In this document: piece by piece, positions 1-64,000 of the stretch | Position numbering within the stretch: the first letter of the stretch is position 1 | Layout of the letters: every line of letters begins with the position of its first letter | Assembly: GCA_947085855.1 (NCBI GenBank) | Contig: CAMTYB010000001.1 | Coordinates: 341,788 to 405,787 of the forward strand | Length of the DNA: 64,000 nucleotides | Direction of reading: 5' to 3' | Origin: an uncultured Candidatus Saccharibacteria bacterium | GTDB lineage: Bacteria; Patescibacteriota; Saccharimonadia; Saccharimonadales; 2-12-FULL-41-12 | Notes under the pieces: model-generated | What the model was told of the DNA's origin: nothing | Databases searched by the model: none | Seen by the model: the letters and a program-made list of their open reading frames with translations, nothing else | Position numbers and translations under genes: made by a program

Positions 1-8385: not shown

Positions 8386-8922
8386 TCAATCGGTTTTACG
8401 TGCAAATAGTGAAGCGTGTAAGGAGTAGGCCCGCGGTAATACATTGCTACGGACGTTACGAATACCGCGACTGGCAGCCGTGAGCGCAACCGCTCCAACT
8501 ACTGCCATTCCTAATTCTATACCCATGTAGCTAGCTACTTCTTTTGTACCACTGCCGCTATTTGTTTCTTGAGCCTGAAGTGTACCTATTTGCTGGTTAT
8601 TACTGATGATCTGCATATCAAGCGCATACTGAGCTTGGTCATTAGCTGCTTGCGGCACGTCACCCTGATCCAATACTCGTTGAGCTGTAATCAGCGATTC
8701 GTTTTGATCTTCCAGCTCAGTGATCTCAGCTGTCGCTTTGTGAGATTCGCCTGTTAAATTTCCAGCTACAACAACACCTCCAGCCATACCAACCATCAGC
8801 CCACCAAATGTGGAGAATGGTTGCTGTTTAACGGTTTCGTCTATTCGGTCAAGCGTGTGGTCAAATCCACTCCTAGCCCACGCTGCTGCAAAATATGCTT
8901 CGTCTTTCATTCTTTCAATCAT
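8386..8922 (-). CDS. hypothetical membrane protein
   Basis: 178 aa with two hydrophobic segments flanking a Gln-rich coiled-coil-like segment. Confidence 0.5.
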   Translation of the reverse strand: MIERMKDEAYFAAAWARSGFDHTLDRIDETVKQQPFSTFGGLMVGMAGGVVVAGNLTGESHKATAEITELEDQNESLITAQRVLDQGDVPQAANDQAQYALDMQIISNNQQIGTLQAQETNSGSGTKEVASYMGIELGMAVVGAVALTAASRGIRNVRSNVLPRAYSLHASLFARKTD

Positions 8923-9060
8923 GAGCCTATTATCACCAACACCTTCTGGTCATGCAAGCATAAGGACTCTACTATGCTCGTTTGGTGATTCATCCAAGGC
9001 AGTACTTGCATTTCTTTAATTTAGGTGTATAAATAATCATTAATTAAGTTAGGGAGATCT

Positions 9061-9459
9061 ATGCGTAATTTTGAACCGGTTCAAGGCCTAGTATCTGAAG
9101 AAGTTTTTGATACCTTTATAACCAGTAAATGGCCCGGACTTTTTGGTGGAACAGCTCATCACAGCCTTACTAATGACGTAGATTTAGGAAAATGCGTCGA
9201 AGCGCTTGAAGCTACTGTTGCACTCAGCCCAATGGAAGAAAGAGATATGCTGGCAGATATGGGCATAATTGAGCAAGAACCACGCCCAGAATACCTTGAT
9301 GAACCAAGAGATTTTCGTTTCACTACAGCTGGTCATCAATTAGTTTCACTGTGCGAAGGCTTATACACACCAGAAGAACACGAGGCAAGAGAAGCAGAAG
9401 CCAAAGTTCGCATAGAAGAATCAAAAGCTGAACACGAAGAGTGGTTAAGCCAGCAGTAA
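9061..9459 (+). CDS. hypothetical acidic protein
   Basis: 132 aa. GGGAGA SD-like sequence 6 nt upstream of the ATG. Confidence 0.55.
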   Translation: MRNFEPVQGLVSEEVFDTFITSKWPGLFGGTAHHSLTNDVDLGKCVEALEATVALSPMEERDMLADMGIIEQEPRPEYLDEPRDFRFTTAGHQLVSLCEGLYTPEEHEAREAEAKVRIEESKAEHEEWLSQQ

Positions 9460-9535
9460 ACTGGTTATCCTAAGTTACAAATCAATCCGGACAACTCATC
9501 TCGCTTCTTGAGAGTGACAGGACTTAACAGGAATC

Positions 9536-9563
9536 TGGTGGAGGCACCGGGGATCGAACCCGG
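9536..9563 (-). pseudogene. orphan tRNA 3' fragment (T arm + acceptor 3' strand + CCA)
   Basis: Minus strand CCGGG TTCGATC CCCGG TGCCTCC A CCA. No matching 5' acceptor strand (GG[AG]GG[CT][AG]) within 400 nt. Confidence 0.6.
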
Positions 9564-9644
9564 CCAAAACAAGATTGAAAAACAGATGTAAAGACGCTAA
9601 ACTGAAATAGGTTCGCATCCTATGTGCACGGCACCAGCCGTACT

Positions 9645-9673
9645 AAAAAGAGAGCATTTCATGCTCTCTTTTC
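9645..9673 (-). terminator. bidirectional intrinsic terminator after the 168-aa ORF
   Basis: AAAAGAGAGCAT, loop TTC, ATGCTCTCTTTT. U-tracts on both strands. Confidence 0.7.
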
Positions 9674-9731
9674 TTATTTGTCACTAGGCGGACAAACCAC
9701 TTGGAAGATTTGACCAAAACTTGCCTAGATT

Positions 9732-10238
9732 TTACCACTCACCGGTATCAAAGTCTTGATCTTGATTAGGTACATACTCTCTTACGGCTTCCTGCTCCAC
9801 ATTTGGTAATAATGCACCTACCGCCGTTGCGGTAATAACGCCATACGCAAAATCTATCGGGTCTGGTGTGCTTTCCCAATGCATAAGCTTTGTACCAAAT
9901 TTAGTTTCTACAAGTCCATTCACTAAAAGTCCAACCGATAATCCGCCTAGCGCCATTTTGGCTCTAATTGATAACCTACTATCTTCACGCTCACCACCTC
10001 TGCTTGCTCTATCAGTGACCAGCTTGCCAACTATTAGACCGCCCGCGTAACCTAATTGGGCTGAACCGTTTATATTTCCAGCGTGGTCAAATACATCAAA
10101 CGGTTCAGGTAAAATATCTCTTGCGCCGTCTCCGTCTTTTGCAATTAAAAGGGCGATGCAACTCATCGCAAGTACACCGTACTTTATACTAGCGTGTGAC
10201 ACCTTGTTACTCAATTGTTCTACATAAGGCATAATCAA
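9732..10238 (-). CDS. hypothetical membrane protein
   Basis: 168 aa. The track start is TTG at 10238. An ATG at 10232 (MPYVEQ...) is more likely given the promoter spacing. Confidence 0.55.
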   Translation of the reverse strand: MIMPYVEQLSNKVSHASIKYGVLAMSCIALLIAKDGDGARDILPEPFDVFDHAGNINGSAQLGYAGGLIVGKLVTDRASRGGEREDSRLSIRAKMALGGLSVGLLVNGLVETKFGTKLMHWESTPDPIDFAYGVITATAVGALLPNVEQEAVREYVPNQDQDFDTGEW

Positions 10239-10241
10239 ACT

Positions 10242-10270
10242 ATTTTAACACTTCTAGCTATTTATGTCAA
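10242..10270 (-). promoter_or_regulatory. consensus-like promoter (TTGACA-17 nt-TAAAAT)
   Basis: Minus strand TTGACA (10270-10265), 17-nt spacer, TAAAAT (10247-10242). The predicted TSS lies 2-4 nt before the ATG at 10232, implying a near-leaderless mRNA. Confidence 0.45.
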
Positions 10271-10517
10271 TAATACTTGTGTTGTAATTAGCGGAATACC
10301 ATTGGTCGGGGTGACAGGACGAGTCGCTAGGCTCCGATATTTCCTCAAGTGCTCGGAGCAAACTCCTGTGCGCTTTCGTCATATGTGCACCGGCGACTAC
10401 GATCTTTGCTTCGCAAATCTCTGCTGCAGAACCAAGTTTGTGACCACAGATGCAAAAAGACGAACCACCTTCGGTGAGTCGTCTTTTATATGCATATGGT
10501 CGAGTTGGACTGATCAA
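10254..10517 (-). CDS. doubtful ORF (87 aa, CICGHK motif)
   Basis: Fully overlapped by a 102-aa ORF on the opposite strand. Its C-terminus (SSCHPDQW) reads through the tRNA-Pro 3' fragment. Possibly a gene remnant. Confidence 0.25.
   Translation of the reverse strand: MISPTRPYAYKRRLTEGGSSFCICGHKLGSAAEICEAKIVVAGAHMTKAHRSLLRALEEISEPSDSSCHPDQWYSANYNTSIIDINS
10303..10319 (-). pseudogene. displaced 3' end of tRNA-Pro (T CCTGT CACCCCG A CCA)
   Basis: Exact complement of the acceptor 5' strand CGGGGTG and of T-stem GCAGG found at 11782-11841. CCA encoded. Confidence 0.7.
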
Positions 10518-10536
10518 CCTTGAACAGTTAGCCTAA

Positions 10537-10842
10537 TTAGTAACGCACAGGTCGTGGAGCAATTGGTGTAGTCGGCATTTCACCGACATGTGGAATCGTT
10601 GCTGGTGATTGTTCGGGAGCTTGAGAAGTTAGAGTAGCCTCGTAATTCTCCACTGCACGACCATCAATACCTAGCCAGTTCTTGTAGTCTGGGTCAAATG
10701 TGTGACCTGCTTCGAGTTCGTCATTAACTCTCTGTGTCATACGGGCACGATTGTATCGCTGTAAACCTACGAGTGCGGTATTTAGCCCAACCCAAAAGAC
10801 TGCTTGTCCAGGGCTTTTGCCCTCAACCATATTATTAGCCAC
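10537..10842 (-). CDS. hypothetical protein
   Basis: 101 aa, GTG start (an ATG at 10830 is an alternative). Confidence 0.45.
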   Translation of the reverse strand: MANNMVEGKSPGQAVFWVGLNTALVGLQRYNRARMTQRVNDELEAGHTFDPDYKNWLGIDGRAVENYEATLTSQAPEQSPATIPHVGEMPTTPIAPRPVRY

Positions 10843-10927
10843 CTCATGAGCTTCCGGTAACGCCGCTACAGTATGAACAGCTTCATTGAAAACACTGCCA
10901 CCTGCAGCAAATTGAGTAGGTCATAAT

Positions 10928-11080
10928 ATGAGCGATTTTGACGAAGCAACCGATGGCTTAGGCAGTATTCATAGTTCGGCAGCAGATCCGCAGGATACGC
11001 CGCCCGCCTACACCCCATCAGATAACGACGGCAATACCATCCACCTGGATGATGACCATGGTGACGCTAATACTCTTTAG
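10928..11080 (+). CDS. small acidic hypothetical protein (51 aa)
   Basis: ATG at 10928, TAG at 11078-11080. Translates MSDFDEATDGLGSIHSSAADPQDTPPAYTPSDNDGNTIHLDDDHGDANTL. Below the ORF-track cutoff. Confidence 0.3.
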   Translation: MSDFDEATDGLGSIHSSAADPQDTPPAYTPSDNDGNTIHLDDDHGDANTL

Positions 11081-11178
11081 CCACAAATAGCTTGAACTAT
11101 AGTTAAATACTATATCTAAGAAGTTGAAGCATGAAAGGTATTGCATAAATTGTAATACTATGGTATAATTCAAGTATT

Positions 11179-11637
11179 ATGTCAAGAAGTGTAGCGGAAG
11201 TAACTGGCAAAATGCCCTTTGCGGGCAAACATGTAGTTAAATCTACGTACGAGCATGGGCGTGAGTCAAGTCGTCACGGTAGAATTGGCGGAAAGATAGC
11301 TAGTTCTATAGGCTTAGTAGTGTTTGCTGGTTTACATGCCCGACAATTAGATATGGGTATAAATGAACTTGTTCATCATAGTGGCGATCAAAATGCAGCC
11401 GAAGTTGGTATTGATGCCGCTTACACTATGGCTAACGCAATGGCTACGTACACTCAGGCATACTTAGGTCTTAGGGTACTTGGCACTCGATCAGAAGTAG
11501 TTACTGCCGCACCCGAAGGTGTTATGGCTGTTTCTGGACCACCCCGTAAGGAAATCGAGCCGCTCAAGATGCCATCTGCTACTGAGCTTGCTGTTACATT
11601 AGGCGGACAAATACTGTTTGTAGCTACAATGAAGTAG
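11179..11637 (+). CDS. hypothetical membrane protein
   Basis: 152 aa with one or two hydrophobic segments. Confidence 0.5.
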   Translation: MSRSVAEVTGKMPFAGKHVVKSTYEHGRESSRHGRIGGKIASSIGLVVFAGLHARQLDMGINELVHHSGDQNAAEVGIDAAYTMANAMATYTQAYLGLRVLGTRSEVVTAAPEGVMAVSGPPRKEIEPLKMPSATELAVTLGGQILFVATMK

Positions 11638-11767
11638 TGCTGACTGCTGTTTCACTGAAATGCTTATGCTATATGGGAGGGATACTATGCCTGGTAGACG
11701 TATGCAGGGTCAACGAGTATTGTGTAAGAAAAACAGGAATGGGACGGAATAAGGTTACGTTTACAGC

Positions 11768-11841
11768 AGAGTGTCTGAAACTTCGAACCTGCAACCTCAC
11801 GGCCCCCAGCCGTACGCGCTAGCCAACTGCGCCACACCCCG
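11768..11841 (-). tRNA. tRNA-Pro(GGG), disrupted after T-loop position 59
   Basis: Minus strand CGGGGTG TG GCGC AGTTGGCTA GCGC G TACGG CTGGGGG CCGTG AGGTT GCAGG TTCGAA, then non-tRNA sequence. The downstream ACACTCT gives only a G-U-rich pseudo-acceptor pairing. Confidence 0.7.
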
Positions 11842-11887
11842 AGGTGTCATGCTTCCCTATTTTAAAGACTTCACCAGATTTGTAAAT

Positions 11888-11917
11888 AAATAAGCGACCG
11901 TCTAGGGTCGCTTATTT
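11888..11917 (-). terminator. bidirectional hairpin terminator
   Basis: TAAGCGACC (11891-11899), loop GTCTAG, GGTCGCTTA (11906-11914). Flanked by an A-run and a T-run. Confidence 0.5.
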
Positions 11918-12086
11918 AAAAGAGTTACTAGGATTATTGGTCGAGTCGGTCCGACTATGATTAGCTTGGCAAGAACCAAGTGGGTGAACGCACATACTGG
12001 CCACGGCCGGTATAAATATTGTTCTCCCTAAATCACAACTATTCAAGATAATCGTTGTGTCGGGTTGTCGCCCTCGACCACCTCTA

Positions 12087-12710
12087 TTATAGCAAGAAAT
12101 CGAGCACTTGTTGATTCAAATTTGAGATAATGTCCGTGAAAGCTGGCACGGCTAGCACCAAGCCAAAGACAATGAAAATACCCACATTTTCGAGGCTTTC
12201 CATCACCCGCCTCAGCGGATCTGGCGCAAAGGCATACAAGAACCGTGAGCCGTCCAACGGCGGAATTGGGATCATATTAAACACAAACAAACCGATGTTT
12301 ATGATGACAAAAATAGCTACCACGTCTGTTACCGCGAGACTGAGGTCACCTTGGAACAACTTAAGGAAGACCGCGCCAAAGGCGGCCAACCCCAAATTAG
12401 TCAGCGGACCGGCCACACCAACGAGCGCCGCACCAAACTCATCAAACTTTACCCGATCAGGATTAAACGGCACTGGCTTGGCCGCCAACAGCGGCACTTT
12501 GAAGACAATGAGCGTAATGAGTGGCAACAACAGCGTTAGATACGGGTCTATGTGCTTGATAGGGTTGAGTGTAATTCTGCCTTCGTCTTTAGCCGTGCTA
12601 TCGCCGAGCCAGTGACTGGTAAAGGCGTGCATAGCCTCATGAATAGTGATAGACACAACGAGTACCAAAAACACCGTGATCAGTGTTCCAAAATCTAACG
12701 TATCAAACAT
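12087..12710 (-). CDS. site-2 protease family (M50) zinc metalloprotease
   Basis: 207 aa, HEAMHAFTSHWLGD (HExxH) in TM1, polytopic, with a downstream PPLDGS motif. Confidence 0.85.
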   Translation of the reverse strand: MFDTLDFGTLITVFLVLVVSITIHEAMHAFTSHWLGDSTAKDEGRITLNPIKHIDPYLTLLLPLITLIVFKVPLLAAKPVPFNPDRVKFDEFGAALVGVAGPLTNLGLAAFGAVFLKLFQGDLSLAVTDVVAIFVIINIGLFVFNMIPIPPLDGSRFLYAFAPDPLRRVMESLENVGIFIVFGLVLAVPAFTDIISNLNQQVLDFLL

Positions 12711-12774
12711 ATGCTTCTCAGTATATCAAACTGTAGTTATCCGCCGGCTGGGCTTTTTGAAGATAGTTTATGTC

Positions 12775-12878
12775 GGGGCACATTTTAAAAGGCACACGCA
12801 GTGTGCCGTGGGCATAAAGTTAACACCTTACAGCCCTGAATGTCGGCACACGGAGTGTGCCCTTTTGAATATGGTCCA
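12775..12878. repeat. palindromic MITE/REP-like element, copy A
   Basis: Hairpins GGCACAC GCA GTGTGCC (12791-12807) and GGCACAC GGA GTGTGCC (12845-12861). Inverted A/T-rich ends and a TTAACACCTTA core. Homologous to 18781-18897 and 37456-37559. Confidence 0.75.
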
Positions 12879-12896
12879 ACTATACACCGCAAACTG

Positions 12897-12925
12897 TTGA
12901 CTTCAGAGGTGTTACAGGGTAGAAT
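12897..12925 (+). promoter_or_regulatory. rpmB promoter (TTGACT-17 nt-TAGAAT)
   Basis: -35 at 12897-12902 and -10 at 12920-12925. Only 6 nt separate the -10 from the rpmB ATG (12932), and there is no SD, implying a leaderless mRNA. Confidence 0.5.
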
Positions 12926-12931
12926 ATAGGG

Positions 12932-13159
12932 ATGCAAAAATGTGAAATTACTGGTAAAGGCAAGCAATACGGCCACAACGTGAGCTTTTCTTTGCGCCGT
13001 ACCAAGAAAGTTTGGAAGCCAAATCTCCAAACCAAGACCGTCATTGTTGACGGTAAAAAGGTCCGCCTCAAGGTCAGCACCTCTGCTATCCGAACCTTGA
13101 AAAAGAAGGGCCTTCTCACAACTCCTCAAGCAGCCGCCAAAGCTGAAGCCAAGAAGTAA
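12932..13159 (+). CDS. rpmB: 50S ribosomal protein L28
   Basis: 75 aa, MQKCEITGKGKQYGHNVSFSLRRTKKVWKPNLQ. Confidence 0.95.
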   Translation: MQKCEITGKGKQYGHNVSFSLRRTKKVWKPNLQTKTVIVDGKKVRLKVSTSAIRTLKKKGLLTTPQAAAKAEAKK

Positions 13160-13186
13160 TTCTTCTAGACTATTGACTGGCGCTAG

Positions 13187-13969
13187 CTACTTAATAGTCA
13201 CAATTGACTGTGTTTTAGCAAGCGCCCTCAAGACTAAAATTCTATCTTGGGGCCAAAAAGGCAGAACTGAAGATTCTGCCAATTGCCGGTTGCCTATCGC
13301 TTTGTCAATTTGAGGATACATAATTCCATGTACAGCGGCACATCCAGGTACCATAAGTGCCGCATAAATATCTTGAGTTAGCAGTGTAACCCCTCCCCCC
13401 AGTGTGATATACGTACCCCAAAACACGCTTGCACCCTTAATCCTCCAGGAACGAGGGTTTGTCATTTGCTGTTTGCCAGCATTGTATAGGCCATCGCTAA
13501 TACCTTTATCTAGTAAACTGGCCCACGGTTTTGCTTCACGCAACACTTGATCGTCAAGATCCTGGTGAGCGACATTAACTCTCACCTGACCGTGGCCTGG
13601 AGGAAAGACATACTTTTCGTTCATAGGAGGCTGATCTACCTTGCTCTTGGCTCTCGCGACTGAACCAGCCTTAATAGCTGTTGCCGTAGATGACCCGTCT
13701 GCATTCATGCCACCCACCGCAAAGCTAACTTCTGAGTCCTCATCATAGAGTCCAAACTGTACGCTCGCAAGACGACCGATGCGTGCCAGTCGAGCTATTC
13801 TACCCAAGTTAACATCTATTTCAGTAGTAGGCACGTAATCGGGCAATGGCATGTGGGAACGAAACTCGATGCCGTTCACTTCTCCATGCCAATCGGCAAA
13901 ATTATCAAAAGAAATTGTATTCTTACTCACGTAGAAACTAATTATACAATTTACTACTAAGTTAAGCAA
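13187..13969 (-). CDS. hypothetical protein
   Basis: 260-aa ORF, no recognised motif. The true start may be internal. Confidence 0.5.
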   Translation of the reverse strand: MLNLVVNCIISFYVSKNTISFDNFADWHGEVNGIEFRSHMPLPDYVPTTEIDVNLGRIARLARIGRLASVQFGLYDEDSEVSFAVGGMNADGSSTATAIKAGSVARAKSKVDQPPMNEKYVFPPGHGQVRVNVAHQDLDDQVLREAKPWASLLDKGISDGLYNAGKQQMTNPRSWRIKGASVFWGTYITLGGGVTLLTQDIYAALMVPGCAAVHGIMYPQIDKAIGNRQLAESSVLPFWPQDRILVLRALAKTQSIVTIK

Positions 13970-13993
13970 TCATGGCAGCGCTTAGAGCGAGCT

Positions 13994-14620
13994 TTATGCG
14001 CGGTTGATGACGATGAGGCGTGTGCCTTCGCCGAGATCAACAGATGACTTAATCTTGAGTGAGTCGACTCGATCAGCTGGTTCCATGGCGAGGCCTTTGA
14101 GAGCATCGTCGAGTGGAGTTTGTGGGACTTCGTAGCTGAGGGCTTGGTCATCATAGTGAGTTGGGATAACTATCTTTGGTTCGATCTCTTTGACTACTTT
14201 TTGAGCACCAATACCGTCGAGTGTATAGCCATTACCGCCGACTGGCACAATTAATATGTCGATAGTGCCGAGCGCTTCGAGTTCTCTATCTGTTAAATCG
14301 GGGTGAATGTGGCCTGTAACAGCGATCCTGACTCCGTCGAGAATAATGCGGTACATAGTAGTACTCGTTTGCTTGGCTTCATCCATATGGCTGCGCGCCG
14401 CGATACCTTGAACAGAGACGTCTGATACTTCGTATTCACCAGGGTGATCGATGACGAAGTGAGCTGATTCAACTGGTTCACCAACCCCTGTTGAGAGGAC
14501 GATGTCTTTAGCTGAAGCTACTGATTTGAGGCCGAGCTTGGCGAGGTTGTCGTCGATGACGAGACTGGTTTTTTTGGCGGTTATTTTGACGCAGTTGCCG
14601 CCCAGATACTGTAATTCCAC
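13994..14620 (-). CDS. MBL-fold metal-dependent hydrolase (UPF0173-like)
   Basis: 208 aa, N-terminal MELQYLGGNCVKITAKKTSLVIDD pattern, His-rich metal motifs. Confidence 0.7.
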   Translation of the reverse strand: MELQYLGGNCVKITAKKTSLVIDDNLAKLGLKSVASAKDIVLSTGVGEPVESAHFVIDHPGEYEVSDVSVQGIAARSHMDEAKQTSTTMYRIILDGVRIAVTGHIHPDLTDRELEALGTIDILIVPVGGNGYTLDGIGAQKVVKEIEPKIVIPTHYDDQALSYEVPQTPLDDALKGLAMEPADRVDSLKIKSSVDLGEGTRLIVINRA

Positions 14621-15337
14621 TTATTTCTTTCCCTTCGTTGTTGCGGTTGATTTCTTCGTTTTTGAAGTCTCTTTGATTGTTTCGGTCTTGTCGTCTTTAG
14701 CTGATGCTTTGGCTTCTTCCTCGGTCTCACCTATAGACGCAGCTTCTCCGGAAATCGGCGCCTTTAGGACGTTGCCTTTATCTACCAAAACTTGCATCTT
14801 GGAATCAAGCACAGTCAGCAAGAAGCGGTCATTGACGCGACGTCGATACTCAAACTCACCCGTATCCATGACGGCGTAACGAACGGCTTTACCCTCTTTC
14901 TTTTCAAGGTCTGACACGTACTTTGCGAGCTGGGTTGCGTTGATGTCACCAACTACCACAAAATCTACGCCACTGCGTTCGTCGAGCGTGAACTGGCCTG
15001 TGTAGAGTGCGATATCGACATTGCCAAGTGCCTTGAGACCTTGGACGGTTTCGCTCGCTGGTTCACCACCAGCAACGCCATCAGAAGCACCAAAAATTTG
15101 CGACAATGGATCGTGGAACTGGAACGATTTATTGACCTCGTAGTACAGTCGGTTGTTTTTGGTTTCTGATGAGATGATGCCGGCGTTGAGCAAATTTGAG
15201 AGCTCGCGTCGAACTGAATTAATTTGTTCGTCTATCTTGCGAGTAATTTCGCGTACATAAAATGAGCGGTTTGGATTACTGTAGAACAATTGCAGTAATT
15301 TGACCCTCGTCTTTGACCCAAAGAGTTGTTCAATCAT
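14621..15337 (-). CDS. winged-helix (ArsR-like) transcriptional regulator with Lys-rich tail
   Basis: 238 aa. N-terminal SKTRVKLLQLFYSNPNRSFYVREITRKIDEQINSVRRELSNL resembles a wHTH. Confidence 0.65.
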   Translation of the reverse strand: MIEQLFGSKTRVKLLQLFYSNPNRSFYVREITRKIDEQINSVRRELSNLLNAGIISSETKNNRLYYEVNKSFQFHDPLSQIFGASDGVAGGEPASETVQGLKALGNVDIALYTGQFTLDERSGVDFVVVGDINATQLAKYVSDLEKKEGKAVRYAVMDTGEFEYRRRVNDRFLLTVLDSKMQVLVDKGNVLKAPISGEAASIGETEEEAKASAKDDKTETIKETSKTKKSTATTKGKK

Positions 15338-16227
15338 GTATGTATTGTATCAAATTCTGACAAAAAGCCACCTATCTTCTGTTTGGCTTCGTCAGTATTG
15401 TCGCACCAAACGATATCTGGATTACGCTTGAACCATGTCTGTTGACGCTTGGCGAGACGCCGGTCATTGCGGATAAAAATCTCCTTGGCTTCTGCGAGTG
15501 AAATGTCACCGTTTAGATGCTGTATTACGGCTTTATAGCCCGGTGCTAGGAGGCCTGGAGCATCGACGCCGTACTGCTTGATCAAGCTTTGCACTTCTTC
15601 AATCAGACCGTTAGCAAACATTGTATTCACTCGCTCTGCTATGCGTTGGTCGAGCACCTCTTTTTGTATACGCAAACCAATAAGCAGTATGTTGGGTGGC
15701 AGGTTCGGCCGTCGACCACCAACTTTACCGCCACGTTCAATCGCTCGCACCAGGTGCCGCTTGTTCAAAAAATTGACGTGATCGGGTTCAATGCCAAGTG
15801 CTTCAGCACGTTGTGCGAGTGCGTCTAGGTCAAGCTCTTCGAGCTCACTGCGGAGCTGCGGATCGGCTGTGTCTTGGAATGAAAAATCGTAGACCAAACC
15901 ATCAATATAGAGTCCGGAACCACCAACGATAATTGGCAACTTGTGTTGCACCCAGATATCTTTTACAACGTTCTCAGCGTAGTGCTTGAAGGCAGCGGCT
16001 GAAAACGTTTCATCGGGCGTCACCAAGTCTAATCCGTAATGCATAACGACAGCCTGGTCTGCCGCTGAAGGCTTGGCGGTGCCAATATCCATGCCGCGAT
16101 AAATCGTCCTCGAGTCGGCAGCAATAATTTCACCGTTATAGGCTTGAGCGATTTCTAGACCAAGTTGAGATTTGCCGCTGGCAGTCTGGCCGAGGATTAC
16201 AACAAGCTGGTCTGCTGTGGATTCCAC
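15334..16227 (-). CDS. miaA: tRNA dimethylallyltransferase
   Basis: 297 aa, P-loop GQTASGKS, then DSRTIYRGMDIGTAKPS. Confidence 0.9.
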   Translation of the reverse strand: MESTADQLVVILGQTASGKSQLGLEIAQAYNGEIIAADSRTIYRGMDIGTAKPSAADQAVVMHYGLDLVTPDETFSAAAFKHYAENVVKDIWVQHKLPIIVGGSGLYIDGLVYDFSFQDTADPQLRSELEELDLDALAQRAEALGIEPDHVNFLNKRHLVRAIERGGKVGGRRPNLPPNILLIGLRIQKEVLDQRIAERVNTMFANGLIEEVQSLIKQYGVDAPGLLAPGYKAVIQHLNGDISLAEAKEIFIRNDRRLAKRQQTWFKRNPDIVWCDNTDEAKQKIGGFLSEFDTIHT

Positions 16228-16529
16228 AATAGTTTCCCTACCTCAACCGTGTAATCTTCGGAGACCTTTACACCGTCGGCTTCGAGGGCGGCCTTGTGTC
16301 CATCAAAGCCACCTGGCACATAGCCACGGGCAAGGCCGCCCTGCTTATTAACTACCCGCTGCCATGGCAAATTAGTTGGACCAAGATGGGCAATCTGCCC
16401 CACTTCCCATGCCGCCCAAGCTGCTCCACACAAGGCTGCAATTTGGCCATAGGTCATTACGTTACCTTGTGGGATTTGGGCTACGAGATCATAGACTCGC
16501 TGGTTGAAATCAGCGTCAACTCGACTCAT
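16197..16529 (-). CDS. alkyltransferase-like (ATL) protein, MGMT family lacking the acceptor Cys
   Basis: 110 aa, MGMT DNA-binding-domain pattern (YGQIAALCG). Has PWQRV at 16353-16367 where MGMT has PCHRV. Confidence 0.8.
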   Translation of the reverse strand: MSRVDADFNQRVYDLVAQIPQGNVMTYGQIAALCGAAWAAWEVGQIAHLGPTNLPWQRVVNKQGGLARGYVPGGFDGHKAALEADGVKVSEDYTVEVGKLLWNPQQTSLL

Positions 16530-18364
16530 AAGGAAGTTTTGTTAACGCGACTCTTGCTTTCGTTAGCGACGGTTTTGATGAAATCTTCAACTGGTAGTTC
16601 CGGATGAGCTGCAATAACAACCAAATCACTTCGTACTCGAGGGATAACTTGGTTAGAGGTAATTTCTTTGTCCCCAATCACCAAGGTGTATGGAACCTTA
16701 GCGACTTCAGCATTACGAATCTTTTTACCAACCGATTCACTACTGTTATCTACATAGGTGCGGACACCAAGTTCTTTGGCTAGAGTAACAATTTTGTCAG
16801 CAAAAACAACAACTGGTTCGGTCTGATTAACAGTGATGATTCGGACTTGCTCGGGTGACAGCCAGATTGGGAAGCGGCCAGCCGTGTGTTCTATATATAC
16901 ACTCAAAAACCGCTCGATTGAACCCAGCATAGCCTTATGCACCATGGCTGGCCGCTTCGCCGAGCCATCGGCATCAGTGTATTCCAGCCCAAAACGCTCC
17001 GGCTGCACAAAATCCAACTGAATAGTGGCACATTGCCACCGTCGATTGAGCGCATCAGAGACGAAAATATCAATCTTGGGTCCATAAAAAGCTGCTTCGC
17101 CGTGCTCAACTTTGTAATTGAGCTCTTCGTCTTTGGCCACTTTCTCTAGGATCCGCTCGGCTTCGGCCCACAATTCCGGTTCGCCGAAGTACTTATCGGT
17201 ATCATCACGGAATGAAAGTTCAACATCTAGCTCCATTTCGAGTGTCATATAGAGTTGCTTAACCATCGACACAATTGATTGCATCTCAAGTTCAATCTGA
17301 TCCTGACGCACAAAAGCATGCGAATCATCCTGGGTCAGTGCCCGGACCCGCGACAAACCATGCAATTCCCCACTCTTCTCATCTCGATACATAGTGGTCG
17401 TTTCCATATAACGCAGCGGTAGATCTTTGTAGCTACGAGGGCGCGAAGCATAAATCTGAGTAACATGTGGGCAATTCATCGGCTTCATCATGAAAGCGTC
17501 TGACGATTCTACGCTACTGACGTCAAACCGTTCAGGATATTTATCAAAGTGCCCCGAGGTTTTATAGAGGTCAACTCGACTCATATGCGGCGCCCAAACC
17601 GCCTGATAACCACCGGCTTCCTGCAGCTCTTCAGAGAAACGGATCAGTTGATTGCGCAAAATAGTGCCTCGCGGCGTAAAAATCGGCAGCCCCGGTCCAA
17701 CCAAGTCGGAAATTGTAAACAAATCCATTTCTTTGCCGAGTTTACGGTGATCACGCTTTTTGGCTTCTTCTAGCAATCCAAGGTGTTTCTGTAGCTCTTC
17801 TTCGGTCGCAAAAGCCACACCATACAGACGTTGCATCTGCGGATTATCTTCTTTACCTCGCCAGTAAGCACCAGCTACTCGCATCAACTTAAAGGCGCCA
17901 ACTTTGCCAGTCGAAGTCACGTGAGGTCCTCGACAGAGGTCAGTGAACCCGCCGTTCTTATAAAAGGACACGCTTTCTACCTGGCTTGCACCATCGGTTG
18001 GCAAACCAAGTTCGGCACTGTCTAAGTCCTTAGCGACAGTGGTACCCGTTCGCTTGAGGTCATTAAGCAGCTCTTCTTTATATGGCTGCTTGGCTGCTTG
18101 AGCCCAGGCAATTGCGTCGTCAATCGACTTTTCACTCTTCTCAAAGGGTAGATCAGCTGCAATTACCTGCTTCATCTCGGCTTCAATTTTTGGGAAATCT
18201 TCTTCCGAGATAGTAGCCTCACCGAGGTCAATATCATAATAGAAGCCATTTTCTACAACTGGCCCGACACCAAGCTTGGCTTCCGGCCAAAGAGTCGTGA
18301 CAGCAGTTGCCATAATATGAGCTAAACTGTGTCGCATAGCTTGTAGGTTGTCTTGGTCGTCCAT
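16526..18364 (-). CDS. thrS: threonine--tRNA ligase
   Basis: 612 aa. Starts at the editing/second additional domain (RHSLAHIMA), followed by class II core motifs and an anticodon-binding domain. No TGS domain. Confidence 0.95.
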   Translation of the reverse strand: MDDQDNLQAMRHSLAHIMATAVTTLWPEAKLGVGPVVENGFYYDIDLGEATISEEDFPKIEAEMKQVIAADLPFEKSEKSIDDAIAWAQAAKQPYKEELLNDLKRTGTTVAKDLDSAELGLPTDGASQVESVSFYKNGGFTDLCRGPHVTSTGKVGAFKLMRVAGAYWRGKEDNPQMQRLYGVAFATEEELQKHLGLLEEAKKRDHRKLGKEMDLFTISDLVGPGLPIFTPRGTILRNQLIRFSEELQEAGGYQAVWAPHMSRVDLYKTSGHFDKYPERFDVSSVESSDAFMMKPMNCPHVTQIYASRPRSYKDLPLRYMETTTMYRDEKSGELHGLSRVRALTQDDSHAFVRQDQIELEMQSIVSMVKQLYMTLEMELDVELSFRDDTDKYFGEPELWAEAERILEKVAKDEELNYKVEHGEAAFYGPKIDIFVSDALNRRWQCATIQLDFVQPERFGLEYTDADGSAKRPAMVHKAMLGSIERFLSVYIEHTAGRFPIWLSPEQVRIITVNQTEPVVVFADKIVTLAKELGVRTYVDNSSESVGKKIRNAEVAKVPYTLVIGDKEITSNQVIPRVRSDLVVIAAHPELPVEDFIKTVANESKSRVNKTSL

Positions 18365-18464
18365 GATCTCCTCTATTGTCCGTTTCTGGTTGATGCATCA
18401 TAAGCAGCATCAACACTTTACATATATCTTATGTAAAGTGTAAATCACCGTCACCTGAAAAGCA

Positions 18465-18499
18465 AAAAGTCGTGACTTCTCGCAATAGTCACGACTTTT
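18465..18499 (-). terminator. strong intrinsic terminator inside the thrS 5' leader (candidate attenuator)
   Basis: Minus strand AAAAGTCGTGAC, loop, GTCACGACTTTTT, then GCTTTTC. Lies ~100 nt upstream of the thrS ATG, with no upstream gene on that strand. Confidence 0.6.
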
Positions 18500-18681
18500 C
18501 TGTTGTTTTGCTAAACACCTAGCAAAATTCCACCAACGAGTACTATCATAGCAAGGTTAGTATTATATGGCTAGTACTTTAGTATTGTTTTATTTACAAA
18601 GCCCTATCCCGCCTACCACACCGTTTACTTCTGCCCACTTTTTCGCTATTATGAGCACTGTTTTTATTGCTAAAAACGCAC

Positions 18682-18758
18682 GGGCGATTAGCTCATTTGG
18701 CTAGAGCGCAGCATTGACGTTGCTGAGGTGATAGGTTCGAATCCTATATCGCCCACCA
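18682..18758 (+). tRNA. tRNA-Val(GAC)
   Basis: GGGCGAT TA GCTC ATTTGGCTA GAGC G CAGCA TTGACGT TGCTG AGGTG ATAGG TTCGAAT CCTAT ATCGCCC A CCA. Confidence 0.95.
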
Positions 18759-18780
18759 GATTTGAGAACAACCCATATGC

Positions 18781-18897
18781 TGTCTGGGCAAAGTTCACTC
18801 ACATTCAAAAGAGCACACGCCGTGGGTCATGAAGCATACTTTAACACCTTAGAAAATACTAAAAAGGCACACTGAGTGTGCCTTTTTAAATGTGAAC
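18781..18897. repeat. palindromic MITE/REP-like element, copy B
   Basis: Right hairpin GGCACAC TGA GTGTGCC followed by TTTTT (18867-18888). Left arm partly degraded (GAGCACACGCCGTGGGTC). Shared TTAACACCTTA core. Confidence 0.7.
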
Positions 18898-19254
18898 CTT
18901 CCCTACCCATCAAACCAAAGCAATTCACGTAGAATATTGACCTAACTGCTCGTTGATGGTAGCATTGTCAGGTTAAACAGGAGTTTTTGGACTACGTATG
19001 AGTTCCAAAACAGCAGCTTTTGTTTTGGAAGGTTTTAATCTTTATTACGAAGATATGAGACCTGCCAAAACTGCCAGTGTGAATCGTTAAGTTTACCTAT
19101 ATAAATAAGACCAAACTTACTGACTTCACTACTGTAACTAACCGTCTCTAACGCACAATCTACGCTCTATCAAATACTTGAAAGTGTAGCTTTATGCACT
19201 TCAAAAAGTAGTTATCCACTAGCTTTTTGTCCAGCGTAATGTCAATATATAGAC

Positions 19255-19662
19255 ATGGTATGCGTATATTGCGGTGGCAAGACCGCCGTCAAAAACTCGC
19301 GTGGCTCAGCCGCTCGTCAAACTACCTGGCGCCGACGCGAATGCTTAGCGTGCCATAGTCTGGTGACTACTCGAGAACAGATCGACTACACCTCAGCCTG
19401 GCGAGTCAAACACACCTCCTCTCAGCCCCTGAGGCCCTTCCTGAGGGACAAACTGTTCCTAAGTGTGTACGAATCCGTTTCGCACCGCAAAACTGCTCTC
19501 GAGGACGCTACGCAGCTTACAGATACAATTATTCCCTTGCTCGGCAGCCTGCAGCACACCGGCATCATTCCGATCAGCGGCATTATCCGCACTACGACTA
19601 CTGTTTTAGACCATTTTGACAATGCAGCTGGCGTCCATTACCAGGCGCACCACTCTCTGTAA
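19255..19662 (+). CDS. nrdR: NrdR-family transcriptional repressor
   Basis: 135 aa, N-terminal zinc ribbon C.YCG...C..C with RRREC, followed by a divergent ATP-cone. Confidence 0.75.
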   Translation: MVCVYCGGKTAVKNSRGSAARQTTWRRRECLACHSLVTTREQIDYTSAWRVKHTSSQPLRPFLRDKLFLSVYESVSHRKTALEDATQLTDTIIPLLGSLQHTGIIPISGIIRTTTTVLDHFDNAAGVHYQAHHSL

Positions 19663-21249
19663 TTAGTCTTTTTTGACGGCTTTTTCAGTAACATCGAACG
19701 TATCGAGATACTTACCGCGGAGCAAACGCGTCTGCGAGTACAAGGCTGCAAATGAGTTATATGCGATTGTAGTTATCGGCAGCAATATCCATTGGAAGAC
19801 CATAAAAATGGTACGTCGGTGGGTATACCGGGCCGGCTTGGGCGGCAGCGATTTGAAACTTAGGAACATGGTGATGACCAAGCCGCCCATCGCAATTTGT
19901 TGAATACGACTAATAACGTTTGGCAACTGATTGGCTGCGATATCTTCTGGGTTAAATATGATCGGAATGAAACCAGCAAACGCTAGCAACAGTGGTCCGG
20001 TCGCCCAGCTGACATGACTTTCTACCAAACGTGCGGTGCGGCCGATCATCTTGAGGCGCGGCACATTGTTAGGTGTCAAAAAGCCTTTTGTCCAGACGTA
20101 AGAAATATCCGATGCACCGTATGCCCAACGCCGAATCTGAATAAACTGGGCCTTGAGCGTCCGCTTATAGCCCTCAGACAACACTGCGTCCTGGTAGATA
20201 GGCACATGGATTGGATAGACTTCGTGCTGCCCGTCATAGCGGAAGAAGGTCCGCCAGTACTGGTGGCCGTCTTCGACGATGGTACGCACACTCCAGAAAT
20301 CGGTGTCGATCAGCGTTGCCATGCTCTGGGCATGGGCCGAGAAGTTACGGATGGCGTGAGGTCGAAGACTCAACACTAAATTCCAGAACGAGTTACCGGT
20401 GGCAATCACACGCATCAACGCCGGCACGTCCCAGATGTTATTGGTGAAGATTGGTATTGGTTGGAACGAAATAACTTTTGGATTTACACACATCGCATAG
20501 GTGTATGTTAGGGCTGCCAAATAGGCGTGGTGCGGTCGATTATCGGCATCAAGCGTGGTCAAAATGACTCGTAATGGGTCAATCTTTTTGGCTTCCAATC
20601 GTTTCTGCAAAACACGGCCGGCATAGGTGATATTACCGCCCTTCCCTATGACTTCATTTGGCATCTTGTCTGGGTGTTCGATTGCTTCGGCCATGTAAAA
20701 TTTATCGCCATATTCTGCAATCAATTCATGAGCCAGCTTACGAGTAGTTGGACCGCCCCGCTCTTCGTAGGCAATGACCAAAATAACTTTCTTCATGTCG
20801 TAGTCAGACTTCAAAACTGACTGTATGGTCGGCTCCAGAACATCTCGCGTCTCGTTGTAGGTGGCAATCATCAAAACGTGCAGTGCTTCACTCGGTTTGA
20901 CCGCTCCTGGCAAGACTTTAAGTCGTTCGATATTGCGAGCGTGCCACTTTGGCGCATGATGAGCCTTCACTTCCCCACTCTCAATGTCAGCTAGCATCGC
21001 TTGCCATGGCAGTTTTTCGTGCTGCTTCATGCGGTTATAGCCCTGGAAAACACGAATATTGATGCCGACACCCCGGAAGAACCACAACAACAGATAAGCA
21101 ACAATGAAAAAGGCCGCTGCTCTCGGGTCGATGACACTCAAAGCAAACGGCAAAATAAGCAAACTGTAGGACAGCAATGCCGGCATTCGTTCCAGCCAGC
21201 GATAGGCTTTGGTCTTATCTTTCTGGAGCGGAATTTCTATATCAGTCAC
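19663..21249 (-). CDS. membrane-bound processive family-2 glycosyltransferase (cellulose/chitin-synthase-like)
   Basis: 528 aa, motifs LDADN and QIRRWAYG (QxxRW), flanked by TM segments. Confidence 0.85.
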   Translation of the reverse strand: MTDIEIPLQKDKTKAYRWLERMPALLSYSLLILPFALSVIDPRAAAFFIVAYLLLWFFRGVGINIRVFQGYNRMKQHEKLPWQAMLADIESGEVKAHHAPKWHARNIERLKVLPGAVKPSEALHVLMIATYNETRDVLEPTIQSVLKSDYDMKKVILVIAYEERGGPTTRKLAHELIAEYGDKFYMAEAIEHPDKMPNEVIGKGGNITYAGRVLQKRLEAKKIDPLRVILTTLDADNRPHHAYLAALTYTYAMCVNPKVISFQPIPIFTNNIWDVPALMRVIATGNSFWNLVLSLRPHAIRNFSAHAQSMATLIDTDFWSVRTIVEDGHQYWRTFFRYDGQHEVYPIHVPIYQDAVLSEGYKRTLKAQFIQIRRWAYGASDISYVWTKGFLTPNNVPRLKMIGRTARLVESHVSWATGPLLLAFAGFIPIIFNPEDIAANQLPNVISRIQQIAMGGLVITMFLSFKSLPPKPARYTHRRTIFMVFQWILLPITTIAYNSFAALYSQTRLLRGKYLDTFDVTEKAVKKD

Positions 21250-21251
21250 AG

Positions 21252-21638
21252 CTAGCGCAAACCAAGCAACGAGTTACTGATGATCAGGCACAACACCAAC
21301 AATAGTGTCGCCAACAACATAACGATCCAGGCCACCGCTCGGCGAATTGCATAAAACCGCAAACTGACAAAGAACTGTCCAGCCACTATGAGCACCGCAT
21401 ACAACGCAAAGCTAATCATCTGCCCTGCCCCACCAACGCTATAGGCATTGAGACCGAGGTTAGAACGGTAAGACTGGATGTAATTACTGCCAAAATCACC
21501 AAGCCGCAACAACACGGTTGCAACACATAAAATTGCTATAAAAACGTTAACTGTCAGCAATAATAAAACGATGCGATCATGAAAATACTCCTTGAGGAGC
21601 GAATTTCCGTTTGAGTGTTCGTGTGAAGCTGTTGTCAT
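21252..21638 (-). CDS. hypothetical membrane protein (co-oriented with GT2)
   Basis: 128 aa, 4 TM segments. Its stop codon (21252-21254) lies 2 nt upstream of the GT2 start codon. Confidence 0.6.
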   Translation of the reverse strand: MTTASHEHSNGNSLLKEYFHDRIVLLLLTVNVFIAILCVATVLLRLGDFGSNYIQSYRSNLGLNAYSVGGAGQMISFALYAVLIVAGQFFVSLRFYAIRRAVAWIVMLLATLLLVLCLIISNSLLGLR

Positions 21639-21704
21639 TGTTGCTAGGTATTATACGTTGATTGCCAGATGTCTGAAATACAGAATTTAAGAATTAAAAC
21701 CAAC

Positions 21705-21780
21705 TGGAGCCACCTGCCAGGATCGAACTGGCGACCTACGCGTTACGAGTGCGTCGCTCTACCAACTGAGCTAAGGTGGC
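21705..21780 (-). tRNA. tRNA-Thr(CGT)
   Basis: Minus strand GCCACCT TA GCTC AGTTGGTA GAGC G ACGCA CTCGTAA CGCGT AGGTC GCCAG TTCGATC CTGGC AGGTGGC T CCA. Confidence 0.95.
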
Positions 21781-21833
21781 ACATGCAACATTGCTGCAGA
21801 TGAATATTGTACCAAAAATCATATATCAACCCC

Positions 21834-22922
21834 CTACGCAACTGGTACTTGCTCCTGTAGCATATAAACAGCTCTACTCCCGAAGTCAGGATCAACGCTC
21901 TTCAGGGCTAATTCGGCAGTGCCAAATTTTACACCGGCTTCAACGTAGTTGTGACTACCAACTATAGTTGCTTTCTCGCTGGAAAGTAGCTTTGCATGCA
22001 AAAAGTTATGATCTCTTGGGAGCTGATATTTAAACAAAGCCTTAGGGTATTTTAGCTTTTCTGCACGTATAACCCCTCGATGTAAAAAATTAAGCGGGAA
22101 TGGATGTTGATCTGGATGATTATAGATAAGAGTCACCTTTACGCCCCTGTTGTGAGCCTGAGTTAAATGGCGAGCTGTAGCCTTATTGGGGAAATATTGA
22201 CAGGTAATAGTTATGGATTCCTCTGCTGCATCAATGAGAGCGAGAGCCTCTTGATATATCAGGGAACTTCCTTTTGAGCCTGCATCTAGCAGAAGTGTAG
22301 TCGTAGTATCTAGCACTACTTCCGAGTCTTTGACTAGTGCACTTTGAAGGGATCTTGTTTTAAAGACTTTTTCTGCTAAGGCTTTAAGGATCGACGCAGT
22401 CACTTTATCAGTTCTTGCTGCCATCATATCTAAATGATCTACCGTAGTGAGATTACAACCTCCCACAAACACAAAATCATTGATCACTGCAAACTTCATA
22501 TGAGAACGTCCCGCAAAAGGAGTGGAAAAACGCTGGCTAGGCATGTTAGTGATCACGTACCTACCTCCGTTGTTCTTTAGTCCTTCTAAGGCGGCTAGTT
22601 TTGTAGAAAAACTTCCTTTTAGTTTTCTCGGGAACGACGTCGAGAACCACAGAGGACCTGGGACAACCCCTCTCTTAAGCAAGAAGGTAAACGCGTCCAC
22701 CATAAGCAGTACGTTTACTCCACGTCCAGAAGCCTCTTTTAGCTCATGTAGAATCTGTTGCACCAAGATTTCGTCCGGATTAAAGCCCATGGTGCAGACG
22801 TAAACATCATCACCCTTTTTTGTTTGGGAAATTTTGTCTGCCAATTCTTTATAGTATTCGGGCCTCGTGAAAAAGCTAAATGGCCTACTTTGATTAACTT
22901 GATTACTTTGACGCTTTGCCAT
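21834..22922 (-). CDS. phospholipase D-family protein (two HKD motifs; cardiolipin/phosphatidyl-transferase-like)
   Basis: 362 aa, HMKFAVINDFVFVGGCN and HAKLLSSEKATIVGSHN. Confidence 0.85.
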   Translation of the reverse strand: MAKRQSNQVNQSRPFSFFTRPEYYKELADKISQTKKGDDVYVCTMGFNPDEILVQQILHELKEASGRGVNVLLMVDAFTFLLKRGVVPGPLWFSTSFPRKLKGSFSTKLAALEGLKNNGGRYVITNMPSQRFSTPFAGRSHMKFAVINDFVFVGGCNLTTVDHLDMMAARTDKVTASILKALAEKVFKTRSLQSALVKDSEVVLDTTTTLLLDAGSKGSSLIYQEALALIDAAEESITITCQYFPNKATARHLTQAHNRGVKVTLIYNHPDQHPFPLNFLHRGVIRAEKLKYPKALFKYQLPRDHNFLHAKLLSSEKATIVGSHNYVEAGVKFGTAELALKSVDPDFGSRAVYMLQEQVPVA

Positions 22923-23054
22923 AAAGCTATTCTACGCTCCTTGCACTATGCTCAACAAGTTGTATTTTACTTCTATTTTTGCTATGATCTCATCTGTCTA
23001 TTTGTTTATTTCGCGAATCTTTATCGCCAGACAAACACATGGCACACAAGGCGG

Positions 23055-23132
23055 GGGCTCGTAGTGAAGTTGGCCCATCACGCCTCCCTGTCACGGAGGA
23101 GATCGCCGGTTCGAATCCGGTCGGGCCCGCCA
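23055..23132 (+). tRNA. tRNA-Asp(GTC)
   Basis: GGGCTCG TA GTGA AGTTGGCCCA TCAC G CCTCC CTGTCAC GGAGG AGATC GCCGG TTCGAAT CCGGT CGGGCCC G CCA. Confidence 0.95.
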
Positions 23133-23170
23133 GAAATAAAGTTGCCACCGCAAGGTGGTTATTTTATTTC
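23133..23170 (+). terminator. hairpin terminator after tRNA-Asp
   Basis: GAAATAAAGTTGCCACC, loop GCAA, GGTGGTTATTTTATTTC. Confidence 0.6.
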
Positions 23171-23228
23171 TGGTAGACTCACTGGGTTACTCGAACGTTC
23201 GGCGTAGTGAGCGCAGCGAACAAGGATT

Positions 23229-23684
23229 TTGGATTTTGGTGCTGGTGCCGGTGGACCTACCATAGCCCTAACCGAATTAGTTAAACTAAACGGCGGTAGT
23301 GTTGAGGCGATAGATTCTAGGCCTAACCTTATTCAAGATATGATTGACTCGGGTATCTTGCCCACCGATAGAGCACACCACGGCGATGGTCTAGAGTTTC
23401 TGTCTGGCACCGATTCTCAAGATCAATATGATCTCATTACCGCTTTTATGTTTGGGCCCGACAATACTGACGGCGGACTCACCAACCAGTTGCTAGATGC
23501 ATCACAGAATGCCTTAAAAGCCGGTGGCAAACTGCTCATTACTTCAGATGCCAGAACTATGCCTATCGTTCGTGGCATCTGCAACCGTCCAGGTATCAAC
23601 TACAATTATATTACTGGTGTACGGCTGGAAAATGGCTTCATGCCAGATACAATAGTCGCATCATTCAATCGTAAGCAATATTAA
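23229..23684 (+). CDS. class I SAM-dependent methyltransferase, minimal or N-terminally truncated
   Basis: 151 aa. Motif I (LDFGAGAGG) sits at the extreme N-terminus, with an in-frame stop 7 codons upstream. Also YDLITAF and LKAGGKLLIT. Confidence 0.55.
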   Translation: MDFGAGAGGPTIALTELVKLNGGSVEAIDSRPNLIQDMIDSGILPTDRAHHGDGLEFLSGTDSQDQYDLITAFMFGPDNTDGGLTNQLLDASQNALKAGGKLLITSDARTMPIVRGICNRPGINYNYITGVRLENGFMPDTIVASFNRKQY

Positions 23685-23714
23685 AAACGGCCTTATTGTG
23701 GCACTATTAATTAA

Positions 23715-23990
23715 ATGAGTAGAGCTAAATTTATTGTCGAAGCTGCATCTGTTATTGCTCTGGCTATCCCGTTAGCTAACAACCCTGAGCAAGCTCTGGC
23801 CGAAAAGCAGCCATGCCCTTCTCCGCAAGCAGAATGTACGGACCGTAATACCGCACCCGAAAATGAAGACGATCTGAGAGTAATAGGGTTTGTGGTAGGT
23901 GGGCTGGCCGTCGGTGGCGGCCTTATTGTGGCAGGAATGGCAGTCGGAGGCGAACCGTACTCCTGGCAAGACGATGACGAAGACGAGTAG
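23715..23990 (+). CDS. small secreted/membrane protein with acidic tail
   Basis: 91 aa with a signal-like N-terminus, a Gly-rich TM segment and a DDDEDE C-terminus. Confidence 0.5.
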   Translation: MSRAKFIVEAASVIALAIPLANNPEQALAEKQPCPSPQAECTDRNTAPENEDDLRVIGFVVGGLAVGGGLIVAGMAVGGEPYSWQDDDEDE

Positions 23991-24181
23991 CCGACGAACC
24001 TGATTAATCAACCAGCATCGTCGGTCATCACTCAAGTCTGGTCTCGGTCGGATCTTGAGTATCACGAGAAGGTAAAAAATACCTGGCTTCACTATTCAAC
24101 AATTAGCTCACCAAAGTTGCACTTATGTTTAATTGAAATATAATCAATGGTAAGCACAGCGAACAAGCGTAAGGAGTAGGC

Positions 24182-26374
24182 GTGGTTGTCCGATTACCTA
24201 TCCCTGGCAGTGATGATGGCTCTTGGGGTGACATACTTAATACATTTCTGGCACAAGAGCACAATAGTGACGGCTCCCTCAAGCTTCGCTCCGATGGCAC
24301 ACTGAGTGCCAAGCAGTCAGTTAGTGAAAAGGGCCAAGCCGATGGCTATGCCCCACTTGGCAGTGACGGTAAAGTACCCAGTAGTTACATACCAGCCAGT
24401 GGCAGTGTGCCAGATGCTGACGCCAGCACTAAGGGTGTTATTCAGCTTGCTGGTGACCTAGGTGGAACGGCTGCTAGCCCAACTGTAACCGGCCTGGCTG
24501 CTAAGGCCGAAGATGTGTCGGTCGTCCACAAAGGCAGCACCGAGACCATTTCTGGTGATAAAAACTTCACGGGCGCTCTAACCAAGAGCGGCAATAACGT
24601 TATCGTCGAAGGTGACTCTCGTTTAACAGATCAGAGGACGCCAAGCGATAACTCTGTTTCGACTGCCAAAATACAAAATGCTGCAGTTACAAGTCAAAAA
24701 ATATCTACTACCGGTGTTTCTGACGGCCAAGCGTTTGTACTATCCAGCTCGAACTGGGCGCCAACTTCCGTTGTTGCCACTTCCCTCGTTGGTGCGACTG
24801 ATGGCGTAGCCTCGCTGGGCAGTGACGGCAAAGTGCCAGCAGGCCAATTGCCTTCCGGCCTCACTCTGCCGACTCAAACTGGCAATACTGGTCGCACACT
24901 GGTAACCGACGGTACCAATGCTTCGTGGGCTCGCGGCGTCGTCGATGCCACACTGCCACCCTACAATATGTCACCGTCAAATACGGCGGCGCAGAATGTT
25001 ACCGCCCTCAATGCAGCAATCGCAGCAGTTTGGAATTTTGGTAGCGGCTGGGGTGCCGTATATATCCCTGGTGGCGCCAGCATTAACTACAACCTCAATG
25101 CTGGCATCAGTATCCCCAAGACCGTATCACTCTTTACTGATGCAGAGTGGGGTGCAGCCCTAACCTGGACCACCGATACCGGTGGCGGTACATTCGGATT
25201 CCAACTTGGTACGACGAGTGGCGTAAGCATCGAAATGCCAACAATCAACGGTTTTAAGCTGGTCGGCCCGGGCAATCAGGGCGCTGCTTTAGGTGTTGCG
25301 CCATGTGCCATGGGCGCTATTCGTGCATGCGATAACGCCAGAGTGTTGAATTGCACCATGGTTGGTTGGCGCATGGGCGTATCGTTCATGGGCAATCACC
25401 AAAAGGTCGCCTACTGCCGTGTTGAGCATTGCTACTACGGTGTTTGGTGGTCCGATGGCGCTACTACTTTTTCTGACCAAAGTATTACCCACACCGAGCT
25501 TGTCGGCCAAAAATTTGCATCTGTGGCGGTAGCCGGTGATAGCACTATCGACACCTCTATGTTCGACAAAGTTCATATGGGTTTTTCGCCCTATGGAATC
25601 TATAAAGAGTCCGGCGGCAGCTTCCGCAAAACCGAGATAGCCAATAATACGTCGTTCATTGACTGCTCAATTGAAGCTGTAGGTAACGGCATGATTTATG
25701 ATGAAGCTGACGATTCGCAAGTTCGCGGCTGCCAGTTTATTGGCGGTTACACATATATTATGAATGCTACGTATAAGATTGCTGCTCGCAATGCAGATTA
25801 TTTGGTTCGCTGTAATTATTTTGGGGACAACGTCATGATGGGCTATCGCACCTTCTCTACTCCAGCCGACCTTGGCTTTTTTGACTGCAATTCTATTCGC
25901 AACTGTAAACACACTGATGGCTGGGCGCTGATCTCTGGTATCACCACATCAAAACCAGTGGCTGCTTCAACTAATGATGTCCTCGGTTTCCAAATATTTG
26001 GAGCTAACGGTCAGGAATGTGATGTCATGAAAGTCGCTATCAATGACCAAGCAGCTAACGATCTTTTATTTGCCACTCCAAGCCAAGGCAACGCCGCCTC
26101 CACCGCCAATTTAGGTGCTGGCGGATCCGATATACCAGTCGGCATTCTACAGGCCGCAGCCAACTCTGGTAACTGGGGAGTTGTCGCCAAAAGTGGTCGT
26201 GTCACCGCCAAAAATGTCACAGCCATTACTGGCACTACCTATGTAAAAGCCGACACCTCCAATCGGGGTTCAATCGTCACAGCAACTGCAGGTGATACGA
26301 TGATCGTCGGCTACGCCAACGGCAACGGCGCCGGTAACAGCACCCAAACTGTCTACCTCCAAGGCCTCGCTTAG
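24182..26374 (+). CDS. phage-tail-fibre-like surface protein with probable beta-helix (pectate-lyase-like) C-terminal domain
   Basis: 730 aa, GTG start after AAGGAG. N-terminal RLPIPGSDDGSWGDILNTFL..HNSDGSLK. Tail-fibre motifs APLGSDGKVPSSYIP and TKGVIQLAGDLGGTAASPTV. The C-terminal half resembles a parallel beta-helix. Confidence 0.8.
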   Translation: MVVRLPIPGSDDGSWGDILNTFLAQEHNSDGSLKLRSDGTLSAKQSVSEKGQADGYAPLGSDGKVPSSYIPASGSVPDADASTKGVIQLAGDLGGTAASPTVTGLAAKAEDVSVVHKGSTETISGDKNFTGALTKSGNNVIVEGDSRLTDQRTPSDNSVSTAKIQNAAVTSQKISTTGVSDGQAFVLSSSNWAPTSVVATSLVGATDGVASLGSDGKVPAGQLPSGLTLPTQTGNTGRTLVTDGTNASWARGVVDATLPPYNMSPSNTAAQNVTALNAAIAAVWNFGSGWGAVYIPGGASINYNLNAGISIPKTVSLFTDAEWGAALTWTTDTGGGTFGFQLGTTSGVSIEMPTINGFKLVGPGNQGAALGVAPCAMGAIRACDNARVLNCTMVGWRMGVSFMGNHQKVAYCRVEHCYYGVWWSDGATTFSDQSITHTELVGQKFASVAVAGDSTIDTSMFDKVHMGFSPYGIYKESGGSFRKTEIANNTSFIDCSIEAVGNGMIYDEADDSQVRGCQFIGGYTYIMNATYKIAARNADYLVRCNYFGDNVMMGYRTFSTPADLGFFDCNSIRNCKHTDGWALISGITTSKPVAASTNDVLGFQIFGANGQECDVMKVAINDQAANDLLFATPSQGNAASTANLGAGGSDIPVGILQAAANSGNWGVVAKSGRVTAKNVTAITGTTYVKADTSNRGSIVTATAGDTMIVGYANGNGAGNSTQTVYLQGLA

Positions 26375-26411
26375 TAGACATAATGTAACTTTTGTTATAT
26401 AGTACTTATAA

Positions 26412-26951
26412 ATGACCCCTCCAGAATTTGAGTTAGAGCAAGCTACACGGCGCGTAACAATTGATGTGCCCGATAGAGTCATGTCAACATTTATGGCGCA
26501 GCTCGGCGAACTGGCTGCGGCCCATGATCTGCCTGTAGCGGTAGATGATACTCAAAGCGATCTTGTACACTACAATAAAAATCTCACTACCCCTGTTCAG
26601 GTTTACGATTTGCTACTAGGCCGACGCACCGATGAACAAGTTTTGGCCGTCACACGAGCCAACCTTAGAGAATTTGCGCCTACCATAGGGTTTAGCTCAA
26701 ATCTGGGCTCGATGGCCTTTCGGGGAGTCTCTGAATACATGGTGAATATCCAACAATACAAGGACTGCATTGTTGCGACCGAGAAACCAGGCAGAGATCA
26801 CCCATTAAATTGCTGGGGTATTCGAGCTGCCAAGATGCCTCGAGTTATGGAAGCTTTGGAAAATACGACTGAGTTCCGCAGGCAATTAACGCCCAGACAA
26901 TTCGAGGTATTCTCTGGATTTCACCAGGCGTTATTTGCAACCTCGACTTAG
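26412..26951 (+). CDS. hypothetical protein
   Basis: 179-aa ORF, no motif recognised. Confidence 0.55.
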   Translation: MTPPEFELEQATRRVTIDVPDRVMSTFMAQLGELAAAHDLPVAVDDTQSDLVHYNKNLTTPVQVYDLLLGRRTDEQVLAVTRANLREFAPTIGFSSNLGSMAFRGVSEYMVNIQQYKDCIVATEKPGRDHPLNCWGIRAAKMPRVMEALENTTEFRRQLTPRQFEVFSGFHQALFATST

Positions 26952-26961
26952 GAGTCAGCCC

Positions 26962-27528
26962 ATGAGCGGCGAACTTATTTACCCAAAATTCTACGGCGAC
27001 CCCACTACCCTTGTTAGCCTAAGGGAGGCTACGCCCGAAGATACAGAGTTTCTGTACGATATTTTGCATATTGCGGCATGTGAAGCCAACAATGAAGCGC
27101 TGCCGGAAGGCTTTGGGACTTCTCTTCAGGAAGCTCAATCCTACGCATGGTTCAATCGGTACGTTATGGGTTGGGGTCGGGACAATGACTTTGGTCTTAT
27201 AGCCAGTACCGACGATGGCATTCAAGTGGCGGCCGCTTCCTACCGCGAATATGACGAGACCGACTACTTTAGTAGTGCACTTGATAAACTCTTCCCTGCA
27301 CCTCCGTTTATTGAGCTGGCTATCGGTATCAAAAAAGGCTATCGAGGCAACGGACTGGGTCCGTTTCTGCTAACACAAGTTGCTCAGCATGCTGGCGAAG
27401 CTGGCTTCCCGAACATACATTTGTGTGTCAGCCGTAACAATACACACGCTCAGCATGTGTACCAAGGAGTCGGCTTTCGCACCGTAAGCGAAACCTCGAG
27501 CCAAAAATCAATGGTTAAAGAACTGTAG
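26962..27528 (+). CDS. GNAT family N-acetyltransferase
   Basis: AGGAG at 26950-26954 precedes the ATG at 26962. Acetyl-CoA motif GYRGNGLGPFLL. The track ORF begins at 26935. Confidence 0.8.
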   Translation: MSGELIYPKFYGDPTTLVSLREATPEDTEFLYDILHIAACEANNEALPEGFGTSLQEAQSYAWFNRYVMGWGRDNDFGLIASTDDGIQVAAASYREYDETDYFSSALDKLFPAPPFIELAIGIKKGYRGNGLGPFLLTQVAQHAGEAGFPNIHLCVSRNNTHAQHVYQGVGFRTVSETSSQKSMVKEL

Positions 27529-27556
27529 AGTTCTCTTTTTCTACCCCTGTTACTAA

Positions 27557-28813
27557 TTGACCAAACGAGCAGTACATGGTATTTTGAGGTTTACTATGAA
27601 TGCCTCTCGCCTCCAGCAAATTGGCGATTACGAACAAGCCCCGTGGCTCACTGCTGCTATAGATCCAGAACTAAAAACCGTCGAAGAGCGAGTAGCTACC
27701 CTTGTTAATGAGCAGACCGAGCAGTGGGATCGTCACGAAGAACTTGGTAGTTACTATTGGAGTGGCGGCACTCCGCATATAGCACTTGAGGGTGAATCAG
27801 AGCTCGGCAACGAAGAAACTCACCACTCCTTTGAATGGGATCGTCCCGACACACGAACGCTTACCTCTATCATTTTGCGTCGTCCGGTTACGTACTCAAA
27901 TGAAAAAGCAGCCGAAGGCCGCGTACTAGCTCATGTTCAAGGCCATGCGCGCATTGTCGAACAACGACCCGGCCTGCAGTACTTTGCAAGCGACGATGGA
28001 TACATTATCTCACCGGAATTCGACACAATTACCCCTATATCGGATGAGCGCTTCGAGGTCTCACGCGATGGTCAAACCAGAGTCCTAAAGCTACTCTCCG
28101 CTGACGAGCAGGCTGAAGTCCTCGAACGACGTGCTCAGCTAGAAGCCAAGCAAGCCGACTACGATTATCAAGAGCTCGAACAATTGCAGTATCAGGCTGC
28201 TCTTGGCACGCTTGCTCTATATGGAATCGAGTTGGATCCAGATGAGAATACGTACAACCCGCATACTGGCTTTCAGATCTTTCGCTTTGAGCATGCCAAC
28301 CGCGCCGTTAGGCTCGATGTTGGCCGCAACGCCCTAACAGCCAGTTGCTGGGCCAAGCATCTTTCTTTTGAAAAAAGACAAGAACTGTGGGACGCCTATG
28401 AACATGGCATCCAACCAATGCACAATGACCTATCGGGCGAGCGAGATGCCTTTGATCGAGCACCAACAGACGGACAACCGGTCGCCGGTGAAGCCGAGAT
28501 TGATAGCACCGACATGGCATATCATGCCTTTTTGGTGGCAACTCATGGACTATTGAAAAACAATGACTTCCGACCTTTCCGCATCGAAACGCCACACGCG
28601 AGCTGGTCCATACCCATGGCGTTGAAAATCATTGAACTACCATTCGATCGAGCGCATTGCATTATTAGCCCTGTAGGTGGTGTTGGTTCCCGCGGTCACC
28701 TGATCCAAGATCGTCCTGGCAGCTTTAGGTCTGCTCATCCAGACAGTGGAGATATAAGTAGATATCCCGTCTGGTCGGTTGACGATGATAACACCTTAGC
28801 GCGCATAAACTAA
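27557..28813 (+). CDS. hypothetical protein
   Basis: 418-aa ORF with no motif. An ATG near 27596 (MNASRLQQ) is an alternative start. Confidence 0.55.
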   Translation: MTKRAVHGILRFTMNASRLQQIGDYEQAPWLTAAIDPELKTVEERVATLVNEQTEQWDRHEELGSYYWSGGTPHIALEGESELGNEETHHSFEWDRPDTRTLTSIILRRPVTYSNEKAAEGRVLAHVQGHARIVEQRPGLQYFASDDGYIISPEFDTITPISDERFEVSRDGQTRVLKLLSADEQAEVLERRAQLEAKQADYDYQELEQLQYQAALGTLALYGIELDPDENTYNPHTGFQIFRFEHANRAVRLDVGRNALTASCWAKHLSFEKRQELWDAYEHGIQPMHNDLSGERDAFDRAPTDGQPVAGEAEIDSTDMAYHAFLVATHGLLKNNDFRPFRIETPHASWSIPMALKIIELPFDRAHCIISPVGGVGSRGHLIQDRPGSFRSAHPDSGDISRYPVWSVDDDNTLARIN

Positions 28814-28905
28814 ATACGAGTGTAATAAACATCGCTGCGCTTATGCTTGCATCTTAACTATGCTTTGTAGAGAATACACTATGTATATATGACAGGAGTT
28901 TACAC

Positions 28906-30075
28906 ATGAATCCAGCCATTGCCGAACAATCACTGACTGCCGCAATTGAATCCGCAGAGCTAACCAGACCACTTCCCGACCTAGAAGAAGCTCGTAATAC
29001 CTACGTTAATGCAGCCAATCGATCTCAGTTATTCGGCTACTTACCCGGCCAAAAGCATCGCTTAGACAGTGCTGAGTTCACCTACCAAATGGCTTGGGAA
29101 GCCGATTTGCGCGAACGACTCGAAAACACCCAACTTGAGGGCAAGTCACTTTATTTTGATATGCATCATGCCATTTCGGCTGAAAATCAATACCGGGCCA
29201 GTGCCGAGCAGGATGACATGCGGCAACGAAAATATGCTCGCTTCCTCCTTCGCTATAACGAACTCCATTGGGCCAAAAAACTTGGTATTGGTGTTGTCCT
29301 CGGTGGTGCCAGCGCAGCCTCTATGGCTGTCACCGGTGGAGCCGCTGTGGCAGTCGGCGCCAGCTTAGCTGTACGCTTTGGCTCTATCCACACTAATCGC
29401 GAAGCCCGACGGCTTAAAGCCTGCATCCCTAACAATGGTCAGCAACGTCATGACTTTATGGTTGCTGGCCTACCCGAACAAGCTACTCCCGAGAAACTCC
29501 AAAGCTGGCTTGGGCATGTAGTTTCTAAAAATCTAGCCGAATATAACGTAGCTAGCGAAGCTAAGAAGGCCCGGCGGTCAATTTTGTTTTCAATAGGTGG
29601 AATCGCACTTGGAAGAGGCCTCGCTGAAGCCGCAAGTCTGGTTGCCAATAAACCGACAACTGCTAAGCTCCAGAACAGTTTGAAAGATAAACTATTGCCG
29701 AGCCGGATCGCCAAGGTGACAGCAGAAACACCGCCAAGCACACCCAAGTCTTCTCCTCAATTAGCCAGCGAATCACCCATACAGCGCAAGTGGCGCACTA
29801 TTAAGGAGGCACCGAAGCAACTCTGGGTCCGTGAAAATCGCCAGGGCGACTATCGTTTCTTTGCCAACAAGCGATTCAATAATGTTTGGGACATTTCTAA
29901 GCAAGCTTTACGGCTCAATGGAGACAAAAAACCAAGCGCGCAGCAAATTACAGACCTCAAGAACGCAGTCGTCGACCAACGACTACAAAACGGCAAATCG
30001 AGCATGCTCGATACAGGCGAACGCGTAAGTGTTTCTCGTCGCCTCATCAACCGGGTTCTAGCTCGCAACTCTTAA
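28906..30075 (+). CDS. hypothetical membrane-associated protein
   Basis: 389 aa, ACAGGAG SD upstream, Gly/Ala-rich hydrophobic segments in the middle. Confidence 0.55.
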   Translation: MNPAIAEQSLTAAIESAELTRPLPDLEEARNTYVNAANRSQLFGYLPGQKHRLDSAEFTYQMAWEADLRERLENTQLEGKSLYFDMHHAISAENQYRASAEQDDMRQRKYARFLLRYNELHWAKKLGIGVVLGGASAASMAVTGGAAVAVGASLAVRFGSIHTNREARRLKACIPNNGQQRHDFMVAGLPEQATPEKLQSWLGHVVSKNLAEYNVASEAKKARRSILFSIGGIALGRGLAEAASLVANKPTTAKLQNSLKDKLLPSRIAKVTAETPPSTPKSSPQLASESPIQRKWRTIKEAPKQLWVRENRQGDYRFFANKRFNNVWDISKQALRLNGDKKPSAQQITDLKNAVVDQRLQNGKSSMLDTGERVSVSRRLINRVLARNS

Positions 30076-30133
30076 AATCTGTGTAAAAGTGGTTTGGCTT
30101 TGTGGGAAGTAAGCTATACTTGTCATAAAGCTA

Positions 30134-31498
30134 GTGTATAAAGGGAAAAATATGAGACCCGACGAAGATCAAAGTCGTCAGCAGCTGTCCCGCTCCGGAC
30201 CAGCCACCATTCAACCAATATCACGTGACGTGGCGCCCGCACCAAGTGCTGGCCCGACATTTTCGGAGTTCACTCGACCAGATCAGCCAGTGGCTGCACC
30301 ATCTCCAGAGCCTACGCCTCCGCCCACATCACCCGATCCATACGAGCGGCCAGCAACGCCACCGCCTGCGCCACAACCGCAACCCTTAGCTCCTCCGACA
30401 CCACCTGTGATGCCTGCACCAGAGCCACTACAACCACAAACTCCGGCAGCACCAGTCGTACCTCCTGCAAATCCTATCTATCCGCAGCCACAATCAACTG
30501 TTCCACCAGTGTTTTCAGCTACTCCTGCAGCTCAACCACCTCACAAAGAAAGTGCTGACGCTAGTCTGATTGTATTGCAATGGCTTACCTACGCTTTCTG
30601 GGGCTGGGCGGTTCTTTCGCTATCCACACTAACGACTATGGTTTTGTCGAGCTTTATTACGAAAGCCGACACCGGTAGCTTTACGCCATACGCGATTGCC
30701 GCCGTGTTAGTACTTCTACCGATTGCATTTGGCTGTGACTATTTCTACTCAAAGAAAGAACCAGAAAAGAAAACTGGTCCCGAGAATATCGTTATGATTA
30801 TTCACGCTGTTATATTTGCGCTGTGCGCCATTGGCTCGCTTATTTTGGCAGTTTTCTTCTTGGTCCAAATCTTTACGAGCAGTAGCGCCGATAACAGTGG
30901 CGCCCAGGTAGGCTTATACAGTTCGCTTATTATTGCCGTTTACTATGTATTGACCTTCTTACGAACCTTAAATCCAGCCAAGTTACCATGGATACAGCGA
31001 TCATATAAGTTCATTATGCTGATTACCATTGGTATTATTGCTATCTTAGGAGTAGTTGGACCAGTCGCAGCCGAACGCAGCACTCGTAATGACCGCTTGA
31101 TTGATGATGGCCTGCCTCGACTTACTAACACAATCAACGATTATGCTGAAGATAATAAGAAATTACCGGCATCACTTTCTGATGTTAAGACAACCGGCGA
31201 AGCCCAAAAGTTAATAGATGACAATCTTGTACAATACAAGGCAGTTGATACGGGTCAGATTTCGGCCACTCAAGCAACTGGCGCTAACAGGTCGCTATCG
31301 GCTCGAGGCTCATCGGCCTTTCGCTATGAGCTGTGTGTGACATACAAGGAAAAGAGTCGGTCATACGACAAGTACAACTCAACCAGTCGCTACTCAGATA
31401 GCGAGGGTTATACAGAATATATCAATAGCTCAGCTCACCCGGCTGGCAATGTTTGCTATAAGCTCAAAGCCGTCGTTTATGACAGCTCCATCAATTAG
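30134..31498 (+). CDS. proline-rich polytopic membrane protein
   Basis: 454 aa with an N-terminal ~130-aa Pro-rich region, 5-6 TM segments and a C-terminal soluble domain with 2 Cys. An ATG at 30152 is an alternative start. Confidence 0.6.
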   Translation: MYKGKNMRPDEDQSRQQLSRSGPATIQPISRDVAPAPSAGPTFSEFTRPDQPVAAPSPEPTPPPTSPDPYERPATPPPAPQPQPLAPPTPPVMPAPEPLQPQTPAAPVVPPANPIYPQPQSTVPPVFSATPAAQPPHKESADASLIVLQWLTYAFWGWAVLSLSTLTTMVLSSFITKADTGSFTPYAIAAVLVLLPIAFGCDYFYSKKEPEKKTGPENIVMIIHAVIFALCAIGSLILAVFFLVQIFTSSSADNSGAQVGLYSSLIIAVYYVLTFLRTLNPAKLPWIQRSYKFIMLITIGIIAILGVVGPVAAERSTRNDRLIDDGLPRLTNTINDYAEDNKKLPASLSDVKTTGEAQKLIDDNLVQYKAVDTGQISATQATGANRSLSARGSSAFRYELCVTYKEKSRSYDKYNSTSRYSDSEGYTEYINSSAHPAGNVCYKLKAVVYDSSIN

Positions 31499-34252
31499 TT
31501 ACTGGACAATAAAGTAATCGTAGACATAGGTAGTACTAGCTGCCGGTGTATCGACTGTCCTAAAAGTGACTCCTGAGCTACTGGTAGCACCTCGCGAGAC
31601 GCGCATTTGAGATGACGCATCATTAGCCGGAGTAATTGAGACTCGAGGAGGAGCACCGTAGGCTTGATTGAAGTTTAGAACGAGCAGATCTCCGGTTGAA
31701 GGAGTCGAACCAGTCACTAAGGTTATCGTACCGGCCACATCGTTACCATTTACAGAGGCCGTGGCACCTGATCCAGCTGCTGCCAACGCCTGCACTACCG
31801 GCAAATTACCAGAAGTGATGATATGTCCAGCCACCTCTAACTGAGTAGTCTTGATGGTGGCTGCCTGGAGTGTCCCGCTAACGACCACATCACCACTAAC
31901 CACAATACTATTGAAATTAGCAGCCTGCTGAATAGCATCACCGACCGTGGCCGATGACGTACCAACACTTGCCTTGACCAGCTTAACGCCTGGGTTACTG
32001 TTAGTCTCTTGGGCAATGGCTATTTTAGCGAGGATATCACCAACAGTGGCACTACTGGCGCTAACAGCTCGAGCCGTACCATCGCCATTACTGACCATGA
32101 TGTCTCCAACCACCACTGGACCGGTCACCCGAACTGGCACCTGGCCAGCGAAGGTAACGAGCAGGGCTTCATCTTCACTAAAGACATCGTTACCTACAAA
32201 GGCAGCCGTATCCTTGGAGGAAACTACGTAATTACTGCCATCGTAGGTCACGATGCTGCCGGTTACCGGCTTTACACCGCTCCACGGAATCCACTCGGCG
32301 TAGTCGGCGCCACTGGCGTTGATGCTACCAGCAGCGTTAATTGATCGACTTGTACCACTGTCACGACCAACATACAGCGTGGCTGCGGCGGCATTAAAGT
32401 CCGATACAACGTTGTCAGTACTAACCCGTAAAGCATTACTGCCCGAAGCATCCTGAACCAAGAAAGCGTTATTCGAATTGGTTGTATTCTGGAAGGTCGT
32501 AGCCGACACAATTGGTGCGCCAAAACTAATCTCACCGGCCGCATAGTTGGTGACGTTGCTGCCAAGCTCCAATTGGATGCCATCAACGTAGAATGTATGG
32601 GCCGAACCTTGATTAATCACAATATATATACCGGTCGAGGGCGTCATAGTAGCAAAGCTCGTAAACGTACAAGTAACACGCTGCCAACTACTGTTAATCG
32701 CCACACCACTGGCACAGTTATGTACGTCAGTGGCGCTCGCCCGGTACCAACCATATGAGATTGAGATACCTGGATCGTCGGTCCGTACATAGAATGACAT
32801 CGAGTACGCGGTACTAGAGGCTAAGGTTCGATTCTGGCGAATACCTTGCCCAGAAAAAGTTGTCGATACCTGAGCAGACGCCGATCCAAATTGATGATGC
32901 GTTGTGTTCTGACTGATTGACCCGCCGATCAACATATTAGTCCAGTTGCCCGTGTTTTGCTCAAAACTGGGGTTGAGGATCATATTGTTTGATCCAAGTG
33001 TAGAAATATTGAAAAGTGATGTATTATCGGTGTTTCTGATCTGGAAAGTCGATGACGAGTCTTCGACCGGCCGGAAAACTGCAGCCCCGGTGTTACCGAT
33101 TGAGAACAGGTTGTTGGCACTGGCACTACCGTCTTTCACTTGAAAAATGTCGGCCGATTGACTGGCGTTACCACGAATGACTGCAGTTACATCGGCCGCA
33201 TTCGCGCTCTGCACATTAATATTAGCCGACTGAGTAGTCGTCGTGTTGAGAATAAAGTTTACACCAGATACATCGTCACAGACTGACAGCTGCGACGATC
33301 CATTGGTACAAACGAGCTCTGTGCCCCCAGAACCAAGGGTGCCGACGGTAGTCGTGCCACCAACCTGCAAATCACCAGTTACGGCCAGAGTGCCAGAAAA
33401 TGTCGGACTATCAGTAATTGTGATGCCATTACACGTGCCGCCCGTATTGAGCTGCAAGGTGTTACCACCACCGGTCAAGTTACCACTGCCAGCCGGACAC
33501 GTTAGATTAGCCGTCTGCGTGGGCTGCTCTTGCGGGCTCGTAGCCGAAAAGGCTGCAAATTGACTGGTAATAACCTGTTGTAGATAGCTCGCCGAAACAT
33601 CGAGCTGTCCGTTGACCAACTCTAGGCTCGGCCCCAGTGTAACGTTGCCGCTCGCACCACCGATGGTAGCCACAAACGGTGGCAAGGCGGTCGGGCCAAG
33701 ACTTATGAACTGATTTCCGTTGTAGTAATATGGCACGCTTGTAGTTTTATCGAAGAAGAACTGCCCCACTACAGGATTCTCCGGCTGAGCACTTGGATAC
33801 AAGACGAGCGTATTACCGACCTGGAGTTGCCCGTTAATGAGTAAATATTCGGCCTTTTGCAGCTGCACCGAAGTTCCGCCCGGTAATTGTTCTACTTTGA
33901 GGTCACCAACTGAGTAATTTTCGCTGGTTTTACTGCTTGATTCAGGAGAAATACCCTGTTTATCTTTGTTGTTCAGTAATAATCCCAAGACAATCAAGCC
34001 ACCGATAGCGATCACGACTGCAGCAATCAGTGTGATAATAAAAGCACCCTTGTTGTACTGGAATAAACTTGGGCGCTTAAAAATACCGTGTGTATGGGGC
34101 GGCGAACTTGGGTCACCACCGGGTTGGGCAATTTGTTGTTCAGGCTGCAGTGAGTTTTGGGTCACCTGGACAGTTGGTGTTTCCGACTCAAGCTCTAACC
34201 CTTGTGGGTTAAGCATTGGGTTGTCTTCACGACTGTTCGGATTATTTTCCAT
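31499..34252 (-). CDS. membrane-anchored tail-fibre-like protein with CBM4/9-like domain and peptidase-G2-like autoproteolysis motif
   Basis: 917 aa with an N-terminal TM anchor. Contains FFFDKTTSVPYYYNGNQF, a CBM-like region (NPSFEQNTGNW...YVDGIQLE, 32558-32986) and ASGADYAEWIPW (32291-32311). Confidence 0.8.
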   Translation of the reverse strand: MENNPNSREDNPMLNPQGLELESETPTVQVTQNSLQPEQQIAQPGGDPSSPPHTHGIFKRPSLFQYNKGAFIITLIAAVVIAIGGLIVLGLLLNNKDKQGISPESSSKTSENYSVGDLKVEQLPGGTSVQLQKAEYLLINGQLQVGNTLVLYPSAQPENPVVGQFFFDKTTSVPYYYNGNQFISLGPTALPPFVATIGGASGNVTLGPSLELVNGQLDVSASYLQQVITSQFAAFSATSPQEQPTQTANLTCPAGSGNLTGGGNTLQLNTGGTCNGITITDSPTFSGTLAVTGDLQVGGTTTVGTLGSGGTELVCTNGSSQLSVCDDVSGVNFILNTTTTQSANINVQSANAADVTAVIRGNASQSADIFQVKDGSASANNLFSIGNTGAAVFRPVEDSSSTFQIRNTDNTSLFNISTLGSNNMILNPSFEQNTGNWTNMLIGGSISQNTTHHQFGSASAQVSTTFSGQGIRQNRTLASSTAYSMSFYVRTDDPGISISYGWYRASATDVHNCASGVAINSSWQRVTCTFTSFATMTPSTGIYIVINQGSAHTFYVDGIQLELGSNVTNYAAGEISFGAPIVSATTFQNTTNSNNAFLVQDASGSNALRVSTDNVVSDFNAAAATLYVGRDSGTSRSINAAGSINASGADYAEWIPWSGVKPVTGSIVTYDGSNYVVSSKDTAAFVGNDVFSEDEALLVTFAGQVPVRVTGPVVVGDIMVSNGDGTARAVSASSATVGDILAKIAIAQETNSNPGVKLVKASVGTSSATVGDAIQQAANFNSIVVSGDVVVSGTLQAATIKTTQLEVAGHIITSGNLPVVQALAAAGSGATASVNGNDVAGTITLVTGSTPSTGDLLVLNFNQAYGAPPRVSITPANDASSQMRVSRGATSSSGVTFRTVDTPAASTTYVYDYFIVQ

Positions 34253-34360
34253 GGCCTTGGCCTGTTTTTGATTTGTTTATTTTGTTTTTTATTTTGAAAA
34301 AGGTATGTCTATATTATATACCGCAAAAGTTAGTTTTTCAAGTAGTTTTGCCTCTGTTTT

Positions 34361-34391
34361 CAAAAGCCCTGTTGTTTCTGTAACAACAGGA
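34361..34391 (-). terminator. intrinsic terminator after the 277-aa gene
   Basis: Minus strand CCTGTTGTT, loop ACAGA, AACAACAGG, then GCTTTTG. Confidence 0.55.
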
Positions 34392-34422
34392 CTTTAAGCG
34401 AGCAGTACACGTTTGTACAATG

Positions 34423-35256
34423 CTAGTGTAAAAGCCAGTAAATTATAGCGCCACCAAAACCAACCATAACAAAGGCCAGGAACAATACCCCACCAAGCGC
34501 CCGCAAGATTGACTGCTTGGCGTACGGGTTACGCCCAACAGATATAATACTGCCGTAAACAGAAGCGTACGTCAGCGCAATAAGTGCCACAATTATGACG
34601 AGGGCAATGATTATGCTGAGAACAATACGATACGTCGCCACTGTACGACCAGTGATAGACTTAGTTACTTTCTGTAAGTAATTGAGATTAGCGTCATCGT
34701 CTTGAGCAATTACCGTGCCGGCCGATAAATTCAACTGAATCGTGCCCACCTTTACCTGCTTACTAGCTCCGGACTTCTCTGTTACCTGGGCAGTTGTAGC
34801 CTGACCACTGTCGCCATTAAAGTCGTTCTGAGCAACCCCTACCACCCGTCCACCGGGCGCAGCCTTCATACCAACACCGTTAAAGGGTGAAATAACTACC
34901 TGGTCCCCAGCTTTAATGTCGCCATTTACATCACTCACCAGCACGGTGGCCGTGCCATTGGTGACAATGTGAACCGCGCCACTATCTGGATCGACCGACA
35001 GCAAGGTGTCCTGCGGATCAACGGCAACACCTGCGAACTGAGTGGCGTTGTCTGTGTTGGCTAAAATCACATTGTTTTCTTTGGACGTATCAAAGCTAAC
35101 AATACTGCCCTTGCTAATAGTCTGGTTGGATTGATATGAGCTCGCAATTTCAGCCGCGTGGACAGAATAAAACGTAGCAAGCATAACAACAATAAAAAAT
35201 GTCGCAAGTACCATGCGTGCTACCGACTGTTTTACTATTCGCGTATATATATACAT
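34423..35256 (-). CDS. hypothetical secreted/membrane protein
   Basis: 277 aa with a signal anchor, a beta-rich ectodomain and two C-terminal TM segments (VGRNPYAKQ between them). Confidence 0.6.
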   Translation of the reverse strand: MYIYTRIVKQSVARMVLATFFIVVMLATFYSVHAAEIASSYQSNQTISKGSIVSFDTSKENNVILANTDNATQFAGVAVDPQDTLLSVDPDSGAVHIVTNGTATVLVSDVNGDIKAGDQVVISPFNGVGMKAAPGGRVVGVAQNDFNGDSGQATTAQVTEKSGASKQVKVGTIQLNLSAGTVIAQDDDANLNYLQKVTKSITGRTVATYRIVLSIIIALVIIVALIALTYASVYGSIISVGRNPYAKQSILRALGGVLFLAFVMVGFGGAIIYWLLH

Positions 35257-35454
35257 CTTGCTTATGACTATAGCAGATTACACCCTTGCCCCACCATTCC
35301 ATTCGGCTGAGCTCCTAACGTACATTGAGTTACAGAATTGCAACCACTGACTGACTGGACTACTTTTTTATAATTCTCTCTGCACACCTTATGGCAATGT
35401 TCTAGAATGAGCAACGATGAGTACTTCTAGCTATGCTCAGTGAATACATTTAGT

Positions 35455-35487
35455 GGCACACTACCCCTGTTACCGGACTAGTGTGCC
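35455..35487. repeat. solo GGCACACTA...TAGTGTGCC hairpin overlapping the tatC stop codon
   Basis: 9-bp stem (35455-35463 pairs with 35479-35487). Same GGCACAC/GTGTGCC core as the MITE-like family. Confidence 0.45.
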
Positions 35488-36566
35488 AGTATAATATCCG
35501 ACACCAAACGTGGTGCCGCAGTTTGGGGTTTAACAGCAGAGCGAACAGGAATTCGTTGCACGGCTGGCTGCCTTGAAGTTCTTGCTTGTTGCGGTAATGG
35601 CCGCTTTACTACTACATCCATCGCCCTTCGAGCATTGGCTTGGGTTTGTGGCTGTTGCTGCTGCACTTGCTGAACCTGGGAACTTGGGATGATGATCGGC
35701 TGAGCTGGCTGTCGCTGGTGTAGCTGAGCAATAAAGCCGCCAAGTTGCTGAAACAATTTTTTATCCATTGCTTCTTTGTGGACTTCGGCCTGTAGTCGCG
35801 ATTGTTCACGCTGCTGGGCTTTGGCTATTTTAAGTTGCTTGCGTCGCTCTTTGCGGTTAACTCGCCAGACCAATAAAACACCGACTTGATACAACACGAT
35901 AGCAGGTGCTGCCATAAGGAATTGGTTGAATGGGTCTGGTGTTGGCGTCAGAATAGCCGCCCCTATAAAGCTCCCAAGGATTATGTATCGCTGAGCTCCC
36001 ATCATGCCACCAGGCTTAAGCGGTTTGATGCGATTAATGAACAGGACATACAACGGCAGCTGGAATACCAGTGCAAAGCTAATAATGTAACTGAGTGCAA
36101 AATTGTAATAGGAATCGATCGTTATGAGCGATTGAACATTGCCATCGCCAAACGTTGACAAGAAGTGTAATGAAGCCGGCAAGCTGACCATATAGGCAAA
36201 GGCAACTCCAGCGTATGCCAAAATTACTGAAGCGGCCGTGTAGCGAATGACGGCACCACGACGTCTATTCGTCATGAGTGGTTCTAGGAATTTGTAGGCG
36301 TTATATAAAATAACTGGGGTGGCGATAACCACACCAGCTGCAAAACATAGCTTGAATAATGAAGTGAATCCACCGGCCGGTGACGTGTAATACAACGTCT
36401 GGCCAAGTGGCTTTTGAACTAACGCAAGGAGGGGTTCATGGAATTTGTAGGCAATACCCGCACCGGCAAGTATGGCGACAAAAATAACCATGAGTCGCAA
36501 TTGCAACTCATGTACGTGCTCCATGAACGGCTTCGTTTTAGCGCCGCCTGCAGCACCACCAGCCAT
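35478..36566 (-). CDS. tatC: twin-arginine translocase subunit TatC with ~110-aa Gln/Arg-rich C-terminal extension
   Basis: 362 aa. N-terminal MEHVHELQLRLM... and six TM segments typical of TatC. The tail after ~aa 250 is low-complexity. Confidence 0.9.
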   Translation of the reverse strand: MAGGAAGGAKTKPFMEHVHELQLRLMVIFVAILAGAGIAYKFHEPLLALVQKPLGQTLYYTSPAGGFTSLFKLCFAAGVVIATPVILYNAYKFLEPLMTNRRRGAVIRYTAASVILAYAGVAFAYMVSLPASLHFLSTFGDGNVQSLITIDSYYNFALSYIISFALVFQLPLYVLFINRIKPLKPGGMMGAQRYIILGSFIGAAILTPTPDPFNQFLMAAPAIVLYQVGVLLVWRVNRKERRKQLKIAKAQQREQSRLQAEVHKEAMDKKLFQQLGGFIAQLHQRQPAQPIIIPSSQVQQVQQQQPQTQANARRAMDVVVKRPLPQQARTSRQPAVQRIPVRSAVKPQTAAPRLVSDIILAH

Positions 36567-36577
36567 ACCCTCACCTC

Positions 36578-36778
36578 CTAGGCTTCAGTTTTCTGATTCT
36601 TTTGAGTTTCTTTAGTTGTTTTACTATCCTCATTCATGCCCTTTTGGACACCTTTTTGAAGCTCACCAACAGATTCACCTACGCTGCGAGCCAGCTTCGG
36701 TAAACGTGATGCTCCAAACAAGAGCAAAAGAATTACAAGAATGATAATAAGTTCTGGTAGACCAATTCCGCCTGGCAT
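36578..36778 (-). CDS. tatA: twin-arginine translocase TatA/E family protein
   Basis: 66 aa, [30 protein letters not shown]. Confidence 0.9.
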
Positions 36779-36838
36779 ATAATACCTTCTTTCTAACAGT
36801 TACTATTGTATATAACTTATGGCTTACAAACAAGCTAA

Positions 36839-37144
36839 TTAGCGTTGTTCTTGCGTAGGCTCTGGTGTATCATCGTCACCGCTTGTAGGTGACGACGGAT
36901 CTTTCTTTTCCACTGATCCCGCCTGATTATTTTTCTTCTTGTTGTGCAATTTTCTTGCTAACAAGTACGTAGCCACCAAAAGAAGTAGGATCCCGATGAT
37001 AACACCTATTAAAGCTCCTGTGCCGGTATCTGACAAGGACCCGGCGGCCCCACCTGTACTACAGTCGTTATAGTCTGAACTACCATAATTTCCACACCCA
37101 TATTGGGCAATGATCCAGCTGTAGATATAGGAGGCTACATACAT
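36839..37144 (-). CDS. small membrane protein with LSDTG-TM-basic segment
   Basis: 101 aa. LSDTG is followed by a TM segment and RKLHNKKK, which is sorting-signal-like but not C-terminal. Confidence 0.5.
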   Translation of the reverse strand: MYVASYIYSWIIAQYGCGNYGSSDYNDCSTGGAAGSLSDTGTGALIGVIIGILLLLVATYLLARKLHNKKKNNQAGSVEKKDPSSPTSGDDDTPEPTQEQR

Positions 37145-37151
37145 GTGTTAC

Positions 37152-37334
37152 CTACTTGCCGTACGGATTGCCGCCGTAGCCAGCGCCACGCTTGGCACCG
37201 CTAAAGAGCTGCTCTAGATTCTTGATGACAGCTGTAACACCTACTGCGCCAAGCAGACCTATGCCTACATACTGCAGGAACTCCTTGCGGTCCATCTCTT
37301 TTTCTAGAATTGGTTTAAGTGGATTATTTATCAT
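37152..37334 (-). CDS. small protein with Tat-signal-like N-terminus (DRKEFLQ + hydrophobic core)
   Basis: 60 aa, MDRKEFLQYVGIGLLGAVGVTAV. Located two genes upstream of tatA. Confidence 0.5.
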   Translation of the reverse strand: MINNPLKPILEKEMDRKEFLQYVGIGLLGAVGVTAVIKNLEQLFSGAKRGAGYGGNPYGK

Positions 37335-37455
37335 AATAGATTCGCTTTTATATATTCTTTTGTTTTTGTTAATTCCCTGACATCAGTGTATATCATAAGC
37401 GCAAACAGTTACAAGTCTTTTTTCAAGCCAGTGCCTTAATAATATGTATATATTT

Positions 37456-37559
37456 GGGGCCACATTTAAAAAGACACACTCGGTGTGCTGTAGATAAAGA
37501 TTTTAAGGTGTTAAATTATGTCGTATGGCACACGGGGTGTGCCCTTTTCAATACCGTCC
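37456..37559. repeat. palindromic MITE/REP-like element, copy C (core inverted)
   Basis: GACACAC TCG GTGTGCT and GGCACAC GGG GTGTGCC hairpins. The core TTAAGGTGTTAA is the reverse complement of the core in copies A and B. Confidence 0.7.
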
Positions 37560-37697
37560 GGCACCAAGTGCACCAAGCGTTTCAACTGACAGCTGATCAG
37601 CCAAATAGATATACCCAACACCGATAGCCAGCAGCGCCAACAATAACATTGTCACGAGCCACCGCTGTAGCATTTGTTTACGAGCTCTATGTCTCAT
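37548..37697 (-). CDS. small membrane protein (49 aa), translationally coupled to sortase
   Basis: Its ATG overlaps the sortase TGA (ATGA). Translates MRHRARKQMLQRWLVTMLLLALLAIGVGYIYLADQL... with one TM segment. Below the track cutoff. Confidence 0.35.
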   Translation of the reverse strand: MRHRARKQMLQRWLVTMLLLALLAIGVGYIYLADQLSVETLGALGAGRY

Positions 37698-38284
37698 GGC
37701 GTGTCTCCTGTCGGCTTAGCAATAATCACTAGTCGATCTTTTGGATTCCAAACCGGTGTACAGGTATACAGGGTTAGCTGGGCAGTATCGGTTGGCGCTT
37801 CAACTTCTTTGTTGTCGGCTTTGACCACCTTGGTTTCGGCAACCTGATAATAATAAGCCTTGCCATGCCAATAAACTGCAAAAGTATCGCCAATCTTTAA
37901 CTTATCGAGGTTATAGAAGACTGCTTTGCTGCGATACGTAAAACGGTGGCCAGCGATGACGGTATTACCCTCATCTAGAGGCGTACTGGTGTACGGTTTG
38001 CGCCATGGACCATCGTTTACCGTTGTTTCGGCCTTACCCTCTCGGATTGCTTCATCGACGAAGATTTGAGGAATAACCAGGCGATTGTCTTTTGGAATGT
38101 CATTAGGTGGTGTAGTTTTAGTGGCTGCTCCCGTTACATAGGCAGGTTGACTCGGCGGAAATTTTTTCTGGAGATGAAATGATAAGAATGGCCAAGCCGT
38201 ATATATCAGAATACCTATCCCTAGTACTAAAACGAGGACGGTAAGGACGGTATTAAGCCGGTCATGCCATTGAGCTGCTGACAC
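37694..38284 (-). CDS. sortase (class E-like)
   Basis: 196 aa with an N-terminal TM segment, catalytic His (IAGHRFTY) and LTLYTCTP (TLxTC). Confidence 0.85.
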   Translation of the reverse strand: MSAAQWHDRLNTVLTVLVLVLGIGILIYTAWPFLSFHLQKKFPPSQPAYVTGAATKTTPPNDIPKDNRLVIPQIFVDEAIREGKAETTVNDGPWRKPYTSTPLDEGNTVIAGHRFTYRSKAVFYNLDKLKIGDTFAVYWHGKAYYYQVAETKVVKADNKEVEAPTDTAQLTLYTCTPVWNPKDRLVIIAKPTGDTP

Positions 38285-38301
38285 GCTAACTCCTCTGGTA
38301 T

Positions 38302-38757
38302 TTAAAGATCAAGTGACTTGTCATCAAGCGAGCTACTTGGGAAATCTTCTTCATCGTTGAGCGTGCTGAGGTCTTGGCTAATCGCGTTGTTAGCTTGTTC
38401 AATGTCAATTGGCTGAGCTGGTTGCAATAACAACGCCTGTGGATTAGTAGTCGTCTGGGTGGCCGGTTGTTTAGTGGTCGATTCTCCACCACCCAACAAC
38501 ACTACTGCTACTGTGAGAATTAAAATTGCACTAATACCAACTGCAGCTGCAATCAGCGGCCCTTTCTTGGAACTCTTTACGGGCTTATGTGGCTGCTGTG
38601 GCGTTACCTGGTTTGGCGCTGGTACTGCTGGCGGCTGAGGCGGTGTGTAGGGCGCCAGGGGCTCCGAAATAGCTGAATCTTGATAGCCCGCCTGTGGATT
38701 GCCTTGGTAGTCATACGGCTGCTGAGGAGATTGATTGTCGTTTTTGTACGGATCCAT
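38302..38757 (-). CDS. Pro/Gln-rich single-pass membrane protein
   Basis: 151 aa. Confidence 0.5.
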   Translation of the reverse strand: MDPYKNDNQSPQQPYDYQGNPQAGYQDSAISEPLAPYTPPQPPAVPAPNQVTPQQPHKPVKSSKKGPLIAAAVGISAILILTVAVVLLGGGESTTKQPATQTTTNPQALLLQPAQPIDIEQANNAISQDLSTLNDEEDFPSSSLDDKSLDL

Positions 38758-39413
38758 TAGTTTGTACCTGCTTTACCCTTGAGTTCGGTGGCATGATTGG
38801 TCAGAACTGGCTTAACGTTGTTGACGACATTATTACGGGTAATTTCGGTTTGACTGCGCAACGCTTTACGATAATCCCGCGCTGTTTCCAGGAGTGATTT
38901 GAAGCCAGCTGGATCGGCTTTACAGTTTATCAAAGCCGCGTCATCTAAAACCTGTTGGTATTCTTTGGCCATGGCTTCATAGGCTGCCACATCGGCCGCC
39001 AGTGCTGCACGCTGTTTTTCTAGCTCAAACGTATCCTTATCGGCTAACTTCAGCTTGCCGACTGCAATCCATAGCTTGCCGTCAATTGACTTATAAATAC
39101 CGGTGCGCGTATCGACTACTGAGGTCGTCTTCTGCTTTAAAGTACGCAATTTGGCCTGGGCGTTGGTACATAGAGACGCTACACGTTGTTGATCACGTGC
39201 ATCAAGCGTAATTGGCTTCTCTGTCTTACGTTGAGCCACACGTTGCTCTAGAGTGGAGCCTGGCGCAGTGGCTGCTGGTGCTTTAGCCTGAGAATGCCCA
39301 ATTTGTGGCTGAGTCAATAAAACCAGTGCTGCACCCACAAAAATGGCGGCGAGCACACCCCCCGTTACAAATACCACCGATAATTGACCTTTTCCGGCCC
39401 TCAACTGCTGCAT
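38757..39413 (-). CDS. membrane-anchored coiled-coil protein
   Basis: 218 aa with an N-terminal TM segment. Its stop overlaps the next gene's start. Confidence 0.55.
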   Translation of the reverse strand: MQQLRAGKGQLSVVFVTGGVLAAIFVGAALVLLTQPQIGHSQAKAPAATAPGSTLEQRVAQRKTEKPITLDARDQQRVASLCTNAQAKLRTLKQKTTSVVDTRTGIYKSIDGKLWIAVGKLKLADKDTFELEKQRAALAADVAAYEAMAKEYQQVLDDAALINCKADPAGFKSLLETARDYRKALRSQTEITRNNVVNNVKPVLTNHATELKGKAGTN

Positions 39414-39441
39414 AGTTACTCAAATTTTAGCATAAGCTGTA

Positions 39442-40482
39442 TTAGAAGCGTAGATAGACGCGAGTTTTTTTCTGTTCTTTACGCTCATTGATGTAGTCTT
39501 TGATGTCCTTATAGTTAAAGACCATGTGAGCTGCCCGGATTTTTCCATCGGGCTGTGTTTGCAAGTTTTTTACAATTTCTATGCCATATCCCACCGGTAC
39601 CTGGCCTGAATGCTGACCATCGGTCAGCTTAAACAGCGCATCTACCACAGACGGGTCAATGTCTCGGTTCGTCTTTTCAATAGCAAAACCATACTCACCC
39701 TTGTTCGGTCGAGTGATCGGATCCTCGGAAACAGTGCTCGCTAAAGTGCCAAAGTCTGCACCGGTACTTAGTTGAGCAATTGCGCCATCGGCTCGTTCTT
39801 TGGTTTGCGTGTCATAAGTAGCCACTACTTTTTCGCGCAACAATTGGGCTTTGAGGCTGCGCTTAAAGTCCTTTTCAGACCAATTCCAAAAGTCTTTTAA
39901 GACATTTTGGAATTCTTTGTCGTTTGCTCCAAGTCGGTTCTGGTTCCGGACCACCGTGATTTCGTCATCGACTTCTCTATCTGTTACCGTGATGCCCTTG
40001 GCTTCAGCTAACTCTTTGACGTAGGCGTCATCGATCACCTTTTCCAGTGCCCGCTTCTTGAATTCAGACAACTGCTGTTTGCCGGCTTCGCTATTAAAAT
40101 CCAGACTCTGTTGTGTTCGATAATAATGCGTATAGTGATTGATTTCGAATAAATAATTTTCGTAGGCTATGAAATCTGAGCCGCTACGTGCCACCGGAAA
40201 CGGTACCACCTGGGTAACTTTATAAATAAACGTTGAAGTTGACTTGAACTTATATAGCGCCAAGGTGCAGTACGTAAAGAACACTACCAAAGCAACCAAA
40301 AATACACTCAGAGAGACAGTCACCAGACGATGCTTGGACTGCCTAAGCGGATAGATATACTTACGCGCTTGCCCTAGCACTTCTTCTCGGTGTTCGGCTA
40401 CAGTGTCATTGGTGATGCGCCCGGCCGGAGCGGGCGTTTCTGACTGTTTACGTCGGCGTAGTTTTGATCTGATTTTTTTCAT
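39442..40482 (-). CDS. membrane-anchored SurA/PrsA-like peptidyl-prolyl isomerase (parvulin-type)
   Basis: 346 aa with an N-terminal TM segment, a SurA-N-like region and a C-terminal parvulin-like segment (GEYGFAIEK...GYGIEIVK). Confidence 0.7.
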   Translation of the reverse strand: MKKIRSKLRRRKQSETPAPAGRITNDTVAEHREEVLGQARKYIYPLRQSKHRLVTVSLSVFLVALVVFFTYCTLALYKFKSTSTFIYKVTQVVPFPVARSGSDFIAYENYLFEINHYTHYYRTQQSLDFNSEAGKQQLSEFKKRALEKVIDDAYVKELAEAKGITVTDREVDDEITVVRNQNRLGANDKEFQNVLKDFWNWSEKDFKRSLKAQLLREKVVATYDTQTKERADGAIAQLSTGADFGTLASTVSEDPITRPNKGEYGFAIEKTNRDIDPSVVDALFKLTDGQHSGQVPVGYGIEIVKNLQTQPDGKIRAAHMVFNYKDIKDYINERKEQKKTRVYLRF

Positions 40483-40484
40483 AA

Positions 40485-41030
40485 CTAGGCTGCTTCCGCC
40501 TCCTCTTCGATGTCGTCTTCCGATACCATCGGTGGCGGGCTATTTAATATTCCTTTCTCCCTCAGAATACCAAGTATTTTTTTCTGAATCGTTGCAGGGT
40601 GATGTACGTCATGGATCACTAAATCACCAACAAATGTCTGCATCATTATCGTACCATATCCAAGTAATGTTTCCTGGAATCCACCGACCTCATAATTGAC
40701 CATTTGAATCTGTGGCAAACCAATATCCACCACGCTGCGACGCCACAGCCCCTTTTGGGTAATCTGTATAAGCCGCTGATCGGTCACAATGAACACACTG
40801 TAGTACCAACCAATCCACGATGGCAGAAACAACAGAAAGCTCAAAATAAAACCGGCCGCCAGCCCACCAAACAGATAAGCATACTCGGGCTTTATCAAAG
40901 AAGGAAGTGTGCCAAGCAAAATCGCCAGCATAGAAATAACCAACCCTTTGCGCATCACAATCGGGTGTTTACGAAAGACGAACAATACCTCTTCGTCGTC
41001 TAGCTGATCATCAAAATATTTGTCTGGCAT
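40485..41030 (-). CDS. bacterial PH-domain (bPH_2/YdbT-like) membrane protein
   Basis: 181 aa. DEEVLFVFRKHPIVM, two TM segments, then a PH-like domain. Confidence 0.65.
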   Translation of the reverse strand: MPDKYFDDQLDDEEVLFVFRKHPIVMRKGLVISMLAILLGTLPSLIKPEYAYLFGGLAAGFILSFLLFLPSWIGWYYSVFIVTDQRLIQITQKGLWRRSVVDIGLPQIQMVNYEVGGFQETLLGYGTIMMQTFVGDLVIHDVHHPATIQKKILGILREKGILNSPPPMVSEDDIEEEAEAA

Positions 41031-41103
41031 GTTTTAGGCTTAATTGCTGCCACTTATTATAGTGGTTAAGCCTGCTCACGTCGATAGAGGCACATGATCA
41101 CAT

Positions 41104-41415
41104 CTAATTACGATTCGGGTCGTGGGTCGGTGGTTGCTCAGCTGGGCGCGGAAACGGACCCATCTCTTCGGCTAACGCTCGCATGTGGGCTTCTTGGCGT
41201 TTCCTGTCAGCAATCGCATCTCCAATCGTCTGAAGCGCAGTTACCCGGTCAGGGCTAACGCCTCGCTCTTCGGCGCGTGCACGCTGATCTTTATAAAATC
41301 TAGCTACCTGCATTTCTTCACCCACTTCATGAAATCGTTGTTGTCCGATTTCTTGGACTACGGGTTCGCGTTCAGTGAATTTTGAGGTGTCGTTTAGTTC
41401 TTGTGAGGTTGCCAT
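41104..41415 (-). CDS. hypothetical protein
   Basis: 103-aa charged protein. Confidence 0.5.
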   Translation of the reverse strand: MATSQELNDTSKFTEREPVVQEIGQQRFHEVGEEMQVARFYKDQRARAEERGVSPDRVTALQTIGDAIADRKRQEAHMRALAEEMGPFPRPAEQPPTHDPNRN

Positions 41416-41505
41416 AGTTTTTATATTACGTTATCTTATTGCATTATACTACTAATGCTTCAAAAAGTCAAGCGAAGTTTAGTTTCTCGAAACGACTCCT
41501 GCGAA

Positions 41506-41733
41506 TTACTTTTTGGACCGCCAACCCCACCGAAGAGTAAACCAAACAAGTAACCCTGCCGCCCCATAAGCAGCTAGATGAGTAAGCGATTGCTTGCTAT
41601 CATTCTCGTAATTTGCTGGGGCGCCACAACAGCCGTCGTAGCCCACTTCTATCGCTAGCCAACCAATAACTGATGCTATCAAGATAATAATAACGATAAT
41701 AATGCTAAAAATTTTCTTGAGCGTGCTATTCAT
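41506..41733 (-). CDS. small membrane protein (75 aa)
   Basis: Start moved to the ATG at 41733 (MNSTLKKIF...). The track ORF's first 19 codons run through the tRNA-Arg fragment. Confidence 0.5.
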   Translation of the reverse strand: MNSTLKKIFSIIIVIIILIASVIGWLAIEVGYDGCCGAPANYENDSKQSLTHLAAYGAAGLLVWFTLRWGWRSKK

Positions 41734-41743
41734 AGCTCGATCA

Positions 41744-41784
41744 TAGCATAGTCTGGTGACCTGGGAGGGGCCAAACCCCCAACA
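41744..41784 (-). repeat. degenerate copy of the 3' half of tRNA-Arg(CCT)
   Basis: Plus strand TGGTGACCTGGGAGGGGCCAAACCCCCAACACCCCACCT versus TGGTGACCTGGGAGGGACTCGAACCCCCAACACCCACCT at 42379-42417. Same orientation. Confidence 0.75.
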
Positions 41785-41808
41785 CCCCACCTCACGATGA
41801 CAACTGTT

Positions 41809-42339
41809 TTACTCTATTATCCTGTCTGCGCTAGAAAATGAGGCTAGCTCTGCTAAAAGGTCGATGTATTCTTGATCAGAGGGAGTATGTATCCTCTGGT
41901 CAAGCTCCTCAAACCGGCCATCTATGCTTTCGTTCAGCCGCTCTTTATCGGTCATCGATGCAAGCTCTTCCTCTGTCATGAGCGTATTGATTACTTGCAG
42001 CTCACTATGATAATAAGCATACTCTCGAATCGCAAAAAGACCCTCTTCTGCCCACCTTTTAGTCGTAATATTGGCGTGGAGGCGCCTACCGGATTCGGCC
42101 TCTTGCACTTCGATACCTAAGCTTGCAGCTATGCCGCGTGGGATATTAATACGGTACTCGGATGCGACAATAAGGGCGCCTTCCGCTAGCCATGTCCGAC
42201 TTCTCGTAAAGCCGTCTTCTGGGGCGGGTTCAGGTTGCGCATCTTCAAAAACAGTATCGAGAGCAGCTTCTAGGCTAAGTCTGTACTCCGCAGTTGGTCT
42301 GTATGGTTCATGTCTAGTGTCTCGATTTGGATGACTCAA
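41809..42339 (-). CDS. hypothetical acidic protein
   Basis: 176-aa ORF occupying the interval between tRNA-Arg and its 3' copy. Confidence 0.55.
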   Translation of the reverse strand: MSHPNRDTRHEPYRPTAEYRLSLEAALDTVFEDAQPEPAPEDGFTRSRTWLAEGALIVASEYRINIPRGIAASLGIEVQEAESGRRLHANITTKRWAEEGLFAIREYAYYHSELQVINTLMTEEELASMTDKERLNESIDGRFEELDQRIHTPSDQEYIDLLAELASFSSADRIIE

Positions 42340-42378
42340 GGTTATTAGTCCTCACTTAATTGTGTAACGTCATTTGAT

Positions 42379-42455
42379 TGGTGACCTGGGAGGGACTCGA
42401 ACCCCCAACACCCACCTTAGGACGGTGGTGTTCTATCCAATTGAACTACCAGGCC
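42379..42455 (-). tRNA. tRNA-Arg(CCT)
   Basis: Minus strand GGCCTGG TA GTTC AATTGGATA GAAC A CCACC GTCCTAA GGTGG GTGTT GGGGG TTCGAGT CCCTC CCAGGTC A CCA. Confidence 0.9.
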
Positions 42456-42545
42456 ATGATCCAAGTATATAGTAATCTGTGCCAGGCTAGTTTTGGCTGC
42501 GCTTTGCGAAGCAACCCGCGCAGCTGAAGCTAGCCTGCGTGCGAA

Positions 42546-43064
42546 TTACTTCTTCTTTGATGATTTTCTAGGCTGAGTGTAGTGCTCGTGTACAGTGCGG
42601 TAGTCGTAGATTTCAGCTTCGCTGAACCAGTGGGCGATTTCTAGGGCTGCTTCTTCTGGATCACCTGAGGCGTGGATGATATTGGCAATACCCAAGTCCT
42701 GTTCGTCTGCATGAGAGAAGCTGACGTGTGCGTAGTCGCCGCGAATAGTACCCGGTAGAGCGCTCTTTGGTTCAGTGGTACCGACCATCTTACGGACAAG
42801 GCTAACGGCTTCAACACCTTCAAGCACATATGCGATGACCGGGCCAGTTTGCATCATGTCGAGGGTAACATCAAAGGCTTTTTGGCCTCGACGAGAGATC
42901 ATCTTGCCGATGGTTTCGTAGTGGTGATAAAAATGATCGTAACTTGGCTGCAGCATCTTGGTGCCTACAATCTTGAGGCCCGCTCGTTCAAAGCGAGTTA
43001 AAATCTCACCAACAATGCCGCGTTGCACGGTGTCCGGCTTAAGAATAATGAGTGTTCGTTCCAT
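42546..43064 (-). CDS. ndk: nucleoside-diphosphate kinase
   Basis: 172 aa, MERTLIILKPD, active-site NIIHAS. Confidence 0.9.
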   Translation of the reverse strand: MERTLIILKPDTVQRGIVGEILTRFERAGLKIVGTKMLQPSYDHFYHHYETIGKMISRRGQKAFDVTLDMMQTGPVIAYVLEGVEAVSLVRKMVGTTEPKSALPGTIRGDYAHVSFSHADEQDLGIANIIHASGDPEEAALEIAHWFSEAEIYDYRTVHEHYTQPRKSSKKK

Positions 43065-43158
43065 AAGTTTTGCAATCCTTTACTTGATTCAGTGCTCTAC
43101 AATTCTGCCTTATTCTAACAGATCAGCGAAGATGAATCTATTTCTGGCTTGCGGCTGC

Positions 43159-45447
43159 CTAGGAGTTCACTGCATATAGAGCGATATCGAGAATAAGACT
43201 TGCATCGGTAGGCAATGCAATGTAATTTTGAATGCGCGGTGCTACCGATGTTTTTGAGGAGATCGTGAACGGTGCTGAGGATTCCTGGTCAGAGATAGCT
43301 CCAGCGGCAACAATCGGAGAGCCTGAGTTCCATAAACCACCTGTTGAACCTGTAACCGTACCGCTATAGGTAGCCGATGGATCCGTACCGCTAGCACCGC
43401 CACTTATTGCGTTCACATTCACCAATACTACGCCTAGACCCCCGGTAGAAATCGCCACACCACCATTCTTGAGCGTCACGGCTAGTATGAACTGCGTAGT
43501 CTTACCTGAGACAGCGTAATCAGCCGGATCAACTACTTCAACTGCCCGAGCCGAGCCGGCCGCGCCAAAAGCCACCGCATATGGCGCAAATGTGTCTGCG
43601 GGGGTTCGATCAACTCCAGACGCCTGTGTATTAGTAGCATCGAGTCGAGTAATCCAACGCCTAACAAGCCGGCGACGTGAGACAAGGTCAGAAGGTAGGC
43701 GCGCCACCGAAAGTGTGCCTGTAGTAAGCTCGCTGGCATTCGTAGTTTTGGTACTGCCAGCATTGCCTATATAGCCAGGATTTTGGCGTGCACGATGGAG
43801 AGCAAGACGCTGTATTTCATCACGAATTTTACGAGCAATAGCCCCTTGCCCGCCGTTTCCAAGGTAATCAGAGCCCGGCAATGGACGGCTTATAGCGGCT
43901 GATGGATGTGAGGAATCCGTCCAGGTTAAAGTGTCGGATGGCCCAGAGCCATTGGTGGCACCTTGGTAACCCGTTCCATATGTATCACCATCTTGTAAAA
44001 GAGAACGAATGTATTGAATATTCATCTGAGGATGTGCGTCAATATAGCCTTTTATTTGAGCGTTGATTACTTCGTACTCACTATTCCAAGTTTCTGTACG
44101 AGTATGCATAAGGCCTGTAGCGAAAAGTGGGACGCTTGGGAATCGATCGTATAGCCCACCGAGCACTGCCGCAATAGAGTTATCTAAGGTAACAGTGCCG
44201 TCGAATTCACCGGAACGGTCATTCTGCGACCCAAGAACTACTACAGCATCTGGTGGATGAGTGTCATCAAAGTACCTATCCACGTCATATGGAATTCTCT
44301 GTTCATAGTTGAGTAAGGTAGATTCAACGACAGGCCCAAACGACACAAAGCCTTTGGCACGATAGCCAGTGCCACCTTGTCCGGATAAGTGAACGTCCAT
44401 ACCAAGTGCTCGTCCCAACATTGGCACAAAACCAAGCGTATGTCGGTATTGGCCTTGCCCTGGAACGGTAAACGAATCACCGAGCAGCAGCAGCTTGCCT
44501 GCTCGCCAGTTTGGATAAGATAGTTGATCTGTCGACAAGAAGTAGAATCCACCAAAAGTAGCAGACTCGGTGTACATCTTGATTTGCCAATCGCCCGATG
44601 ACCCAAGATCAATCGGGACAAGATAATACAGACCATCACCAGGAGATGTAAATATTTCTTGTCCATTTTGACTCGACAACGCCCGAAACGGACGCATAGT
44701 AGCACCATCTTTACCGGCAAAGTACTCAATGTACTGGGTACCACTTGTATCTCGCATTACCTGGACCAGGTAGCGACCCCTGAAACGAAAAGAGATTTCT
44801 CCGTATGATCCAGTCATGCCGCCACCATCTGGCGTAGCGTCAGTACGAGCAGTTTGGAATTGGCCTACCTGTTGAGAAGTGGCTGTGGAGCCACCCCAAT
44901 AATTAAACGGCCCCGAAAGCCGATAAGTAGTATCGTTTTTCGGATCAGCATAGTCTGGTTGGGTCCGCGTAAGATTAGCAGATGTATATGACCCACCTGA
45001 CATAGTATTCATAAGTGTGGCAGCAGCTGTAGGCATTGTTCCTGTTGATAGCCCTGTGGAGCGAGTACCTATAGTTAGCCCAGAGATAACCGTGTCTGTC
45101 AGAAGATCTTGTAATGAAGCTCCTCCAAACACTGATTGAATACCAGGAATGTCTCTTTTCTGATAATCGGCTAGCTGGTCTTCGTCCACTAAACCGCTCG
45201 GTAACTGGCTTGTGTCTAGCGTGCTAGACCCATCAAGGGTAGCTATACCAGAAGGAACCCCTTTTTGACTTGCTGGGATTGCATTATCGGCCGCAGTCAA
45301 GCTTGCTTGCACCGAACTGTCGAGTTTGGCCTTGGCAATTACGCCATCTTTGAGCGAGCCATCGTTATTATGAACTTGATTGAGAAAATCATTAAGAATT
45401 GAACCCCAATTTCCCGGATCACCGCCAACTGTCGGTAGACGAGCCAT
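43159..45447 (-). CDS. phage-tail-fibre-like surface protein with SGNH/GDSL hydrolase domain
   Basis: 762 aa. N-terminal MARLPTVGGDPGNWGSILNDFLNQVHNNDGSLK is paralogous to 24182-26374. Also ATLDGSSTLDTSQLPSG, and GDS block LLLLGDSFT with a later VVVLGSQND. Confidence 0.8.
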   Translation of the reverse strand: MARLPTVGGDPGNWGSILNDFLNQVHNNDGSLKDGVIAKAKLDSSVQASLTAADNAIPASQKGVPSGIATLDGSSTLDTSQLPSGLVDEDQLADYQKRDIPGIQSVFGGASLQDLLTDTVISGLTIGTRSTGLSTGTMPTAAATLMNTMSGGSYTSANLTRTQPDYADPKNDTTYRLSGPFNYWGGSTATSQQVGQFQTARTDATPDGGGMTGSYGEISFRFRGRYLVQVMRDTSGTQYIEYFAGKDGATMRPFRALSSQNGQEIFTSPGDGLYYLVPIDLGSSGDWQIKMYTESATFGGFYFLSTDQLSYPNWRAGKLLLLGDSFTVPGQGQYRHTLGFVPMLGRALGMDVHLSGQGGTGYRAKGFVSFGPVVESTLLNYEQRIPYDVDRYFDDTHPPDAVVVLGSQNDRSGEFDGTVTLDNSIAAVLGGLYDRFPSVPLFATGLMHTRTETWNSEYEVINAQIKGYIDAHPQMNIQYIRSLLQDGDTYGTGYQGATNGSGPSDTLTWTDSSHPSAAISRPLPGSDYLGNGGQGAIARKIRDEIQRLALHRARQNPGYIGNAGSTKTTNASELTTGTLSVARLPSDLVSRRRLVRRWITRLDATNTQASGVDRTPADTFAPYAVAFGAAGSARAVEVVDPADYAVSGKTTQFILAVTLKNGGVAISTGGLGVVLVNVNAISGGASGTDPSATYSGTVTGSTGGLWNSGSPIVAAGAISDQESSAPFTISSKTSVAPRIQNYIALPTDASLILDIALYAVNS

Positions 45448-45571
45448 AACTACAATACCCCGCGCAACAAAATTCTCATGCTTGTACGTATTATCGAGAA
45501 AACTAAGTTAAAAATCAATTGGGCTTTGTTTGTTTGCTCAGTCAACACAATAACGAGACATCTTAAAAACT

Positions 45572-46504
45572 ATGTCGTACAATAAACGTATGCAGTTCCA
45601 ATCATTACTGACCGACTTCTTAGAATATCTTGAGATCGAACAAAATCGGTCGCAAAAAACTATTGCCAATTACGACCATTACCTCACTCGTCTTATAGAT
45701 TACGCCGGTGACATTAAAGTCAGCGACATTACGCCCGAACTCGTCCGCAAATGGCGCCTGTGGCTCAACCGACTCGGTACTAACACTGCCGACGAGCTGC
45801 AAAAAACTACCCAGAATTACCATCTGATAGCCCTGCGTAGCTTCTTGAAGTACTGCGCCAAACGAGACATTGTGGCCATGAGTCCAGAGAAGATTGAGTT
45901 GGCCCGGGTTCAACGCAAGCAAGTTACTTTTTTAAGCGACGACGAAATGGCACGACTCCTGGAGCAGCCAGATCTCAACACCGAAGCCGGCCTGCGCGAC
46001 CGCGCAATTTTGGAACTTCTCTACTCCAGCGGGCTGCGTGTTTCGGAACTAGTTGGACTCAACAAAGACCATATCAATCTGAAGCGCCGTGAATTTATGG
46101 TGCGCGGTAAAGGCCAGAAAGATCGACCAATTTTTGTCAGCGAAGAAGCGGCCGACTGGGTGCAGCGCTACGTCGATATGCGTACCGACGCCAGCCCTGC
46201 CCTGTTTGTACGGGTTGGTGGTCACAAGAAAGTCGATACCACCGGTAATTATTTGCGCCTAACTGCTCGTAGTGTCCAGCGAATGATTGCTCGATATGCC
46301 TTGATGGCCGGTATTACTAAAAAAGTTAGCCCGCATACCATGCGCCACAGTTTTGCGACAGACCTATTGATGAACGGAGCTGACTTGCGGTCGGTTCAGG
46401 CTATGCTCGGTCACAGTAATATAGCGACTACCCAAATTTATACACATGTCACCGACCCTCACCTCAAGAAGGTGCATGATCAATTCCACCGTCGTAAGGG
46501 CTAA
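45572..46504 (+). CDS. tyrosine recombinase XerC/XerD family
   Basis: 310 aa, C-terminal RHSFATDLLMNGADLRSVQAMLGHSNIATTQIYTHV (R..H..R..Y catalytic set). Confidence 0.9.
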   Translation: MSYNKRMQFQSLLTDFLEYLEIEQNRSQKTIANYDHYLTRLIDYAGDIKVSDITPELVRKWRLWLNRLGTNTADELQKTTQNYHLIALRSFLKYCAKRDIVAMSPEKIELARVQRKQVTFLSDDEMARLLEQPDLNTEAGLRDRAILELLYSSGLRVSELVGLNKDHINLKRREFMVRGKGQKDRPIFVSEEAADWVQRYVDMRTDASPALFVRVGGHKKVDTTGNYLRLTARSVQRMIARYALMAGITKKVSPHTMRHSFATDLLMNGADLRSVQAMLGHSNIATTQIYTHVTDPHLKKVHDQFHRRKG

Positions 46505-46507
46505 GCG

Positions 46508-47599
46508 CTACTGGAAGTAAGTGGCGCCGCCACAGTCGTTGGCTACGCCGTAGCCAGAGTAGACATCGAGACGCTTACATATACCATTCATGGATTCAAA
46601 GCCAGGAGGTGTTACTTCTTGAGGATAGAACGGTATGCGTACTTGCATACGGCGCATAACATCGCTCACTTTACCGGTTGAATCAATTTTGATTTGAGCT
46701 TCTTTGAAGCGAACGTTTTGATTCGATGCATCCCTACCTTCAATAGTAAGCGCCGAGTTGCTATAGATTGACGTAACCTTTACAAACAAACCATTAGCCG
46801 GCGGCAAACCCTGAATTGTAGCTCGGCATTTACCCGAGGAGCAGTCTGCTGCTGCCACAAAGCCTTCGTTCTCGCTACTACTGGCGTGGCGTGAGTAATT
46901 AACAAGTCCCGGACCAGTATCCCGCGTTGGGCGTAGAAATACTGTAAATTGATCCTCAGCTAAGCGCTCTCTGCTGATAGCACCGTTGGTAACCGGCATA
47001 AAACTGAGTCTCAAAATACCCGCGTCGCAGTTGTTGGAATAGGTTGGCTGAGTCGGGTAATTATGTATCGAAGCTATTGCCTCGCAGCCACCAAAATTCT
47101 GACCACCATCGATGTCATTCCATTCAACTATTACAGACCGTGGTGGCACATCGGTTGTTGTCTGCAATGATAGCAGTTCTCCTCGATAGCCATCTATTGA
47201 GCTGTACTCAAGTGTCTTTGGCGCTCGGTCAAATAGTACACAAATTTCCTGGAAAGTTGCGCTCGTATCGAGTTGAGCGGCGATAACGGGTGCTGCTGAG
47301 CAGGTTTCTTTTTTGTAGTCTGCGGCGACAATAGCCGCTAAATTGTCTGGGTTACGCAGGTACTTAGTGGCATCATTGATGCCTGATTCGGCCACATAGA
47401 AGGCTTGATTGGACAGCTGTCGATCGAGGGTTTGGCGTTGTTCTCGCCGACTTATTTCGGCAAAAGCCAGGACCGTTAGCGAGATGATTACTAAAAGAAA
47501 AACCGTTACCATAATAGCGGCCAGTCCAGATTCATTTGTACGGAGTTGTTTTAAGTTTTTCATACAAACTCTTTTATGCTTAATTTTAGTATACCTCAT
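46508..47599 (-). CDS. PilX-like minor pilin / pilus-assembly protein
   Basis: 363 aa. ESGLAAIMVTVFLLVIISLTVLAF matches the PilX N-terminal pattern. Likely start is the ATG at 47563 (MKNLKQL). Confidence 0.65.
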   Translation of the reverse strand: MRYTKIKHKRVCMKNLKQLRTNESGLAAIMVTVFLLVIISLTVLAFAEISRREQRQTLDRQLSNQAFYVAESGINDATKYLRNPDNLAAIVAADYKKETCSAAPVIAAQLDTSATFQEICVLFDRAPKTLEYSSIDGYRGELLSLQTTTDVPPRSVIVEWNDIDGGQNFGGCEAIASIHNYPTQPTYSNNCDAGILRLSFMPVTNGAISRERLAEDQFTVFLRPTRDTGPGLVNYSRHASSSENEGFVAAADCSSGKCRATIQGLPPANGLFVKVTSIYSNSALTIEGRDASNQNVRFKEAQIKIDSTGKVSDVMRRMQVRIPFYPQEVTPPGFESMNGICKRLDVYSGYGVANDCGGATYFQ

Positions 47600-48270
47600 A
47601 AGCGTTTTTTGACCGTCGTATTTAGTGAGCTAACGGCACAGAAACTGCCGCCGAGACTATTTGGCACGCAGACATTGCCTGGACTAATGTCCAAGTCTCC
47701 GTACACAACGGTGAGAGTGAAACTCAGGAATGTTCTATTTGGCGATTCGGTAAAGGTCAGGTTTGCCAAACGAGCATTTTGCGGCAGTAACTCCCGCCGC
47801 TGAGCAATAGCCTCGGCTGAAGTATTAGTGTTAGCGTCTTGCGGCACGGGGTTATTGAGGTCGAGTGGCGCACAGGTGGCACCATTATTTATCAGATCAA
47901 GCCAGAGAGCATGCGGTGTTGTTACAGTATCGAGATCACTCGTGCCACGGACTGGCACCCCTATCGTATAGGTAAATCGATAATTACCAATACAGGTGGC
48001 TGAGACCTGCAGACCGCTAAAGCCAACTGGCCCCTGAGTTGTAACACCGCTCGAACTATTAAACTGATACGCATTACTAATATCTTTAGTTATAGACCGA
48101 GTAACTTCTTGTGTCTTGCCGCTAATAATCCCCTTGTAGTACGCCCGGCCAATATACAGTAATCCGGTCGTAGCAATGAGAATAATGGTACTAAACACCA
48201 AAGTAGAGATCAGTAGCTCTACAAGCGTAAAGCCGGCCTGCTGTTTGGGCGTGGTCGTTTTCGTTTTCAT
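47596..48270 (-). CDS. prepilin-type minor pilin (PilW-like)
   Basis: 224 aa with a G|FTLVELLIS cleavage/methylation motif. Confidence 0.75.
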   Translation of the reverse strand: MKTKTTTPKQQAGFTLVELLISTLVFSTIILIATTGLLYIGRAYYKGIISGKTQEVTRSITKDISNAYQFNSSSGVTTQGPVGFSGLQVSATCIGNYRFTYTIGVPVRGTSDLDTVTTPHALWLDLINNGATCAPLDLNNPVPQDANTNTSAEAIAQRRELLPQNARLANLTFTESPNRTFLSFTLTVVYGDLDISPGNVCVPNSLGGSFCAVSSLNTTVKKRL

Positions 48271-49517
48271 CAGTTTCTAAAGAGCCTTACACTATCGATT
48301 TGCAGATTCGGGTCGTTACCGTTGTTATTTTGCCAAACTATGTACAAACGCTCGCCATGATCTGGTGGAATTACTACTTGCGTAGAGTGACTCATCTGCT
48401 GATCTTGGGCGCCAGCTGGTAAGGTCGGGTCGTCGCCAATAAATTGAGACGTGCTCCAATCGGTACCCGTGCGCACAATTAAGTTATAGCCTGGATAGCC
48501 AGCCGGTACAGCATTATTGAACTGACGATATGTAATCTCAAGCGTGGCTGGTCCTGGCTGTAGGCCAGGCATGTAGTATGTCACCAAGACTTCGCGCCAG
48601 GCTCGCATTGAATTTCCACTCTGGAAACATCCGTCGGCGCCATCATTCCATAGGCCTTCTGCAGCTGAACAGCCGATGTATTCACGACCAGCGGCCGTAG
48701 AACTGAAAGCTATAGCTGGATCTGGTGACTCGGTGTTGTCCTGAGCATTGGCGCAGCCTGGGTCATCTGGATAGTCTGTCCTGGTATCGCTATCATTGTC
48801 TTGTCCGTCAATACACTGCGGGTTAGTTTCATCGTTATCGGTGGCGCTGGTACAGCCCGGGTCGGCTGGATAATCAGTATGCGCGTCGCCGTCATCATTG
48901 ATACCATTTTGACATTGCTCTGGCGCCGTACCACTAACATAGAATGAATCGCTCGTGTTGTAGTAGAGGCTATAAAACGACCTGACTTCCTCAATTTCAC
49001 CACCGCCAGCTGGCAACCATCGGAGCGTGATAGCGTATGGCCGAACAGTTGGACTGGAACCAACAGCGACTGCGCGATCTGGCGACCAAATCATGACACT
49101 ATATAGATCATCGTTGGCATTATTGTCCAATCGACAGGCTGCGGGATACGCAGTCAAATCGTCGACTTCTTTATCAGCGACTGGTGGCGTAGCATCAGCC
49201 GACACAACCTGTATGCCCGTTGGTGCGGTCACTGGGTCAACTGGTACAGTCTGTAGACAGAAATAGGCATCATTGCCGGGTAGTGTCTGCACATCAGCAT
49301 ATGCCTTTAGAAGTTCAACCTGAGTCTCCAGGTATTTAGTGGCCAAAGAGCGTTCTTGGGATTTCTGGGTAGCAATGGTGCTGCGATTTGATAGTGCGTA
49401 GGCTGTGGTCAGCAGTAAGCTCAAAACAGCCGTACAGATGAGCACTTCGGCAATAGTATCGCCACGCTGACTGAGGTGTTTGATTTTACGCATTACACCA
49501 TTCATTAGGCTGCACAT
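48270..49517 (-). CDS. prepilin-type minor pilin with Cys/Asp-rich repeat domain
   Basis: 415 aa with G|DTIAEVLI. Two C..G.D.D.D..TDYP.DPGC repeats (48753-48914). Confidence 0.7.
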   Translation of the reverse strand: MCSLMNGVMRKIKHLSQRGDTIAEVLICTAVLSLLLTTAYALSNRSTIATQKSQERSLATKYLETQVELLKAYADVQTLPGNDAYFCLQTVPVDPVTAPTGIQVVSADATPPVADKEVDDLTAYPAACRLDNNANDDLYSVMIWSPDRAVAVGSSPTVRPYAITLRWLPAGGGEIEEVRSFYSLYYNTSDSFYVSGTAPEQCQNGINDDGDAHTDYPADPGCTSATDNDETNPQCIDGQDNDSDTRTDYPDDPGCANAQDNTESPDPAIAFSSTAAGREYIGCSAAEGLWNDGADGCFQSGNSMRAWREVLVTYYMPGLQPGPATLEITYRQFNNAVPAGYPGYNLIVRTGTDWSTSQFIGDDPTLPAGAQDQQMSHSTQVVIPPDHGERLYIVWQNNNGNDPNLQIDSVRLFRN

Positions 49518-50449
49518 CCTAGGGCTATAGCCTGGTCATCAAAGAAGGTTTGAGTCGACAAATTCTGGTCCGTACCTGCTGCTACAAACGACGTTGGACC
49601 ACCGCCTGGATCAAGTCGAACACCCAAACCTATAGCGGCTGAGCGGCCGCCAGGAGCGTCGCGCATACAAATAACAAGGCTGCGATAGGTATTGGCTGGG
49701 CCAACAATGTTAGCAGTAGACAACGTATCAACCGAGGCGGTCAAGTCACCGATGCCGCCGTTTAAGCCGACGTTACCACTGAGGGCGGCTAGGCTGGCTC
49801 GACCGTTAGCTAAGTTGGTTGCGGTGTTGTTGGTAGTCTGCAGGGCTACGCTCTGAACAATAGATATTTCAGGGAATGAATTTACTGTGCTATACGGGCT
49901 AAAATTAGTAACATACAACACTCTAGACACCTCTATGCCATTTCGAATTGATAGCTCTTCGATACCAGTGGTTCCGCTCGGACTATAAAATGCTCGTGGC
50001 ACTGATTCTTCAATACTAGCTGGCTGCTCGGTTTTACCGGTGGTGGGGTTAAAATCAAGTCGCTTACCGGCAATGCTAACAGCTCGAATATTAGATACGT
50101 ATCCAGACGGGTTTCGGTAGAATTGAACGGCTTTGCCTAAAAATACACATTCTTCATTGGTTCCCTGCGGTCGCGGTGTAGCCGTAACAACCGGGACTGC
50201 CGCCGGATTTGATGACATACCAGGGACAGTACAGCTAATCGAGCCGTTATTTGACGAGAAACCATTCTCGACATCGTTGATGAGGTCTTGCATACGCGAC
50301 TCTAGATCTCGTACACCGGTGGAAAACTGGGTTTGTTGCTGACGACCATTAATGAGTGTGCCGGCCGATATCAAAAGAGCGCCACTAATTGTCAGGAAAA
50401 TTAGTACCTCAAGAATAGTATATCCAGCCAAATTTTTTTGGCATTTCAT
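49505..50449 (-). CDS. prepilin-type minor pilin (FimT/GspH-like)
   Basis: 314 aa with G|YTILEVLIFL. Confidence 0.7.
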   Translation of the reverse strand: MKCQKNLAGYTILEVLIFLTISGALLISAGTLINGRQQQTQFSTGVRDLESRMQDLINDVENGFSSNNGSISCTVPGMSSNPAAVPVVTATPRPQGTNEECVFLGKAVQFYRNPSGYVSNIRAVSIAGKRLDFNPTTGKTEQPASIEESVPRAFYSPSGTTGIEELSIRNGIEVSRVLYVTNFSPYSTVNSFPEISIVQSVALQTTNNTATNLANGRASLAALSGNVGLNGGIGDLTASVDTLSTANIVGPANTYRSLVICMRDAPGGRSAAIGLGVRLDPGGGPTSFVAAGTDQNLSTQTFFDDQAIALGCAA

Positions 50450-50479
50450 ACTTCGCAGTATAGCATAAGCTCTATCTGT

Positions 50480-51316
50480 TTAAACCCCAGTAAATAGTGA
50501 TGTATACCAATCCAGCAAATCAACACCGTACAGCATGGTAATTATGCCGCCCACAATCAAAAATGGCCCGAAAGGTATCCGGCTTTTCCGGTTAAGTTTT
50601 TTGCTAGCCAACAGTGGTACCGTCAACAACGTACCGAGCAATGAAGCAATAAACAGCATGACTGCCGCCTCCAGCGGACTAAGCAAGAAGGCTCCGATCA
50701 AGAAGCCGAGTTTTACATCTCCCCCACCTATCCAGCTACCTTGCGACACCTGGAACAGCAGATAGAATATACCCCCACCAACCACAACTCCGCCTAGTGC
50801 TCCTAGTAGCGGCTGCGCGGACTGCTCAATGCCGACATTCACCAATACGAAGGCTGCAGCTACTGCGTACAGCGGGAAAATGATCCGATTTGGTAACAGC
50901 ATCCAGCGAAGATCATAGACCAACAATGCCATCAGGCCGGTCAAGCAGACCAACCACAAGCCAAATGAGGCCATTTCGAGCCCTTTTAGCTCCTCTGGCC
51001 AGGCGACATAGGAAAAGATAAACAGAGCGGCTGTGGTCAGCTCTACTGCAGGATACTGCCAACTGATTGATCCTTTACAGTAGCGGCACTTCCCGTGCAG
51101 GCTCAGCCAGCTCAAAACCGGTATCAAATCTTGTGCCCGTAGTGTGTGTCCGCAGTGCGTACAAACTGAGCGGCCTTTAGCTATAGACAGTTCCTCTGAG
51201 CTGACTTTTTTGATTCGCTTGGATGCTGGCAGAGCTTGTTGATGCAAGCGCCAGACTAAGGCGTTAACAAAGCTCCCTAAACAGAGTCCCAACAAGGTAA
51301 GTGCTGCAAAAATCAT
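50480..51316 (-). CDS. pilD: prepilin peptidase (A24 family)
   Basis: 278 aa. N-terminal GSFVNALVWRL, zinc-binding CTHCGH...CRYC, polytopic. Confidence 0.9.
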   Translation of the reverse strand: MIFAALTLLGLCLGSFVNALVWRLHQQALPASKRIKKVSSEELSIAKGRSVCTHCGHTLRAQDLIPVLSWLSLHGKCRYCKGSISWQYPAVELTTAALFIFSYVAWPEELKGLEMASFGLWLVCLTGLMALLVYDLRWMLLPNRIIFPLYAVAAAFVLVNVGIEQSAQPLLGALGGVVVGGGIFYLLFQVSQGSWIGGGDVKLGFLIGAFLLSPLEAAVMLFIASLLGTLLTVPLLASKKLNRKSRIPFGPFLIVGGIITMLYGVDLLDWYTSLFTGV

Positions 51317-51341
51317 TATGCTCTAGCTTATCACTAAACAG

Positions 51342-51371
51342 AAAAAAACGGGACTGGATTGTCCCGTTTTT
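51342..51371 (-). terminator. intrinsic terminator between pilA and pilD
   Basis: Minus strand AACGGGAC, loop AATCCA, GTCCCGTT, then TTTTTC. Lies 19 nt after the pilA stop. Confidence 0.7.
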
Positions 51372-51389
51372 CCTGATCGCCTGACCTAT

Positions 51390-51974
51390 TTAGAGGTTCT
51401 GGCAGACACCTACGAGGCCACCTTGGCGCTCTGTAGGATAGATCAACACTACAGTTCGAGGTGTAGCACCGTTAGTAGTAGCGATGTTGCCAGCGCCGTT
51501 ACCGATGGTTGTAGCTACGTTAGTAGTGTTAGTACCTGGATCACCGTATGGAGTTGCTCCGTTGTCGTTACACTTCAAGTTGTTTCGCAACAATACTTGG
51601 TCGGTACCGATGTTAGCTGGCAATGTTGCAGCTGCACCTGGGGCAACCCATGTGTAGTCAAGTCGCAATAGCTGAGTTCGGCGAACGTTCTCAATCACGT
51701 CAGGGATTGCTGTAGCAGCACCGTCTTGCGTATGAGTTACGTTAGCTTGGGTAGCTAAGTTACCGTTGTTATTGTTGATAGCTTCTTGTGTCGCACCAGC
51801 CAATGAAGCTGCATCGTTCTTACGTTGCGTGTTACGGCTGTTACGTTGGAGTGAAGGTACCGCTAGGAACACGATCAATACAATCAGACCGGCAATAGCG
51901 AGTACAATCAAGACTTCGATAATGGTGAAGCCCTTTTCTTGTTTCTTTAGTAGTGGTAATTTCATTATGATCAC
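51390..51974 (-). CDS. pilA: type IV major pilin
   Basis: 194 aa with KG|FTIIEVLIVLAIAGLIV. Own terminator and short spacing to pilC. Confidence 0.85.
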   Translation of the reverse strand: MIIMKLPLLKKQEKGFTIIEVLIVLAIAGLIVLIVFLAVPSLQRNSRNTQRKNDAASLAGATQEAINNNNGNLATQANVTHTQDGAATAIPDVIENVRRTQLLRLDYTWVAPGAAATLPANIGTDQVLLRNNLKCNDNGATPYGDPGTNTTNVATTIGNGAGNIATTNGATPRTVVLIYPTERQGGLVGVCQNL

Positions 51975-52069
51975 ACCCTCCTGTGATGCATGATTATTGT
52001 TGGTTATGCTTACATACTAGGTTAGCTTTTTGTTTATTGCAAGCAGTTTTCCCCAGTTTTGTATATCTG

Positions 52070-53302
52070 TTACTTAATAATGTCTTTACCGGCCAGGCCA
52101 TAGATCGGCAAAAGAACGGCAGCTACGATGGCAAACGCCACGATACCAAGCAGCACCATCATTAGTGGCTCGATGATAGTAGAGATGGTCTTAATCTGGT
52201 TATCAACTTCTTTTTCGTAGTAGTCAGCTGTTTTTTCGAGCATATCCTCTAAGGAACCTGATTCCTCACCAATACGAAGCATGTTTGGCACGAGTACCAG
52301 GAAGTTCGGATCTCCTTCTATGGAGTCTGAGAGTGACTTACCGCCCTTTACCTTCTCGATAGCCCTATTAACTGAGCGCTCCAGGTGTACGTTGTTAATG
52401 GACTGAGACACAACCTCAAGCATCTGGATCAGTGGCACACCGCTGGCAACCAGTGTTGTGCCAGTACGTGCAAAGCGCGCCATATAGAGCTTCATAAACA
52501 ACGGTCCAAACGGCCAGGCCTTCATCTTTAGGCCATCGATGACATCCCGACCAGGACCAGTCCGAGCATACTTAGTCACAGCAAAGCCTAAGAAGATTAA
52601 AATACCTATGACGATATACCAATAATCAGTTATGAAGTGTGATGCGGCTAACATAACCTTGGTGATGAGTGGCAGCTCAGCGCCAGGAATGTCTTTGTAG
52701 ATAACCTCTACTTGAGGCAAAACCTTTACAAGCATAAAGCCTACGACACCGATCATAACGAGGATAACAACTGCCGGATAAGCCAGGGCGCCTTTGATCT
52801 TACCCATAATTTCGGCGTCTTTTTCTTGCTGGAAGGCAATGCGCTCCAAGGCTTTGTCGAGCGTACCAGAAACTTCACCGGCTGCCATCAAGTTAATGTA
52901 GATGTTGTTAAAGACTTTGGGGTGCTTCTTTAAAGCCTCAGAGAACGAAGTTCCACCTTCGATATCGCTAATAATTTCGTTAATGACCGACTTGAGAGCT
53001 TTGTTCTCTGTTTGGTCGTTTACACTGCGCAATGACTGCACCAGTGGTAAACCGGCATTGATCAAGGTCGACATTTGGCGAGAAAAGACAATTTTCTCTT
53101 TGGTTTTAATGCGATTCTTGTACCACTCAATGGGGTTAAACTTGCCGAGTGTTCCGCTAGCACCTTCTTCTTTGATGTCAATCGGCGCCAAGCCTTGTTG
53201 CTGAATTAGCTTGGCAGCACCAGCCTCATTATCGGCCTGTAGCGTAGCTTTAATCTGTTGGCCAGTAGCTGGGTCGCGAGCGGTATATTTGTATGTAAGC
53301 AT
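52070..53302 (-). CDS. pilC: type IV pilus platform protein (GspF/PilC family)
   Basis: 410 aa with duplicated T2SS-F domains and 3 TM segments. Confidence 0.9.
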   Translation of the reverse strand: MLTYKYTARDPATGQQIKATLQADNEAGAAKLIQQQGLAPIDIKEEGASGTLGKFNPIEWYKNRIKTKEKIVFSRQMSTLINAGLPLVQSLRSVNDQTENKALKSVINEIISDIEGGTSFSEALKKHPKVFNNIYINLMAAGEVSGTLDKALERIAFQQEKDAEIMGKIKGALAYPAVVILVMIGVVGFMLVKVLPQVEVIYKDIPGAELPLITKVMLAASHFITDYWYIVIGILIFLGFAVTKYARTGPGRDVIDGLKMKAWPFGPLFMKLYMARFARTGTTLVASGVPLIQMLEVVSQSINNVHLERSVNRAIEKVKGGKSLSDSIEGDPNFLVLVPNMLRIGEESGSLEDMLEKTADYYEKEVDNQIKTISTIIEPLMMVLLGIVAFAIVAAVLLPIYGLAGKDIIK

Positions 53303-53324
53303 GTTTGTTCTCTTTAGTTTGACC

Positions 53325-54392
53325 CTATGATCTCATGAGCCGATCTAATTCATCAAGGTCAACGGCTACATTGCGAGCCTCATCATAGGTAATAGTACCA
53401 GCGTGAATCAGGTTAACAAGGGTCTTGTCCATAGACTGCATACCGTGTTCGGAGCCAGTCTGGATAACTGCCTCTAACTGGTGCGTCTTGCCTTCACGAA
53501 TAATGTTACGGACGGCTGGTGTAGCCACCATGACTTCAGCGGCAGCAATACGGCCGCCACCAATGGTTGGGATAAGGCGCTGCGAACAGATGCCCATCAA
53601 GATATTGCTCAGCTGGGCTCGAATTTGCGGCTGCTGGTGCGGCGGAAAAACGTCAATCATACGATCAATACTCTGAGCTGCACCGTTAGTGTGCAGCGTC
53701 GCAAACACCAAGTGACCGGTTTCGGCAATCGTAATTGCCGAAGCAATCGTCTCGAGGTCACGCATCTCACCAAGCAATACAACGTCCGGGTCCTGGCGCA
53801 AGCTACTACGTAAAGCTGCCGAGAATGAGAACGTGTCATAATGCACTTCTCGCTGTACGATGACTGATTTGTTGCTCTTGTGCGTAAATTCGATCGGATC
53901 TTCAATAGTCACAATGTGAACCGCTTTTTCGACGTTAATCTTATGGACTAACGCCGCCAAGGTTGTCGACTTACCAGAACCGGTTGGACCGGTTACTAAG
54001 ATAAGACCTCTCGGGTAATCAGCGAATTTAGAGATAATTGGCGGCAAACCAAGCTGTTCGAGAGTTGTGATCTCATTAGGAATTAGTCGCAAAGCGGCTG
54101 CTATATTACCTCGTTCGTGGAAAGCGTTAACACGGAAGCGGCCAAGGTCGCCAAAGGCAAAGCTAAAGTCAAATTCTTTATCTTTTAATAAGATCTGTTT
54201 TTGCTCGTCATCAAGAATAGCAAAAACGAGTGATTCGACTGATTCTTCGTTGAGTACAGTTCCGCCGGTTACAGATACCAAAGCACCGTCAACACGCAGC
54301 ATTGGTGGCAGGCCAACTTGCAAGTGCAAGTCAGAGGCTTTCTTTTTTATAACTTCTTCTAAAAGTGTTTCTATTCGTATGTGTGCTGTCAC
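53325..54392 (-). CDS. pilT: twitching-motility retraction ATPase PilT
   Basis: 355 aa, Walker A GPTGSGKST, His box and PilT-type C-terminus. Confidence 0.9.
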   Translation of the reverse strand: MTAHIRIETLLEEVIKKKASDLHLQVGLPPMLRVDGALVSVTGGTVLNEESVESLVFAILDDEQKQILLKDKEFDFSFAFGDLGRFRVNAFHERGNIAAALRLIPNEITTLEQLGLPPIISKFADYPRGLILVTGPTGSGKSTTLAALVHKINVEKAVHIVTIEDPIEFTHKSNKSVIVQREVHYDTFSFSAALRSSLRQDPDVVLLGEMRDLETIASAITIAETGHLVFATLHTNGAAQSIDRMIDVFPPHQQPQIRAQLSNILMGICSQRLIPTIGGGRIAAAEVMVATPAVRNIIREGKTHQLEAVIQTGSEHGMQSMDKTLVNLIHAGTITYDEARNVAVDLDELDRLMRS

Positions 54393-54418
54393 GGTGGTGC
54401 CCTTTATTTCCCCTCTGG

Positions 54419-56251
54419 TTACGCGCTATCAGCGGCGGCGACGCGATTAACTTCGCTTACGGTGGTATACCCTGCTAACGCCTTAAAGTAGCCGTCTTCG
54501 CGCATGGTCACCATGCCTTGCTCTTGAGCAGCTCGCTGGATCTCGGCACTGGTTGCTCGCTTGAGAATCAGTTGCTGAATGGCCTCATCGATTTCAAAAA
54601 CTTCGTAGAGGCCCATTCTACCCTTATAACCAGCTGGCGTTTCCCGGGTATCCTTACCCTTGTACAAAGTATAAGCATTTTGACCAGTCAGTGGCAAGCT
54701 TTCGTAGCCAAAATCTTCGGCTGCTGCTGCCATCTCTTCTTTTGTTTTGGGCAAGAATTTACCAATATTATCAATTATGGCCTCTGTTTCGGGCACCGTA
54801 GCGTCGTACGTCTCTTTGTTTTCAGCCACACGCCGAACCAAGCGCTGACCAATAACCGTTCGCACGGTAGAGGCAATCAAGAATGGCTCGATGCCCATAT
54901 CCAGTAAGCGCGGCAAAATACCGGCAGCGGAGTTAGTGTGCAGCGTACTAAATACCAAGTGACCAGTTAAGGCTGCCTGTACTGCTAATTGGGCAGTTTC
55001 TTTGTCACGAATCTCACCGACCATAACCACGTCTGGGTCCTGACGCAAGATCGAGCGAAGACCAGAAGCAAATGTCAGGCCGACTTCGGTATTAACCTGT
55101 ATCTGATTAATGCCGTCCATCTTGTACTCGACCGGGTCTTCCAAGGTAACAATGTTGATAGTGTCGCTCTTAACTTCATTTAACAGCGCGTACATAGAGG
55201 TGGATTTACCTGATCCGGTCGGGCCAGAGGTTAAAATCATACCGTTTGGATTTTCGATACCGCGTCGAATTGTTCGCAGTGCGCGTCCGTGGTAGCCCAT
55301 GTCTTCTAGGCGCAGGCTTGTGCCGCTCTTGTCTAGCAGACGAATAACAACCTGTTCACCCCATACAACTGGCGAGATAGCAATACGAAGATCGATTGCC
55401 TTGTCACCCACTGCTACGGTAAACTGACCGTCTTGAGGAATACGATGTTCGTCAATCTTTAGGTTACTTAAAATCTTGATACGAGATATAAGGGGTGGTT
55501 CGATGCTCTTTGGCAACTTCATAATTTCCCGCAACACACCGTCAATTCGACAACGAATCTTGAGTTCCTTTTCTAATGGTTCAATATGGATGTCACTGGC
55601 ACGACTCTTGGCCGCATAATCAAGAATGGTAGACAGTGCCTTACTGATTGGTGAGTCTTGCACAATGGTTGTAATGTTTTTGTGCTCAGGACCGGCTGGG
55701 ACTGCCACTGTGCCATCGGCTGCTTTTTCGCCAGGTTGCACGCCAGCAACAGATTGATAGTCGCTATCAACGTGGGCGCCGATAGTTTTAGCAACATCAG
55801 CTTCAACGTCTTCACTGTACTGCTCAAGAACCTTGCGAATGCCTGCTTCGCTCGCGGTATACACTTTGAGCTCGCGACCAATTCGGTTAGACAAGAAGTC
55901 GACCGCCTGAACGTTATCAGCGTCAAGCATGGCCACGACTAACTTATGCTGGATCTGGCCCAATGGTACCGCCATGTAGCGCTCGGCAACTTCTTTTGAT
56001 ATAAGGCGCAGTATTTCTTTGTCGATATGCGCATCCAGCAGGTTCACATAGGGTACGTGGTTGATCTTAGCCGTGACTTTAGTTAAGACTTCGTTAGAGA
56101 CCTTGCCTTCTTCCACGAGCATACCAAAGAAAGGCTTAGCGTCTTTCTCTGCCTTTTCCTTGATACTCTCAAGTTCGTTTTGCTGCACATAGCCTTCAGC
56201 GACGAGCATTTGCTCGACTTGCTTTTGGTTGGCAGCCGATAGGATACTCAC
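54419..56251 (-). CDS. pilB: type IV pilus extension ATPase (GspE/PilB family)
   Basis: 610 aa, N-terminal GSPII_E_N-like domain and Walker A GPTGSGKST. No tetracysteine zinc motif noticed by eye. Confidence 0.9.
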   Translation of the reverse strand: MSILSAANQKQVEQMLVAEGYVQQNELESIKEKAEKDAKPFFGMLVEEGKVSNEVLTKVTAKINHVPYVNLLDAHIDKEILRLISKEVAERYMAVPLGQIQHKLVVAMLDADNVQAVDFLSNRIGRELKVYTASEAGIRKVLEQYSEDVEADVAKTIGAHVDSDYQSVAGVQPGEKAADGTVAVPAGPEHKNITTIVQDSPISKALSTILDYAAKSRASDIHIEPLEKELKIRCRIDGVLREIMKLPKSIEPPLISRIKILSNLKIDEHRIPQDGQFTVAVGDKAIDLRIAISPVVWGEQVVIRLLDKSGTSLRLEDMGYHGRALRTIRRGIENPNGMILTSGPTGSGKSTSMYALLNEVKSDTINIVTLEDPVEYKMDGINQIQVNTEVGLTFASGLRSILRQDPDVVMVGEIRDKETAQLAVQAALTGHLVFSTLHTNSAAGILPRLLDMGIEPFLIASTVRTVIGQRLVRRVAENKETYDATVPETEAIIDNIGKFLPKTKEEMAAAAEDFGYESLPLTGQNAYTLYKGKDTRETPAGYKGRMGLYEVFEIDEAIQQLILKRATSAEIQRAAQEQGMVTMREDGYFKALAGYTTVSEVNRVAAADSA

Positions 56252-56263
56252 GTACCGAGGCTC

Positions 56264-56500
56264 CTAGAATGGGTTCGCGTTAGAACCGTTACCGATTTCG
56301 ATAAGTTGGGTTGGGTTGATCGCGTTATTATTGAAGACTTTATTATCCGGCTGTTGGAACTCAGACTTGATTGGTTCAACAATCTGCGCCGATAGCTCCT
56401 TGTTTTTCTTTGGCACAAAGAACTGTTGTGTTAGTACTATCGAGATAACTCCACCGATAGCAGCTACAATCAAGATGAGGGCAATATCTTTTTGTTTCAT
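56264..56500 (-). CDS. small single-pass membrane protein in the pilus operon
   Basis: 78 aa, positioned between pilO-like and pilB. Confidence 0.55.
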   Translation of the reverse strand: MKQKDIALILIVAAIGGVISIVLTQQFFVPKKNKELSAQIVEPIKSEFQQPDNKVFNNNAINPTQLIEIGNGSNANPF

Positions 56501-56501
56501 A

Positions 56502-57173
56502 TTATTTCTTCTTCACCGTTTCGGTTTTAATATCAAATTTCATTGGTGGCTGGAAATAGGTCTTAGCATCAACAGTAATTTTTAGCGAGCCTGGATCACC
56601 AGTAATCGTCAGTTTTTTAACCTGCATTGGTCGAATGGAGCGTTCAAAGGTTTGCAAAATTGGCTTTATCGAGCCAGCCGTGCCGTTAACAAGTACTGTG
56701 TACGGTACGTCAATCGGCTGTGGTGCCGCACTGGCCGTGGCAGCTCCTTGAGCAAGTTCATCGTCAGTTCCAGTTATGGCTTCTACGTTATAGTCCTTGA
56801 GCATTTTGTTCAGACTGGTAGTTAACGCCGGGAAGTCATACTTACTTGGCAATGCATCCAGTATAATTCGCGGGTTTTCACCGTCTTTATCGCCCGTACC
56901 CTTAGCATTGCCTCCCAGCACGTTTGTTTGGCTGTCGGCAAAGGTCTGGTAAGCCGTCTTGAGCTTGTTAACTTCTTCTACGTTTTTCTCGAGCTGGTCA
57001 CGAGCCTTTTTCTTCTTATCGATAACTTCGGCTTGGTATGACTGCTGCTTGATCAGTGAGTTAGAAGCTACAATTGAGAAAATTATGAGAATTGAAGCCA
57101 GGCCAACAGCGATAACAATGGTTGTGTTGTCTTTGTCGATAGCGAGCTGCTTGAGCGAAAGTTGCTTACCCAT
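56502..57173 (-). CDS. pilO: PilO-like pilus assembly protein
   Basis: 223 aa with an N-terminal TM segment, a coiled coil and a ferredoxin-like C-terminus. Follows pilN, with start/stop overlap. Confidence 0.6.
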   Translation of the reverse strand: MGKQLSLKQLAIDKDNTTIVIAVGLASILIIFSIVASNSLIKQQSYQAEVIDKKKKARDQLEKNVEEVNKLKTAYQTFADSQTNVLGGNAKGTGDKDGENPRIILDALPSKYDFPALTTSLNKMLKDYNVEAITGTDDELAQGAATASAAPQPIDVPYTVLVNGTAGSIKPILQTFERSIRPMQVKKLTITGDPGSLKITVDAKTYFQPPMKFDIKTETVKKK

Positions 57174-57910
57174 TACTGCACTCCCCCTTCTGGTTTAACT
57201 TCAGGAGCCGGTACAAATAGCTGGTTTGGTTTTTCGGTGGCAGATCGGGTTGAGGTAATGCTTGGAACTGTCAAGATAACTTGCGGCGAGTTCTCTGGTG
57301 CATCTTTGACCTGAGTAAAGATAGCCGGGTCAAAATTAAAGCTCAGTTCATACGTCAGCTGCTCACCTTGAGAGCTCTTGATGGTAAAGTTAGTGAGCAC
57401 CACGCTACTAAAGGCCTTGCCAGTTCGCTTACCAGACTGACTATCAATCGTAAAATCAGTAAACTTTAGCGTATCGGCAAACTTGTTGATGGTCACGAGA
57501 TTGTCGGCCGTTCCACTCAATTTCATGTTATTGCCTTCAAAATCTACTCCGACATCGGATATGCTAGCCTGATTTGGTGTGATTTGCGTCAAGAAGTCGA
57601 TCAATCGCGAGCTAATTACCTTTTTGTCATGTAGTTCAGGTAGTTTGTTGAGCTGATTTTGAATCGTCAGAATTTTATCGAGATCATTAACTTCTTGAAT
57701 CTTAGCCGTACTATCCTTGATCTCGCTATCTAGATTGCTGATATGTCGCGTCTGGTTAACGCGCACGAATAGGAACAAGAGGAGAAATATCGCCAAACAA
57801 ACACCGCTCGCAATAATACAGACAAAGACTATCAAACGCTTACGATTGCGCGTCTTTATGTAGTCAATTTTAACGTCTGGTAAGAGGTTAAACTGAATCA
57901 TATTATTCAT
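57173..57910 (-). CDS. pilN: PilN-like pilus assembly protein
   Basis: 245 aa, IQFNLLPD followed by a TM segment. Confidence 0.75.
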   Translation of the reverse strand: MNNMIQFNLLPDVKIDYIKTRNRKRLIVFVCIIASGVCLAIFLLLFLFVRVNQTRHISNLDSEIKDSTAKIQEVNDLDKILTIQNQLNKLPELHDKKVISSRLIDFLTQITPNQASISDVGVDFEGNNMKLSGTADNLVTINKFADTLKFTDFTIDSQSGKRTGKAFSSVVLTNFTIKSSQGEQLTYELSFNFDPAIFTQVKDAPENSPQVILTVPSITSTRSATEKPNQLFVPAPEVKPEGGVQ

Positions 57911-58943
57911 CCCTCTCCGCTAGACCAACGGCCACACCAAAGTGGTTAGACAAAGCCATCAACTCATTTTGTCGCTCTAGACCATACTGGACGTTGCGCC
58001 AGGCGTTACCAATTTCAACATTAATGCCAAACCGATTAGCAATGTGCAGCGGAAACTCTGGCAAAGCCGAGGCACCACCGGTCATCACAATCCGTTCAAT
58101 CTTAGTGTTGTTGTAGCGCGTTTGGAAGAATTTAATCGACTTATCGATGTCGTTCATCAACAGATCAATCGTACCAACGATAGCATGATACACTTGGCCC
58201 TCCAGCTTCTGCTGGCTCAAACCAAATTTAAAGACAAACTCCTGGGCCTGCTTTTCATCAATACTCAAATTCTGCTGAGCTGCCCGGATAATTGCCTCTG
58301 AACCAGTTGCCACAGCACGTGTGAGGCGCGGAACACCGCCCATAGTAATGACAATGTCGGTGCTCTTGCTACCAATGTCGATAACCATCTGTGGAGCTGC
58401 TGCCTCCAACGGTGTCATGGCTCGAACTAAGGCTAGATTATCTGGTTCAAATGAAATAACGTTGAGACCAATTGACTCTAGCAAATCGAGTCGCTCTTCG
58501 ACGAAGCTATTTGGCACACTTGAGAGCAGGATCTCAACTTTATTAGGGTCTTTTGGCGAGTCACCAAGCAAAGCCCAATCAATCTTTGATTCAGCTAGTG
58601 GCGTCGGTATCAGTGAATCAGCCTGGAATCGAATCGTTTTAGCTAGTTCATTCTGATCAAGTCGCTCGATATCGACGACTGCCGTAAAGACACGCGATGA
58701 CGGTATGCCAACAGCAACATTCTTAGTATTAATCTGAGCCTGCGCCAACATATCTTTGATGGCATTGGCCACCTTCTGCTGATCGGCCTTGGCATCGCTC
58801 AGCGCAATCTTGCTATCAATAGGGGCCATTGCATAGCGTAACAACTGTTTTGACTTTGGATTGTTGGTAACCTGAACAGCCCTGATGGCCGTTGTCCCTA
58901 CATCAAGTCCAAAGAATTCGGATACCCCACTCAGTAAACTCAT
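57903..58943 (-). CDS. pilM: type IV pilus assembly ATPase-fold protein PilM
   Basis: 346 aa, actin-like FGLDVGTTAIRAV and a second phosphate motif MTGGAS. Confidence 0.85.
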   Translation of the reverse strand: MSLLSGVSEFFGLDVGTTAIRAVQVTNNPKSKQLLRYAMAPIDSKIALSDAKADQQKVANAIKDMLAQAQINTKNVAVGIPSSRVFTAVVDIERLDQNELAKTIRFQADSLIPTPLAESKIDWALLGDSPKDPNKVEILLSSVPNSFVEERLDLLESIGLNVISFEPDNLALVRAMTPLEAAAPQMVIDIGSKSTDIVITMGGVPRLTRAVATGSEAIIRAAQQNLSIDEKQAQEFVFKFGLSQQKLEGQVYHAIVGTIDLLMNDIDKSIKFFQTRYNNTKIERIVMTGGASALPEFPLHIANRFGINVEIGNAWRNVQYGLERQNELMALSNHFGVAVGLAERDE

Positions 58944-59055
58944 TATATTAGCCTAACTCTTTCGAGCAGATCCTTCTGTTTGTTTCTTGGTTAATATTTG
59001 TTGCGCCATTCTTCTCTTCCAGCGTTCCTCAAGTGAGAGTCGCTTCTTTAGATGT

Positions 59056-59086
59056 AGTATAGCATAAGAACTATACCAAATTGCAA
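59056..59086 (-). promoter_or_regulatory. candidate pil operon promoter (TTGCAA ... TGCTATACT extended -10)
   Basis: Minus strand TTGCAA (59086-59081), 19-nt spacer, TG-n-TATACT (59064-59056). Lies ~110 nt upstream of pilM. Confidence 0.35.
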
Positions 59087-59112
59087 TGCCTCTTTTTTAA
59101 ACTATTACTCGC

Positions 59113-64000: not shown

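What the first reader, a model, noticed from the sequence alone, without database searches (positions are those of the whole stretch)
10303..11841. tRNA-Pro(GGG) gene split cleanly in its T-loop by a 1,462-bp ORFan insertion
On the minus strand, 11841 to 11782 reads as a textbook tRNA-Pro: C1 acceptor CGGGGTG, D arm, anticodon loop CTGGGGG, variable AGGTT, T-stem GCAGG, then TTCGAA. It then runs into unrelated sequence. The missing end (T CCTGT CACCCCG A CCA) sits 1,462 bp further along the same strand at 10319 to 10303. Joining the two pieces restores a perfect 5-bp T stem, a TTCGAAT loop and a 7-bp acceptor stem. The intervening DNA carries ORFans on both strands (10537-10842 minus, 10928-11080 plus, 11179-11637 plus). 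I saw no integrase, no transposase, and no inverted repeats or target duplication. The 3' piece is followed at once by a consensus promoter for the next gene, so this is the old chromosomal junction. Classical tRNA-targeting islands regenerate the tRNA 3' end, and this insertion does not. The likely readings are a decayed element that killed the tRNA, or an insertion mechanism not currently described. A split or trans-assembled tRNA is the least likely reading.
Basis: seen in the sequence. Interest (0 to 1): 0.72.

Follow-up and report, generated by a model that had tools for sequence, protein, structure and literature searches.

The report
Broken proline tRNA gene in element graveyard
A proline tRNA gene in a Saccharibacteria (TM7) genome really is split by about 1.46 kb of foreign DNA, most likely a dead gene left where serine-recombinase mobile elements repeatedly insert, so it is a moderately interesting scar and not a new kind of split tRNA.

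Summary
Minus strand 11841-11782 and 10319-10303 are the two parts of a tRNA-Pro(GGG) gene. ARAGORN calls the join but not the native DNA. Two independent assemblies carry the identical arrangement.

Three details change. The closest relative (96% identical flank) has the native T arm AGGTC GCAGG TTCAAGT CCTGT. So the 5' piece carries two changes (C-to-T, one extra G), and both junctions end in GT. The "ORFans" have homologues in other Saccharibacteria. The 3' piece is not the old chromosomal junction, because conserved synteny resumes only at 4815; about 7 kb (4816-11779) is island.

In relatives, large serine recombinase (LSR) genes run convergently into the 3' end of this same tRNA and of tRNA-Leu, -Val and -Gly. 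Homologues of insert gene 11179-11637 and of gene 9732-10238 sit beside such LSRs. The 3' piece is followed by about 13 nt of LSR-tail coding, so that LSR gene was deleted.

Best reading: stacked remnants of LSR elements. The last event, at the T-loop GT, did not rebuild the tRNA, leaving a pseudogene. Intron, trans-assembled tRNA and assembly artefact are not supported. No recombinase remains in the window, and the exact last step is inferred.

The parts
11780..11841 (-). 5' fragment of tRNA-Pro(GGG). The first 48 nt (11841-11794) are native, then T for C at 11793, GCAGG, and TTC+G+AAGT. The GT at 11781-11780 is the proposed crossover dinucleotide.
11859..11886 (-). Promoter-like site (TTTACA-16-TAAAAT) upstream of the tRNA fragment. 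It is still intact and now points into the insert, antisense to 11179-11637.
10321..11779 (.).
   Evidence: It has no homologue at this locus in the 80 GTDB relatives, apart from one weak partial hit to the 10537-10842 protein in L053 and a short m2 DNA copy in L005.
11138..11637 (+). Promoter plus gene for a 152-aa helical protein of unknown function ('o152'), antisense to the tRNA. Its homologues are recurrent cargo downstream of tRNA genes and next to LSR genes.
10928..11080 (+). 50-aa acidic ORF upstream of o152. Small ORFs of 51-52 aa sit upstream of o152 homologues in L086/L088 and L090, with no detectable sequence similarity.
10537..10842 (-). 101-aa ORF on the tRNA strand. It has one weak partial homologue, in L053.
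10497..10529 (-). Motif 'm2': a diverged copy of the 3' end of the conserved RNA-like element at 11925-12080. The same motif occurs in islands of L094 and L005.
10465..10477 (-). Core hairpin of an intrinsic-terminator-like site on the tRNA strand, plus its T tail, lying between the 5' fragment and the 3' piece. The longer arms are 10455-10487.
   Evidence: (I6)
10303..10320 (-). 3' piece of tRNA-Pro: GT CCTGT CACCCCG A CCA, with 18 nt identical to the native gene.
10290..10302 (-). Scar: ATGGTATTCCGCT, resembling the first codons of the LSR tail that follow ACCA in L010 (ATAAGTATTTTGT). In L099, about 1.7 kb of LSR gene sits here.
9732..10289 (-). Promoter (TTGACA-17-TAAAAT, 10270-10242) and 168-aa gene. 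They are homologous (71% nt, 75% aa) to the gene that lies 64 nt from the LSR start codon in L099.
4816..9731 (.). Rest of the older island: ORFs without family, TauE and DMT_6 transporters, and a 72-nt tRNA-like gene at 6010-6081. None of it is found at this locus in relatives.
4147..4815 (-). Pterin-4a/RNase H fusion gene, the point where conserved synteny resumes. In relatives it follows tRNA-Pro directly.
12087..12710 (-). M50 (site-2) peptidase gene, the conserved upstream flank used to find relatives.

Best explanation
The window comes from a Saccharibacteria (TM7) genome. In this group the 3' part of tRNA-Pro(GGG) is a recurrent attachment site for integrative elements that encode a large serine recombinase (LSR). 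The LSR reading frame runs convergently into the tRNA and ends inside the complement of its T loop.

The region 4816-11779 is a stack of remnants of such elements.

Step 1 (supported): an L099-like element (LSR, then the 168-aa gene and so on) sat at the tRNA and supplied its 3' end. Its LSR gene was later deleted, leaving 13 nt of tail coding between ACCA and the promoter of 9732-10238.

Step 2 (inferred): a second recombination at the T-loop dinucleotide GT placed 1459 bp between tRNA position 60 and the old 3' end. This DNA carries the o152 module typical of these elements. Either a recombinase-less circle was integrated by an LSR acting in trans, or an LSR joined the tRNA half-site to a secondary site inside its own element and so deleted the rebuilt tRNA end together with its own gene.

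Because the incoming arm (TTCAGACAC...) is not a copy of the tRNA 3' end, the gene was not rebuilt.

Step 3 (supported): the gene is now dead. It is not detected as a tRNA. A terminator lies between the pieces. The 5' fragment has picked up two changes in a sequence that is otherwise invariant across far more distant relatives.
For: Organism and synteny:
-. In about 30 relatives the order is M50 peptidase, intact tRNA-Pro(GGG), RNase H fusion gene.
- The window has about 7 kb of unshared DNA in between.

Native sequence and GT at both junctions.

LSR genes (Pfam Resolvase plus Recombinase above cut-off) overlap tRNA 3' ends as follows.
- L010, L094, L099/L100 and pseudo-LSR L005 overlap tRNA-Pro(GGG), with the tail ..GRGDRT* encoded by the complement of CACCCCGACCA and the T loop.
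- L090 overlaps tRNA-Leu(GAG), L023 tRNA-Val(GAC), and L103/L104 tRNA-Gly(GCC).

Link of the 3' piece to an LSR element:
- L099 reads tRNA | LSR | 64 nt | homologue of 9732-10238.
- The window reads 3' piece | 13 nt resembling the LSR tail coding of L010 | the same intergenic sequence.

Link of the insert to LSR elements:
- o152 homologues lie beside the LSR in L090 and L094. The L094 copy is at this same peptidase locus.
- They lie antisense downstream of tRNA-Leu genes in L086 and L091.
- The o152 homologue in L085 is 82% identical, although the flanking peptidase is only 52% identical, which suggests transfer.
- The m2 motif is shared with the L094 and L005 islands.

Other points:
- Displaced tRNA-Pro fragments also occur in L012, L015 and L006.
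- There are no repeats longer than 2 bp at the junctions, no terminal inverted repeats, and no transposase or tyrosine integrase.
- The arrangement is reproduced in two independent assemblies.
Against: - There is no LSR gene or fragment anywhere in the 64-kb window, so the enzyme for step 2 is hypothetical.
- The crossover position of this LSR family is not established. I found no attP and no element with both ends. No displaced 3' piece was found in L099, L010 or the viral contig L132.
- Displaced fragments in L012 and L015 start at other tRNA positions.
- A shared GT has a 1/16 chance of occurring by accident.
- The arms around the putative attP (GCGACTC GT TTCAGACAC) show no dyad symmetry.
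- Two extra mutations in the 5' fragment (C-to-T, +G) must be assumed. Both lie within the last 13 nt, which is slightly odd for random decay (about 5%).
- In L085 the o152 gene has the opposite orientation next to an intact tRNA.
Confidence: 0.55

Rival explanations
1. The setting is the same (remnants of integrated elements at a tRNA hot spot), but the last step was not site-specific. An ordinary deletion or illegitimate recombination removed the element-supplied tRNA 3' end, the LSR and its neighbour, and happened to end in the T loop. Alternatively, foreign DNA was patched in by illegitimate recombination after uptake.
For: - The neighbouring LSR was clearly lost by a plain deletion, possibly at a short CTAA(A/T)T microhomology.
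- LSR pseudogenes and frameshifts occur in L005, L094 and L100.
- The extra G in TTCGAAGT fits a junction at TTC|GAAG as well as a later mutation does.
- No recombinase is present in the window.
Against: - The left end of the 3' piece is a boundary in its own right. A random deletion would have to end within 0-3 nt of the complementary position in the 5' fragment.
- Both junctions carry the same dinucleotide.
Confidence: 0.33
2. The 1.46 kb is an intron (group I, group II or a new type) that is spliced out of a long precursor to give a working tRNA-Pro.
For: [quoted passage not shown]
- The base before the 3' piece is G.
Against: - No group I or II intron model matches 9800-12400 even at E up to 10.
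- All bacterial tRNA group I introns catalogued in PMC13011429 lie in the anticodon loop, apart from one group II intron in a D loop. None is in the T loop.
- The insert holds separately promoted genes on both strands and a terminator on the tRNA strand ahead of the 3' piece.
- Its genes occur elsewhere outside any tRNA.
- The closest relative has no such insert within the T arm.
Confidence: 0.03
3. A split tRNA: the 5' and 3' parts are transcribed separately and assembled in trans, as in Nanoarchaeum.
For: The tRNA promoter is intact, and the two parts together give a cloverleaf.
Against: - No promoter-like site precedes the 3' piece on its strand.
- The flanks show no more complementarity than shuffled sequence: 87% of shuffles pair at least as well.
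- The organism is a bacterium, and no bacterial machinery for this is known (own knowledge).
- The 5' part has changes at otherwise invariant positions.
Confidence: 0.02
4. Assembly artefact: one or both junctions are chimeric joins in a metagenome-assembled genome.
For: Contigs of three close relatives break inside this tRNA, so the site is hard to assemble.
Against: Assemblies of two unrelated runs, plus the 817,656-bp NCBI contig, carry the same 4-kb stretch at 100% identity.
Confidence: 0.02

Closest known systems
Large-serine-recombinase prophages and islands that interrupt their target gene (SPbeta in spsM, skin in sigK, A118 in comK; 'regulated gene integrity', PMC7192596)
   Same: - Insertion at one defined position.
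- Only a 2-bp core is shared by the junctions.
- There are no inverted repeats.
- The target is not rebuilt.
   Different: - The target here is a tRNA gene.
- The inserted DNA is only 1.46 kb and has no recombinase.
- The 5' fragment has mutated, so precise excision would not restore the native gene.
Classical tRNA-targeting islands and prophages with tyrosine integrases (for example attB sites of M. abscessus prophages, PMC8092301)
   Same: - A tRNA 3' region is used as a hot spot.
- Displaced 3' fragments and successive elements pile up downstream of the tRNA.
   Different: - Those elements share a 25-76-bp core with the tRNA and rebuild it.
- Here the junctions share 2 bp, the tRNA is not rebuilt, and the recombinases found at this tRNA in relatives are serine, not tyrosine, enzymes.
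Tycheposons and cryptic elements of Prochlorococcus (bioRxiv 10.1101/2020.12.28.424599)
   Same: - Small cargo-carrying elements stacked at tRNA genes in a streamlined genome.
- A minority (27 of 937) carry a large serine recombinase instead of a tyrosine recombinase.
   Different: - Different phylum.
- The LSR frame ending inside the tRNA is not described in the text I read.
- Those elements keep the tRNA intact.
[quoted passage not shown]
   Same: Same phylum. A tRNA gene is made invisible to ARAGORN or tRNAscan by intervening DNA.
   Different: - Those introns sit in the anticodon loop (35/36), match group I models and self-splice.
- This insert is in the T loop, matches no intron model, and carries genes on both strands and a terminator.
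phiRSM filamentous phages of Ralstonia, which use a small resolvase-like serine recombinase (Askora et al. 2011, listed as ref. 22 in PMC7192596). That its attB is a tRNA-Ser 3' end is from my own memory.
   Same: A serine-family recombinase using the 3' end of a tRNA gene.
   Different: - A small serine recombinase, in a filamentous phage.
- The tRNA is restored.

Membership tests
Functional tRNA gene | Contiguous cloverleaf recognised by tRNA finders | tested here: not met
   ARAGORN finds none on native DNA, with or without introns allowed. Rfam tRNA scores 25 bits against a gathering score of 29.
Group I intron in a tRNA gene | Conserved catalytic core detectable by the Rfam group I model | tested here: not met
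   No intron family matches 9800-12400 at E up to 10.
Group I intron in a tRNA gene | Insertion in the anticodon loop | tested here: not met
   The insertion lies in the T loop. Known bacterial sites are in the anticodon loop (PMC13011429).
Group II intron | Domain V/VI RNA and usually a reverse-transcriptase ORF | tested here: not met
   No Rfam hit. No RT domain in the insert ORFs.
Split or trans-spliced tRNA (archaeal type) | Complementary leader sequences or a bulge-helix-bulge at the junctions, and a separate promoter for each half | tested here: not met
   Flank duplex energy is no better than that of shuffles. There is no promoter-like site before the 3' piece.
Large serine recombinase integrative element | An LSR gene (Resolvase catalytic domain plus Recombinase and zinc-ribbon domains) inside the element | tested here: not met
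   There is none in the insert or in the whole window. Such genes are present in related islands at the same tRNA: L010, L094, L099.
Large serine recombinase integrative element | attL and attR share only the central dinucleotide, with no longer direct repeat | tested here: met
   GT is present at 11781-11780 and at 10320-10319. There is no longer repeat. The chance of a shared dinucleotide is 1/16.
Large serine recombinase integrative element | Attachment sites of about 40-50 bp with imperfect dyad symmetry, recombined by the cognate enzyme | tested here: inconclusive
   No symmetry was seen by eye around GCGACTC GT TTCAGACAC. The activity is not testable with these tools.
Large serine recombinase integrative element | Cargo homologous to that of bona fide members | tested here: met
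   o152 lies next to the LSR in L090 and L094. The 168-aa gene lies next to the LSR in L099.
Tyrosine-integrase tRNA island | A tyrosine integrase gene, and a direct repeat of the tRNA 3' end (tens of bp) at both ends | tested here: not met
   No integrase domain in the island ORFs without a family assignment. The repeat is only 2 bp.
Insertion sequence or transposon | Transposase, terminal inverted repeats, target-site duplication | tested here: not met
   No transposase. No terminal inverted repeats at 10321/11779.

The most novel reading that the evidence does not exclude
The 1.46-kb cassette (o50-o152-o101) may be an intact, non-autonomous integrative element that tRNA-targeting large serine recombinases move in trans. 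On this reading it inserts at the T-loop GT without rebuilding the tRNA. It would then be a recombinase parasite that can switch tRNA-Pro(GGG) off, and by excision perhaps on again, within a population.
Probability: 0.1. Interest if true: 0.65.

Novelty: new variant of a known kind. Interest (0 to 1): 0.38.

Why it matters
On its own this is a tRNA pseudogene in a genomic island, and losing tRNA-Pro(GGG) may well be tolerable. CCY makes up 28% of proline codons here, and a UGG isoacceptor can read them in other reduced genomes (own knowledge). I could not check whether such a tRNA exists in this genome.

The wider value is what the locus reveals. [quoted passage not shown] The recombinase's last codons are written on the complement of the tRNA. 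This niche is normally held by tyrosine integrases.

That is useful in three ways:
- for mapping mobile DNA in CPR genomes;
- for understanding why assemblies break at these tRNAs;
- possibly as a source of serine integrases with highly conserved natural targets.

The window shows the failure mode of that system: an event that does not rebuild the tRNA.

Tried and rejected
- **Intron reading:** an Rfam scan at E up to 10 found nothing.
- **Trans-assembly reading:** the flanks are not complementary.
- **Empty site or other copies in JGI metagenomes:** two exact-pattern scans (5' variant, and 3' piece plus flank) both found nothing.
- **Circle junction in viral contigs:** none.
- **o152 in viral contigs and GenBank phages:** none.
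- **Single-sequence LSR queries in viral contigs:** none. An alignment query found four distant LSRs, two of them overlapping tRNA-Gly.
- **Second end (displaced 3' piece) of an intact LSR element, to fix the crossover point:** not found in L099, L010 or L094, nor in the 13.6-kb viral contig.
- **Simple inversion relative to L085:** rejected, because no inverted copy of the 3' piece exists.
- **5' junction tail as a diverged tRNA 3' mimic or a copy of m2:** alignments are not significant.
- **Function of the insert proteins:** no Pfam, PHROGs or PADLOC hits. The AlphaFold model of o152 is helical but of low confidence (pLDDT 57), so I ran no fold search.
Full report
**1. Is it there?**

Yes. 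On the minus strand, 11841-11782 reads as the first 60 nt of a tRNA-Pro(GGG), and 10319-10303 reads T CCTGT CACCCCG A CCA.
- ARAGORN reports five tRNAs in the window, none of them here. It finds nothing on the native stretch even when long introns are allowed, but it calls a 77-nt tRNA-Pro(ggg) once the two pieces are joined.
- Rfam's tRNA model gives the native 5' part 25 bits, below the gathering score of 29.
- The 17-mer is unique in the window. Dinucleotide-preserving shuffles give 0.06 matches even with three mismatches allowed.
- Window 9000-13000 is 100% identical in contigs assembled from two unrelated runs, ERR4904396 and ERR3478710. The insert protein is also recorded on an 817,656-bp NCBI contig.

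An assembly chimera is therefore very unlikely.

**2. Whose genome, and what is normal at this locus?**

The flanking M50 peptidase finds 80 loci, nearly all labelled Saccharibacteria/Saccharimonadales.
- In about 30 of them an intact tRNA-Pro(GGG) lies 200-300 bp from the peptidase gene.
- In the syntenic ones it is followed at once by a pterin-4a/RNase H fusion gene. The window copy of that gene is at 4147-4815.
- Nothing between 4816 and 11781 has a homologue at this locus in those relatives, apart from a weak partial hit to the 10537-10842 protein in L053.

So about 7 kb is island, and the 3' piece lies inside it. It is not the old chromosomal junction.

**3. What the native gene looked like**

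The closest relative is L096. Its peptidase is 99% identical in protein, and the 247-bp spacer before the tRNA is 96% identical in DNA.
- L096 reads ...GCCGTG AGGTC GCAGG TTCAAGT CCTGT CACC before its contig ends. L098 (88% peptidase) reads the same through the T arm; L097 (86%) matches until its contig ends at AGGTCG.
- The same 77-nt sequence is invariant in much more distant genomes.
- The window's 5' fragment matches it for 48 nt. It then has T for C at 11793 and an extra G, giving TTCGAAGT.
- The 3' piece matches the native gene for 18 nt, starting with G (10320).
- Both junctions therefore read GT: ..TTCGAA GT TTCAGACAC.. and ..GCGACTC GT CCTGTCAC..

The neat TTCGAA|T join is one possible reading but not the ancestral sequence. 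ARAGORN accepts either join, so the in-silico join cannot tell the two boundaries apart. Two changes in a stretch that is otherwise frozen fit a gene that is no longer under selection.

**4. Serine recombinases live at this tRNA**

Following homologues of the insert gene 11179-11637 (o152; 14 homologues) and of gene 9732-10238 (7 homologues) into their contigs showed a repeated picture. A large serine recombinase gene (Pfam Resolvase plus Recombinase above cut-off) lies convergent to a tRNA gene, and its reading frame runs into the tRNA's 3' end.

| Locus | tRNA overlapped | LSR tail or state |
|---|---|---|
| L010 | Pro(GGG) | ..ILIGRGDRT* |
| L094 | Pro(GGG) | ..ILSGRGDRT* |
| L099 / L100 | Pro(GGG) | ..VPFGRGDRT* |
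| L005 | Pro(GGG) | decayed copy; L005 is the closest GTDB relative |
| L090 | Leu(GAG) | ..GARERT* |
| L023 | Val(GAC) | frame runs 19 codons into the tRNA complement |
| L103 / L104 (IMG/VR contigs) | Gly(GCC) | distant homologues |

For the Pro and Leu cases the stop codon TGA is the complement of T-loop positions 55-57. Such an arrangement is expected if the element's attachment site lies within the end of the recombinase gene and includes a copy of the tRNA 3' end that rebuilds the gene on integration. That last sentence is an inference from the anatomy; I found no attP.

**5. Ties between the window and those elements**

(a) L099 reads: peptidase, tRNA-Pro, LSR on the opposite strand, 64 nt, then a 75%-identical homologue of 9732-10238.
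- The window reads: 3' piece, 13 nt, then the same intergenic sequence (AATTACA...TTGACA...) and gene.
- The 13 nt (ATGGTATTCCGCT) resemble the first bases after ACCA in L010 (ATAAGTATTTTGT), which encode the LSR tail.
- So the 3' piece with its scar is what remains of the recombinase end of an older element. About 1.7 kb of LSR gene has been deleted.

(b) o152 homologues sit next to the LSR in L090 and L094. The L094 copy is at this very peptidase locus.
- They also lie downstream of tRNA-Leu genes, and antisense to them, in L086-L089 and L091.
- The L085 copy is 82% identical in protein and 80% in DNA, including 40 bp of promoter, while the adjacent peptidase is only 52% identical. This points to transfer between lineages.

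(c) A 33-nt motif at 10497-10529 recurs in the islands of L094 and L005.

(d) Stray tRNA-Pro fragments sit next to intact genes in L012, L015 and L006. The orientation of the tRNA relative to the peptidase also flips among relatives. This locus is a busy recombination site.

**6. Most likely history**

Shown:
- The tRNA is interrupted.
- The interruption and everything down to 4816 is island DNA.
- The 3' piece adjoins a deleted LSR gene.
- The insert carries cargo typical of LSR elements.
- The junctions share only GT.
- There are no terminal inverted repeats, no transposase and no integrase.

Inferred:
- The last event was a serine-recombinase exchange at the T-loop GT.
- It happened in one of two ways. 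Either a recombinase-less circle was integrated by an LSR acting in trans, possibly the neighbour that was later deleted. Or an LSR joined the tRNA half-site to a secondary site in its own element, excising the rebuilt 3' end, its own gene and its neighbour.
- Either way the incoming arm was not a tRNA copy, so the gene stayed broken.

I put 0.55 on this.

The main rival (0.33) keeps the same setting but makes the last step an ordinary deletion or illegitimate join. Its weakness is that the break in the 5' fragment would have to fall within 0-3 nt of the position where the 3' piece begins.

**7. Other readings**

*Intron.*
- No group I or II model matches at E up to 10.
- The survey of bacterial tRNA introns, including Patescibacteria, places them in the anticodon loop and none in the T loop (PMC13011429).
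- The insert has promoters and genes on both strands and a terminator on the tRNA strand at 10465-10477, ahead of the 3' piece.

*Trans-assembled tRNA.*
- No promoter-like site precedes the 3' piece.
- The flanks pair no better than shuffled sequence.

**8. Consequence**

tRNA-Pro(GGG) is most likely non-functional in this strain.
- CCT and CCC make up 28% of 697 proline codons in 36 long ORFs, so another tRNA-Pro must read them.
- I could not check the rest of the genome.
- Many more distant Saccharibacteria have no tRNA-Pro(GGG) at this locus.
- The intact tRNA promoter now drives transcription antisense to o152. Whether that matters is unknown.

**9. Comparison with what is known**
- The event works like a serine-integrase insertion that interrupts its target (own knowledge; general framing in PMC7192596).
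- The setting looks like a classical tRNA island, but those use tyrosine integrases with 25-76-bp cores that rebuild the tRNA (PMC8092301).
- Large serine recombinases at tRNA-linked elements have a precedent in Prochlorococcus, where 27 of 937 elements carry one (bioRxiv 10.1101/2020.12.28.424599).
- The large LSR catalogue of Durrant et al. does not mention tRNA at all.
- The Saccharibacteria LSRs are at most 25% identical to phage integrases in GenBank.

I rate it a new variant of a known kind: real, explainable, and of moderate interest, mostly for the recombinase-tRNA architecture it exposes.

Noticed in passing
window 11925-12080 (-): A conserved RNA-like element of about 150 nt lies between the peptidase stop codon and the tRNA-Pro promoter. 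It has its own TATAAT, a closing stem GGTCGAG/CTCGACC, the end ..ACTCGACCA, and then a terminator hairpin (11887-11918). It is conserved in L096, L097, L098, L094, L099 and L085, with some compensatory pairs. It has no Rfam match at E up to 10.
   Followed up: partly
window 10480-10550 (-); L094 7416-7448; L005 8802-8841 and about 11217-11250: Motif 'm2' is a diverged copy of the last 60 nt or so of that RNA-like element (0 of 3000 shuffles reach the alignment score). In L005 and L094 it opens a conserved coding module, GRVGAI(N/E)LEQL...KVLAYEL*. This suggests that some elements also target the 3' end of that RNA gene.
   Followed up: partly
window 6010-6081 (-): The 'tRNA-Arg(gcg)' called by ARAGORN inside the island is odd. 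It is 72 nt, has the T loop TTTGATT, and its ends (GGGGGTACAGACTGG... and ...CCCGATACCTCCACCA) resemble the 5' and 3' ends of a tmRNA. It is absent from relatives' loci and may be another attachment-site remnant or an element-borne tRNA-like gene.
   Followed up: no
L096 8177-8246, L097 2564-2613, L098 1077-1146: Contigs of the three closest relatives all end inside tRNA-Pro(GGG). This suggests the assembly graph branches there because strains differ downstream of the tRNA.
   Followed up: no
L010 3307-3360, L099 8225-8280, L090 10930-10985: A perfect 10-13-bp hairpin (CTAAATCCACCAT...ATGGTGGATTTAG) lies within the last codons of the LSR genes, just 3' of the tRNA. It is conserved between elements that target different tRNAs. 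It could be a terminator for the tRNA or a recombinase binding site.
   Followed up: no
window 4000-4114; L099 14806-14923: A non-coding block is 83% identical between distant genomes. It lies between the RNase H fusion gene (window) or queA (L099) and the rplT-rpmI-infC genes. It may be a leader or a small RNA.
   Followed up: no
L005, L008, L011, L016, L018, L026, L040, L054, L094: In these relatives tRNA-Pro(GGG) points towards the peptidase gene instead of away from it. Variable DNA (0.2-5 kb) always lies on its 3' side, so the tRNA together with its island has been inverted repeatedly in this group.
   Followed up: partly
L023 255-1866: A further LSR reads 19 codons into the complement of tRNA-Val(GAC). 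The window's own tRNA-Val(GAC) at 18682-18758 is intact and has no recombinase next to it.
   Followed up: partly

Follow-up and report, generated by a model that had tools for sequence, protein, structure and literature searches.

A family of small palindromic repeats with terminator-shaped arms, inserted between genes in one Saccharimonadales strain

Members of a palindromic repeat family were inserted into the intergenic DNA of a Candidatus Saccharimonadales (TM7/CPR) strain after its lineage had split from the nearest sampled relatives, as shown by the comparison of occupied and empty sites. The analysis covered a 64,000-nucleotide stretch (hereafter the window) of a genome of about 0.82 Mb (817,656 nt), together with same-strain Logan contigs, which match the window at 100% identity and added about 9 kb on each side (about 20 kb). 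In the resulting 84 kb or so, we counted four full copies and one solo arm, all of them intergenic. We consider it probable that the element is a small, non-coding and non-autonomous palindromic repeat of the MITE/REPIN kind. Intergenic repeats of this general kind with terminator-shaped arms are already known; the family itself is new and belongs, so far, to one strain.

The genomes of Saccharibacteria, as of CPR bacteria in general, are very small and densely packed, and little mobile DNA is usually ascribed to them. The presence of at least four intergenic gains in one strain, relative to its nearest relatives, indicates that intergenic architecture can turn over quickly in reduced genomes. 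One of these gains replaced a tRNA terminator, and another landed exactly between two divergent promoters that overlap. The element is thereby a strain marker, and it provides a natural experiment on the effect of inserted terminator hairpins on neighbouring genes.

Architecture of the repeat family

The three copies that the original prediction had placed in the window were all found there, and MAFFT aligned them without gaps over about 100 nt. Their conserved module of 97 nt is located at 12779..12875 on the plus strand (C1, CACATTTTAAAAG ... GAATATGGT; nhmmer score 88.5 bits), at 18800..18896 on the plus strand (C2; 85.6 bits) and, in inverted orientation, at 37459..37555 on the minus strand (C3; 88.2 bits). 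The six hairpins of these copies were grouped by a repeat finder into a single repeat family, with a start-to-start distance of 54 nt in each element, and every full copy carries paired GGCACAC-N3-GTGTGCC hairpins spaced by exactly this distance. An arm is made of an A/T-rich tip and the 7-bp GGCACAC/GTGTGCC hairpin with its 3-nt loop, for a length of about 30 nt; the arms delimited by the repeat finder (about 29 nt) were 93% complementary between copies. The central motif conserved between the arms is TTAACACCT. A motif search of the window identified TTAACACCTTA as the invariant core of C1 to C3, with three exact occurrences (12820..12830 and 18841..18851 on the plus strand, 37504..37514 on the minus strand) and none outside the elements. 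The core stands at the midpoint between the two palindromes and includes CACCU (anti-Shine-Dalgarno-like) on the element strand and AAGGTG (Shine-Dalgarno-like) on the opposite strand. The sequence GGCACACNNNGTGTGCC has four exact matches inside the elements, and six when up to three mismatches are allowed; the total at this tolerance was 11, against 2.55 expected, a number that was reached in none of 100 shuffles. In the third copy, an inversion restricted to the core had been proposed. The inversion exists, but it involves the entire element: a 52-nt inverted match between C2 and C3, returned by the repeat finder, established that C3 is reverse-complemented throughout.

The same-strain DNA just beyond the window contains an additional full copy (C4) and a solo arm, in support of the claim that the element is dispersed. 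Single arms therefore exist besides full copies. No further member was detected with the nhmmer profile in the 84 kb of the strain. The 97-nt module does not contain any reading frame that is open or conserved across the copies, and a search of 1.8 billion proteins with a profile of the arm-encoded peptides (HLKRHTxCA...) returned only unrelated repeat proteins. ATG codons are present 7-8 nt after AAGGTG in C1 to C3; a reverse-strand micro-ORF preceded by this Shine-Dalgarno-like motif was ruled out, since the ATG frames differ and the peptides are not conserved.

As a single strand, the full element folds into one long hairpin in which the left arm pairs with the right, with z-scores of -2.7 to -7. 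Taken individually, seven of the nine arms form stems of 5-7 bp (-4.3 to -12.5 kcal/mol) followed by T4-5, which is comparable to the native terminator of a relative (-8.9 kcal/mol), and four arms were flagged as terminator-like by a generic scan. In C1, the left hairpin, GGCACAC-GCA-GTGTGCC (12791..12807, plus strand; -11.3 kcal/mol), matches the repeat unit exactly and is followed on the minus strand by TTTTAAAA, making it terminator-like for leftward transcripts, while the right one, GGCACAC-GGA-GTGTGCC followed by CTTTTGAA (12845..12861, plus strand; -11.0 kcal/mol), was among the flagged arms. The left hairpin of C2 (18812..18828, plus strand) is eroded, as had been noticed, to AGCACAC-GCC-GTGGGTC, and reaches only -1.5 kcal/mol compared with about -11 kcal/mol for intact arms. 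The right hairpin of the same copy (18866..18882, plus strand; -12.5 kcal/mol), preceded by A5 and followed by T5, has a perfect bidirectional terminator shape. In C3, the element-left hairpin is GGCACAC-CCC-GTGTGCC (37527..37543, minus strand; -10.7 kcal/mol), and the element-right one is AGCACAC-CGA-GTGTGTC followed by T5 (37473..37489, minus strand; -5.9 kcal/mol), with a G.U pair on the element strand; the latter is terminator-like for the leftward-transcribed operon of the sortase and a 49-aa ORF.

Each element had been predicted to supply two back-to-back terminators. The terminator shape was recovered in silico for the seven arms mentioned above, but the order of events would be different from that implied: since the T-tracts are on the outer sides, a transcript from either flank would run through the whole element before ending at the opposite arm. 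With an outward stem and T-tract per arm, a copy should consequently be able to stop transcription coming from both sides, and an insertion into a tightly packed genome might thereby be harmless or even useful.

The four modules share 65-71% identity in pairwise comparisons. This overall figure covers very different values for the parts of the element, with 80% and 86% for the hairpins (the right arm being the best conserved), 86% for the core and 33-41% for the two linkers, whose identity of 0.37 is to be compared with a random expectation of 0.28 at their composition. At 4-fold degenerate sites, the window strain still shares 60-74% identity with its relatives. The divergence between the copies thus exceeds what could have accumulated after the split of the strain, which suggests that they descend from an older, already diverse pool. 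The hairpins, the core and the spacing appear to be the constrained parts of the element, and the conserved modules, set against the randomised linkers, suggest a functional core that can be recognised as such. Hairpins and core would most likely have been kept because the copying or moving machinery of the element recognises them.

The composition of the module also raises the question of a tiny RNA gene, a reading that we regard as very unlikely. Transcription would start at the core, under the control of a weak internal promoter with the A/T-rich tip as UP element and a CATAAT-like -10 at module positions 35-41, and would produce an RNA of about 45 nt with an anti-Shine-Dalgarno-like 5' seed (ACACCUU) and the right arm as terminator. 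The hexamers CATAAA, CATACT and CATAAT, which precede the core by about 6 nt in C1 to C3, are in agreement with such a promoter, but the hexamer is shifted by 1 nt in C1 and missing in C4, no acceptable -35 is available (GGCACA), and the generic promoter scan did not report any internal promoter. Likewise, the CACCU/AAGGTG pair of the core and the strong conservation of the right arm would suit an RNA with this seed and this terminator, but no match to the element was obtained in Rfam 15 at the gathering threshold, the near-matches being generic long-hairpin (miRNA-precursor) families with 15-22 bits for thresholds of 50-100. The stems scarcely vary among the four copies and hence offer no covariation evidence either for or against an RNA structure.

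Occupied and empty insertion sites

Relatives were found via the proteins flanking the copies. They share 86-93% DNA identity with the window strain, the closest of them reaching 96-99% identity in flanking proteins.

C1 is located between the divergent genes of an M50 protease (12087-12710, minus strand) and rpmB (12932-13159, plus strand), in agreement with the original prediction. The M50 protease has thousands of homologues, of which the named ones belong to Candidatus Saccharimonadales. The strain-specific segment at this site is 167 nt long (12729..12895, plus strand), replaces GGA/GCA and is absent in four relatives. It is composed of C1 with unique DNA on both sides (50 nt on the left and 20 nt on the right) and fits exactly between the predicted extended -10 of the M50 gene (TGATATACT; 12720..12728, minus strand), which was spared by the insertion, and the -35 of the predicted rpmB promoter (TTGACT-17-TAGAAT; 12897..12925, plus strand), which is kept in relatives and abuts the insert on the right. 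In the empty sites of L124, L171, L125 and L126, the extended -10 and the -35 are three bases apart (tatatca-GGA-gttgact). The 7-nt direct repeat CAAACTG flanks the insert (12727..12733 and 12890..12896, both on the plus strand) and may correspond to a target duplication, but the empty sites of the relatives read CAGGAG/CAGCAG. Site 1 is empty in more distant relatives too, so that a gain in the window lineage is the parsimonious reading. No transcript needs terminating between these divergent promoters, as would be expected if the insertion were selfish or neutral.

The extended -10 TGATATAC(T/A) is apparently used both by the M50 gene (12720-12728, minus strand) and by a 60-aa ORF (37355-37363, minus strand). 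Its position within about 10 nt of the M50 start codon suggests that the M50 mRNA is leaderless or near-leaderless.

C2 is found 3' of tRNA-Val (18682-18758), as the gene coordinates confirmed. In L124 and L171, the tRNA gene is followed by a native terminator, GACCGA-TTTCA-GTCGGTC-TTTTT. In the window, C2 and its unique flanks are present instead, the segment standing in for this terminator extending from 18777 to 18916 on the plus strand (18777..18916, approximate boundaries as compared with the two relatives). C2 thus appears to have functionally replaced the tRNA-Val terminator at site 2. On the 3' side of C2, a promoter-like sequence (TTGACC-17-TAGCAT) precedes a short ORF and then nrdR.

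Several other features were observed around tRNA genes and nrdR. The T-stem of tRNA-Val (window 18730-18750 versus L124:1425-1445) reads gatagg/cctata in the window and in L171 and ggcagg/cctgca in L124, a compensatory double substitution between strains with flanking proteins that are about 98-99% identical. A hairpin, TTCAAAAAGTAGTTATCCACTAGCTTTTTG, whose loop contains the DnaA-box-like TTATCCAC, is located at 19195-19225, upstream of nrdR (19255-19662), and is also conserved in L124; a weaker relative of this motif, TCAAACTGTAGTTATCCGCC...CTTTTTG, occurs at 12726-12765 in the left, unique portion of the insert at site 1. Two tRNA-like fragments are present on the minus strand, one (9535-9650) being acceptor/T-arm-like and similar to the tRNA-Arg at 6010-6081, the other (41754-41797) similar to the tRNA-Arg at 42379-42455. 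Neither fragment was called at threshold by ARAGORN or Rfam. A tmRNA at 9535-9650 was rejected, as a weak 3'-end match (E = 0.005) obtained in a short-range scan disappeared in a 1-kb scan.

C3 lies inside the sortase-to-tat gene string, where the gene tables confirmed its reported location, between the 49-aa ORF downstream of the sortase gene and the 60-aa ORF of a string ending in tatC. The intergenic region measures 213 nt in the window versus 89 nt in L169 and L170, as expected for a clean insertion of about 125 nt. By alignment, the insert proper is a 118-nt segment (37427..37544, minus strand) absent from both relatives, which read CGTATTGAAAAAGACTTG without interruption. It is bordered by a 7-nt duplication of TTGAAAA (37545-37551 and 37420-37426), a sequence present only once in the empty sites. 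The element had been described with A/T-rich ends; for the outer tip of C3, GGTATTGA, this attribution did not hold, since the tip belongs to the 49-aa ORF, being its Tyr-stop end, and also occurs in the empty sites of the relatives.

C4, the fourth full copy, lies between the ychF stop codon and the next gene (L175:278-374). It keeps the 54-nt spacing and has a slightly different core, TGAACACCTCT. In the relative L191, ychF and the following gene are separated by 41 nt, to which the window strain adds 158 nt, and no target duplication was seen in comparison with this empty site. The solo arm, of the right type (AGCACAC-GGA-GTGTGCG-CTTTTGAAAGTGG), is located just after gyrA (L193:11595-11629), about 11 kb to the left of the window start, and is the sole hairpin between gyrA and the promoter of the rRNA operon.

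That promoter reads TTGACA-17-TAATAT, and the contig stops at the 5' end of the 16S rRNA. A second strain-specific gain is present beside C4: a three-gene island encoding a MarR regulator, an MFS transporter and an MMPL transporter (L175:1891-6191), between ychF and a 6-phosphogluconate-dehydrogenase-like gene, is absent from L191 (6182-6324).

The four sites occupied by full copies were thus all empty in close relatives, and the nhmmer profile detected neither copies nor arms in the roughly 70 kb of DNA compared from the relatives. These observations support the original view of a mobile miniature element. The result named beforehand as contradicting it, a lack of further copies together with strict positional conservation, was looked for and the opposite was observed. 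The contexts of insertion are varied, being beside promoters, at a stop codon or in replacement of a native terminator.

The hypothesis of ordinary intrinsic terminators, either vertically conserved or evolved independently and alike by chance, would account for terminator-shaped arms and for a solo arm at the end of the gyrBA operon. A terminator role also fits C2 after a tRNA and C3 and C4 after ORFs. We nevertheless find this hypothesis scarcely credible: it does not explain a common non-terminator core and a fixed spacing of 54 nt, nor the position of C1 between divergent promoters, and it conflicts with sites that are all empty in relatives, one of which, site 2, has a different native terminator.

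The same contexts can be examined from the side of the promoters. Each of the four copies has a promoter-like region directly downstream, and the module could be a cassette kept by the host for the binding of a protein, with the two 17-bp palindromes as operators placed on the same helix face (54 bp, about five turns) and a central asymmetric site, for instance for a bending protein, which would insulate or regulate the adjacent promoters. The fixed gapless spacing, the core midway between the palindromes and the conservation of palindromes and core next to randomised linkers would all be expected of such a cassette. Its absence from every site in close relatives, however, means that the flanking genes do not need the element; these genes are functionally unrelated (rpmB, the M50 protease gene, tRNA-Val/nrdR, the sortase-tat string and ychF), the solo arm is a plain gene-end hairpin, and no candidate regulator was identified. 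Protein binding for the benefit of the host therefore seems to us a doubtful explanation, and we retain that of a non-autonomous repeat of the MITE/REPIN kind.

Search for a mobiliser and route of insertion

At 125-167 nt, the inserts exceed the 97-nt module, and each of them includes 20-70 nt of unique DNA beside it, without match to other sequence compared, a feature that clean cut-and-paste or copy-and-paste elements do not usually show. As regards the outermost ends of the element, the inserts reach beyond the arms at the sites compared with relatives. The fate of the target also varied from site to site, with a clean 7-nt duplication at site 3, a repeat in mismatch with the empty site at site 1, no duplication at site 4 and a replacement at site 2. 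Insertion is demonstrated by these comparisons. Judging from the junctions, the copies could have arrived either by DDE-type transposition, for which the duplication at site 3 provides a parallel, or by recombination at short homologies following DNA uptake.

A cognate transposase was looked for, as the original prediction had suggested, and none was found in the 64-kb window or in the 20 kb of flanks, according to the domains of the ORFs and the gene tables. The only recombinase of the window is a XerC/D-like tyrosine recombinase (45572-46504, plus strand) with a Phage_integrase domain and an N-terminal SAM-like domain; it is adjoined by a cluster of type IV pilus genes (46508-58943). Two candidate roles were tried and rejected. 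By inspection, only C1 resembles the XerC arm of a dif/Xer site, and the resemblance is not conserved. A DNA-uptake sequence was discarded, since the arms are too infrequent for this and the relatives do not have them.

We also searched for members of the family elsewhere. An exact pattern of the arm had 42 matches in JGI metagenomes, none of which came from the element family and most of which belong to an unrelated freshwater or giant-virus repeat; the negative result concerns exact-arm matches in that collection. Three patterns run on IMG/VR did not return anything related to the element, and a BLASTN search of plasmids and phages with the site-1 insert did not give any match. Phrase matching in the top-ranked literature on CPR bacteria and repeats did not retrieve MITE or REP phrases.

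An unrelated palindromic repeat of about 115 nt, TTAAACCGTCGAAGAATTAAAATGGCACAAAGTGCCATTTTTTCTTCTAGGTTCGAGACCGATAACCATTTAATAAGGCACACAAAGTGTGCCGTTTTAAATGTTCATCGGTTTAA, was encountered in low-GC freshwater contigs, including giant-virus MAGs (GVMAG), with about 30 near-identical copies on different contigs (L128-L168 in JGI, L184-L190 in IMG/VR). It resembles a MITE, of either giant viruses or their hosts.

Natural transformation has reportedly been observed in Saccharibacteria, which are said to be naturally competent. An intergenic cassette devoid of mobility of its own might accordingly have spread by uptake and recombination at short homologies. Homology-facilitated illegitimate recombination would leave filler DNA and sometimes replace the resident sequence, and the inserts do present unique extra DNA beside every module, as well as, at site 2, a native terminator replaced with superimposed T-tracts. 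The target at site 3, ATTGAAAAAG, is similar to the element tip ATTNAAAAG, which could have provided a short homology; there, however, the 7-nt duplication is of the type left by transposition. The divergence between copies, greater than that between host lineages, would be explained by a diverse external pool, but the patterns and queries used did not identify a donor in JGI metagenomes, IMG/VR, plasmids or phages, and four independent gains within 84 kb of one strain, with none in its relatives, would require an abundant one. The lack of a consistent target duplication and of a nearby transposase, and the pilus genes in the window, are in favour of uptake. On balance we judge this route unlikely, though deserving of consideration, and keep the preference for a MITE- or REPIN-like repeat moved by an activity encoded elsewhere than in its own module.

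Comparison with known repeats and terminators

Compared with intrinsic terminators, the arms have the expected G+C-rich stem of 6-7 bp with a 3-nt loop, a T-tract of 4-5 and a stability of -4 to -12.5 kcal/mol. They differ from them in being paired around a common core, in being repeated elsewhere as strain-specific insertions and in having one copy where no transcript needs ending. Several features of MITEs were found: the element is well below 1 kb, non-coding and dispersed, has terminal inverted repeats, and its presence varies between relatives.

Among MITE families, the closest parallel is offered by the Correia/NEMIS elements of Neisseria (other examples being RUP, ERIC and Nezha MITEs), which are non-coding and intergenic, measure about 100-160 nt with terminal inverted repeats of about 26-30 nt, vary in presence between strains and can act as terminators. 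The central protein-binding site of Correia elements is an IHF site. Such a site was considered for the core of the TM7 element and rejected, no match to the IHF consensus being visible by inspection. The TM7 element also lacks any sequence similarity to Correia elements and any TA target duplication, and the divergence among its copies is far greater (65-71% identity).

REP, BIME and REPIN sequences are mobilised by RAYT tyrosine transposases, and the RAYT gene is usually flanked by REPs. Like the TM7 element, they are built from imperfect palindromes (20-40 nt), single or in inverted pairs with a short spacer, the pair folding as one long hairpin, and they are intergenic, often at gene ends. 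In contrast to them, the TM7 element carries a conserved asymmetric core in its spacer, and the 84 kb examined in the strain yielded no RAYT (Y1 HUH transposase). One of its insertions has a 7-nt duplication; mobility of the RAYT/IS200 type is not known to produce target duplications. REPs are further characterised by a conserved unpaired tetranucleotide, GTAG (or CGTC), at one end of the palindrome, and GTAG-tagged REPs have been described in PVC bacteria (PMC3733652). Neither tetranucleotide was present beside the stem in any of the nine TM7 arms, where the tip CAYATTNAAAAR and an outward T-tract are found.

A two-hairpin pattern retrieved a very abundant REPIN of this GTAG type from Planctomycetota/PVC bacteria, at more than 118 loci (L006-L123; for instance L012:550-615 and L020:6104-6171), a count to be taken as at least that. 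Among the matches listed, it reads GTAGCAG-GCACAC-TCC-GTGTGCC-GT, a spacer of about 35 nt and AC-GGCACAC-GGA-GTGTGCC-TGCTAC, and its hosts include Pirellulales, Thermoguttaceae, Gemmataceae, Tepidisphaeraceae, Poribacteria and Victivallales. Its 7-bp stem is identical to that of the TM7 arms, four of which also share its GGA loop. The common stem may be a coincidence, since exactly this stem was sought by the scan pattern. The identity of the hairpins and the contrast between modules and linkers are the two points that could raise the significance of the element. A further reading is that selection within each copy, in addition to descent, keeps the modules, the element being a portable bidirectional terminator-insulator cassette with a core binding a protein or ribosome/RNA, which would spread horizontally and be acquired by an ultra-small, naturally competent CPR bacterium by uptake and recombination without a transposase. 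We hold this to be improbable; were it true, the hairpin held in common with the GTAG-REPs of PVC bacteria could mean that the TM7 and PVC repeats draw on a shared, widely recognised module.

What the first reader, a model, noticed from the sequence alone, without database searches (positions are those of the whole stretch)
31499..34252. Membrane-anchored 917-aa fibre protein with CBM-like domain and GADYAEW autoproteolysis-like motif
An N-terminal TM anchor is followed by fibre-like repeats (FFFDKTTSVPYYYNGNQF). Next comes a region at 32558-32986 with the NPSFE...W...YVDG..LE pattern of CBM4/9 carbohydrate-binding modules. After that comes ASGADYAEWIPW (32291-32311), which matches, from memory, the intramolecular-chaperone autoproteolysis site of peptidase-G2/phi29 appendage-type tail proteins. 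If that reading holds, the C-terminal ~260 aa would be a self-cleaving chaperone released after trimerisation. That is phage biology on a cell-anchored protein. The gene is convergent with the ORFan block that starts at the first tail-fibre-like gene.
Basis: partly seen in the sequence, partly recalled or inferred. Interest (0 to 1): 0.6.

Follow-up and report, generated by a model that had tools for sequence, protein, structure and literature searches.

The report
Membrane-anchored fibre with phage self-cleaving chaperone
A tiny symbiotic bacterium (Saccharibacteria) encodes a membrane-anchored surface fibre built from phage tail-fibre parts, including a sugar-binding domain and a phage-type chaperone module with its self-cleavage motif; cleavage was not tested, and the module sits unusually inside the protein instead of at its end.

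Summary
It has one N-terminal TM helix (aa 66-96). CBM_4_9 passes Pfam's cut-off (31.3 vs 25.9 bits on the isolated region). The GADYAEW motif (aa 648-654) lies in a module related to the phi29 gp12 / Peptidase_G2 intramolecular chaperone.

The query scores below Pfam's cut-off (20.7 vs 25 bits). Four relatives with the same architecture pass (27.7-43.1 bits), and one is 49% identical to the query. The solved gp12 and Dpo31 chaperone fragments begin at the Asp that aligns with D650. A predicted structure matches viral "preneck appendage protein barrel" models (E down to 2e-8). D-[YF]-A-E is invariant in 19 cellular relatives.

Two corrections. The FFFDK...YYYNG motif occurs once and is not a repeat. 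The last ~112 aa are not chaperone. They form a separate terminal beta-domain with no Pfam hit and 7,288 clusters, always C-terminal, mostly in proteins lacking the G2 module.

The gene is chromosomal in a Saccharibacteria-like genome, not a prophage. The likely function is a trimeric host-binding fibre that cleaves at A649|D650. Cleavage is inferred, not shown. Verdict: new variant of a known kind.

The parts
34058..34252 (-). N-terminal cytoplasmic tail (aa 1-65), Pro/Gln/Glu-rich
   Evidence: Sequence. It lies before the single TM segment. The N-in topology is inferred from K/R residues just before the helix.
33965..34057 (-). Single TM helix / signal anchor (aa 66-96)
   Evidence: Hydropathy scan (mean up to 3.04). 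70 of 87 full-length relatives of at least 500 aa also have a TM in the first 200 aa.
33695..33895 (-). Conserved stalk-base module with the single FFFDKTTSVPYYYNG motif (aa ~120-186)
   Evidence: Shared with P0004, P0006, P0008, P0009, P0011, P0012, P0014 and with L002, L005, L006. phrog_20787 'virion structural protein' E 8e-5 on aa 155-184. The motif occurs once only.
32990..33694 (-). Ser/Thr/Gly/Asn-rich shaft (aa 187-421), no family assignment
   Evidence: No Pfam hit. Composition. Partial similarity to the shafts of P0010, P0013, P0015.
32558..32989 (-). CBM_4_9 carbohydrate-binding module (aa 422-565; Pfam envelope aa 422-533)
   Evidence: PF02018: 26.6 bits on the whole protein and 31.3 bits, E 3e-7, on the isolated region; cut-off 25.9. 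phrog_5499 'host range and adsorption protein' E 2.8e-7. Homologue P0005 scores 35.4 bits.
32306..32395 (-). Conserved pre-cleavage strand (aa 620-649, ...LYVGRDSGTSRSINAAGSINASGA); it would become the new C-terminus of the mature fibre
   Evidence: Nearly invariant R636, S637, I638, N639, A640, G642, N645-A649 in alignment A1. phrog_34132 E 4e-8 on aa 618-658. Low pLDDT in the monomer model.
32291..32311 (-). GADYAEW motif; predicted scissile bond A649|D650 (D650 = 32303-32305, E653 = 32294-32296)
   Evidence: Aligns with S691|D692-F-A-E695 of phi29 gp12 and with Asp664 of Dpo31 D4. D-[YF]-A-E is invariant in 19 cellular relatives.
31928..32305 (-). Body of the Peptidase_G2-like intramolecular chaperone (aa 650-775), a beta barrel
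   Evidence: AF2 pLDDT above 90 for model residues ~66-180. Foldseek: 3gqh_A prob 0.99, 3suc prob 0.96. BFVD 'Preneck appendage protein barrel' E 5.6e-5, rmsd 3.4 A over 136 columns. Pfam PF11962 20.7 bits, sub-threshold. Second conserved block FAGQVPVRV at aa 701-709.
31838..31927 (-). Linker (aa 776-805)
   Evidence: pLDDT 53-76. Variable length in relatives.
31502..31837 (-). Family-defining terminal beta-sandwich (aa ~806-917, GHIITsG...GNDxxGTITxxTG...YxFDYFIxQ), not in Pfam or PHROGs
   Evidence: Alignment A2. AF2 pLDDT 87, pTM 0.77. 7,288 representative clusters at E <= 1e-3, always at the extreme C-terminus in the best 150. No Pfam or PHROG hit. No significant PDB fold match.
34423..35256 (-). 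Upstream 277-aa membrane protein; a conserved partner gene in part of the clade
   Evidence: Directly upstream of the fibre gene in L002 and L006 as well (28-31% identity, E 1e-21 to 1e-23). N-terminal and C-terminal TM segments. Function unknown.

Best explanation
This is a chromosomal gene of a Saccharibacteria-like (Patescibacteria/CPR) bacterium. It encodes a type-II membrane-anchored, probably homotrimeric cell-surface fibre assembled from phage receptor-binding-protein modules.

Domain order:
- cytoplasmic tail, aa 1-65
- TM anchor, aa 66-96
- conserved stalk base with one YYYNG motif
- Ser/Thr/Gly-rich shaft
- CBM_4_9 sugar-binding module, aa 422-565
- Peptidase_G2-type intramolecular chaperone (IMC), aa ~620-775
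- linker
- terminal beta-sandwich, aa ~806-917

Proposed mechanism, by analogy with phi29 gp12 and Dpo31:
1. The chain is exported.
2. The IMC barrel trimerises and templates folding of the upstream beta-structured shaft and CBM.
3. The chain cleaves itself between A649 and D650, using the conserved Asp650/Glu653 pair.
4. This leaves a 67.5-kDa membrane-anchored fibre with the CBM as its distal globular domain. It also yields a 27-kDa fragment (IMC plus terminal domain) that is either shed or stays bound non-covalently.

The fibre most plausibly binds polysaccharide on the host bacterium's envelope.

Shown here: the ORF, the TM segment, the CBM, homology of the module to the G2 IMC family, conservation of the motif, the non-prophage context, and the independent terminal domain.

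Inferred: trimerisation, cleavage, the fate of the fragment, and host binding.
For: Homology to the G2 IMC:
- Pfam PF11962 matches aa 633-687 at E 3e-4 to 1e-3.
- Four relatives with the same G2 + terminal-domain architecture pass Pfam's cut-off: 43.1, 38.2, 33.7 and 27.7 bits.
- P0209 (27.7 bits) is 49% identical to the query over aa 587-917, E 4e-75, and shares the N-terminal anchor region.
- A profile of 127 homologues finds only two PDB sequences, both G2-type chaperone domains: Dpo31 D4 (28nb) and phi29 gp12 C-fragment (3gqh). Both alignments start at the cleavage Asp and run collinearly through the GQ.PV.V strand.
- Fold level: 3gqh prob 0.99; 23 BFVD hits at E <= 1e-3, including 'Preneck appendage protein (barrel)'.

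Cleavage-site precedent:
- gp12 reads S691|D692FAEY, and mature gp12* comprises residues 1-691 (PMC6542822).

Constraint on the motif:
- D-[YF]-A-E is invariant in 19 cellular proteins.
- The motif block is the most conserved part of the C-terminal third, 0.73-0.78 against 0.23-0.56 elsewhere.

Phage origin of the module:
- 161 IMG/VR loci encode relatives of about 350 aa.
- Their N-terminal parts hit PHROG tail-fibre families, and P0024 hits 'pre-neck appendage protein'.
- In these proteins the chain ends 136-155 aa after the Asp.

Cellular, not prophage:
- The window carries RNase P RNA, tRNAs, TatC and a sortase.
- Relatives lie in Saccharibacteria/Saccharimonadales MAGs.
- An upstream partner gene is conserved in L002 and L006.
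- An N-terminal TM is present in 70 of 87 full-length relatives.

CBM.
Against: - The query itself is below Pfam's Peptidase_G2 cut-off (20.7 vs 25 bits), and the PDB profile E-values are weak (0.16 and 0.84).
- The module is internal, whereas every characterised G2 IMC is C-terminal.
- Cleavage would discard the terminal domain. About 94% of family members attach that domain directly to the shaft and presumably keep it.
- gp12's chaperone has an ATP-binding site, and from memory of Xiang et al. 2009 its release is ATP-dependent. ATP should be absent outside the cell.
- tblastn against 50,697 phage genomes found nothing, so no cultured-phage relative is close.
- The models are monomers only, and no experiment tests cleavage.
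- The catalytic roles of Asp and Glu are taken from memory (MEROPS G2 / Xiang 2009). That paper could not be retrieved.
Confidence: 0.55

Rival explanations
1. The G2-like module is an uncleaved structural or trimerisation domain. It would act as a permanent autochaperone, like the C-terminal domain of the P22 tailspike. The terminal beta-sandwich then stays covalently attached as the distal tip of the fibre.
For: - The module is internal and is followed by a domain that most family members attach directly to the shaft.
- Extracytoplasmic location means no ATP for a gp12-like release step (plus memory of Xiang 2009).
- The P22 tailspike keeps its autochaperone domain (PMC4690869; PMC3357383).
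- The query scores below Pfam's cut-off.
Against: The scissile-site residues D-[YF]-A-E and the preceding NASGA are invariant and are the most conserved block in 19 cellular proteins at 33-60% overall identity. That is hard to explain if only the fold mattered. Both characterised homologues cleave.
Confidence: 0.25
2. The chain self-cleaves at A649|D650 but the two parts remain non-covalently associated. This gives a pre-nicked joint, as in SEA or GAIN domain autoproteolysis of eukaryotic surface proteins. The terminal domain would still function at the tip and could detach under force or on a trigger.
For: - It reconciles the conserved cleavage motif with the conserved terminal domain.
- In phi29, cleavage and release are separate steps, and release needs ATP (from memory of Xiang 2009; the ATP site is mentioned).
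- The linker between the IMC and the terminal domain has a roughly constant length: 267-332 aa from the Asp to the C-terminus in 18 of the 19 cellular proteins. The exception, P0003 (168 aa), lacks the terminal domain.
Against: There is no direct evidence and no precedent in the G2 family. The idea rests entirely on architecture.
Confidence: 0.15
3. This is a virion tail fibre of an integrated or degraded prophage, and the N-terminal hydrophobic segment is incidental.
For: - All recognisable modules have phage affinities.
- A gene with phage minor-tail-protein similarity lies 5 kb away at 24182-26374, next to tRNA-Asp.
- GC content is slightly raised across 24-34 kb.
Against: - No capsid, terminase, portal or integrase was recognised among the 10 neighbours scanned.
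- The TM anchor and stalk base are conserved across Saccharibacteria relatives of 1,445-3,452 aa.
- The partner gene and chromosomal neighbours such as TatC recur.
- There is no match in 50,697 phage genomes.
- P0013 sits beside IF-2 and ribosomal protein S1 genes.
Confidence: 0.04

Closest known systems
Bacillus phage phi29 gp12 pre-neck appendage (tailspike); MEROPS G2 / Pfam PF11962 Peptidase_G2 IMC; PDB 3GQ7, 3GQH, 3SUC
   Same: - Beta-structured fibre or spike followed by a beta-barrel autochaperone.
- The chaperone begins at D-[FY]-A-E-[YW]: gp12 S691|D692FAEY against query A649|D650YAEW.
- Shared second motif GQ(I/V)(A/P)V.V.
- Fold-level match.
   Different: - gp12 is a cytoplasmically assembled virion protein whose chaperone is the extreme C-terminus (163 aa).
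- The query is TM-anchored and extracytoplasmic, with about 142 further residues (linker plus terminal domain) after the module.
- The query falls below Pfam's cut-off.
- gp12 has a large insertion in the barrel that the query lacks (alignment).
Marine podovirus tail-spike Dpo31, domain D4 (PDB 28nb/28lx; PMC13317679)
   Same: - Best PDB sequence match to the family profile.
- D4 starts at Asp664 in GS|DYAEYFE.
- It is trimeric on its own and is cleaved off on expression.
   Different: It is a phage depolymerase with a C-terminal D4. It has no TM anchor, no CBM_4_9 and no domain after D4.
Uncultured-phage tail-fibre proteins of about 350 aa (phrog_34132 type; IMG/VR loci L008-L087)
   Same: - The nearest sequence relatives of the module outside the CPR: 30-45% identity with the same G[ST][IVL]NASGADYAEY block.
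- 161 confirmed viral loci.
   Different: - The chain ends 136-155 aa after the Asp.
- They have no TM anchor.
- Their N-terminal parts hit tail-fibre PHROGs.
Endosialidase-type IMC (Peptidase_S74: K1F endoNF, T5 pb1, GA-1 appendage) and its eukaryotic co-option in the membrane protein MyRF
   Same: - Same logic: a C-terminal trimerisation chaperone that cleaves itself off after assembly (PMC4690869).
- MyRF shows that a phage IMC can be co-opted into a cellular membrane-anchored protein (PMC8326128 abstract).
   Different: - Different fold and chemistry: a Ser/Lys dyad and a helical, tentacled chaperone.
- No Peptidase_S74 hit on the query.
P22 tailspike C-terminal autochaperone domain
   Same: A C-terminal domain that nucleates trimer folding of a beta-structured adhesin (PMC3357383).
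   Different: It is not cleaved. No sequence or fold similarity was detected here.

Membership tests
Peptidase_G2 (PF11962, phi29 gp12-type IMC) | Score at or above Pfam's gathering cut-off (25 bits) | tested here: not met
   The query scores 19.1, 18.9 and 20.7 bits, E 3e-4 to 1e-3, on isolated C-terminal segments. Nothing is reported on the full-length protein.
Peptidase_G2 (PF11962, phi29 gp12-type IMC) | Homology by transitivity: close relatives of the query's module pass the cut-off | tested here: met
   P0230 43.1, P0265 38.2, P0273 33.7 and P0209 27.7 bits. They are 33-49% identical to the query over aa 587-917, E 1e-31 to 4e-75. 10 of 127 members of A1 hit PF11962, best E 9.7e-9.
Peptidase_G2 (PF11962, phi29 gp12-type IMC) | Cleavage-site motif: Asp at P1' and Glu three residues on (gp12 D692, E695) | tested here: met
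   Query D650 and E653 align with D692 and E695 of gp12 and with the first residues of chain 3gqh. Both are invariant in 19 cellular relatives. The catalytic role of these residues is from memory and was not verified in a paper.
Peptidase_G2 (PF11962, phi29 gp12-type IMC) | gp12-type beta-barrel fold of the chaperone body | tested here: inconclusive
Peptidase_G2 (PF11962, phi29 gp12-type IMC) | Module at the extreme C-terminus, so that only the chaperone is released | tested here: not met
   268 aa follow D650, against 136-179 aa in nearly all phage-type members. The extra ~112 aa form a separate domain.
Peptidase_G2 (PF11962, phi29 gp12-type IMC) | Trimerisation followed by autocatalytic cleavage | not testable with these tools
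   Needs expression with SDS-PAGE/MS, or multimer modelling. Only monomer AF2 was available.
CBM_4_9 (PF02018) | Score at or above Pfam's gathering cut-off (25.9 bits) | tested here: met
   26.6 bits, E 8.8e-6, on the whole protein. 31.3 bits, E 3e-7, on aa 405-600, covering profile positions 1-119 of 136.
CBM_4_9 (PF02018) | Beta-jelly-roll fold and carbohydrate binding | not tested
The ligand is unknown.
Peptidase_S74 (endosialidase-type IMC) | Pfam PF13884 match and the Ser-Lys cleavage motif | tested here: not met
   No hit at E <= 10 on the C-terminal third.
Patescibacterial TM-anchored giant surface proteins sharing the terminal beta-sandwich (unnamed family, no Pfam) | C-terminal GHIITxG...GNDxxGTITxxTG...YxFDYFIxQ domain at the extreme C-terminus, plus an N-terminal TM anchor | tested here: met
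   The A2 HMM scores the query at 150 bits. There are 7,288 clusters, and the domain is C-terminal in all 150 best hits. 70 of 87 full-length members have a TM.

The most novel reading that the evidence does not exclude
In a subset of Patescibacteria surface fibres, a phage G2 chaperone has been inserted between the binding domain and the family's terminal domain. It would work outside the cell as a pre-nicked, non-covalent break-away joint, analogous to GAIN or SEA autoproteolysis. The epibiont could then detach from its host, or shed a lectin-like tip, on demand and without ATP. This would be a new use of a viral self-cleaving module in cell-cell attachment.
Probability: 0.12. Interest if true: 0.8.

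Novelty: new variant of a known kind. Interest (0 to 1): 0.55.

Why it matters
Saccharibacteria and other Patescibacteria live attached to host bacteria. Genetic work shows that epibiotic growth needs 'multiple adhesins' (PMC10633639), but how these are built is largely unknown.

This gene shows that one class of their surface fibres is put together from phage receptor-binding parts. These include the phi29-type self-cleaving chaperone, so far characterised only in virion proteins assembled in the cytoplasm.

If the module cleaves outside the cell, it extends the G2 mechanism in three ways: to a cellular protein, to an extracytoplasmic setting without ATP, and to an internal position in the chain. 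It also gives a simple, testable handle on fibre maturation, through D650/E653 mutants and a 27-kDa fragment.

The work also exposes an uncatalogued terminal domain present in more than 7,000 protein clusters. That domain would be worth a family definition of its own.

Tried and rejected
1. PDB sequence search with the whole protein and with the C-terminal third found nothing. Only the 127-sequence profile found gp12 and Dpo31, and weakly.
2. hhalign of my trimmed family alignment against the single gp12 C-terminal sequence aligned only the GQ.PV.V strand (probability 21%). The large insertion in gp12 breaks a single-sequence comparison.
3. tblastn of the module against 50,697 phage genomes gave no match.
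I used the single protein P0034 instead.
5. By eye, the 277-aa upstream protein's ectodomain looked like the G2 barrel. BLASTP (E 1.6) and hhalign (probability 0.3%) do not support this, so I rejected it. Only a weak phrog_563 hit remains (E 3e-3).
6. The third homology search, with the terminal domain, returned nothing. The exhaustive HMM search replaced it.
8. Xiang et al. 2009 could not be retrieved. The catalytic roles and ATP-dependent release are therefore from memory, supported indirectly.
9. Cluster look-ups gave no organism names for the terminal-domain family. Its taxonomic range beyond the Saccharibacteria MAGs is not established.
10. A search for paralogues in the window found none. 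Both HMMs hit only this ORF.
Full report
**1. The observation**

The ORF at 31499-34252 (minus strand, ATG start, 917 aa) exists as described.
- FFFDKTTSVPYYYNGNQF = aa 165-182
- NPSFE = aa 427-431
- YVDG = aa 555-558
- GADYAEW = aa 648-654 (window 32291-32311)

A hydropathy scan finds one strong TM segment at aa 66-96. The gene is convergent with 30134-31498 (+), and the two stop codons abut. The one descriptive element that fails is 'repeats': the FFFDK...YYYNG motif occurs once, and self-BLAST shows no internal repeat.

**2. Where it sits**

The window is bacterial chromosome. It carries RNase P RNA and five tRNAs, TatC at 35478-36566 and a sortase at 37694-38284. An identical protein lies on an 817,656-bp contig.

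A scan of one genome per GTDB species found relatives only in Candidatus Saccharibacteria/Saccharimonadales MAGs, plus one Elusimicrobia MAG. A neighbouring housekeeping-sized gene (19663-21249) is 64% identical to a Saccharimonadales locus.

The organism is therefore a Saccharibacteria-like member of the Patescibacteria. This is inferred from relatives; the exact genome was not in the collection.

No capsid, terminase, portal or integrase was recognised among the neighbours scanned. The 277-aa membrane protein directly upstream (34423-35256) is also directly upstream of the fibre gene in L002 and L006. This is a cellular gene and not a prophage tail fibre.

**3. The CBM**

Pfam CBM_4_9 matches aa 422-533 at 26.6 bits on the whole protein and at 31.3 bits, E 3e-7, on the isolated region, against a cut-off of 25.9. 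PHROGs places the same region in 'host range and adsorption protein' (E 2.8e-7). Fold and ligand were not tested.

**4. The GADYAEW module**

Sequence evidence:
- On the full protein, Pfam reports no Peptidase_G2 hit. On the isolated C-terminal third, PF11962 appears at aa 633-687 with 19-21 bits, E 3e-4 to 1e-3, below the 25-bit cut-off.
- A homology search with aa 600-814 returned 140 proteins. Nearly all carry G[ST][IVL]NASGADYAE[YW] (the search is seeded on shared words, which inflates this).
- Most of them are proteins of about 350 aa that end 136-155 aa after the Asp.
- They occur in 161 IMG/VR viral loci.
- Their N-terminal parts hit PHROG tail-fibre families, and one (P0024) hits 'pre-neck appendage protein'.

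Link to solved structures:
- A profile of 127 sequences, searched against every PDB sequence, found just two. These are the Dpo31 tail-spike 'chaperon domain D4' (28nb, E 0.16) and the phi29 gp12 C-terminal fragment (3gqh, E 0.84).
- Both alignments start at the first residues of the crystallised fragment (DYAEY and DFAEY). Both run collinearly to the GQ.PV.V strand.
- I fetched phi29 gp12 and confirmed that it reads ...GGNTWS691|D692FAEYFE. Mature gp12* is modelled as residues up to 691 (PMC6542822).

Fold evidence:
- An AF2 model of aa 586-917 (pLDDT 79.9) has a confident barrel at aa ~651-765.
- Foldseek against the PDB lists 3gqh (prob 0.99) and 3suc (prob 0.96) among weak hits, together with trimeric capsid cement proteins.
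- Against BFVD it gives 23 hits at E <= 1e-3, best 2.3e-8. These include 'Preneck appendage protein' and 'Preneck appendage protein barrel' (rmsd 3.4 A over 136 columns).

Bridge to the curated family:
- Four relatives with the query's own architecture pass Pfam's Peptidase_G2 cut-off at 43.1, 38.2, 33.7 and 27.7 bits.
- The last, P0209, is 3,452 aa, TM-anchored and of the same DYAEWIPWSG subtype. It is 49% identical to the query over aa 587-917, E 4e-75.

I conclude that the module is a divergent member of the G2 IMC superfamily at the edge of Pfam's model.

**5.

The 268 residues after D650 are not one chaperone. The barrel ends near aa 775. After a linker, aa ~806-917 form a separate beta-sandwich (pLDDT 87 when modelled alone).

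Family members P0006, P0008, P0009 and P0011-P0015 have this domain but no G2 module. P0003, P0018 and the phage proteins have the G2 module but not this domain.

An HMM of 13 terminal domains, run against 1.84 billion representative proteins, found 7,288 clusters at E <= 1e-3 and 3,389 at E <= 1e-10. In the best 150 the domain is always at the extreme C-terminus, in proteins of up to 3,834 aa. Of 145 new representatives:
- 9 carry the G2 motif 268-332 aa from the end
- 70 of the 87 full-length proteins of at least 500 aa have an N-terminal TM

The domain has no Pfam, NCBIfam or PHROG match and no significant PDB fold match. The weak resemblances are to C-terminal domains of tailspikes (Sf6, Pam1, phi297), R-pyocin fibre tips, Helix pomatia agglutinin and the diphtheria-toxin R domain.

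The cement-protein and gp12 hits are absent. They therefore belong to the G2-like barrel.

**6. Is the motif still under selection in the cellular, internal context?**

In 19 cellular proteins (33-60% identity to the query), 18 of which carry both modules, D-[YF]-A-E is invariant. The block at aa 640-659 is the most conserved part of the C-terminal third, at 0.73-0.78 identity to the query residue. Next comes FAGQVPVRV at 0.73, against 0.23-0.56 elsewhere. This argues that the chemistry matters, not just the fold.

**7. Mechanism**

Most likely (confidence about 0.55 for the whole chain of inference):
1. The protein is inserted as a type-II membrane protein.
2. The exported chain trimerises from the IMC barrel, which templates the upstream shaft and CBM.
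3. The chain cleaves at A649|D650.
4. This leaves a 67.5-kDa anchored fibre with the CBM as its distal globular domain, and a 27.0-kDa fragment of IMC plus terminal domain (masses).

In relatives, the domain just before the G2 module is also a putative binding domain. It is a region homologous to the query's CBM in L002 and L003, Kelch-like repeats in L005, and an LVIVD propeller in L006. This looks like a phage-style '[binding domain]-[IMC]' cassette grafted in front of the family's terminal domain. That last point is inference.

The main difficulty is that cleavage would discard a domain the rest of the family keeps. In addition, gp12 release is ATP-dependent (from memory; the ATP site is noted), and ATP is not available outside the cell.

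Two rivals follow from this: an uncleaved structural autochaperone (0.25), or cleavage with the fragment retained non-covalently (0.15). A prophage tail fibre is unlikely (0.04).

**8. Comparison and novelty**

The closest known systems are phi29 gp12 and Dpo31 D4. They share the module, motif and logic, but they are virion proteins with a C-terminal chaperone.

The concept of a phage IMC co-opted into a cellular membrane protein has a precedent in eukaryotic MyRF. That uses the unrelated S74 type (abstract).

From memory, Xiang et al. 2009 already suggested that bacterial adhesins might mature like gp12. I could not retrieve the paper. I found no description of this architecture in the Saccharibacteria literature searched.

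I rate it a new variant of a known kind, with interest 0.55.

Noticed in passing
window 31502-31837 (aa ~806-917 of the fibre); alignment A2: The terminal beta-sandwich is an uncatalogued domain family. It has 7,288 clusters (50% identity representatives) at E <= 1e-3 and is always at the extreme C-terminus, in proteins of up to 3,834 aa. Most of these proteins have an N-terminal TM anchor. There is no Pfam, NCBIfam or PHROG model and no significant PDB fold match.
   Followed up: partly
window 34423-35256 (-): A 277-aa protein with an N-terminal TM or signal segment, an ectodomain of about 170 aa and 2-3 C-terminal TM helices. It lies directly upstream of the fibre gene here and in the Saccharibacteria loci L002 and L006 (28-31% identity), but not in L005 or L089. 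It has a weak phrog_563 'virion structural protein' hit (E 3e-3). No similarity to the G2 module was detected.
   Followed up: partly
window 24182-26374 (+), with tRNA-Asp at 23055-23132: A 730-aa protein without a TM segment. Its first ~230 aa match phage minor-tail-protein PHROGs (phrog_8780 E 1.5e-12, phrog_2012 E 4.9e-11) and, below threshold, Pfam DUF5907 and BppL_N. It starts a block of genes without family hits (27557-31498) just downstream of a tRNA. GC content is about 0.50 across 24-34 kb against 0.45-0.48 in much of the window. This may be a second phage-derived surface or secreted protein, or an island remnant.
   Followed up: partly
window 30134-31498 (+): A 454-aa protein with a Pro-rich N-terminal ~140 aa, at least three TM segments (aa ~181-314) and a C-terminal soluble domain. 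It has no Pfam or PHROG hit. Its stop codon directly abuts the fibre gene's stop codon (convergent, 0-nt spacer), and the same arrangement is seen in L001.
   Followed up: no
L007:9035-10423 (Elusimicrobia MAG JACRER010000016.1): A reading frame of 463 codons, open to its 5' end, whose first Met (codon 45) is followed by an apparent signal peptide. It carries the same NASGADYAEWIPW module (51% identity to the query), here at the C-terminus, ending 117 aa after the Asp. This is a cellular-looking protein outside the Patescibacteria with the 'WIPW' subtype.
   Followed up: no
C-terminal model m1e02e6e17acf (aa 651-765): The G2-like barrel's best PDB Foldseek hits are trimeric capsid cement/decoration proteins (cyanophage Pam3 8hdt_G, HFTV1 8qsy, Sf11 9ocb, T1 9kzj) and the phi29 head-fibre base gp8.5 (6qyy), at E 5e-3 to 7e-2. 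They rank beside phi29 gp12 itself. This hints at a shared fold between G2 chaperone barrels and capsid decoration proteins.
   Followed up: no
BFVD hits to the C-terminal model: Several Marseillevirus (giant virus) proteins match the G2-like barrel (A0A481YT87 E 4.3e-5, A0A481Z0X9, and A0A481YZS4 'putative tail fiber protein'). The module therefore reaches eukaryotic giant viruses as well.
   Followed up: no
window 36839-41030 (-): A run of small proteins, each with a single TM segment (101-346 aa), surrounds the sortase gene (37694-38284) just beyond TatC. This may be a surface-protein or pilus assembly cluster. The fibre itself has no LPXTG-type C-terminus and ends in YDYFIVQ.
   Followed up: no

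Follow-up and report, generated by a model that had tools for sequence, protein, structure and literature searches.

Fibers that carry an SGNH domain have been described for Acinetobacter phage Aristophanes, Pectobacterium phage Possum and prophages of Klebsiella (PMC8471582, PMC9569702, PMC13123978). It is well known that phages use SGNH esterase fibers to read and edit surface glycans with O-acetyl groups, and the enzyme as such is therefore unsurprising. Podovirus tailspikes dock through short N-terminal peptides. Among the other SGNH enzymes that resemble the protein discussed here, the CE2 esterases use a Ser-His dyad, and Ape1 has its sugar-binding domain inserted in the catalytic domain rather than placed ahead of it. 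Our search of the literature returned nothing relevant on tail-fiber-like or tailspike proteins in Saccharibacteria or Patescibacteria, nor on DUF5907, and the sole SGNH entry in the Southlakia Tn-seq paper is a stand-alone SGNH protein of 190 aa. What is new at the present locus is its setting, namely an intact, selected copy of such a gene, coding for a protein without an export signal, in a compact cellular chromosome.

The window (the whole 64-kb stretch of DNA that was analyzed) contains an intact ORF for a 762-aa protein, and an identical protein is present in a public collection, on a contig of 817,656 bp. The ORF starts at the first possible start codon, which makes an N-terminal extension impossible. 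The protein is laid out as follows:

43159..45447, minus strand: whole gene of the 762-aa phage-fiber-like SGNH esterase protein, from the ORF list (stop codon 43159-43161)
45349..45447, minus strand: N-terminal MARLP module, aa 1-33 (MARLPTVGGDPGNWGSILNDFLNQVHNNDGSLK), common to a paralogue in the window
45088..45348, minus strand: fiber-like linker, aa 34-120, with the motif GIATLDGSSTLDTSQLP (weak PHROG matches, model and orthologue comparison)
44503..45087, minus strand: beta-sandwich domain before the esterase, aa 121-315 (AlphaFold model and Foldseek)
43804..44502, minus strand: SGNH/GDSL esterase domain, aa 316-548 (Pfam Lipase_GDSL_2 and Foldseek)
43162..43680, minus strand: C-terminal beta-sandwich (jelly-roll-like) domain, aa 590-762 (domain modeled alone)

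An earlier note on this DNA had proposed an SGNH hydrolase on the strength of a GDS block (LLLLGDSFTVPG, aa 319-330) and a VVVLGSQND block (aa 402-410). Alignment bears this out: blocks I, II, III and V are all present and do not vary in homologues down to 27-31% identity, and the GDS, ND and DxxH blocks line up with those of solved SGNH enzymes. Two further blocks that were absent from the earlier note are GQGGTGY (aa 356-362) and DSSHPS (aa 511-516). The residues predicted to take part in catalysis are encoded at these positions:

44473..44475, minus strand: codon of Ser325 in block I (GDS), the predicted nucleophile (invariance; alignment with FIGDS of CtCE2, 2wao)
44371..44373, minus strand: codon of Gly359 in block II (GQGGTGY), a predicted oxyanion-hole residue (invariance; the choice of glycine is ours)
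44221..44223, minus strand: codon of Asn409 in block III (GSQND; invariance; alignment with ND of 2wao, 7bxd and 5b5s)
43906..43917, minus strand: codons of Asp511-Ser-Ser-His514 in block V (DxxH; invariance; alignment with DGLH of 7bxd and DGVH of 5b5s)

Across 11 homologues, G323-D324-S325 of block I, G358, G359, T360 and G361 of block II, S407 and N409 of block III (LGSQND), and D511 and H514 of block V are invariant, and D410 is nearly so. The spacing in block III, G-x-x-N-D, is one residue longer than the textbook GxND. Pfam Lipase_GDSL_2 scores 30.0 bits (E 8.7e-7), just under its curated gathering cut-off of 32.9, and precomputed PF13472 and PF00657 matches are present on two homologues (P0007 and P0008). 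At the level of sequence profiles, the similarity to SGNH enzymes of solved structure is weak (E about 3e-3, and 0.009 for 2wao); in structure comparison, the domain matches many SGNH esterases with a Foldseek probability of 1.0. In the loop at aa 491-527, which holds block V, the model is of low confidence (pLDDT below 50). Between orthologues, the SGNH domain is 91% identical with synonymous sites saturated.

The beta-sandwich and the SGNH domain together resemble the CE2 esterases CjCE2A (2waa), CtCE2 (2wab and 2wao), Est2A (3u37) and 4xvh, with Foldseek E values of 4e-12 to 1e-10 and TM scores of 0.47-0.65 (target). As in the CE2 enzymes, an N-terminal beta-sandwich precedes the SGNH domain, with the alignment spanning both over 384-455 columns, and the GDS and ND blocks align. 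The identity to CE2 proteins is just 13-16%, however, and where those enzymes have a dyad, an invariant Asp stands three positions ahead of the His in the 762-aa protein (D511-x-x-H514). Unlike CE2, this protein also has additional N- and C-terminal modules and, ahead of block V, a conserved loop rich in Gly (YGTGYQGATNGSGPSD). Judging from these alignments, we describe the protein as CE2-like in architecture but do not file it as a CE2 member, given the low identity and the presence of Asp511.

Phage proteins match the model more strongly than CE2 does (BFVD; E 1e-17 to 1e-19 over 460-825 aligned columns), among them the 'tail fiber' of Clavibacter phage CN1A (U5PTS9), esterases of Gordonia and Mycobacterium phages and an SGNH protein of Bacillus phage Mater. 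The term tail-fiber-like, which had been suggested earlier, is backed by homology to virion-module proteins, by a tailspike with the same N-terminal module, and by best fold matches that are phage esterases, tail fibers and minor tail proteins. Leaving orthologues aside, the nearest relative whose context could be read is P0007 (42% identity over 86% of the protein); on a 47-kb phage contig (L020), its gene has the major capsid gene on one side and the tail genes on the other. The structural module of another viral contig (L009) contains a similar ORF, and in a further phage contig (L010) the MARLP module heads a tailspike whose gene adjoins portal, protease and capsid genes. The homologue adjoins head genes in both phage contigs that were read, and the phage proteins themselves may therefore be something other than tail fibers. 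Relatives of the esterase body were found only among proteins of actinobacterial genomes and high-G+C phages.

The linker is modeled with low confidence as partly helical and is the most divergent part of the protein between orthologues; aa 36-85 give weak PHROG matches to tail fibers and minor tail proteins, and 56 aa of it are 61% identical to the linker of a beta-helix protein (P0011). The beta-sandwich at aa 121-315 consists of beta strands with block-mean pLDDT mostly 51-87 and a low-confidence loop at aa 180-199, and is 41-48% identical to four homologues (P0006-P0009). A weak point of the earlier note is the Gly/Ser/Thr/Ala-rich C-terminus: these residues make up 46% of aa 546-762 versus 40% of the whole protein, and the region is predicted to be a folded beta-sandwich rather than sequence of low complexity. 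Modeled alone, the C-terminal domain is strand-rich, with block-mean pLDDT of about 70-90 for most of its length and 68.5 overall. Its fold matches are weak (E about 1e-3 to 1e-2) and include picornavirus VP1, the phage KHP40 cement protein and the C-terminal domain of BclA; a family assignment from these jelly-roll matches was dropped as too weakly supported. The domain has no sequence matches beyond its own family, and sequence searches of the PDB with the whole protein and a C-terminal profile gave nothing usable. A word index of 5.8 billion proteins returned no match for the C-terminal 207 aa and missed even the parent protein, being ill-suited to such pieces.

Neither a signal peptide nor a hydrophobic segment is present in the protein, whose highest Kyte-Doolittle value within the first 40 aa is 0.14 (over 15-aa stretches), and classical signal peptides are present on other large proteins of the window. 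An extracellular role would therefore require another export route or cell lysis. Sortase anchoring through a C-terminal 'LPTDA' was considered and rejected, as this sequence is not LPxTG, is not conserved in P0006-P0009 and lies inside a predicted beta-strand region. The window does contain a sortase gene (37694-38284). Taken with Tat, a type IV pilus cluster, 47% G+C and a contig of at least 0.82 Mb, the sortase makes Patescibacteria/Saccharibacteria a probable, if tentative, source of the DNA.

A second protein of the window begins with the same N-terminal module:

24182..26374, plus strand: paralogue B, 730 aa, with the same N-terminal module (aa 1-35, 24182-24286) and a different body

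The likeness of the two N-termini, already pointed out in the earlier note, is real but short (31 of 67 positions identical, 46%; E 8e-10), and the WG..LN..L motif occurs in just these two ORFs of the window. Paralogue B has DUF5907 and BppL_N (phage baseplate) matches just under threshold and PHROG minor-tail matches, and BLAST against the collected proteins gave no match to its body. Pfam finds no enzymatic domain in it at E<=1. Thus, the idea of a modular surface-enzyme family holds in its modular part, as a profile search gave about 6,700 clusters with diverse C-terminal domains, but the second enzymatic part that it presumed was not found in paralogue B by Pfam.

The MARLP family is defined by profile A2 (M-x-R-L-P...D...WG..LN..L...G..K at residues 1-33, with the window protein among its seeds), which matches 6,716 protein clusters at E<=1e-3. 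With 5,158 of them at E<=1e-10, the likeness between the two window proteins is far beyond chance, and independent members have E values between 1e-18 and 1e-29. This exhaustive search supersedes a query of the 5.8-billion-protein index with the N-terminal 99 aa (four matches from six candidates). The module nearly always begins at residue 1, with an M-x-RLP start in 139 of 147 newly returned top representatives, and 11 positions are invariant in 17 sequences (R3, L4, P5, D10, W14, G15, L18, N19, L22, G30 and K33), all of which the window protein has. No family in Pfam or NCBIfam covers the module. The heads that follow it in 74 longer members include GDSL_2 (14), DUF5907 (12), pectate-lyase-like (6), BppL_N (6), phage tail repeat (6), collagen and polysaccharide deacetylase. 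In one genome (L015), the SGNH orthologue and a 792-aa paralogue have DNA that is near-identical between the ATG and roughly +240 nt, with nothing shared beyond it; the N-termini are homogenized within a genome.

The surroundings of the gene are cellular. As the earlier note had observed, it diverges from a XerC/D-type recombinase gene (45572-46504, plus strand), lies upstream of ndk (42546-43064, minus strand) and is embedded among core genes; the gaps measure 124 bp and 94 bp, respectively. The window also contains a type IV pilus cluster, which adjoins the gene and has its minor-pilin set at 46508-51974, as well as tRNAs, RNase P RNA, ThrRS and MiaA. The gap that it shares with the xer gene contains a promoter-like feature:

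45490..45518, minus strand: promoter-like site TTGATT, 17 nt, GATAAT (9 of 12 consensus matches), found by consensus scan only and carrying no evidence of function

A prophage or integrative element in the window was considered and rejected, as the recombinase scores as XerC/D, the 64 kb contain no phage genes, and no att-like repeats flank the gene or lie next to tRNA-Arg. Orthologues elsewhere are found beside LeuRS, a Mur ligase, and L32, NusB and YceD, and no conserved partner gene emerged, as nothing homologous to the genes next to relatives lies next to the window genes. Upstream of the orthologue in L015, a pilin-like gene (177 aa) was considered as a chaperone or partner candidate and set aside, as it is not conserved in L021.

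What kind of gene is this? If it were what is left of an old, decaying prophage, or a passenger gained by horizontal transfer and without present function, the phage ancestry of its N-terminal module and body, its varying genomic position among related genomes and its few full-length homologues (20 matches) would all be expected. However, the 762-codon ORF is intact with all catalytic residues kept, and intact orthologues are present in at least four further assemblies (80-94% identity in four). Against the orthologue of a different genome (L015), pN is about 0.07-0.12 and pS is saturated; over the three body domains, the values are 0.07-0.09 for pN and 0.77-0.91 for pS. These substitution rates indicate that the gene is retained under strong purifying selection. 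Moreover, its G+C content of 49% is near that of the window (47%), whereas the phage relatives have 67-70%, and it lacks flanking att-like repeats. Loss of function is thus disfavored and, in our judgment, very improbable. Alternatively, the protein may be the fiber of a phage-derived particle (a defective prophage, a tailocin or something like a gene transfer agent) whose main cluster lies elsewhere in the genome of about 0.8 Mb, leaving the cell by lysis and docking through the MARLP module. The lack of a signal peptide would suit such a fiber, as would the MARLP module on the tailspike of a real phage contig, the body homologues encoded in virion-gene modules, and the use of one N-terminal adaptor on several paralogues, as in phages with several receptor-binding proteins. 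Some gene transfer agents have fiber genes encoded away from the main cluster, which also counts for this possibility. Nevertheless, phage structural genes are absent from the 64 kb of the window and from the 22-, 11-, 17- and 19-kb neighborhoods of relatives, and the strict module pattern has 5 confirmed loci in 2.9 million viral contigs versus thousands of clusters in the general protein library, a comparison that is only rough, the profile being less strict than the pattern. We regard a particle fiber as possible but unlikely.

It is also conceivable that the enzyme serves the envelope or metabolism of its own cell and has no role in recognizing other cells, either as an Ape-like peptidoglycan O-acetylesterase or as an intracellular acyltransferase or lipase of the SsfX3/GDSL kind. 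A cytoplasmic enzyme would need no signal peptide, and the structural matches include the acyltransferase SsfX3 (E 3e-10) and Ape1 (4k3u and 8gld), which likewise combines an SGNH esterase with a beta-sandwich sugar-binding domain and acts on an O-acetylated cell-wall glycan. The match to Ape1 is much weaker, though (E about 1e-4, TM about 0.3), and phage virion proteins and CE2 polysaccharide esterases are by far the best matches. In addition, Ape1 is exported by a signal peptide and Ape-type enzymes in general have signal peptides and work outside the membrane, the fiber-type N-terminus and linker are common to tailspike-like proteins, and the gene has no biosynthetic neighbors. Taken as a whole, a role of this kind seems improbable. 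The reading toward which we lean, if only slightly, is that the gene encodes a retained phage-derived modular fiber, kept as a stand-alone chromosomal gene, that removes O-acyl groups from a surface glycan; the activity, the glycan substrate, the extracellular location and the docking are what we infer, and the architecture, the conserved catalytic residues, the homology to phage virion-module proteins, the purifying selection and the broad spread and modularity of the N-terminal module are what the data show. The protein consists of four parts, the 33-aa 'MARLP...WG..LN..L...DG.LK' module, a fiber-like linker, a CE2-like unit and a C-terminal jelly-roll-like beta-sandwich, with, in the CE2-like unit, the SGNH esterase placed after the beta-sandwich and bearing a complete predicted Ser325-Asp511-His514 triad and Gly359 and Asn409 as putative oxyanion residues. 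It would descend from virion-associated esterases of phages of high-G+C (actinobacterial-type) hosts, and selection has kept the gene as a stand-alone chromosomal copy. The beta-sandwich and C-terminal domains may hold a surface polysaccharide while the SGNH domain strips O-acetyl or other O-acyl groups from it, and the N-terminal module may dock the enzyme, together with paralogues bearing other heads, onto one common partner.

A wider and more speculative form of this idea, which we offer tentatively and consider rather unlikely, is that small-genome bacteria, possibly Patescibacteria that are episymbionts of Actinobacteria, have taken receptor-binding proteins from phages and domesticated them into a modular toolkit that recognizes and processes the surface glycans of partner cells. 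In that case, the MARLP module would be a cellular export or docking tag rather than a virion anchor, loading interchangeable heads (esterase, beta-helix depolymerase, deacetylase or lectin) onto one surface structure, and a tag of this kind would explain the missing signal peptides. The actinobacterial and high-G+C-phage relatives, the neighboring type IV pilus cluster and the homogenized N-termini fit the toolkit idea, and none of them proves it.

The module, although in no curated family, heads thousands of clusters with varied glycan-acting heads, and the members sampled are mostly cellular. Should the cell display these proteins, they would be candidate means by which very small bacteria select and hold on to their partners, and the swapping of heads would offer a direct handle on specificity. 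If they instead belong to particles encoded elsewhere, then they point to unrecognized phage-derived elements in reduced genomes. On either reading, the MARLP module deserves a family definition.

Compared with the phage SGNH esterases and receptor-binding proteins (the CN1A protein U5PTS9 and the proteins of Gordonia, Arthrobacter and Mycobacterium phages annotated as 'esterase' or 'minor tail'), the window protein likewise joins an N-terminal adaptor, a fiber region and an SGNH esterase in one chain, and in both cases the adaptor is exchangeable. Unlike those fibers, it is encoded by a single gene in a small chromosome, where its neighbors are housekeeping and not phage genes, and it begins with the MARLP module, which viral collections seldom contain. 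The gene is moreover under selection across cellular genomes, and its likeness to virion fibers is one of sequence and model. With the anchored receptor-binding proteins of phages, the MARLP proteins share one short conserved N-terminus joined to many unrelated enzymatic or binding heads, and they share a recombination boundary just after the anchor, as seen in the two L015 paralogues. They differ from those proteins in their genomic surroundings, in that six of the seven MARLP genes with informative surroundings are cellular (listed: two in the window, two in L015 and one each in L018, L023 and L024).

The 762-aa SGNH protein is encoded by an ORF that begins at the first possible start codon past an in-frame stop, and its AlphaFold2 model (mean pLDDT 60.5, with the domains themselves at about 65-90) and motifs divide it as follows:

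aa 1-120, disordered or helical region
aa 121-315, beta-sandwich
aa 316-548, alpha/beta domain
aa 319-330, block I motif LLLLGDSFTVPG
aa 356-362, GQGGTGY
aa 402-410, block III motif VVVLGSQND
aa 482-511 (window 43915-44004), Gly-rich loop YGTGYQGATNGSGPSD, directly before block V
aa 511-516, DSSHPS
aa 590-762, second beta-sandwich

The GDS and VVVLGSQND blocks that an earlier note had quoted are thus both present, and GQGGTGY and DSSHPS, which it did not mention, help to complete the SGNH set. Lipase_GDSL_2 (Pfam) matches aa 322-478 with an E-value of 8.7e-7 (30.0 bits, just below the curated 32.9), and the protein has no match in NCBIfam. In an alignment of 11 homologues with identities as low as 27-31%, G323-D324-S325, G358-G361, S407/N409 and D511/H514 are invariant. 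For a profile of the esterase region, solved SGNH enzymes are weak matches (E 3e-3 to 3e-2), but the alignments place the GDS on the catalytic FIGDS of CtCE2 (2wao), the ND on the ND of 2wao, 7bxd and 5b5s, and the DSSH on the DGLH/DGVH of 7bxd and 5b5s. Absence of the catalytic residues from such an alignment would count against the SGNH assignment; since they are present, that objection fails.

The top Foldseek matches in the PDB are enzymes of carbohydrate esterase family 2 (CE2; 2waa, 2wab, 2wao, 3u37 and 4xvh; E 4e-12 to 1e-10), with alignments that run through both domains, sandwich and SGNH (TM on the target 0.47-0.65). The acyltransferase SsfX3 comes next, and PAF acetylhydrolase, Ape1 and others score much lower. 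Block V lies inside a low-confidence loop of the model (aa 491-527), and the assembly of the triad is putative. The Gly-rich loop ahead of it, which is outside the canonical SGNH blocks, may be a substrate loop; its residues G491, G493, G496, G500, G502 and D505 are near-invariant in the family, and it is discernible also in the proteins of L009 (viral contig) and P0012. The C-terminal region had been described as rich in Gly, Ser, Thr and Ala; the enrichment is mild (46% versus 40% for the whole protein), and the region is predicted to be a folded domain.

The window is ordinary chromosome. It holds five tRNAs in all, and ThrRS, MiaA, YifB, TatC and a SurA-like PPIase, along with these features:

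3756-4113, minus strand, RNase P RNA, class A bacterial (253.6 bits)
37694-38284, minus strand, sortase gene
42546-43064, ndk, 94 bp downstream of the SGNH gene and followed by a tRNA-Arg
43159-45447, minus strand, the SGNH gene
45572-46504, divergent from the SGNH gene, XerC/D-type recombinase gene (TIGR02225/02224, E about 1e-78)
46508-58943, minus strand, type IV pilus cluster (pilM, pilB-like and pilT-like ATPases, pilC, two N-methyl pilins, prepilin peptidase and a PilX-like gene)

Gene order and window content agree with the earlier placement of the gene divergent from xerC/D, upstream of ndk and among core genes. No phage structural family matches anywhere in the 64-kb window, and no att-like repeats lie beside the gene. 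The sortase gene suggests a Gram-positive-type envelope. The pilus cluster, which looks complete and also contains several unassigned genes with pilin-type N-termini, starts one gene from the SGNH gene, with the Xer gene in between; this adjacency is not conserved in relatives. Two further proteins, both very large, are candidate surface proteins: one of 1,257 aa (59113-62886, minus strand) with a classical signal peptide and no Pfam, NCBIfam or PHROGs match, and one of 917 aa (31499-34252, minus strand) with one hydrophobic segment and a CBM_4_9 sugar-binding domain.

Orthologues occupy other sites. P0005 (80% identity, contig L015) lies between yceD-rpmF-nusB and leuS, and P0003 (contig L021) adjoins a Mur ligase gene and leuS, again in another order. 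Compared with P0005, the gene has saturated synonymous sites (pS 0.77-0.91), and pN is 0.089 in the sandwich, 0.069 in the esterase and 0.094 in the C-terminal domain; the first 100 aa are far more divergent (pN 0.34). Low pN with saturated pS indicates that the gene is maintained by selection, with the esterase its most constrained part.

The N-terminus is a separate matter. The earlier note had seen a module in common with the 730-aa ORF at 24182-26374 (plus strand), and the two N-termini are indeed identical at 31 of 67 positions (E 8e-10); likeness is limited to this part, the bodies being unrelated, and these are the only two window ORFs with the WG..LN..L motif. Behind the paralogue (26412-27528, plus strand) follow a 179-aa ORF without family matches and a GNAT-type acetyltransferase-like ORF whose best NCBIfam matches are under their cut-offs. 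We refer to the segment M-x-R-L-P...WG..LN..L (aa 1-33) as the MARLP module, which no model in Pfam or NCBIfam covers. When 1.84 billion representative proteins were searched with a 45-column profile built from 17 N-termini, 6,716 clusters matched at E<=1e-3, of which 5,158 also passed E<=1e-10; the match begins at residue 1 in nearly all listed hits, and 139 of 147 newly returned top representatives start with M-[A/S/T/P/V]-R-L-P. In a set of 74 members, each 280 aa or longer, the commonest recognisable head is SGNH (Lipase_GDSL_2, 14), followed by DUF5907 (12), pectate-lyase-like, BppL_N and phage tail repeat (6 each), beta-helix (3) and collagen (2), with a YadA stalk, GHL15, polysaccharide deacetylase, Phage_tail_C, Mtd_N, BNR and CBM5_12 once each. 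Therefore, the idea of one adaptor with different heads in a modular family was right, on a far larger scale than two genes.

The majority of members sampled are cellular: besides the two window genes and two genes of L015, they include P0017 (beside tatA, tatC, recO and mraZ), P0122 (beside a tRNA methyltransferase and a UvrD/AddA-type helicase) and P0099 (beside hrcA-grpE-dnaK). At the hrcA-grpE-dnaK locus (cellular contig L024:8001-19261) the MARLP protein has 1,086 aa; behind it come Malectin, Laminin_G_3 (1,040 aa) and small DUF5907/Phage_phiTE_241_C proteins, an arrangement that resembles a group of surface proteins or lectins of phage-like type. The module is rare in viral data, with 5 loci confirmed by a strict pattern in 2.9 million viral contigs. 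One contig (L010) has it directly before a tailspike beta-helix, a true phage protein grouped with portal, protease, major head and head-tail adaptor genes. The module's only matches among cultured phages are to a protein annotated as "hypothetical" in two Streptomyces phages; its LuckySocke version is gene 41 (465 aa, L017:9001-10398), in a tRNA-rich, non-structural region.

In L015, a 792-aa protein encoded in inverted orientation 4.4 kb from the SGNH orthologue has exactly the same first 77 aa. The DNA is near-identical from the ATG to about 240 nt and unrelated upstream, giving a near-identical inverted repeat that begins exactly at the ATG:

L015:10001-10240, plus strand, first copy (roughly 240 bp)
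L015:18920-19162, minus strand, second copy

This pair marks a recent exchange that involved the adaptor module and nothing else. The beta-helix protein P0011, from another sample, has both module and linker in common with the SGNH protein. Between the two repeat copies lie leuS, a 196-aa gene and a Mur ligase gene. In L021 this block is reversed in both order and orientation with respect to the SGNH gene, suggesting that the MARLP-coding repeats mediated a rearrangement.

Full-length relatives are scarce (20 matches): one identical protein on an 817,656-bp contig, four orthologues (80-94% identity), four proteins of 38-47% identity that have the sandwich, esterase and C-terminal domains in common and different N-termini, and SGNH proteins of lower similarity, among them one whose N-terminus is of the Mtd_N phage-fibre type. 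P0007 (42% identity, 86% coverage) is encoded on a 47-kb phage contig of 67% G+C (L020:8001-10274), directly after terminase, Mu-type portal, protease, cement and major capsid genes and upstream of tail genes and the tape measure; P0006 (47% identity) comes from a contig of small co-linear ORFs with 70% G+C. Viral contig L009 carries a 470-aa sandwich and SGNH ORF (L009:9344-10756) between head and tail genes. In both L020 and L009 the homologue ends the head-gene block, past the major capsid/cement genes and apart from the distal tail genes. It might serve as a fibre of the head or neck, and since it adjoins head genes in both, the name "tail fibre" could be too narrow even among the phage relatives. 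A scan of 185,579 species, one genome each, found relatives in 7 genomes, all Actinomycetota (Conexibacteraceae, 5 Microbacterium and 1 Curtobacterium). The model scores higher against predicted viral structures than against the PDB (E 1e-17 to 1e-19), led by the Clavibacter phage CN1A "tail fiber", a Gordonia phage esterase and SGNH proteins of Mycobacterium phage Naca and Bacillus phage Mater, with many more actinophage "minor tail" and "esterase" proteins below. Sequence similarity to cultured phages is faint, reaching 28% for Gordonia phage esterases and 46% for a 50-aa stretch of a hypothetical protein from a Streptomyces phage. Phage receptor-binding proteins that carry an SGNH domain are amply described (PMC13123978, PMC8471582, PMC9569702). 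Genome size, G+C and gene content suggest that the organism is Patescibacteria/Saccharibacteria-like, and cultivated Saccharibacteria grow on Actinobacteria (PMC10633639); speculatively, a life on Actinobacteria would give the actinophage affinity of the esterase body a meaning.

Neither the SGNH protein nor its paralogue has a signal peptide or hydrophobic segment, and other large proteins of the window have textbook signal peptides. This sits poorly with an enzyme at the cell surface, unless export or docking is signalled by the module itself; no conserved neighbour gene hinting at a partner was found beside family members. We lean, with modest confidence, towards a retained, phage-derived, modular fibre whose CE2-like SGNH domain would remove O-acyl groups from a surface glycan, the activity being predicted. 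The main rival, which we consider unlikely, makes the protein the fibre of some phage-like particle whose genes lie in another part of the genome; the missing signal peptide is apt here, as it suits a phage protein freed by lysis. That the enzyme acts on the cell's own envelope or metabolites is less probable than this, and a functionless prophage remnant is the most doubtful, given the selection apparent against P0005. The observation of the earlier note is confirmed and its interpretation supported.

The enzyme type is already known; what is new is a chromosomal, signal-less member, kept by selection, of an adaptor family that is very large and uncurated. CE2 enzymes use a Ser-His dyad, whereas the family described here retains the Asp.

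Follow-up and report, generated by a model that had tools for sequence, protein, structure and literature searches.

The 13 tightly packed minus-strand genes at positions 46508-58943 of the window, the whole 64-kb stretch of DNA that was analysed, very probably represent the ortholog of the Saccharibacterial T4P-1 in an uncultivated Saccharimonadales bacterium, and code for a monoderm-style type IVa pilus machine. This orthology is based on gene order, protein sizes, lineage and family HMMs. All ORFs are present at the coordinates given in the table below, in the order pilM, pilN, pilO, a gene for a 78-aa membrane protein, pilB, pilT, pilC, pilA, pilD and four minor-pilin genes, and both the ORF coordinates and the HMM matches agree with the gene identities and gene order proposed for this pilus string in an earlier note on the same DNA. 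Except in the surroundings of pilA, the junctions between locus genes range from 13-nt overlaps to 30-nt gaps.

The genome is a MAG-like sequence from Saccharimonadales (Saccharibacteria/CPR), and most of the best 80 relatives of its PilC protein carry matching labels: the titles of 66 name Saccharibacteria, Saccharimonadales or Saccharimonadia and those of four the “Patescibacteria group”, the remainder having generic “bacterium” titles, plus one Verrucomicrobiia-labelled MAG. The same order of all 13 genes is seen in 80 related loci, wherever their contigs reach. A 92%-identical contig or strain, L081, has the same locus with protein identities of 95-99.7%, which suggests purifying selection.

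Directly upstream of pilM, across a 169-nt gap, lies a gene for a 1257-aa protein with a signal peptide, for which sequence searches of Pfam, NCBIfam and PDB yielded no match. Of the 54 related loci with a match, 52-53 retain its residues ~750-1050 (at ~33% identity); its N-terminal half is variable. It is a conserved neighbour of the locus.

Features of the pilus locus and its upstream neighbour, in the order of transcription (coordinates in the window)
Feature	Coordinates	Strand	Basis or remarks
Conserved neighbour, 1257-aa signal-peptide protein	59113..62886	-	directly upstream of pilM
pilM, cytoplasmic actin-like alignment protein, 346 aa	57903..58943	-	PF11104 PilM_2, 1.2e-40
pilN, bitopic membrane protein, 245 aa	57173..57910	-	N-terminal FNLLP; PilN matches of orthologs
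pilO-like, 223 aa (transmembrane segment, coiled coil, C-terminal domain)	56502..57173	-	matches of orthologs
Gene 4, 78-aa single-pass membrane protein	56264..56500	-	synteny, family conservation
pilB, extension ATPase, 610 aa from GTG start	54419..56251	-	T2SSE + MshEN
pilT, retraction ATPase, 355 aa	53325..54392	-	TIGR01420 PilT/PilU
pilC, platform protein, 410 aa	52070..53302	-	PF00482 T2SSF, twice
pilA, major prepilin	51390..51974	-	N_methyl; TIGR02532
Intrinsic terminator between pilA and pilD	51342..51373	-	13-bp stem, T-run
pilD, prepilin peptidase/N-methyltransferase, 278 aa	50480..51316	-	A24_N_bact + Peptidase_A24
Minor pilin 1, PilV1 position, 314 aa	49505..50449	-	signal peptide LAG/YTILE
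Minor pilin 2, PilZ1 position, 415 or 411 aa	48270..49517	-	leader RG/DTIAE
Minor pilin 3, PilW1 position, 224 aa	47596..48270	-	signal peptide QAG/FTLVE
Minor pilin 4, PilX1 position, 363 aa	46508..47599	-	PilX_N just below cutoff; last gene of the minor-pilin set

Motors, platform and alignment proteins

The presence of both an extension and a retraction ATPase, as previously claimed for this locus, was upheld by their domain content. PilB combines T2SSE (6.6e-123, 410 bits) with MshEN (2.6e-13, 50 bits), and its top-scoring family is TIGR02538, at 526 bits under the equivalog cutoff of 675. The Walker A motif GPTGSGKST is readable in the sequence, which has a single Cys and no tetracysteine motif; on L081 the protein is called as 596 aa. 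PilT scores 479 bits against TIGR01420 (PilT/PilU), well above the 319-bit cutoff, has a readable AVRNIIRE motif of the AIRNLIRE type, and is 80-91% identical among the 80 loci. PilC matches T2SSF in two stretches (2.7e-63), and its closest match in the genome collection, at 77% identity, comes from Saccharibacteria MAGs. PilD carries both A24_N_bact (PF06750, 2.3e-29) and Peptidase_A24 (PF01478, 9.6e-13), with the GGGD motif and CxxC...CxxC readable in its sequence. By sequence, PilC provides the membrane platform, PilB is the motor for extension and PilT that for retraction, and PilD is at hand to cleave, and probably methylate, the prepilins.

By family signatures, the locus also encodes the PilM-PilN-PilO alignment sub-complex. 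PilM exceeds the cutoff of TIGR01175 (173.5 vs 133 bits) and was found in 61 of 61 related loci with contigs reaching that position, at 61-85% identity. The window PilN scores 16.8 bits against PF05137, under the 22.8-bit Pfam cutoff, whereas 24 of 26 PilN orthologs match Pfam PilN (best E 2.6e-6); residues Q6, N8, L9, L10 and P11 are nearly invariant, and the top PDB match of the family profile is Myxococcus xanthus PilN (3jc8, E 0.013). PilM can dock onto this FNLLP N-terminus. PilO gave no match of its own in the HMM searches of Pfam and NCBIfam, whereas PF04350 (PilO) is matched by 18 of 26 orthologs (best E 2.1e-7) and T2SSM by six of the 26; its weak PDB sequence matches, 5uvr and 2rjz (E 1.2-1.7), are both PilO.

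None of the 64 related loci covering its position lacks the 78-aa protein, in which F56, N57, P63, T64 and I69 are invariant. Its family comprises 1325 clusters at 90% identity, the best 120 of which are ~78-86 aa long and have no Pfam domain, and 615 clusters at 50% identity, the best 150 of which span 65-109 aa; Pfam and PDB searches gave no consistent match. In the pilMNOPQ operons of diderms, pilP sits where this gene stands, and, judging from T4P and T2SS in general, the 78-aa protein would probably join the PilN/PilO complex. In TM7x the corresponding position is occupied, by locus-tag numbering, by TM7x_00430, a gene given no name in the TM7x study (PMC12206443).

The lack of a PilQ secretin and of PilP, proposed earlier, was corroborated within the 64-kb window: Pfam models for Secretin and PilP matched neither the locus genes nor the other scanned window ORFs of at least 150 aa (E <= 0.001, or 0.01 or 0.1 for locus genes and flanks; the scan left out two ORFs of at least 150 aa lying inside longer ORFs). 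A monoderm envelope has support within the window from a sortase gene, and, from what is known of T4P and T2SS, a cell with no outer membrane would not need a secretin and PilP.

The earlier note had singled out assignment to a Com or T2SS system as the outcome that would speak against a pilus. Annotation with Pfam and NCBIfam yielded T4P-specific assignments instead, with PilT and PilM passing the corresponding NCBIfam cutoffs, while ComGA and ComGB did not reach theirs, and the sequence-based classification of the machine as T4aP holds. A Com-type competence pseudopilus, acting with ComEC/ComM in DNA uptake and not as a motility or adhesion pilus, is very unlikely. It is true that ComM is encoded in the same window, at 1079-2587, where the Mg_chelatase/ChlI/Mg_chelatase_C architecture bears out the earlier annotation, and that PilB and PilC give sub-threshold matches to ComGA and ComGB and the pilin N-termini match the ComGC to ComGF models; however, the ComGA and ComGB scores (264 bits vs a cutoff of 300, and 124.5 vs 240) are far below those of PilB/GspE and PilC/GspF, and comM is 44 kb off on the opposite strand. 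Moreover, the locus contains PilT (above cutoff), PilM, PilN and PilO, none of which, to our knowledge, occurs in ComG operons. Natural competence is known in Saccharibacteria, and Com proteins are the usual partners of T4P, but in Southlakia comEC is dispensable and most T4P genes are essential (PMC10633639), indicating that the essential role is not competence. A role of the pilus in DNA uptake is possible.

Even less likely is a type II secretion-like pseudopilus exporting proteins across the wall. PilC has its best NCBIfam E-value with GspF (366 bits), PilB reaches 504 bits with GspE, and T2SSM is recognized in the six PilO orthologs mentioned above; all Gsp equivalogs, however, are under their cutoffs (424 for GspF and 630 for GspE), and the HMM search of the locus found no GspC, GspD, GspL or GspM beyond the shared PilM/PilO ancestry. 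The locus also has its dedicated PilT retraction ATPase, and we know of no T2SS with such an enzyme. While earlier genomic papers mention a “T2SS” in Saccharibacteria (via PMC10633639), TXSScan classifies the TM7x counterpart as T4aP (PMC12206443), and external pili have been seen on TM7x by cryo-ET.

Major and minor pilins

The major prepilin PilA matches N_methyl (1.8e-7) and TIGR02532. The most likely start of its gene is the ATG at 51965, which has AGGAGG 9 nt upstream and yields a product of 190 and not 194 aa. The leader, MKLPLLKKQEKG/FTIIE (the slash here and below denoting the cleavage position), is of the short class-III type with Gly at -1, Phe at +1 and Glu at +5, and the N-terminal 50 aa are near-invariant among relatives. 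The earlier observation that pilA has its own terminator stands: on the minus strand at 51373-51342 there is a strong terminator, a hairpin with a 13-bp stem (5 GC pairs) and a 6-nt loop, followed by a T7 run, and an equivalent hairpin (<= -8 kcal/mol) with a T-run is kept in 60 of 68 related loci. pilA forms a separate high-output unit inside the gene string, equipped with a strong RBS and a conserved terminator of its own, which would allow the major pilin to be made in excess over the machinery.

When all six frames were read across the window, only four class-III motifs were found, all of them in pilins of the locus; signal peptides of the form G/xxxxE are present on the 314-, 415- and 224-aa proteins. 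Minor pilin 1 shows a weak N_methyl match, has G9, T11 and E14 invariant in 24 orthologs, and its profile matches PDB pilins only via the N-terminal pilin helix (alpha-1N). Minor pilin 3 matches N_methyl (1.2e-6) and TIGR02532, and its four Cys residues are invariant in 25 orthologs. Minor pilin 4 has no Glu at +5; its PilX_N score of 24.0 bits is below the 25.5-bit cutoff, and PF14341 is found in most of the best 120 of its 561 orthologs. In its AF2 model (pLDDT 87.3), residues 24-82 form a long N-terminal helix, after which comes a large globular domain rich in beta-structure, and among PDB folds the model found no match, GspK/PilX included (best E 0.024). As no solved structure is related to the globular domain, a GspK/PilX-like role at the tip is suggested by the N-terminal segment and the gene position only. 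What is known of T4P and T2SS suggests that these pilins, which follow the canonical H-I-J-K / FimU-V-W-X order with the E5-less, putatively PilX-type subunit as the last of the four, would initiate assembly and come to lie at the tip; by analogy, a minor-pilin tip complex is a reasonable proposition.

Three of the minor pilins had been described as unusually large, and for one of them this is the case: the 415-aa protein compares with a family median of 164 aa and with ~150 aa in most relatives, whereas the 314- and 363-aa proteins are normal-sized for their families (medians of 283 and 357 aa). The gene for the 415-aa protein probably starts at 49505, as called on L081, to give a product of 411 aa. 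In its leader, G/DTIAE, the G, D, T and E show little or no variation, and 29 of 30 short orthologs match N_methyl. Residues ~1-190 of the protein form a pilin module, ~198-262 hold two acidic double-disulfide repeats, and ~305-415 make up a CBM-like beta-sandwich. The repeat, NF033662, is matched in two stretches (24.8 bits), and more than 100 unrelated extracellular proteins have only this acidic repeat in common with minor pilin 2. In the AF2 model an alpha-helix and a beta-sheet are predicted in the N-terminal part, and the C-terminal sandwich resembles CBM4, CBM16, CBM22, MAM and Cry domain III in Foldseek searches (E from 1.6e-4 to 3e-3); since the model is of low confidence (pLDDT 59.5 overall and 62-79 over the sandwich, from an 8-sequence alignment), the CBM-like call is tentative.

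[quoted passage not shown] 2021, PMC8179133), with moderate to low confidence for its structural part. The acidic disulfide repeats, two in number and Ca-binding-like, and the CBM-like jelly-roll are acquisitions of the second minor pilin, and a minor pilin with a grafted sugar-binding-like module may tentatively be named as the one local peculiarity of the locus. If displayed at the tip, it would be a candidate for a head that binds ligands or glycans in recognition of the host surface. The suggestion of an adhesive role brings to mind the thin, non-retractile host-tethering Saccharibacterial pilus T4P-2, which in TM7x has paralogs of pilB, pilC, pilM, pilN and pilO and whose PilX2 is modular and resembles an adhesin, but this is the least likely identity of the window locus, which has pilT and pilD, the exact locus-one order and no recA/recX found next to it, whereas the TM7x T4P-2 genes are spread over loci two to four, without pilT/pilD and beside recA/recX (PMC12206443).

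Comparison with known type IV pili

As a T4P-1 machine, the window locus has a core of PilB, T, C, D, M, N and O homologous to that of diderm T4aP (Pseudomonas, Neisseria and Myxococcus pilMNOPQ with pilBCD, pilT and fimU-pilVWXY1E), with which it also has in common the INLLP-type motif of PilN, four minor pilins with an E5-less, putatively PilX/GspK-type last, and a major pilin gene with its own terminator. Unlike in diderms, PilQ, PilP, TsaP, PilF and PilY1 are absent from the window, PilB has no tetracysteine motif, all genes are in one string, and a small bitopic protein is encoded at the pilP position. T4aP of monoderm Firmicutes (the Streptococcus sanguinis pil locus and Clostridium loci) are likewise secretin-less and include PilB/T/C/D, PilM/N/O and several minor pilins; they belong, however, to another phylum and have another gene order, and the conserved 78-aa membrane protein is extra in the Saccharibacterial locus. 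Modular pilins of S. sanguinis act as tip adhesins, PilB with a vWA and PilC with a lectin module (PMC8179133); in contrast to these vWA/ConA-like lectin modules, the putative module in the window is a jelly-roll of CBM-like type, preceded by acidic disulfide repeats.

The closest counterparts are T4P locus one of TM7x (TM7x_00415-00475, Nanosynbacter lyticus; Grossman et al. 2025, PMC12206443) and T4P1 of Southlakia epibionticum (SEML1_0104-0116, a 13-gene range; Wang et al. 2023, PMC10633639), where most genes are class I essential (PMC10633639). The earlier note had seen a point of interest in the lineage context, which is not new, as T4P-1 is already on record from TM7x and Southlakia, where it has been put to genetic tests; it is essential in both and linked to twitching (PMC12206443, PMC10633639), and the thick pilus of TM7x is its putative product. 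TM7x locus one has the order pilM-N-O-(small gene)-B-T-C-A-D-V-Z-W-X in common with the window, with pilT and pilD inside. The TM7x proteins measure 348/245/222/-/586/356/404/-/289/246/-/232/380 aa (Table S3, PMC12206443), and those of the window, in the same order, 346/245/223/78/610/355/410/194/278/314/415/224/363 aa; the sizes agree within ~12% except for PilV1 (314 aa in the window vs 246 aa in TM7x). The last pilin is likewise of putative PilX type: it has no canonical PilD site, and its C-terminal domain is rich in beta-structure. Extrapolating from the experiments on the oral Nanosynbacteraceae TM7x and Southlakia to an environmental lineage, the pilus would be retractile, would drive the twitching of the cell on its host bacterium or toward it, and would be essential for epibiotic growth. 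The gene-for-gene match to the T4P-1 of cultivated relatives makes the machine ordinary for its lineage. It differs from the T4P-1 of those relatives in belonging to an environmental Saccharimonadales lineage and in having, at the PilZ1 position, a 415-aa pilin with acidic disulfide repeats and a putative CBM-like module.

Gene content and expression signals of the pilus locus

The type IV pilus locus claimed in the earlier note was recovered as an unbroken run of thirteen genes, in the order pilM, pilN, pilO, a 78-aa gene, pilB, pilT, pilC, pilA, pilD and four minor pilins of 314, 415, 224 and 363 aa (the PilV1, PilZ1, PilW1 and PilX1 positions), with core identities that are clear from Pfam and NCBIfam scans (Table). 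For PilN, the score of the window protein by itself is weak (16.8 bits; cutoff 22.8 bits), and the window PilO gave no match in these scans, but 24 of 26 PilN orthologs match Pfam PilN, while 18/26 PilO orthologs match Pfam PilO and 6/26 match its homolog T2SSM; judged by profiles, both calls are solid at family level, although weak if only the window copies are considered. When the PilN-like and PilO-like families were compared with each other, profile against profile, no signal appeared (probability 2%). The N-terminus of PilN carries FNLLP, an INLLP-type PilM-binding peptide, and Q6, N8, L9, L10 and P11 are nearly invariant. This motif, the Walker boxes, AVRNIIRE of PilT and GGGD of PilD can all be read in the sequence, and by this evidence the enzymatic and structural core is intact throughout. 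PilB has a single cysteine, so the tetracysteine Zn-binding motif common to many PilB/GspE ATPases is absent from it.

Features of the window, with profile matches for the core pilus genes
Feature	Position	Strand	Observation
ComM gene	1079-2587		
RNase P RNA	3756-4113		
Dehydratase-RNase H fusion ORF	4147-4815	minus	
Six-ORF block	24182-34252	plus	730, 179, 197, 418, 389, 454 aa
TatC gene	35478-36566		
Sortase gene	37694-38284		
Segment lacking in L081	43067-45569		
762-aa ORF	43159-45447	minus	between Xer recombinase and NDK
Pilus locus	58943 to 46508	minus	13 genes (ORF listing, 44-62 kb)
415-aa pilin gene	48270-49517	minus	PilZ1 position
PilD			A24_N_bact + Peptidase_A24
pilA terminator	51373-51342	minus	13-bp stem + T-run
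PilA	ATG at 51965	minus	N_methyl
Promoter-like site	52042-52014	minus	TTGCAA-17-TAGTAT, 8/12 matches
PilC			two T2SSF domains
PilT			TIGR01420, 479 bits (cutoff 319)
PilB	54419-56251	minus	T2SSE 6.6e-123 + MshEN
78-aa gene	56264-56500	minus	
PilM			TIGR01175, 173 bits (cutoff 133)
1257-aa protein gene	59113-62886	minus	directly upstream of pilM

The genes are tightly packed: pilM and pilN overlap by 8 nt and pilN and pilO by 1 nt, 1 nt separates pilO from the 78-aa gene, and neighbouring minor-pilin genes share 1-13 nt, leaving the flanks of pilA (95 nt upstream, 73 nt downstream) as the sole real gaps. The terminator previously assigned to pilA was found, as the top-scoring terminator-like site of the region, and its equivalent, a hairpin with a T-run, is present in 60 of 68 related loci, which makes it a conserved design feature rather than a chance occurrence. 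A strong AGGAGG ribosome-binding site lies 9 nt ahead of the pilA start codon. No sigma-70 promoter for pilA was detected at the threshold of the promoter scan; the weak promoter-like site in the Table was picked out by eye and is not counted as evidence. With a ribosome-binding site and terminator of its own, pilA would allow pilin to be made in excess, with read-through supplying pilD and the minor pilins.

Secretin and PilP domains were found neither in the locus genes nor in the other scanned window ORFs of at least 150 aa (E <= 0.001, relaxed to 0.01 or 0.1 in the locus and its flanks), the scan covering all such ORFs except two nested in longer ones. Among the scanned ORFs of the 64-kb window, the earlier claim that there is no PilQ secretin and no PilP thus holds, and ComM was likewise confirmed in its place. 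The sortase gene fits a wall-anchoring, Gram-positive-like monoderm envelope; a TatC gene lies in the window as well. In the mechanism that we propose, PilD would mature PilA and three of the minor pilins. Acting on PilC, PilB and PilT would extend and retract the pilus by turns. An alignment complex in the membrane would consist of PilM, PilN, PilO and perhaps the 78-aa protein, the minor pilins, all four, would prime assembly and cap the filament, and an outer-membrane conduit would not be required.

Conservation of the locus and its flanking DNA

A PilC scan with one genome per species yielded 431 relatives, and among the best 80 there are 66 titled Saccharibacteria, Saccharimonadales or Saccharimonadia, with up to 77% identity, the rest being four “Patescibacteria group”, nine generic “bacterium” and one MAG labelled Verrucomicrobiia. 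When all window proteins were compared by tblastn with the loci of these 80, the same 13 genes were found in the same order wherever the related contig reaches, followed in most loci by a convergent Xer-type recombinase and preceded by a large secreted protein. Identity to the window descends from ~86% for PilT, ~70% for PilB and PilM, ~66% for PilC and ~50% for PilD to ~45% for PilN, PilO and the 78-aa protein and ~32-40%, mostly N-terminal, for the minor pilins. The Logan contig L081, from a related strain, has 92% DNA identity, and the proteins encoded by its copy of the locus are 95-99.7% identical to those of the window. One MAG has a pilus locus with pilT on each of two contigs, L021 (JBBQYC010000020), with all 13 genes, and L062 (JBBQYC010000019), cut at the pilN end; the bin may be mixed, or T4P-1 may be duplicated in this genome.

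The 1257-aa protein ahead of pilM has a signal peptide and a variable N-terminal half, and of 54 related loci with a match, 52-53 keep its core (~750-1050) at ~33% identity, always at this position. It has no Pfam, NCBIfam or PDB match, and may act as an adhesin, either associated with the pilus or at the surface. On the other side of the locus, the 762-aa ORF has a sub-threshold GDSL-lipase-like match and a homolog in only 1 of 80 related loci; L081 is without the equivalent 2.5-kb segment, Xer abutting NDK there, and the segment looks like a strain-specific insertion beside a tyrosine recombinase. Farther away, the six-ORF block is almost without Pfam matches, apart from a sub-threshold DUF5907 repeat in the 730-aa ORF and a GNAT domain in the 197-aa ORF. 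After it, on the minus strand, comes a 917-aa protein bearing a CBM_4_9 domain, and the proteins of this group may be located at the surface or take part in host interaction. Immediately beside the RNase P RNA, one ORF fuses pterin-4a-carbinolamine dehydratase and RNase H/RVT_3 domains.

The 78-aa protein and the minor pilins

All 64 loci that cover the position encode the 78-aa protein, whose external part contains a conserved motif (F56, N57, P63, T64, I69). At 90% identity its family falls into 1325 clusters, and at 50% into 615; the members listed are all mini-proteins, and each of the best 150 of the 615 clusters stands alone, with a length of 65-109 aa. The gene occupies the slot of pilP in diderm pilMNOPQ operons, and the family is without a name or Pfam model. 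A vestigial PilP, or a fragment of a larger protein, was rejected as its identity, since neither PilP nor any other consistent Pfam match was found in 26 orthologs and those best 150 clusters stand alone; with no PDB match for the protein either, replacement of PilP is positional speculation.

A six-frame motif search of the whole 64-kb window found only four class-III signal peptides, all in the locus, on PilA and the 314-, 415- and 224-aa proteins. The 363-aa protein has no Glu+5 and reaches 24.0 bits with PilX_N against a cutoff of 25.5, while PF14341 is found in most of its database orthologs; its AF2 model is confident (pLDDT 87.3), and a Foldseek search of the PDB with it gave a best E of 0.024 and low TM scores, so that no relative among solved structures emerged. 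Assignment of the four minor pilins to GspH/I/J/K or FimU/PilV/W/X failed, as family profiles match PDB pilins only via the alpha-1N helix and Pfam scans of the short PilZ1 forms gave N_methyl only, so the H-I-J-K mapping stays positional. Three minor pilins had been called unusually large; this does not apply to those of 314 and 363 aa, which are ordinary against family medians of 283 and 357 aa, and is correct for the 415-aa protein, most orthologs of which have 115-190 aa.

Members of the PilZ1 family share an almost invariant leader, RG/DTIxEVLI (G/DTIxE being residues 19-24 of the window protein), with Asp at +1, an unusual residue at the site of prepilin cleavage and methylation, and 29 of 30 short orthologs match N_methyl. 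In the closest clade PilZ1 forms reach 390-563 aa, their C-terminal parts mostly unlike that of the window protein, whose repeats recur in only one of these loci and whose C-terminal domain in only four. A search of 5.8 billion proteins found only six relatives whose match extends past the repeats, with 55-99% query coverage; ~100 other matches share only the ~60-aa acidic double-disulfide repeat pair, which matches NF033662 and is of a kind occurring in many unrelated extracellular proteins. The AF2 model, weak overall (pLDDT 59.5), consists of a pilin alpha-helix and beta-sheet, unstructured repeats and a C-terminal beta-sandwich (pLDDT 62-79), the best PDB matches of which are jelly-rolls of CBM4, CBM16, CBM22, MAM and Cry domain III (E 1.6e-4 to 3e-3, target TM up to ~0.5).

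The closest relatives (loci L001, L002, L003, L004, L005, L009, L010 and L013) have ~560-2340 nt of extra DNA between PilZ1 and PilW1, and the two read (L002:14851-17065 and L005:14735-15202) contain an opposite-strand membrane protein of 155-177 aa; L002 has in addition an ORF for a multi-pass membrane protein of 539 aa. The window is free of such an insertion at this junction, which appears to be a hotspot for them. We regard as tentative, and rather doubtful, a reading in which the PilZ1 position is a cargo-swapping hotspot and, separately, the 78-aa protein is a real addition to the known core components, taking the place of PilP in the wall-spanning pili of monoderm CPR bacteria. Under cargo swapping, a core PilZ1 pilin of ~150 aa would have repeatedly gained different C-terminal modules within the clade, those of the window being Ca-binding-like acidic disulfide repeats and a CBM-like jelly-roll, and an essential twitching pilus would bear a lineage-specific, exchangeable host-glycan-binding head helping to set host range.

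Relation to described type IV pili

Few devices for host interaction have experimental support in Saccharibacteria and other CPR epibionts, and type IV pili are one of them. As candidates for host recognition or monoderm pilus architecture, roles that we offer as hypotheses, we name the modular pilin with its CBM-like domain, the conserved giant neighbour and the 78-aa protein. The 415-aa protein agrees with the “modular pilin” concept (Raynaud et al. 2021, PMC8179133), and so adds a further case to a principle already known. Readings of the locus as a Com system, a T2SS or T4P-2, the second Saccharibacterial pilus, each fail on specific features, and its earlier interpretation as a type IV pilus is supported.

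Locus one (T4P-1) of Nanosynbacter lyticus TM7x, TM7x_00415-00475, has the order pilM1, pilN1, pilO1, [00430], pilB1, pilT, pilC1, pilA1, pilD, pilV1, pilZ1, pilW1, pilX1, gene 00430, at the position of the 78-aa gene, being unnamed, and the TXSScan-reported lengths (Table S3) are 348, 245, 222, 586, 356, 404, 289, 246, 232 and 380 aa (Grossman et al., ISME J 2025, PMC12206443). The window locus has the same order, with sizes within ~12% except at the PilV1 position (314 versus 246 aa). According to the same study, locus one is kept across Saccharibacteria, deletion of the targeted locus-one pilins was not achieved, and a thicker (~3.2-3.4 nm), retractile pilus and twitching are attributed to it. 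In Southlakia epibionticum, the type IV pilus genes SEML1_0104-0116, like the window locus a 13-gene range, mostly fall into essentiality class I, whereas the cells can do without comEC (Wang et al., Cell 2023, PMC10633639). By analogy with these cultivated relatives, the pilus would serve twitching or host approach, essential in epibiosis; it may also take part in DNA uptake. The match in order and size to TM7x and the 13-gene range of Southlakia make the window locus a further member of a described, genetically probed system: it reveals no new kind of machine, the 13-gene T4P-1 blueprint of oral isolates being kept intact in environmental Saccharimonadales, with variation sitting in the minor pilins, chiefly in the PilZ1-position gene.
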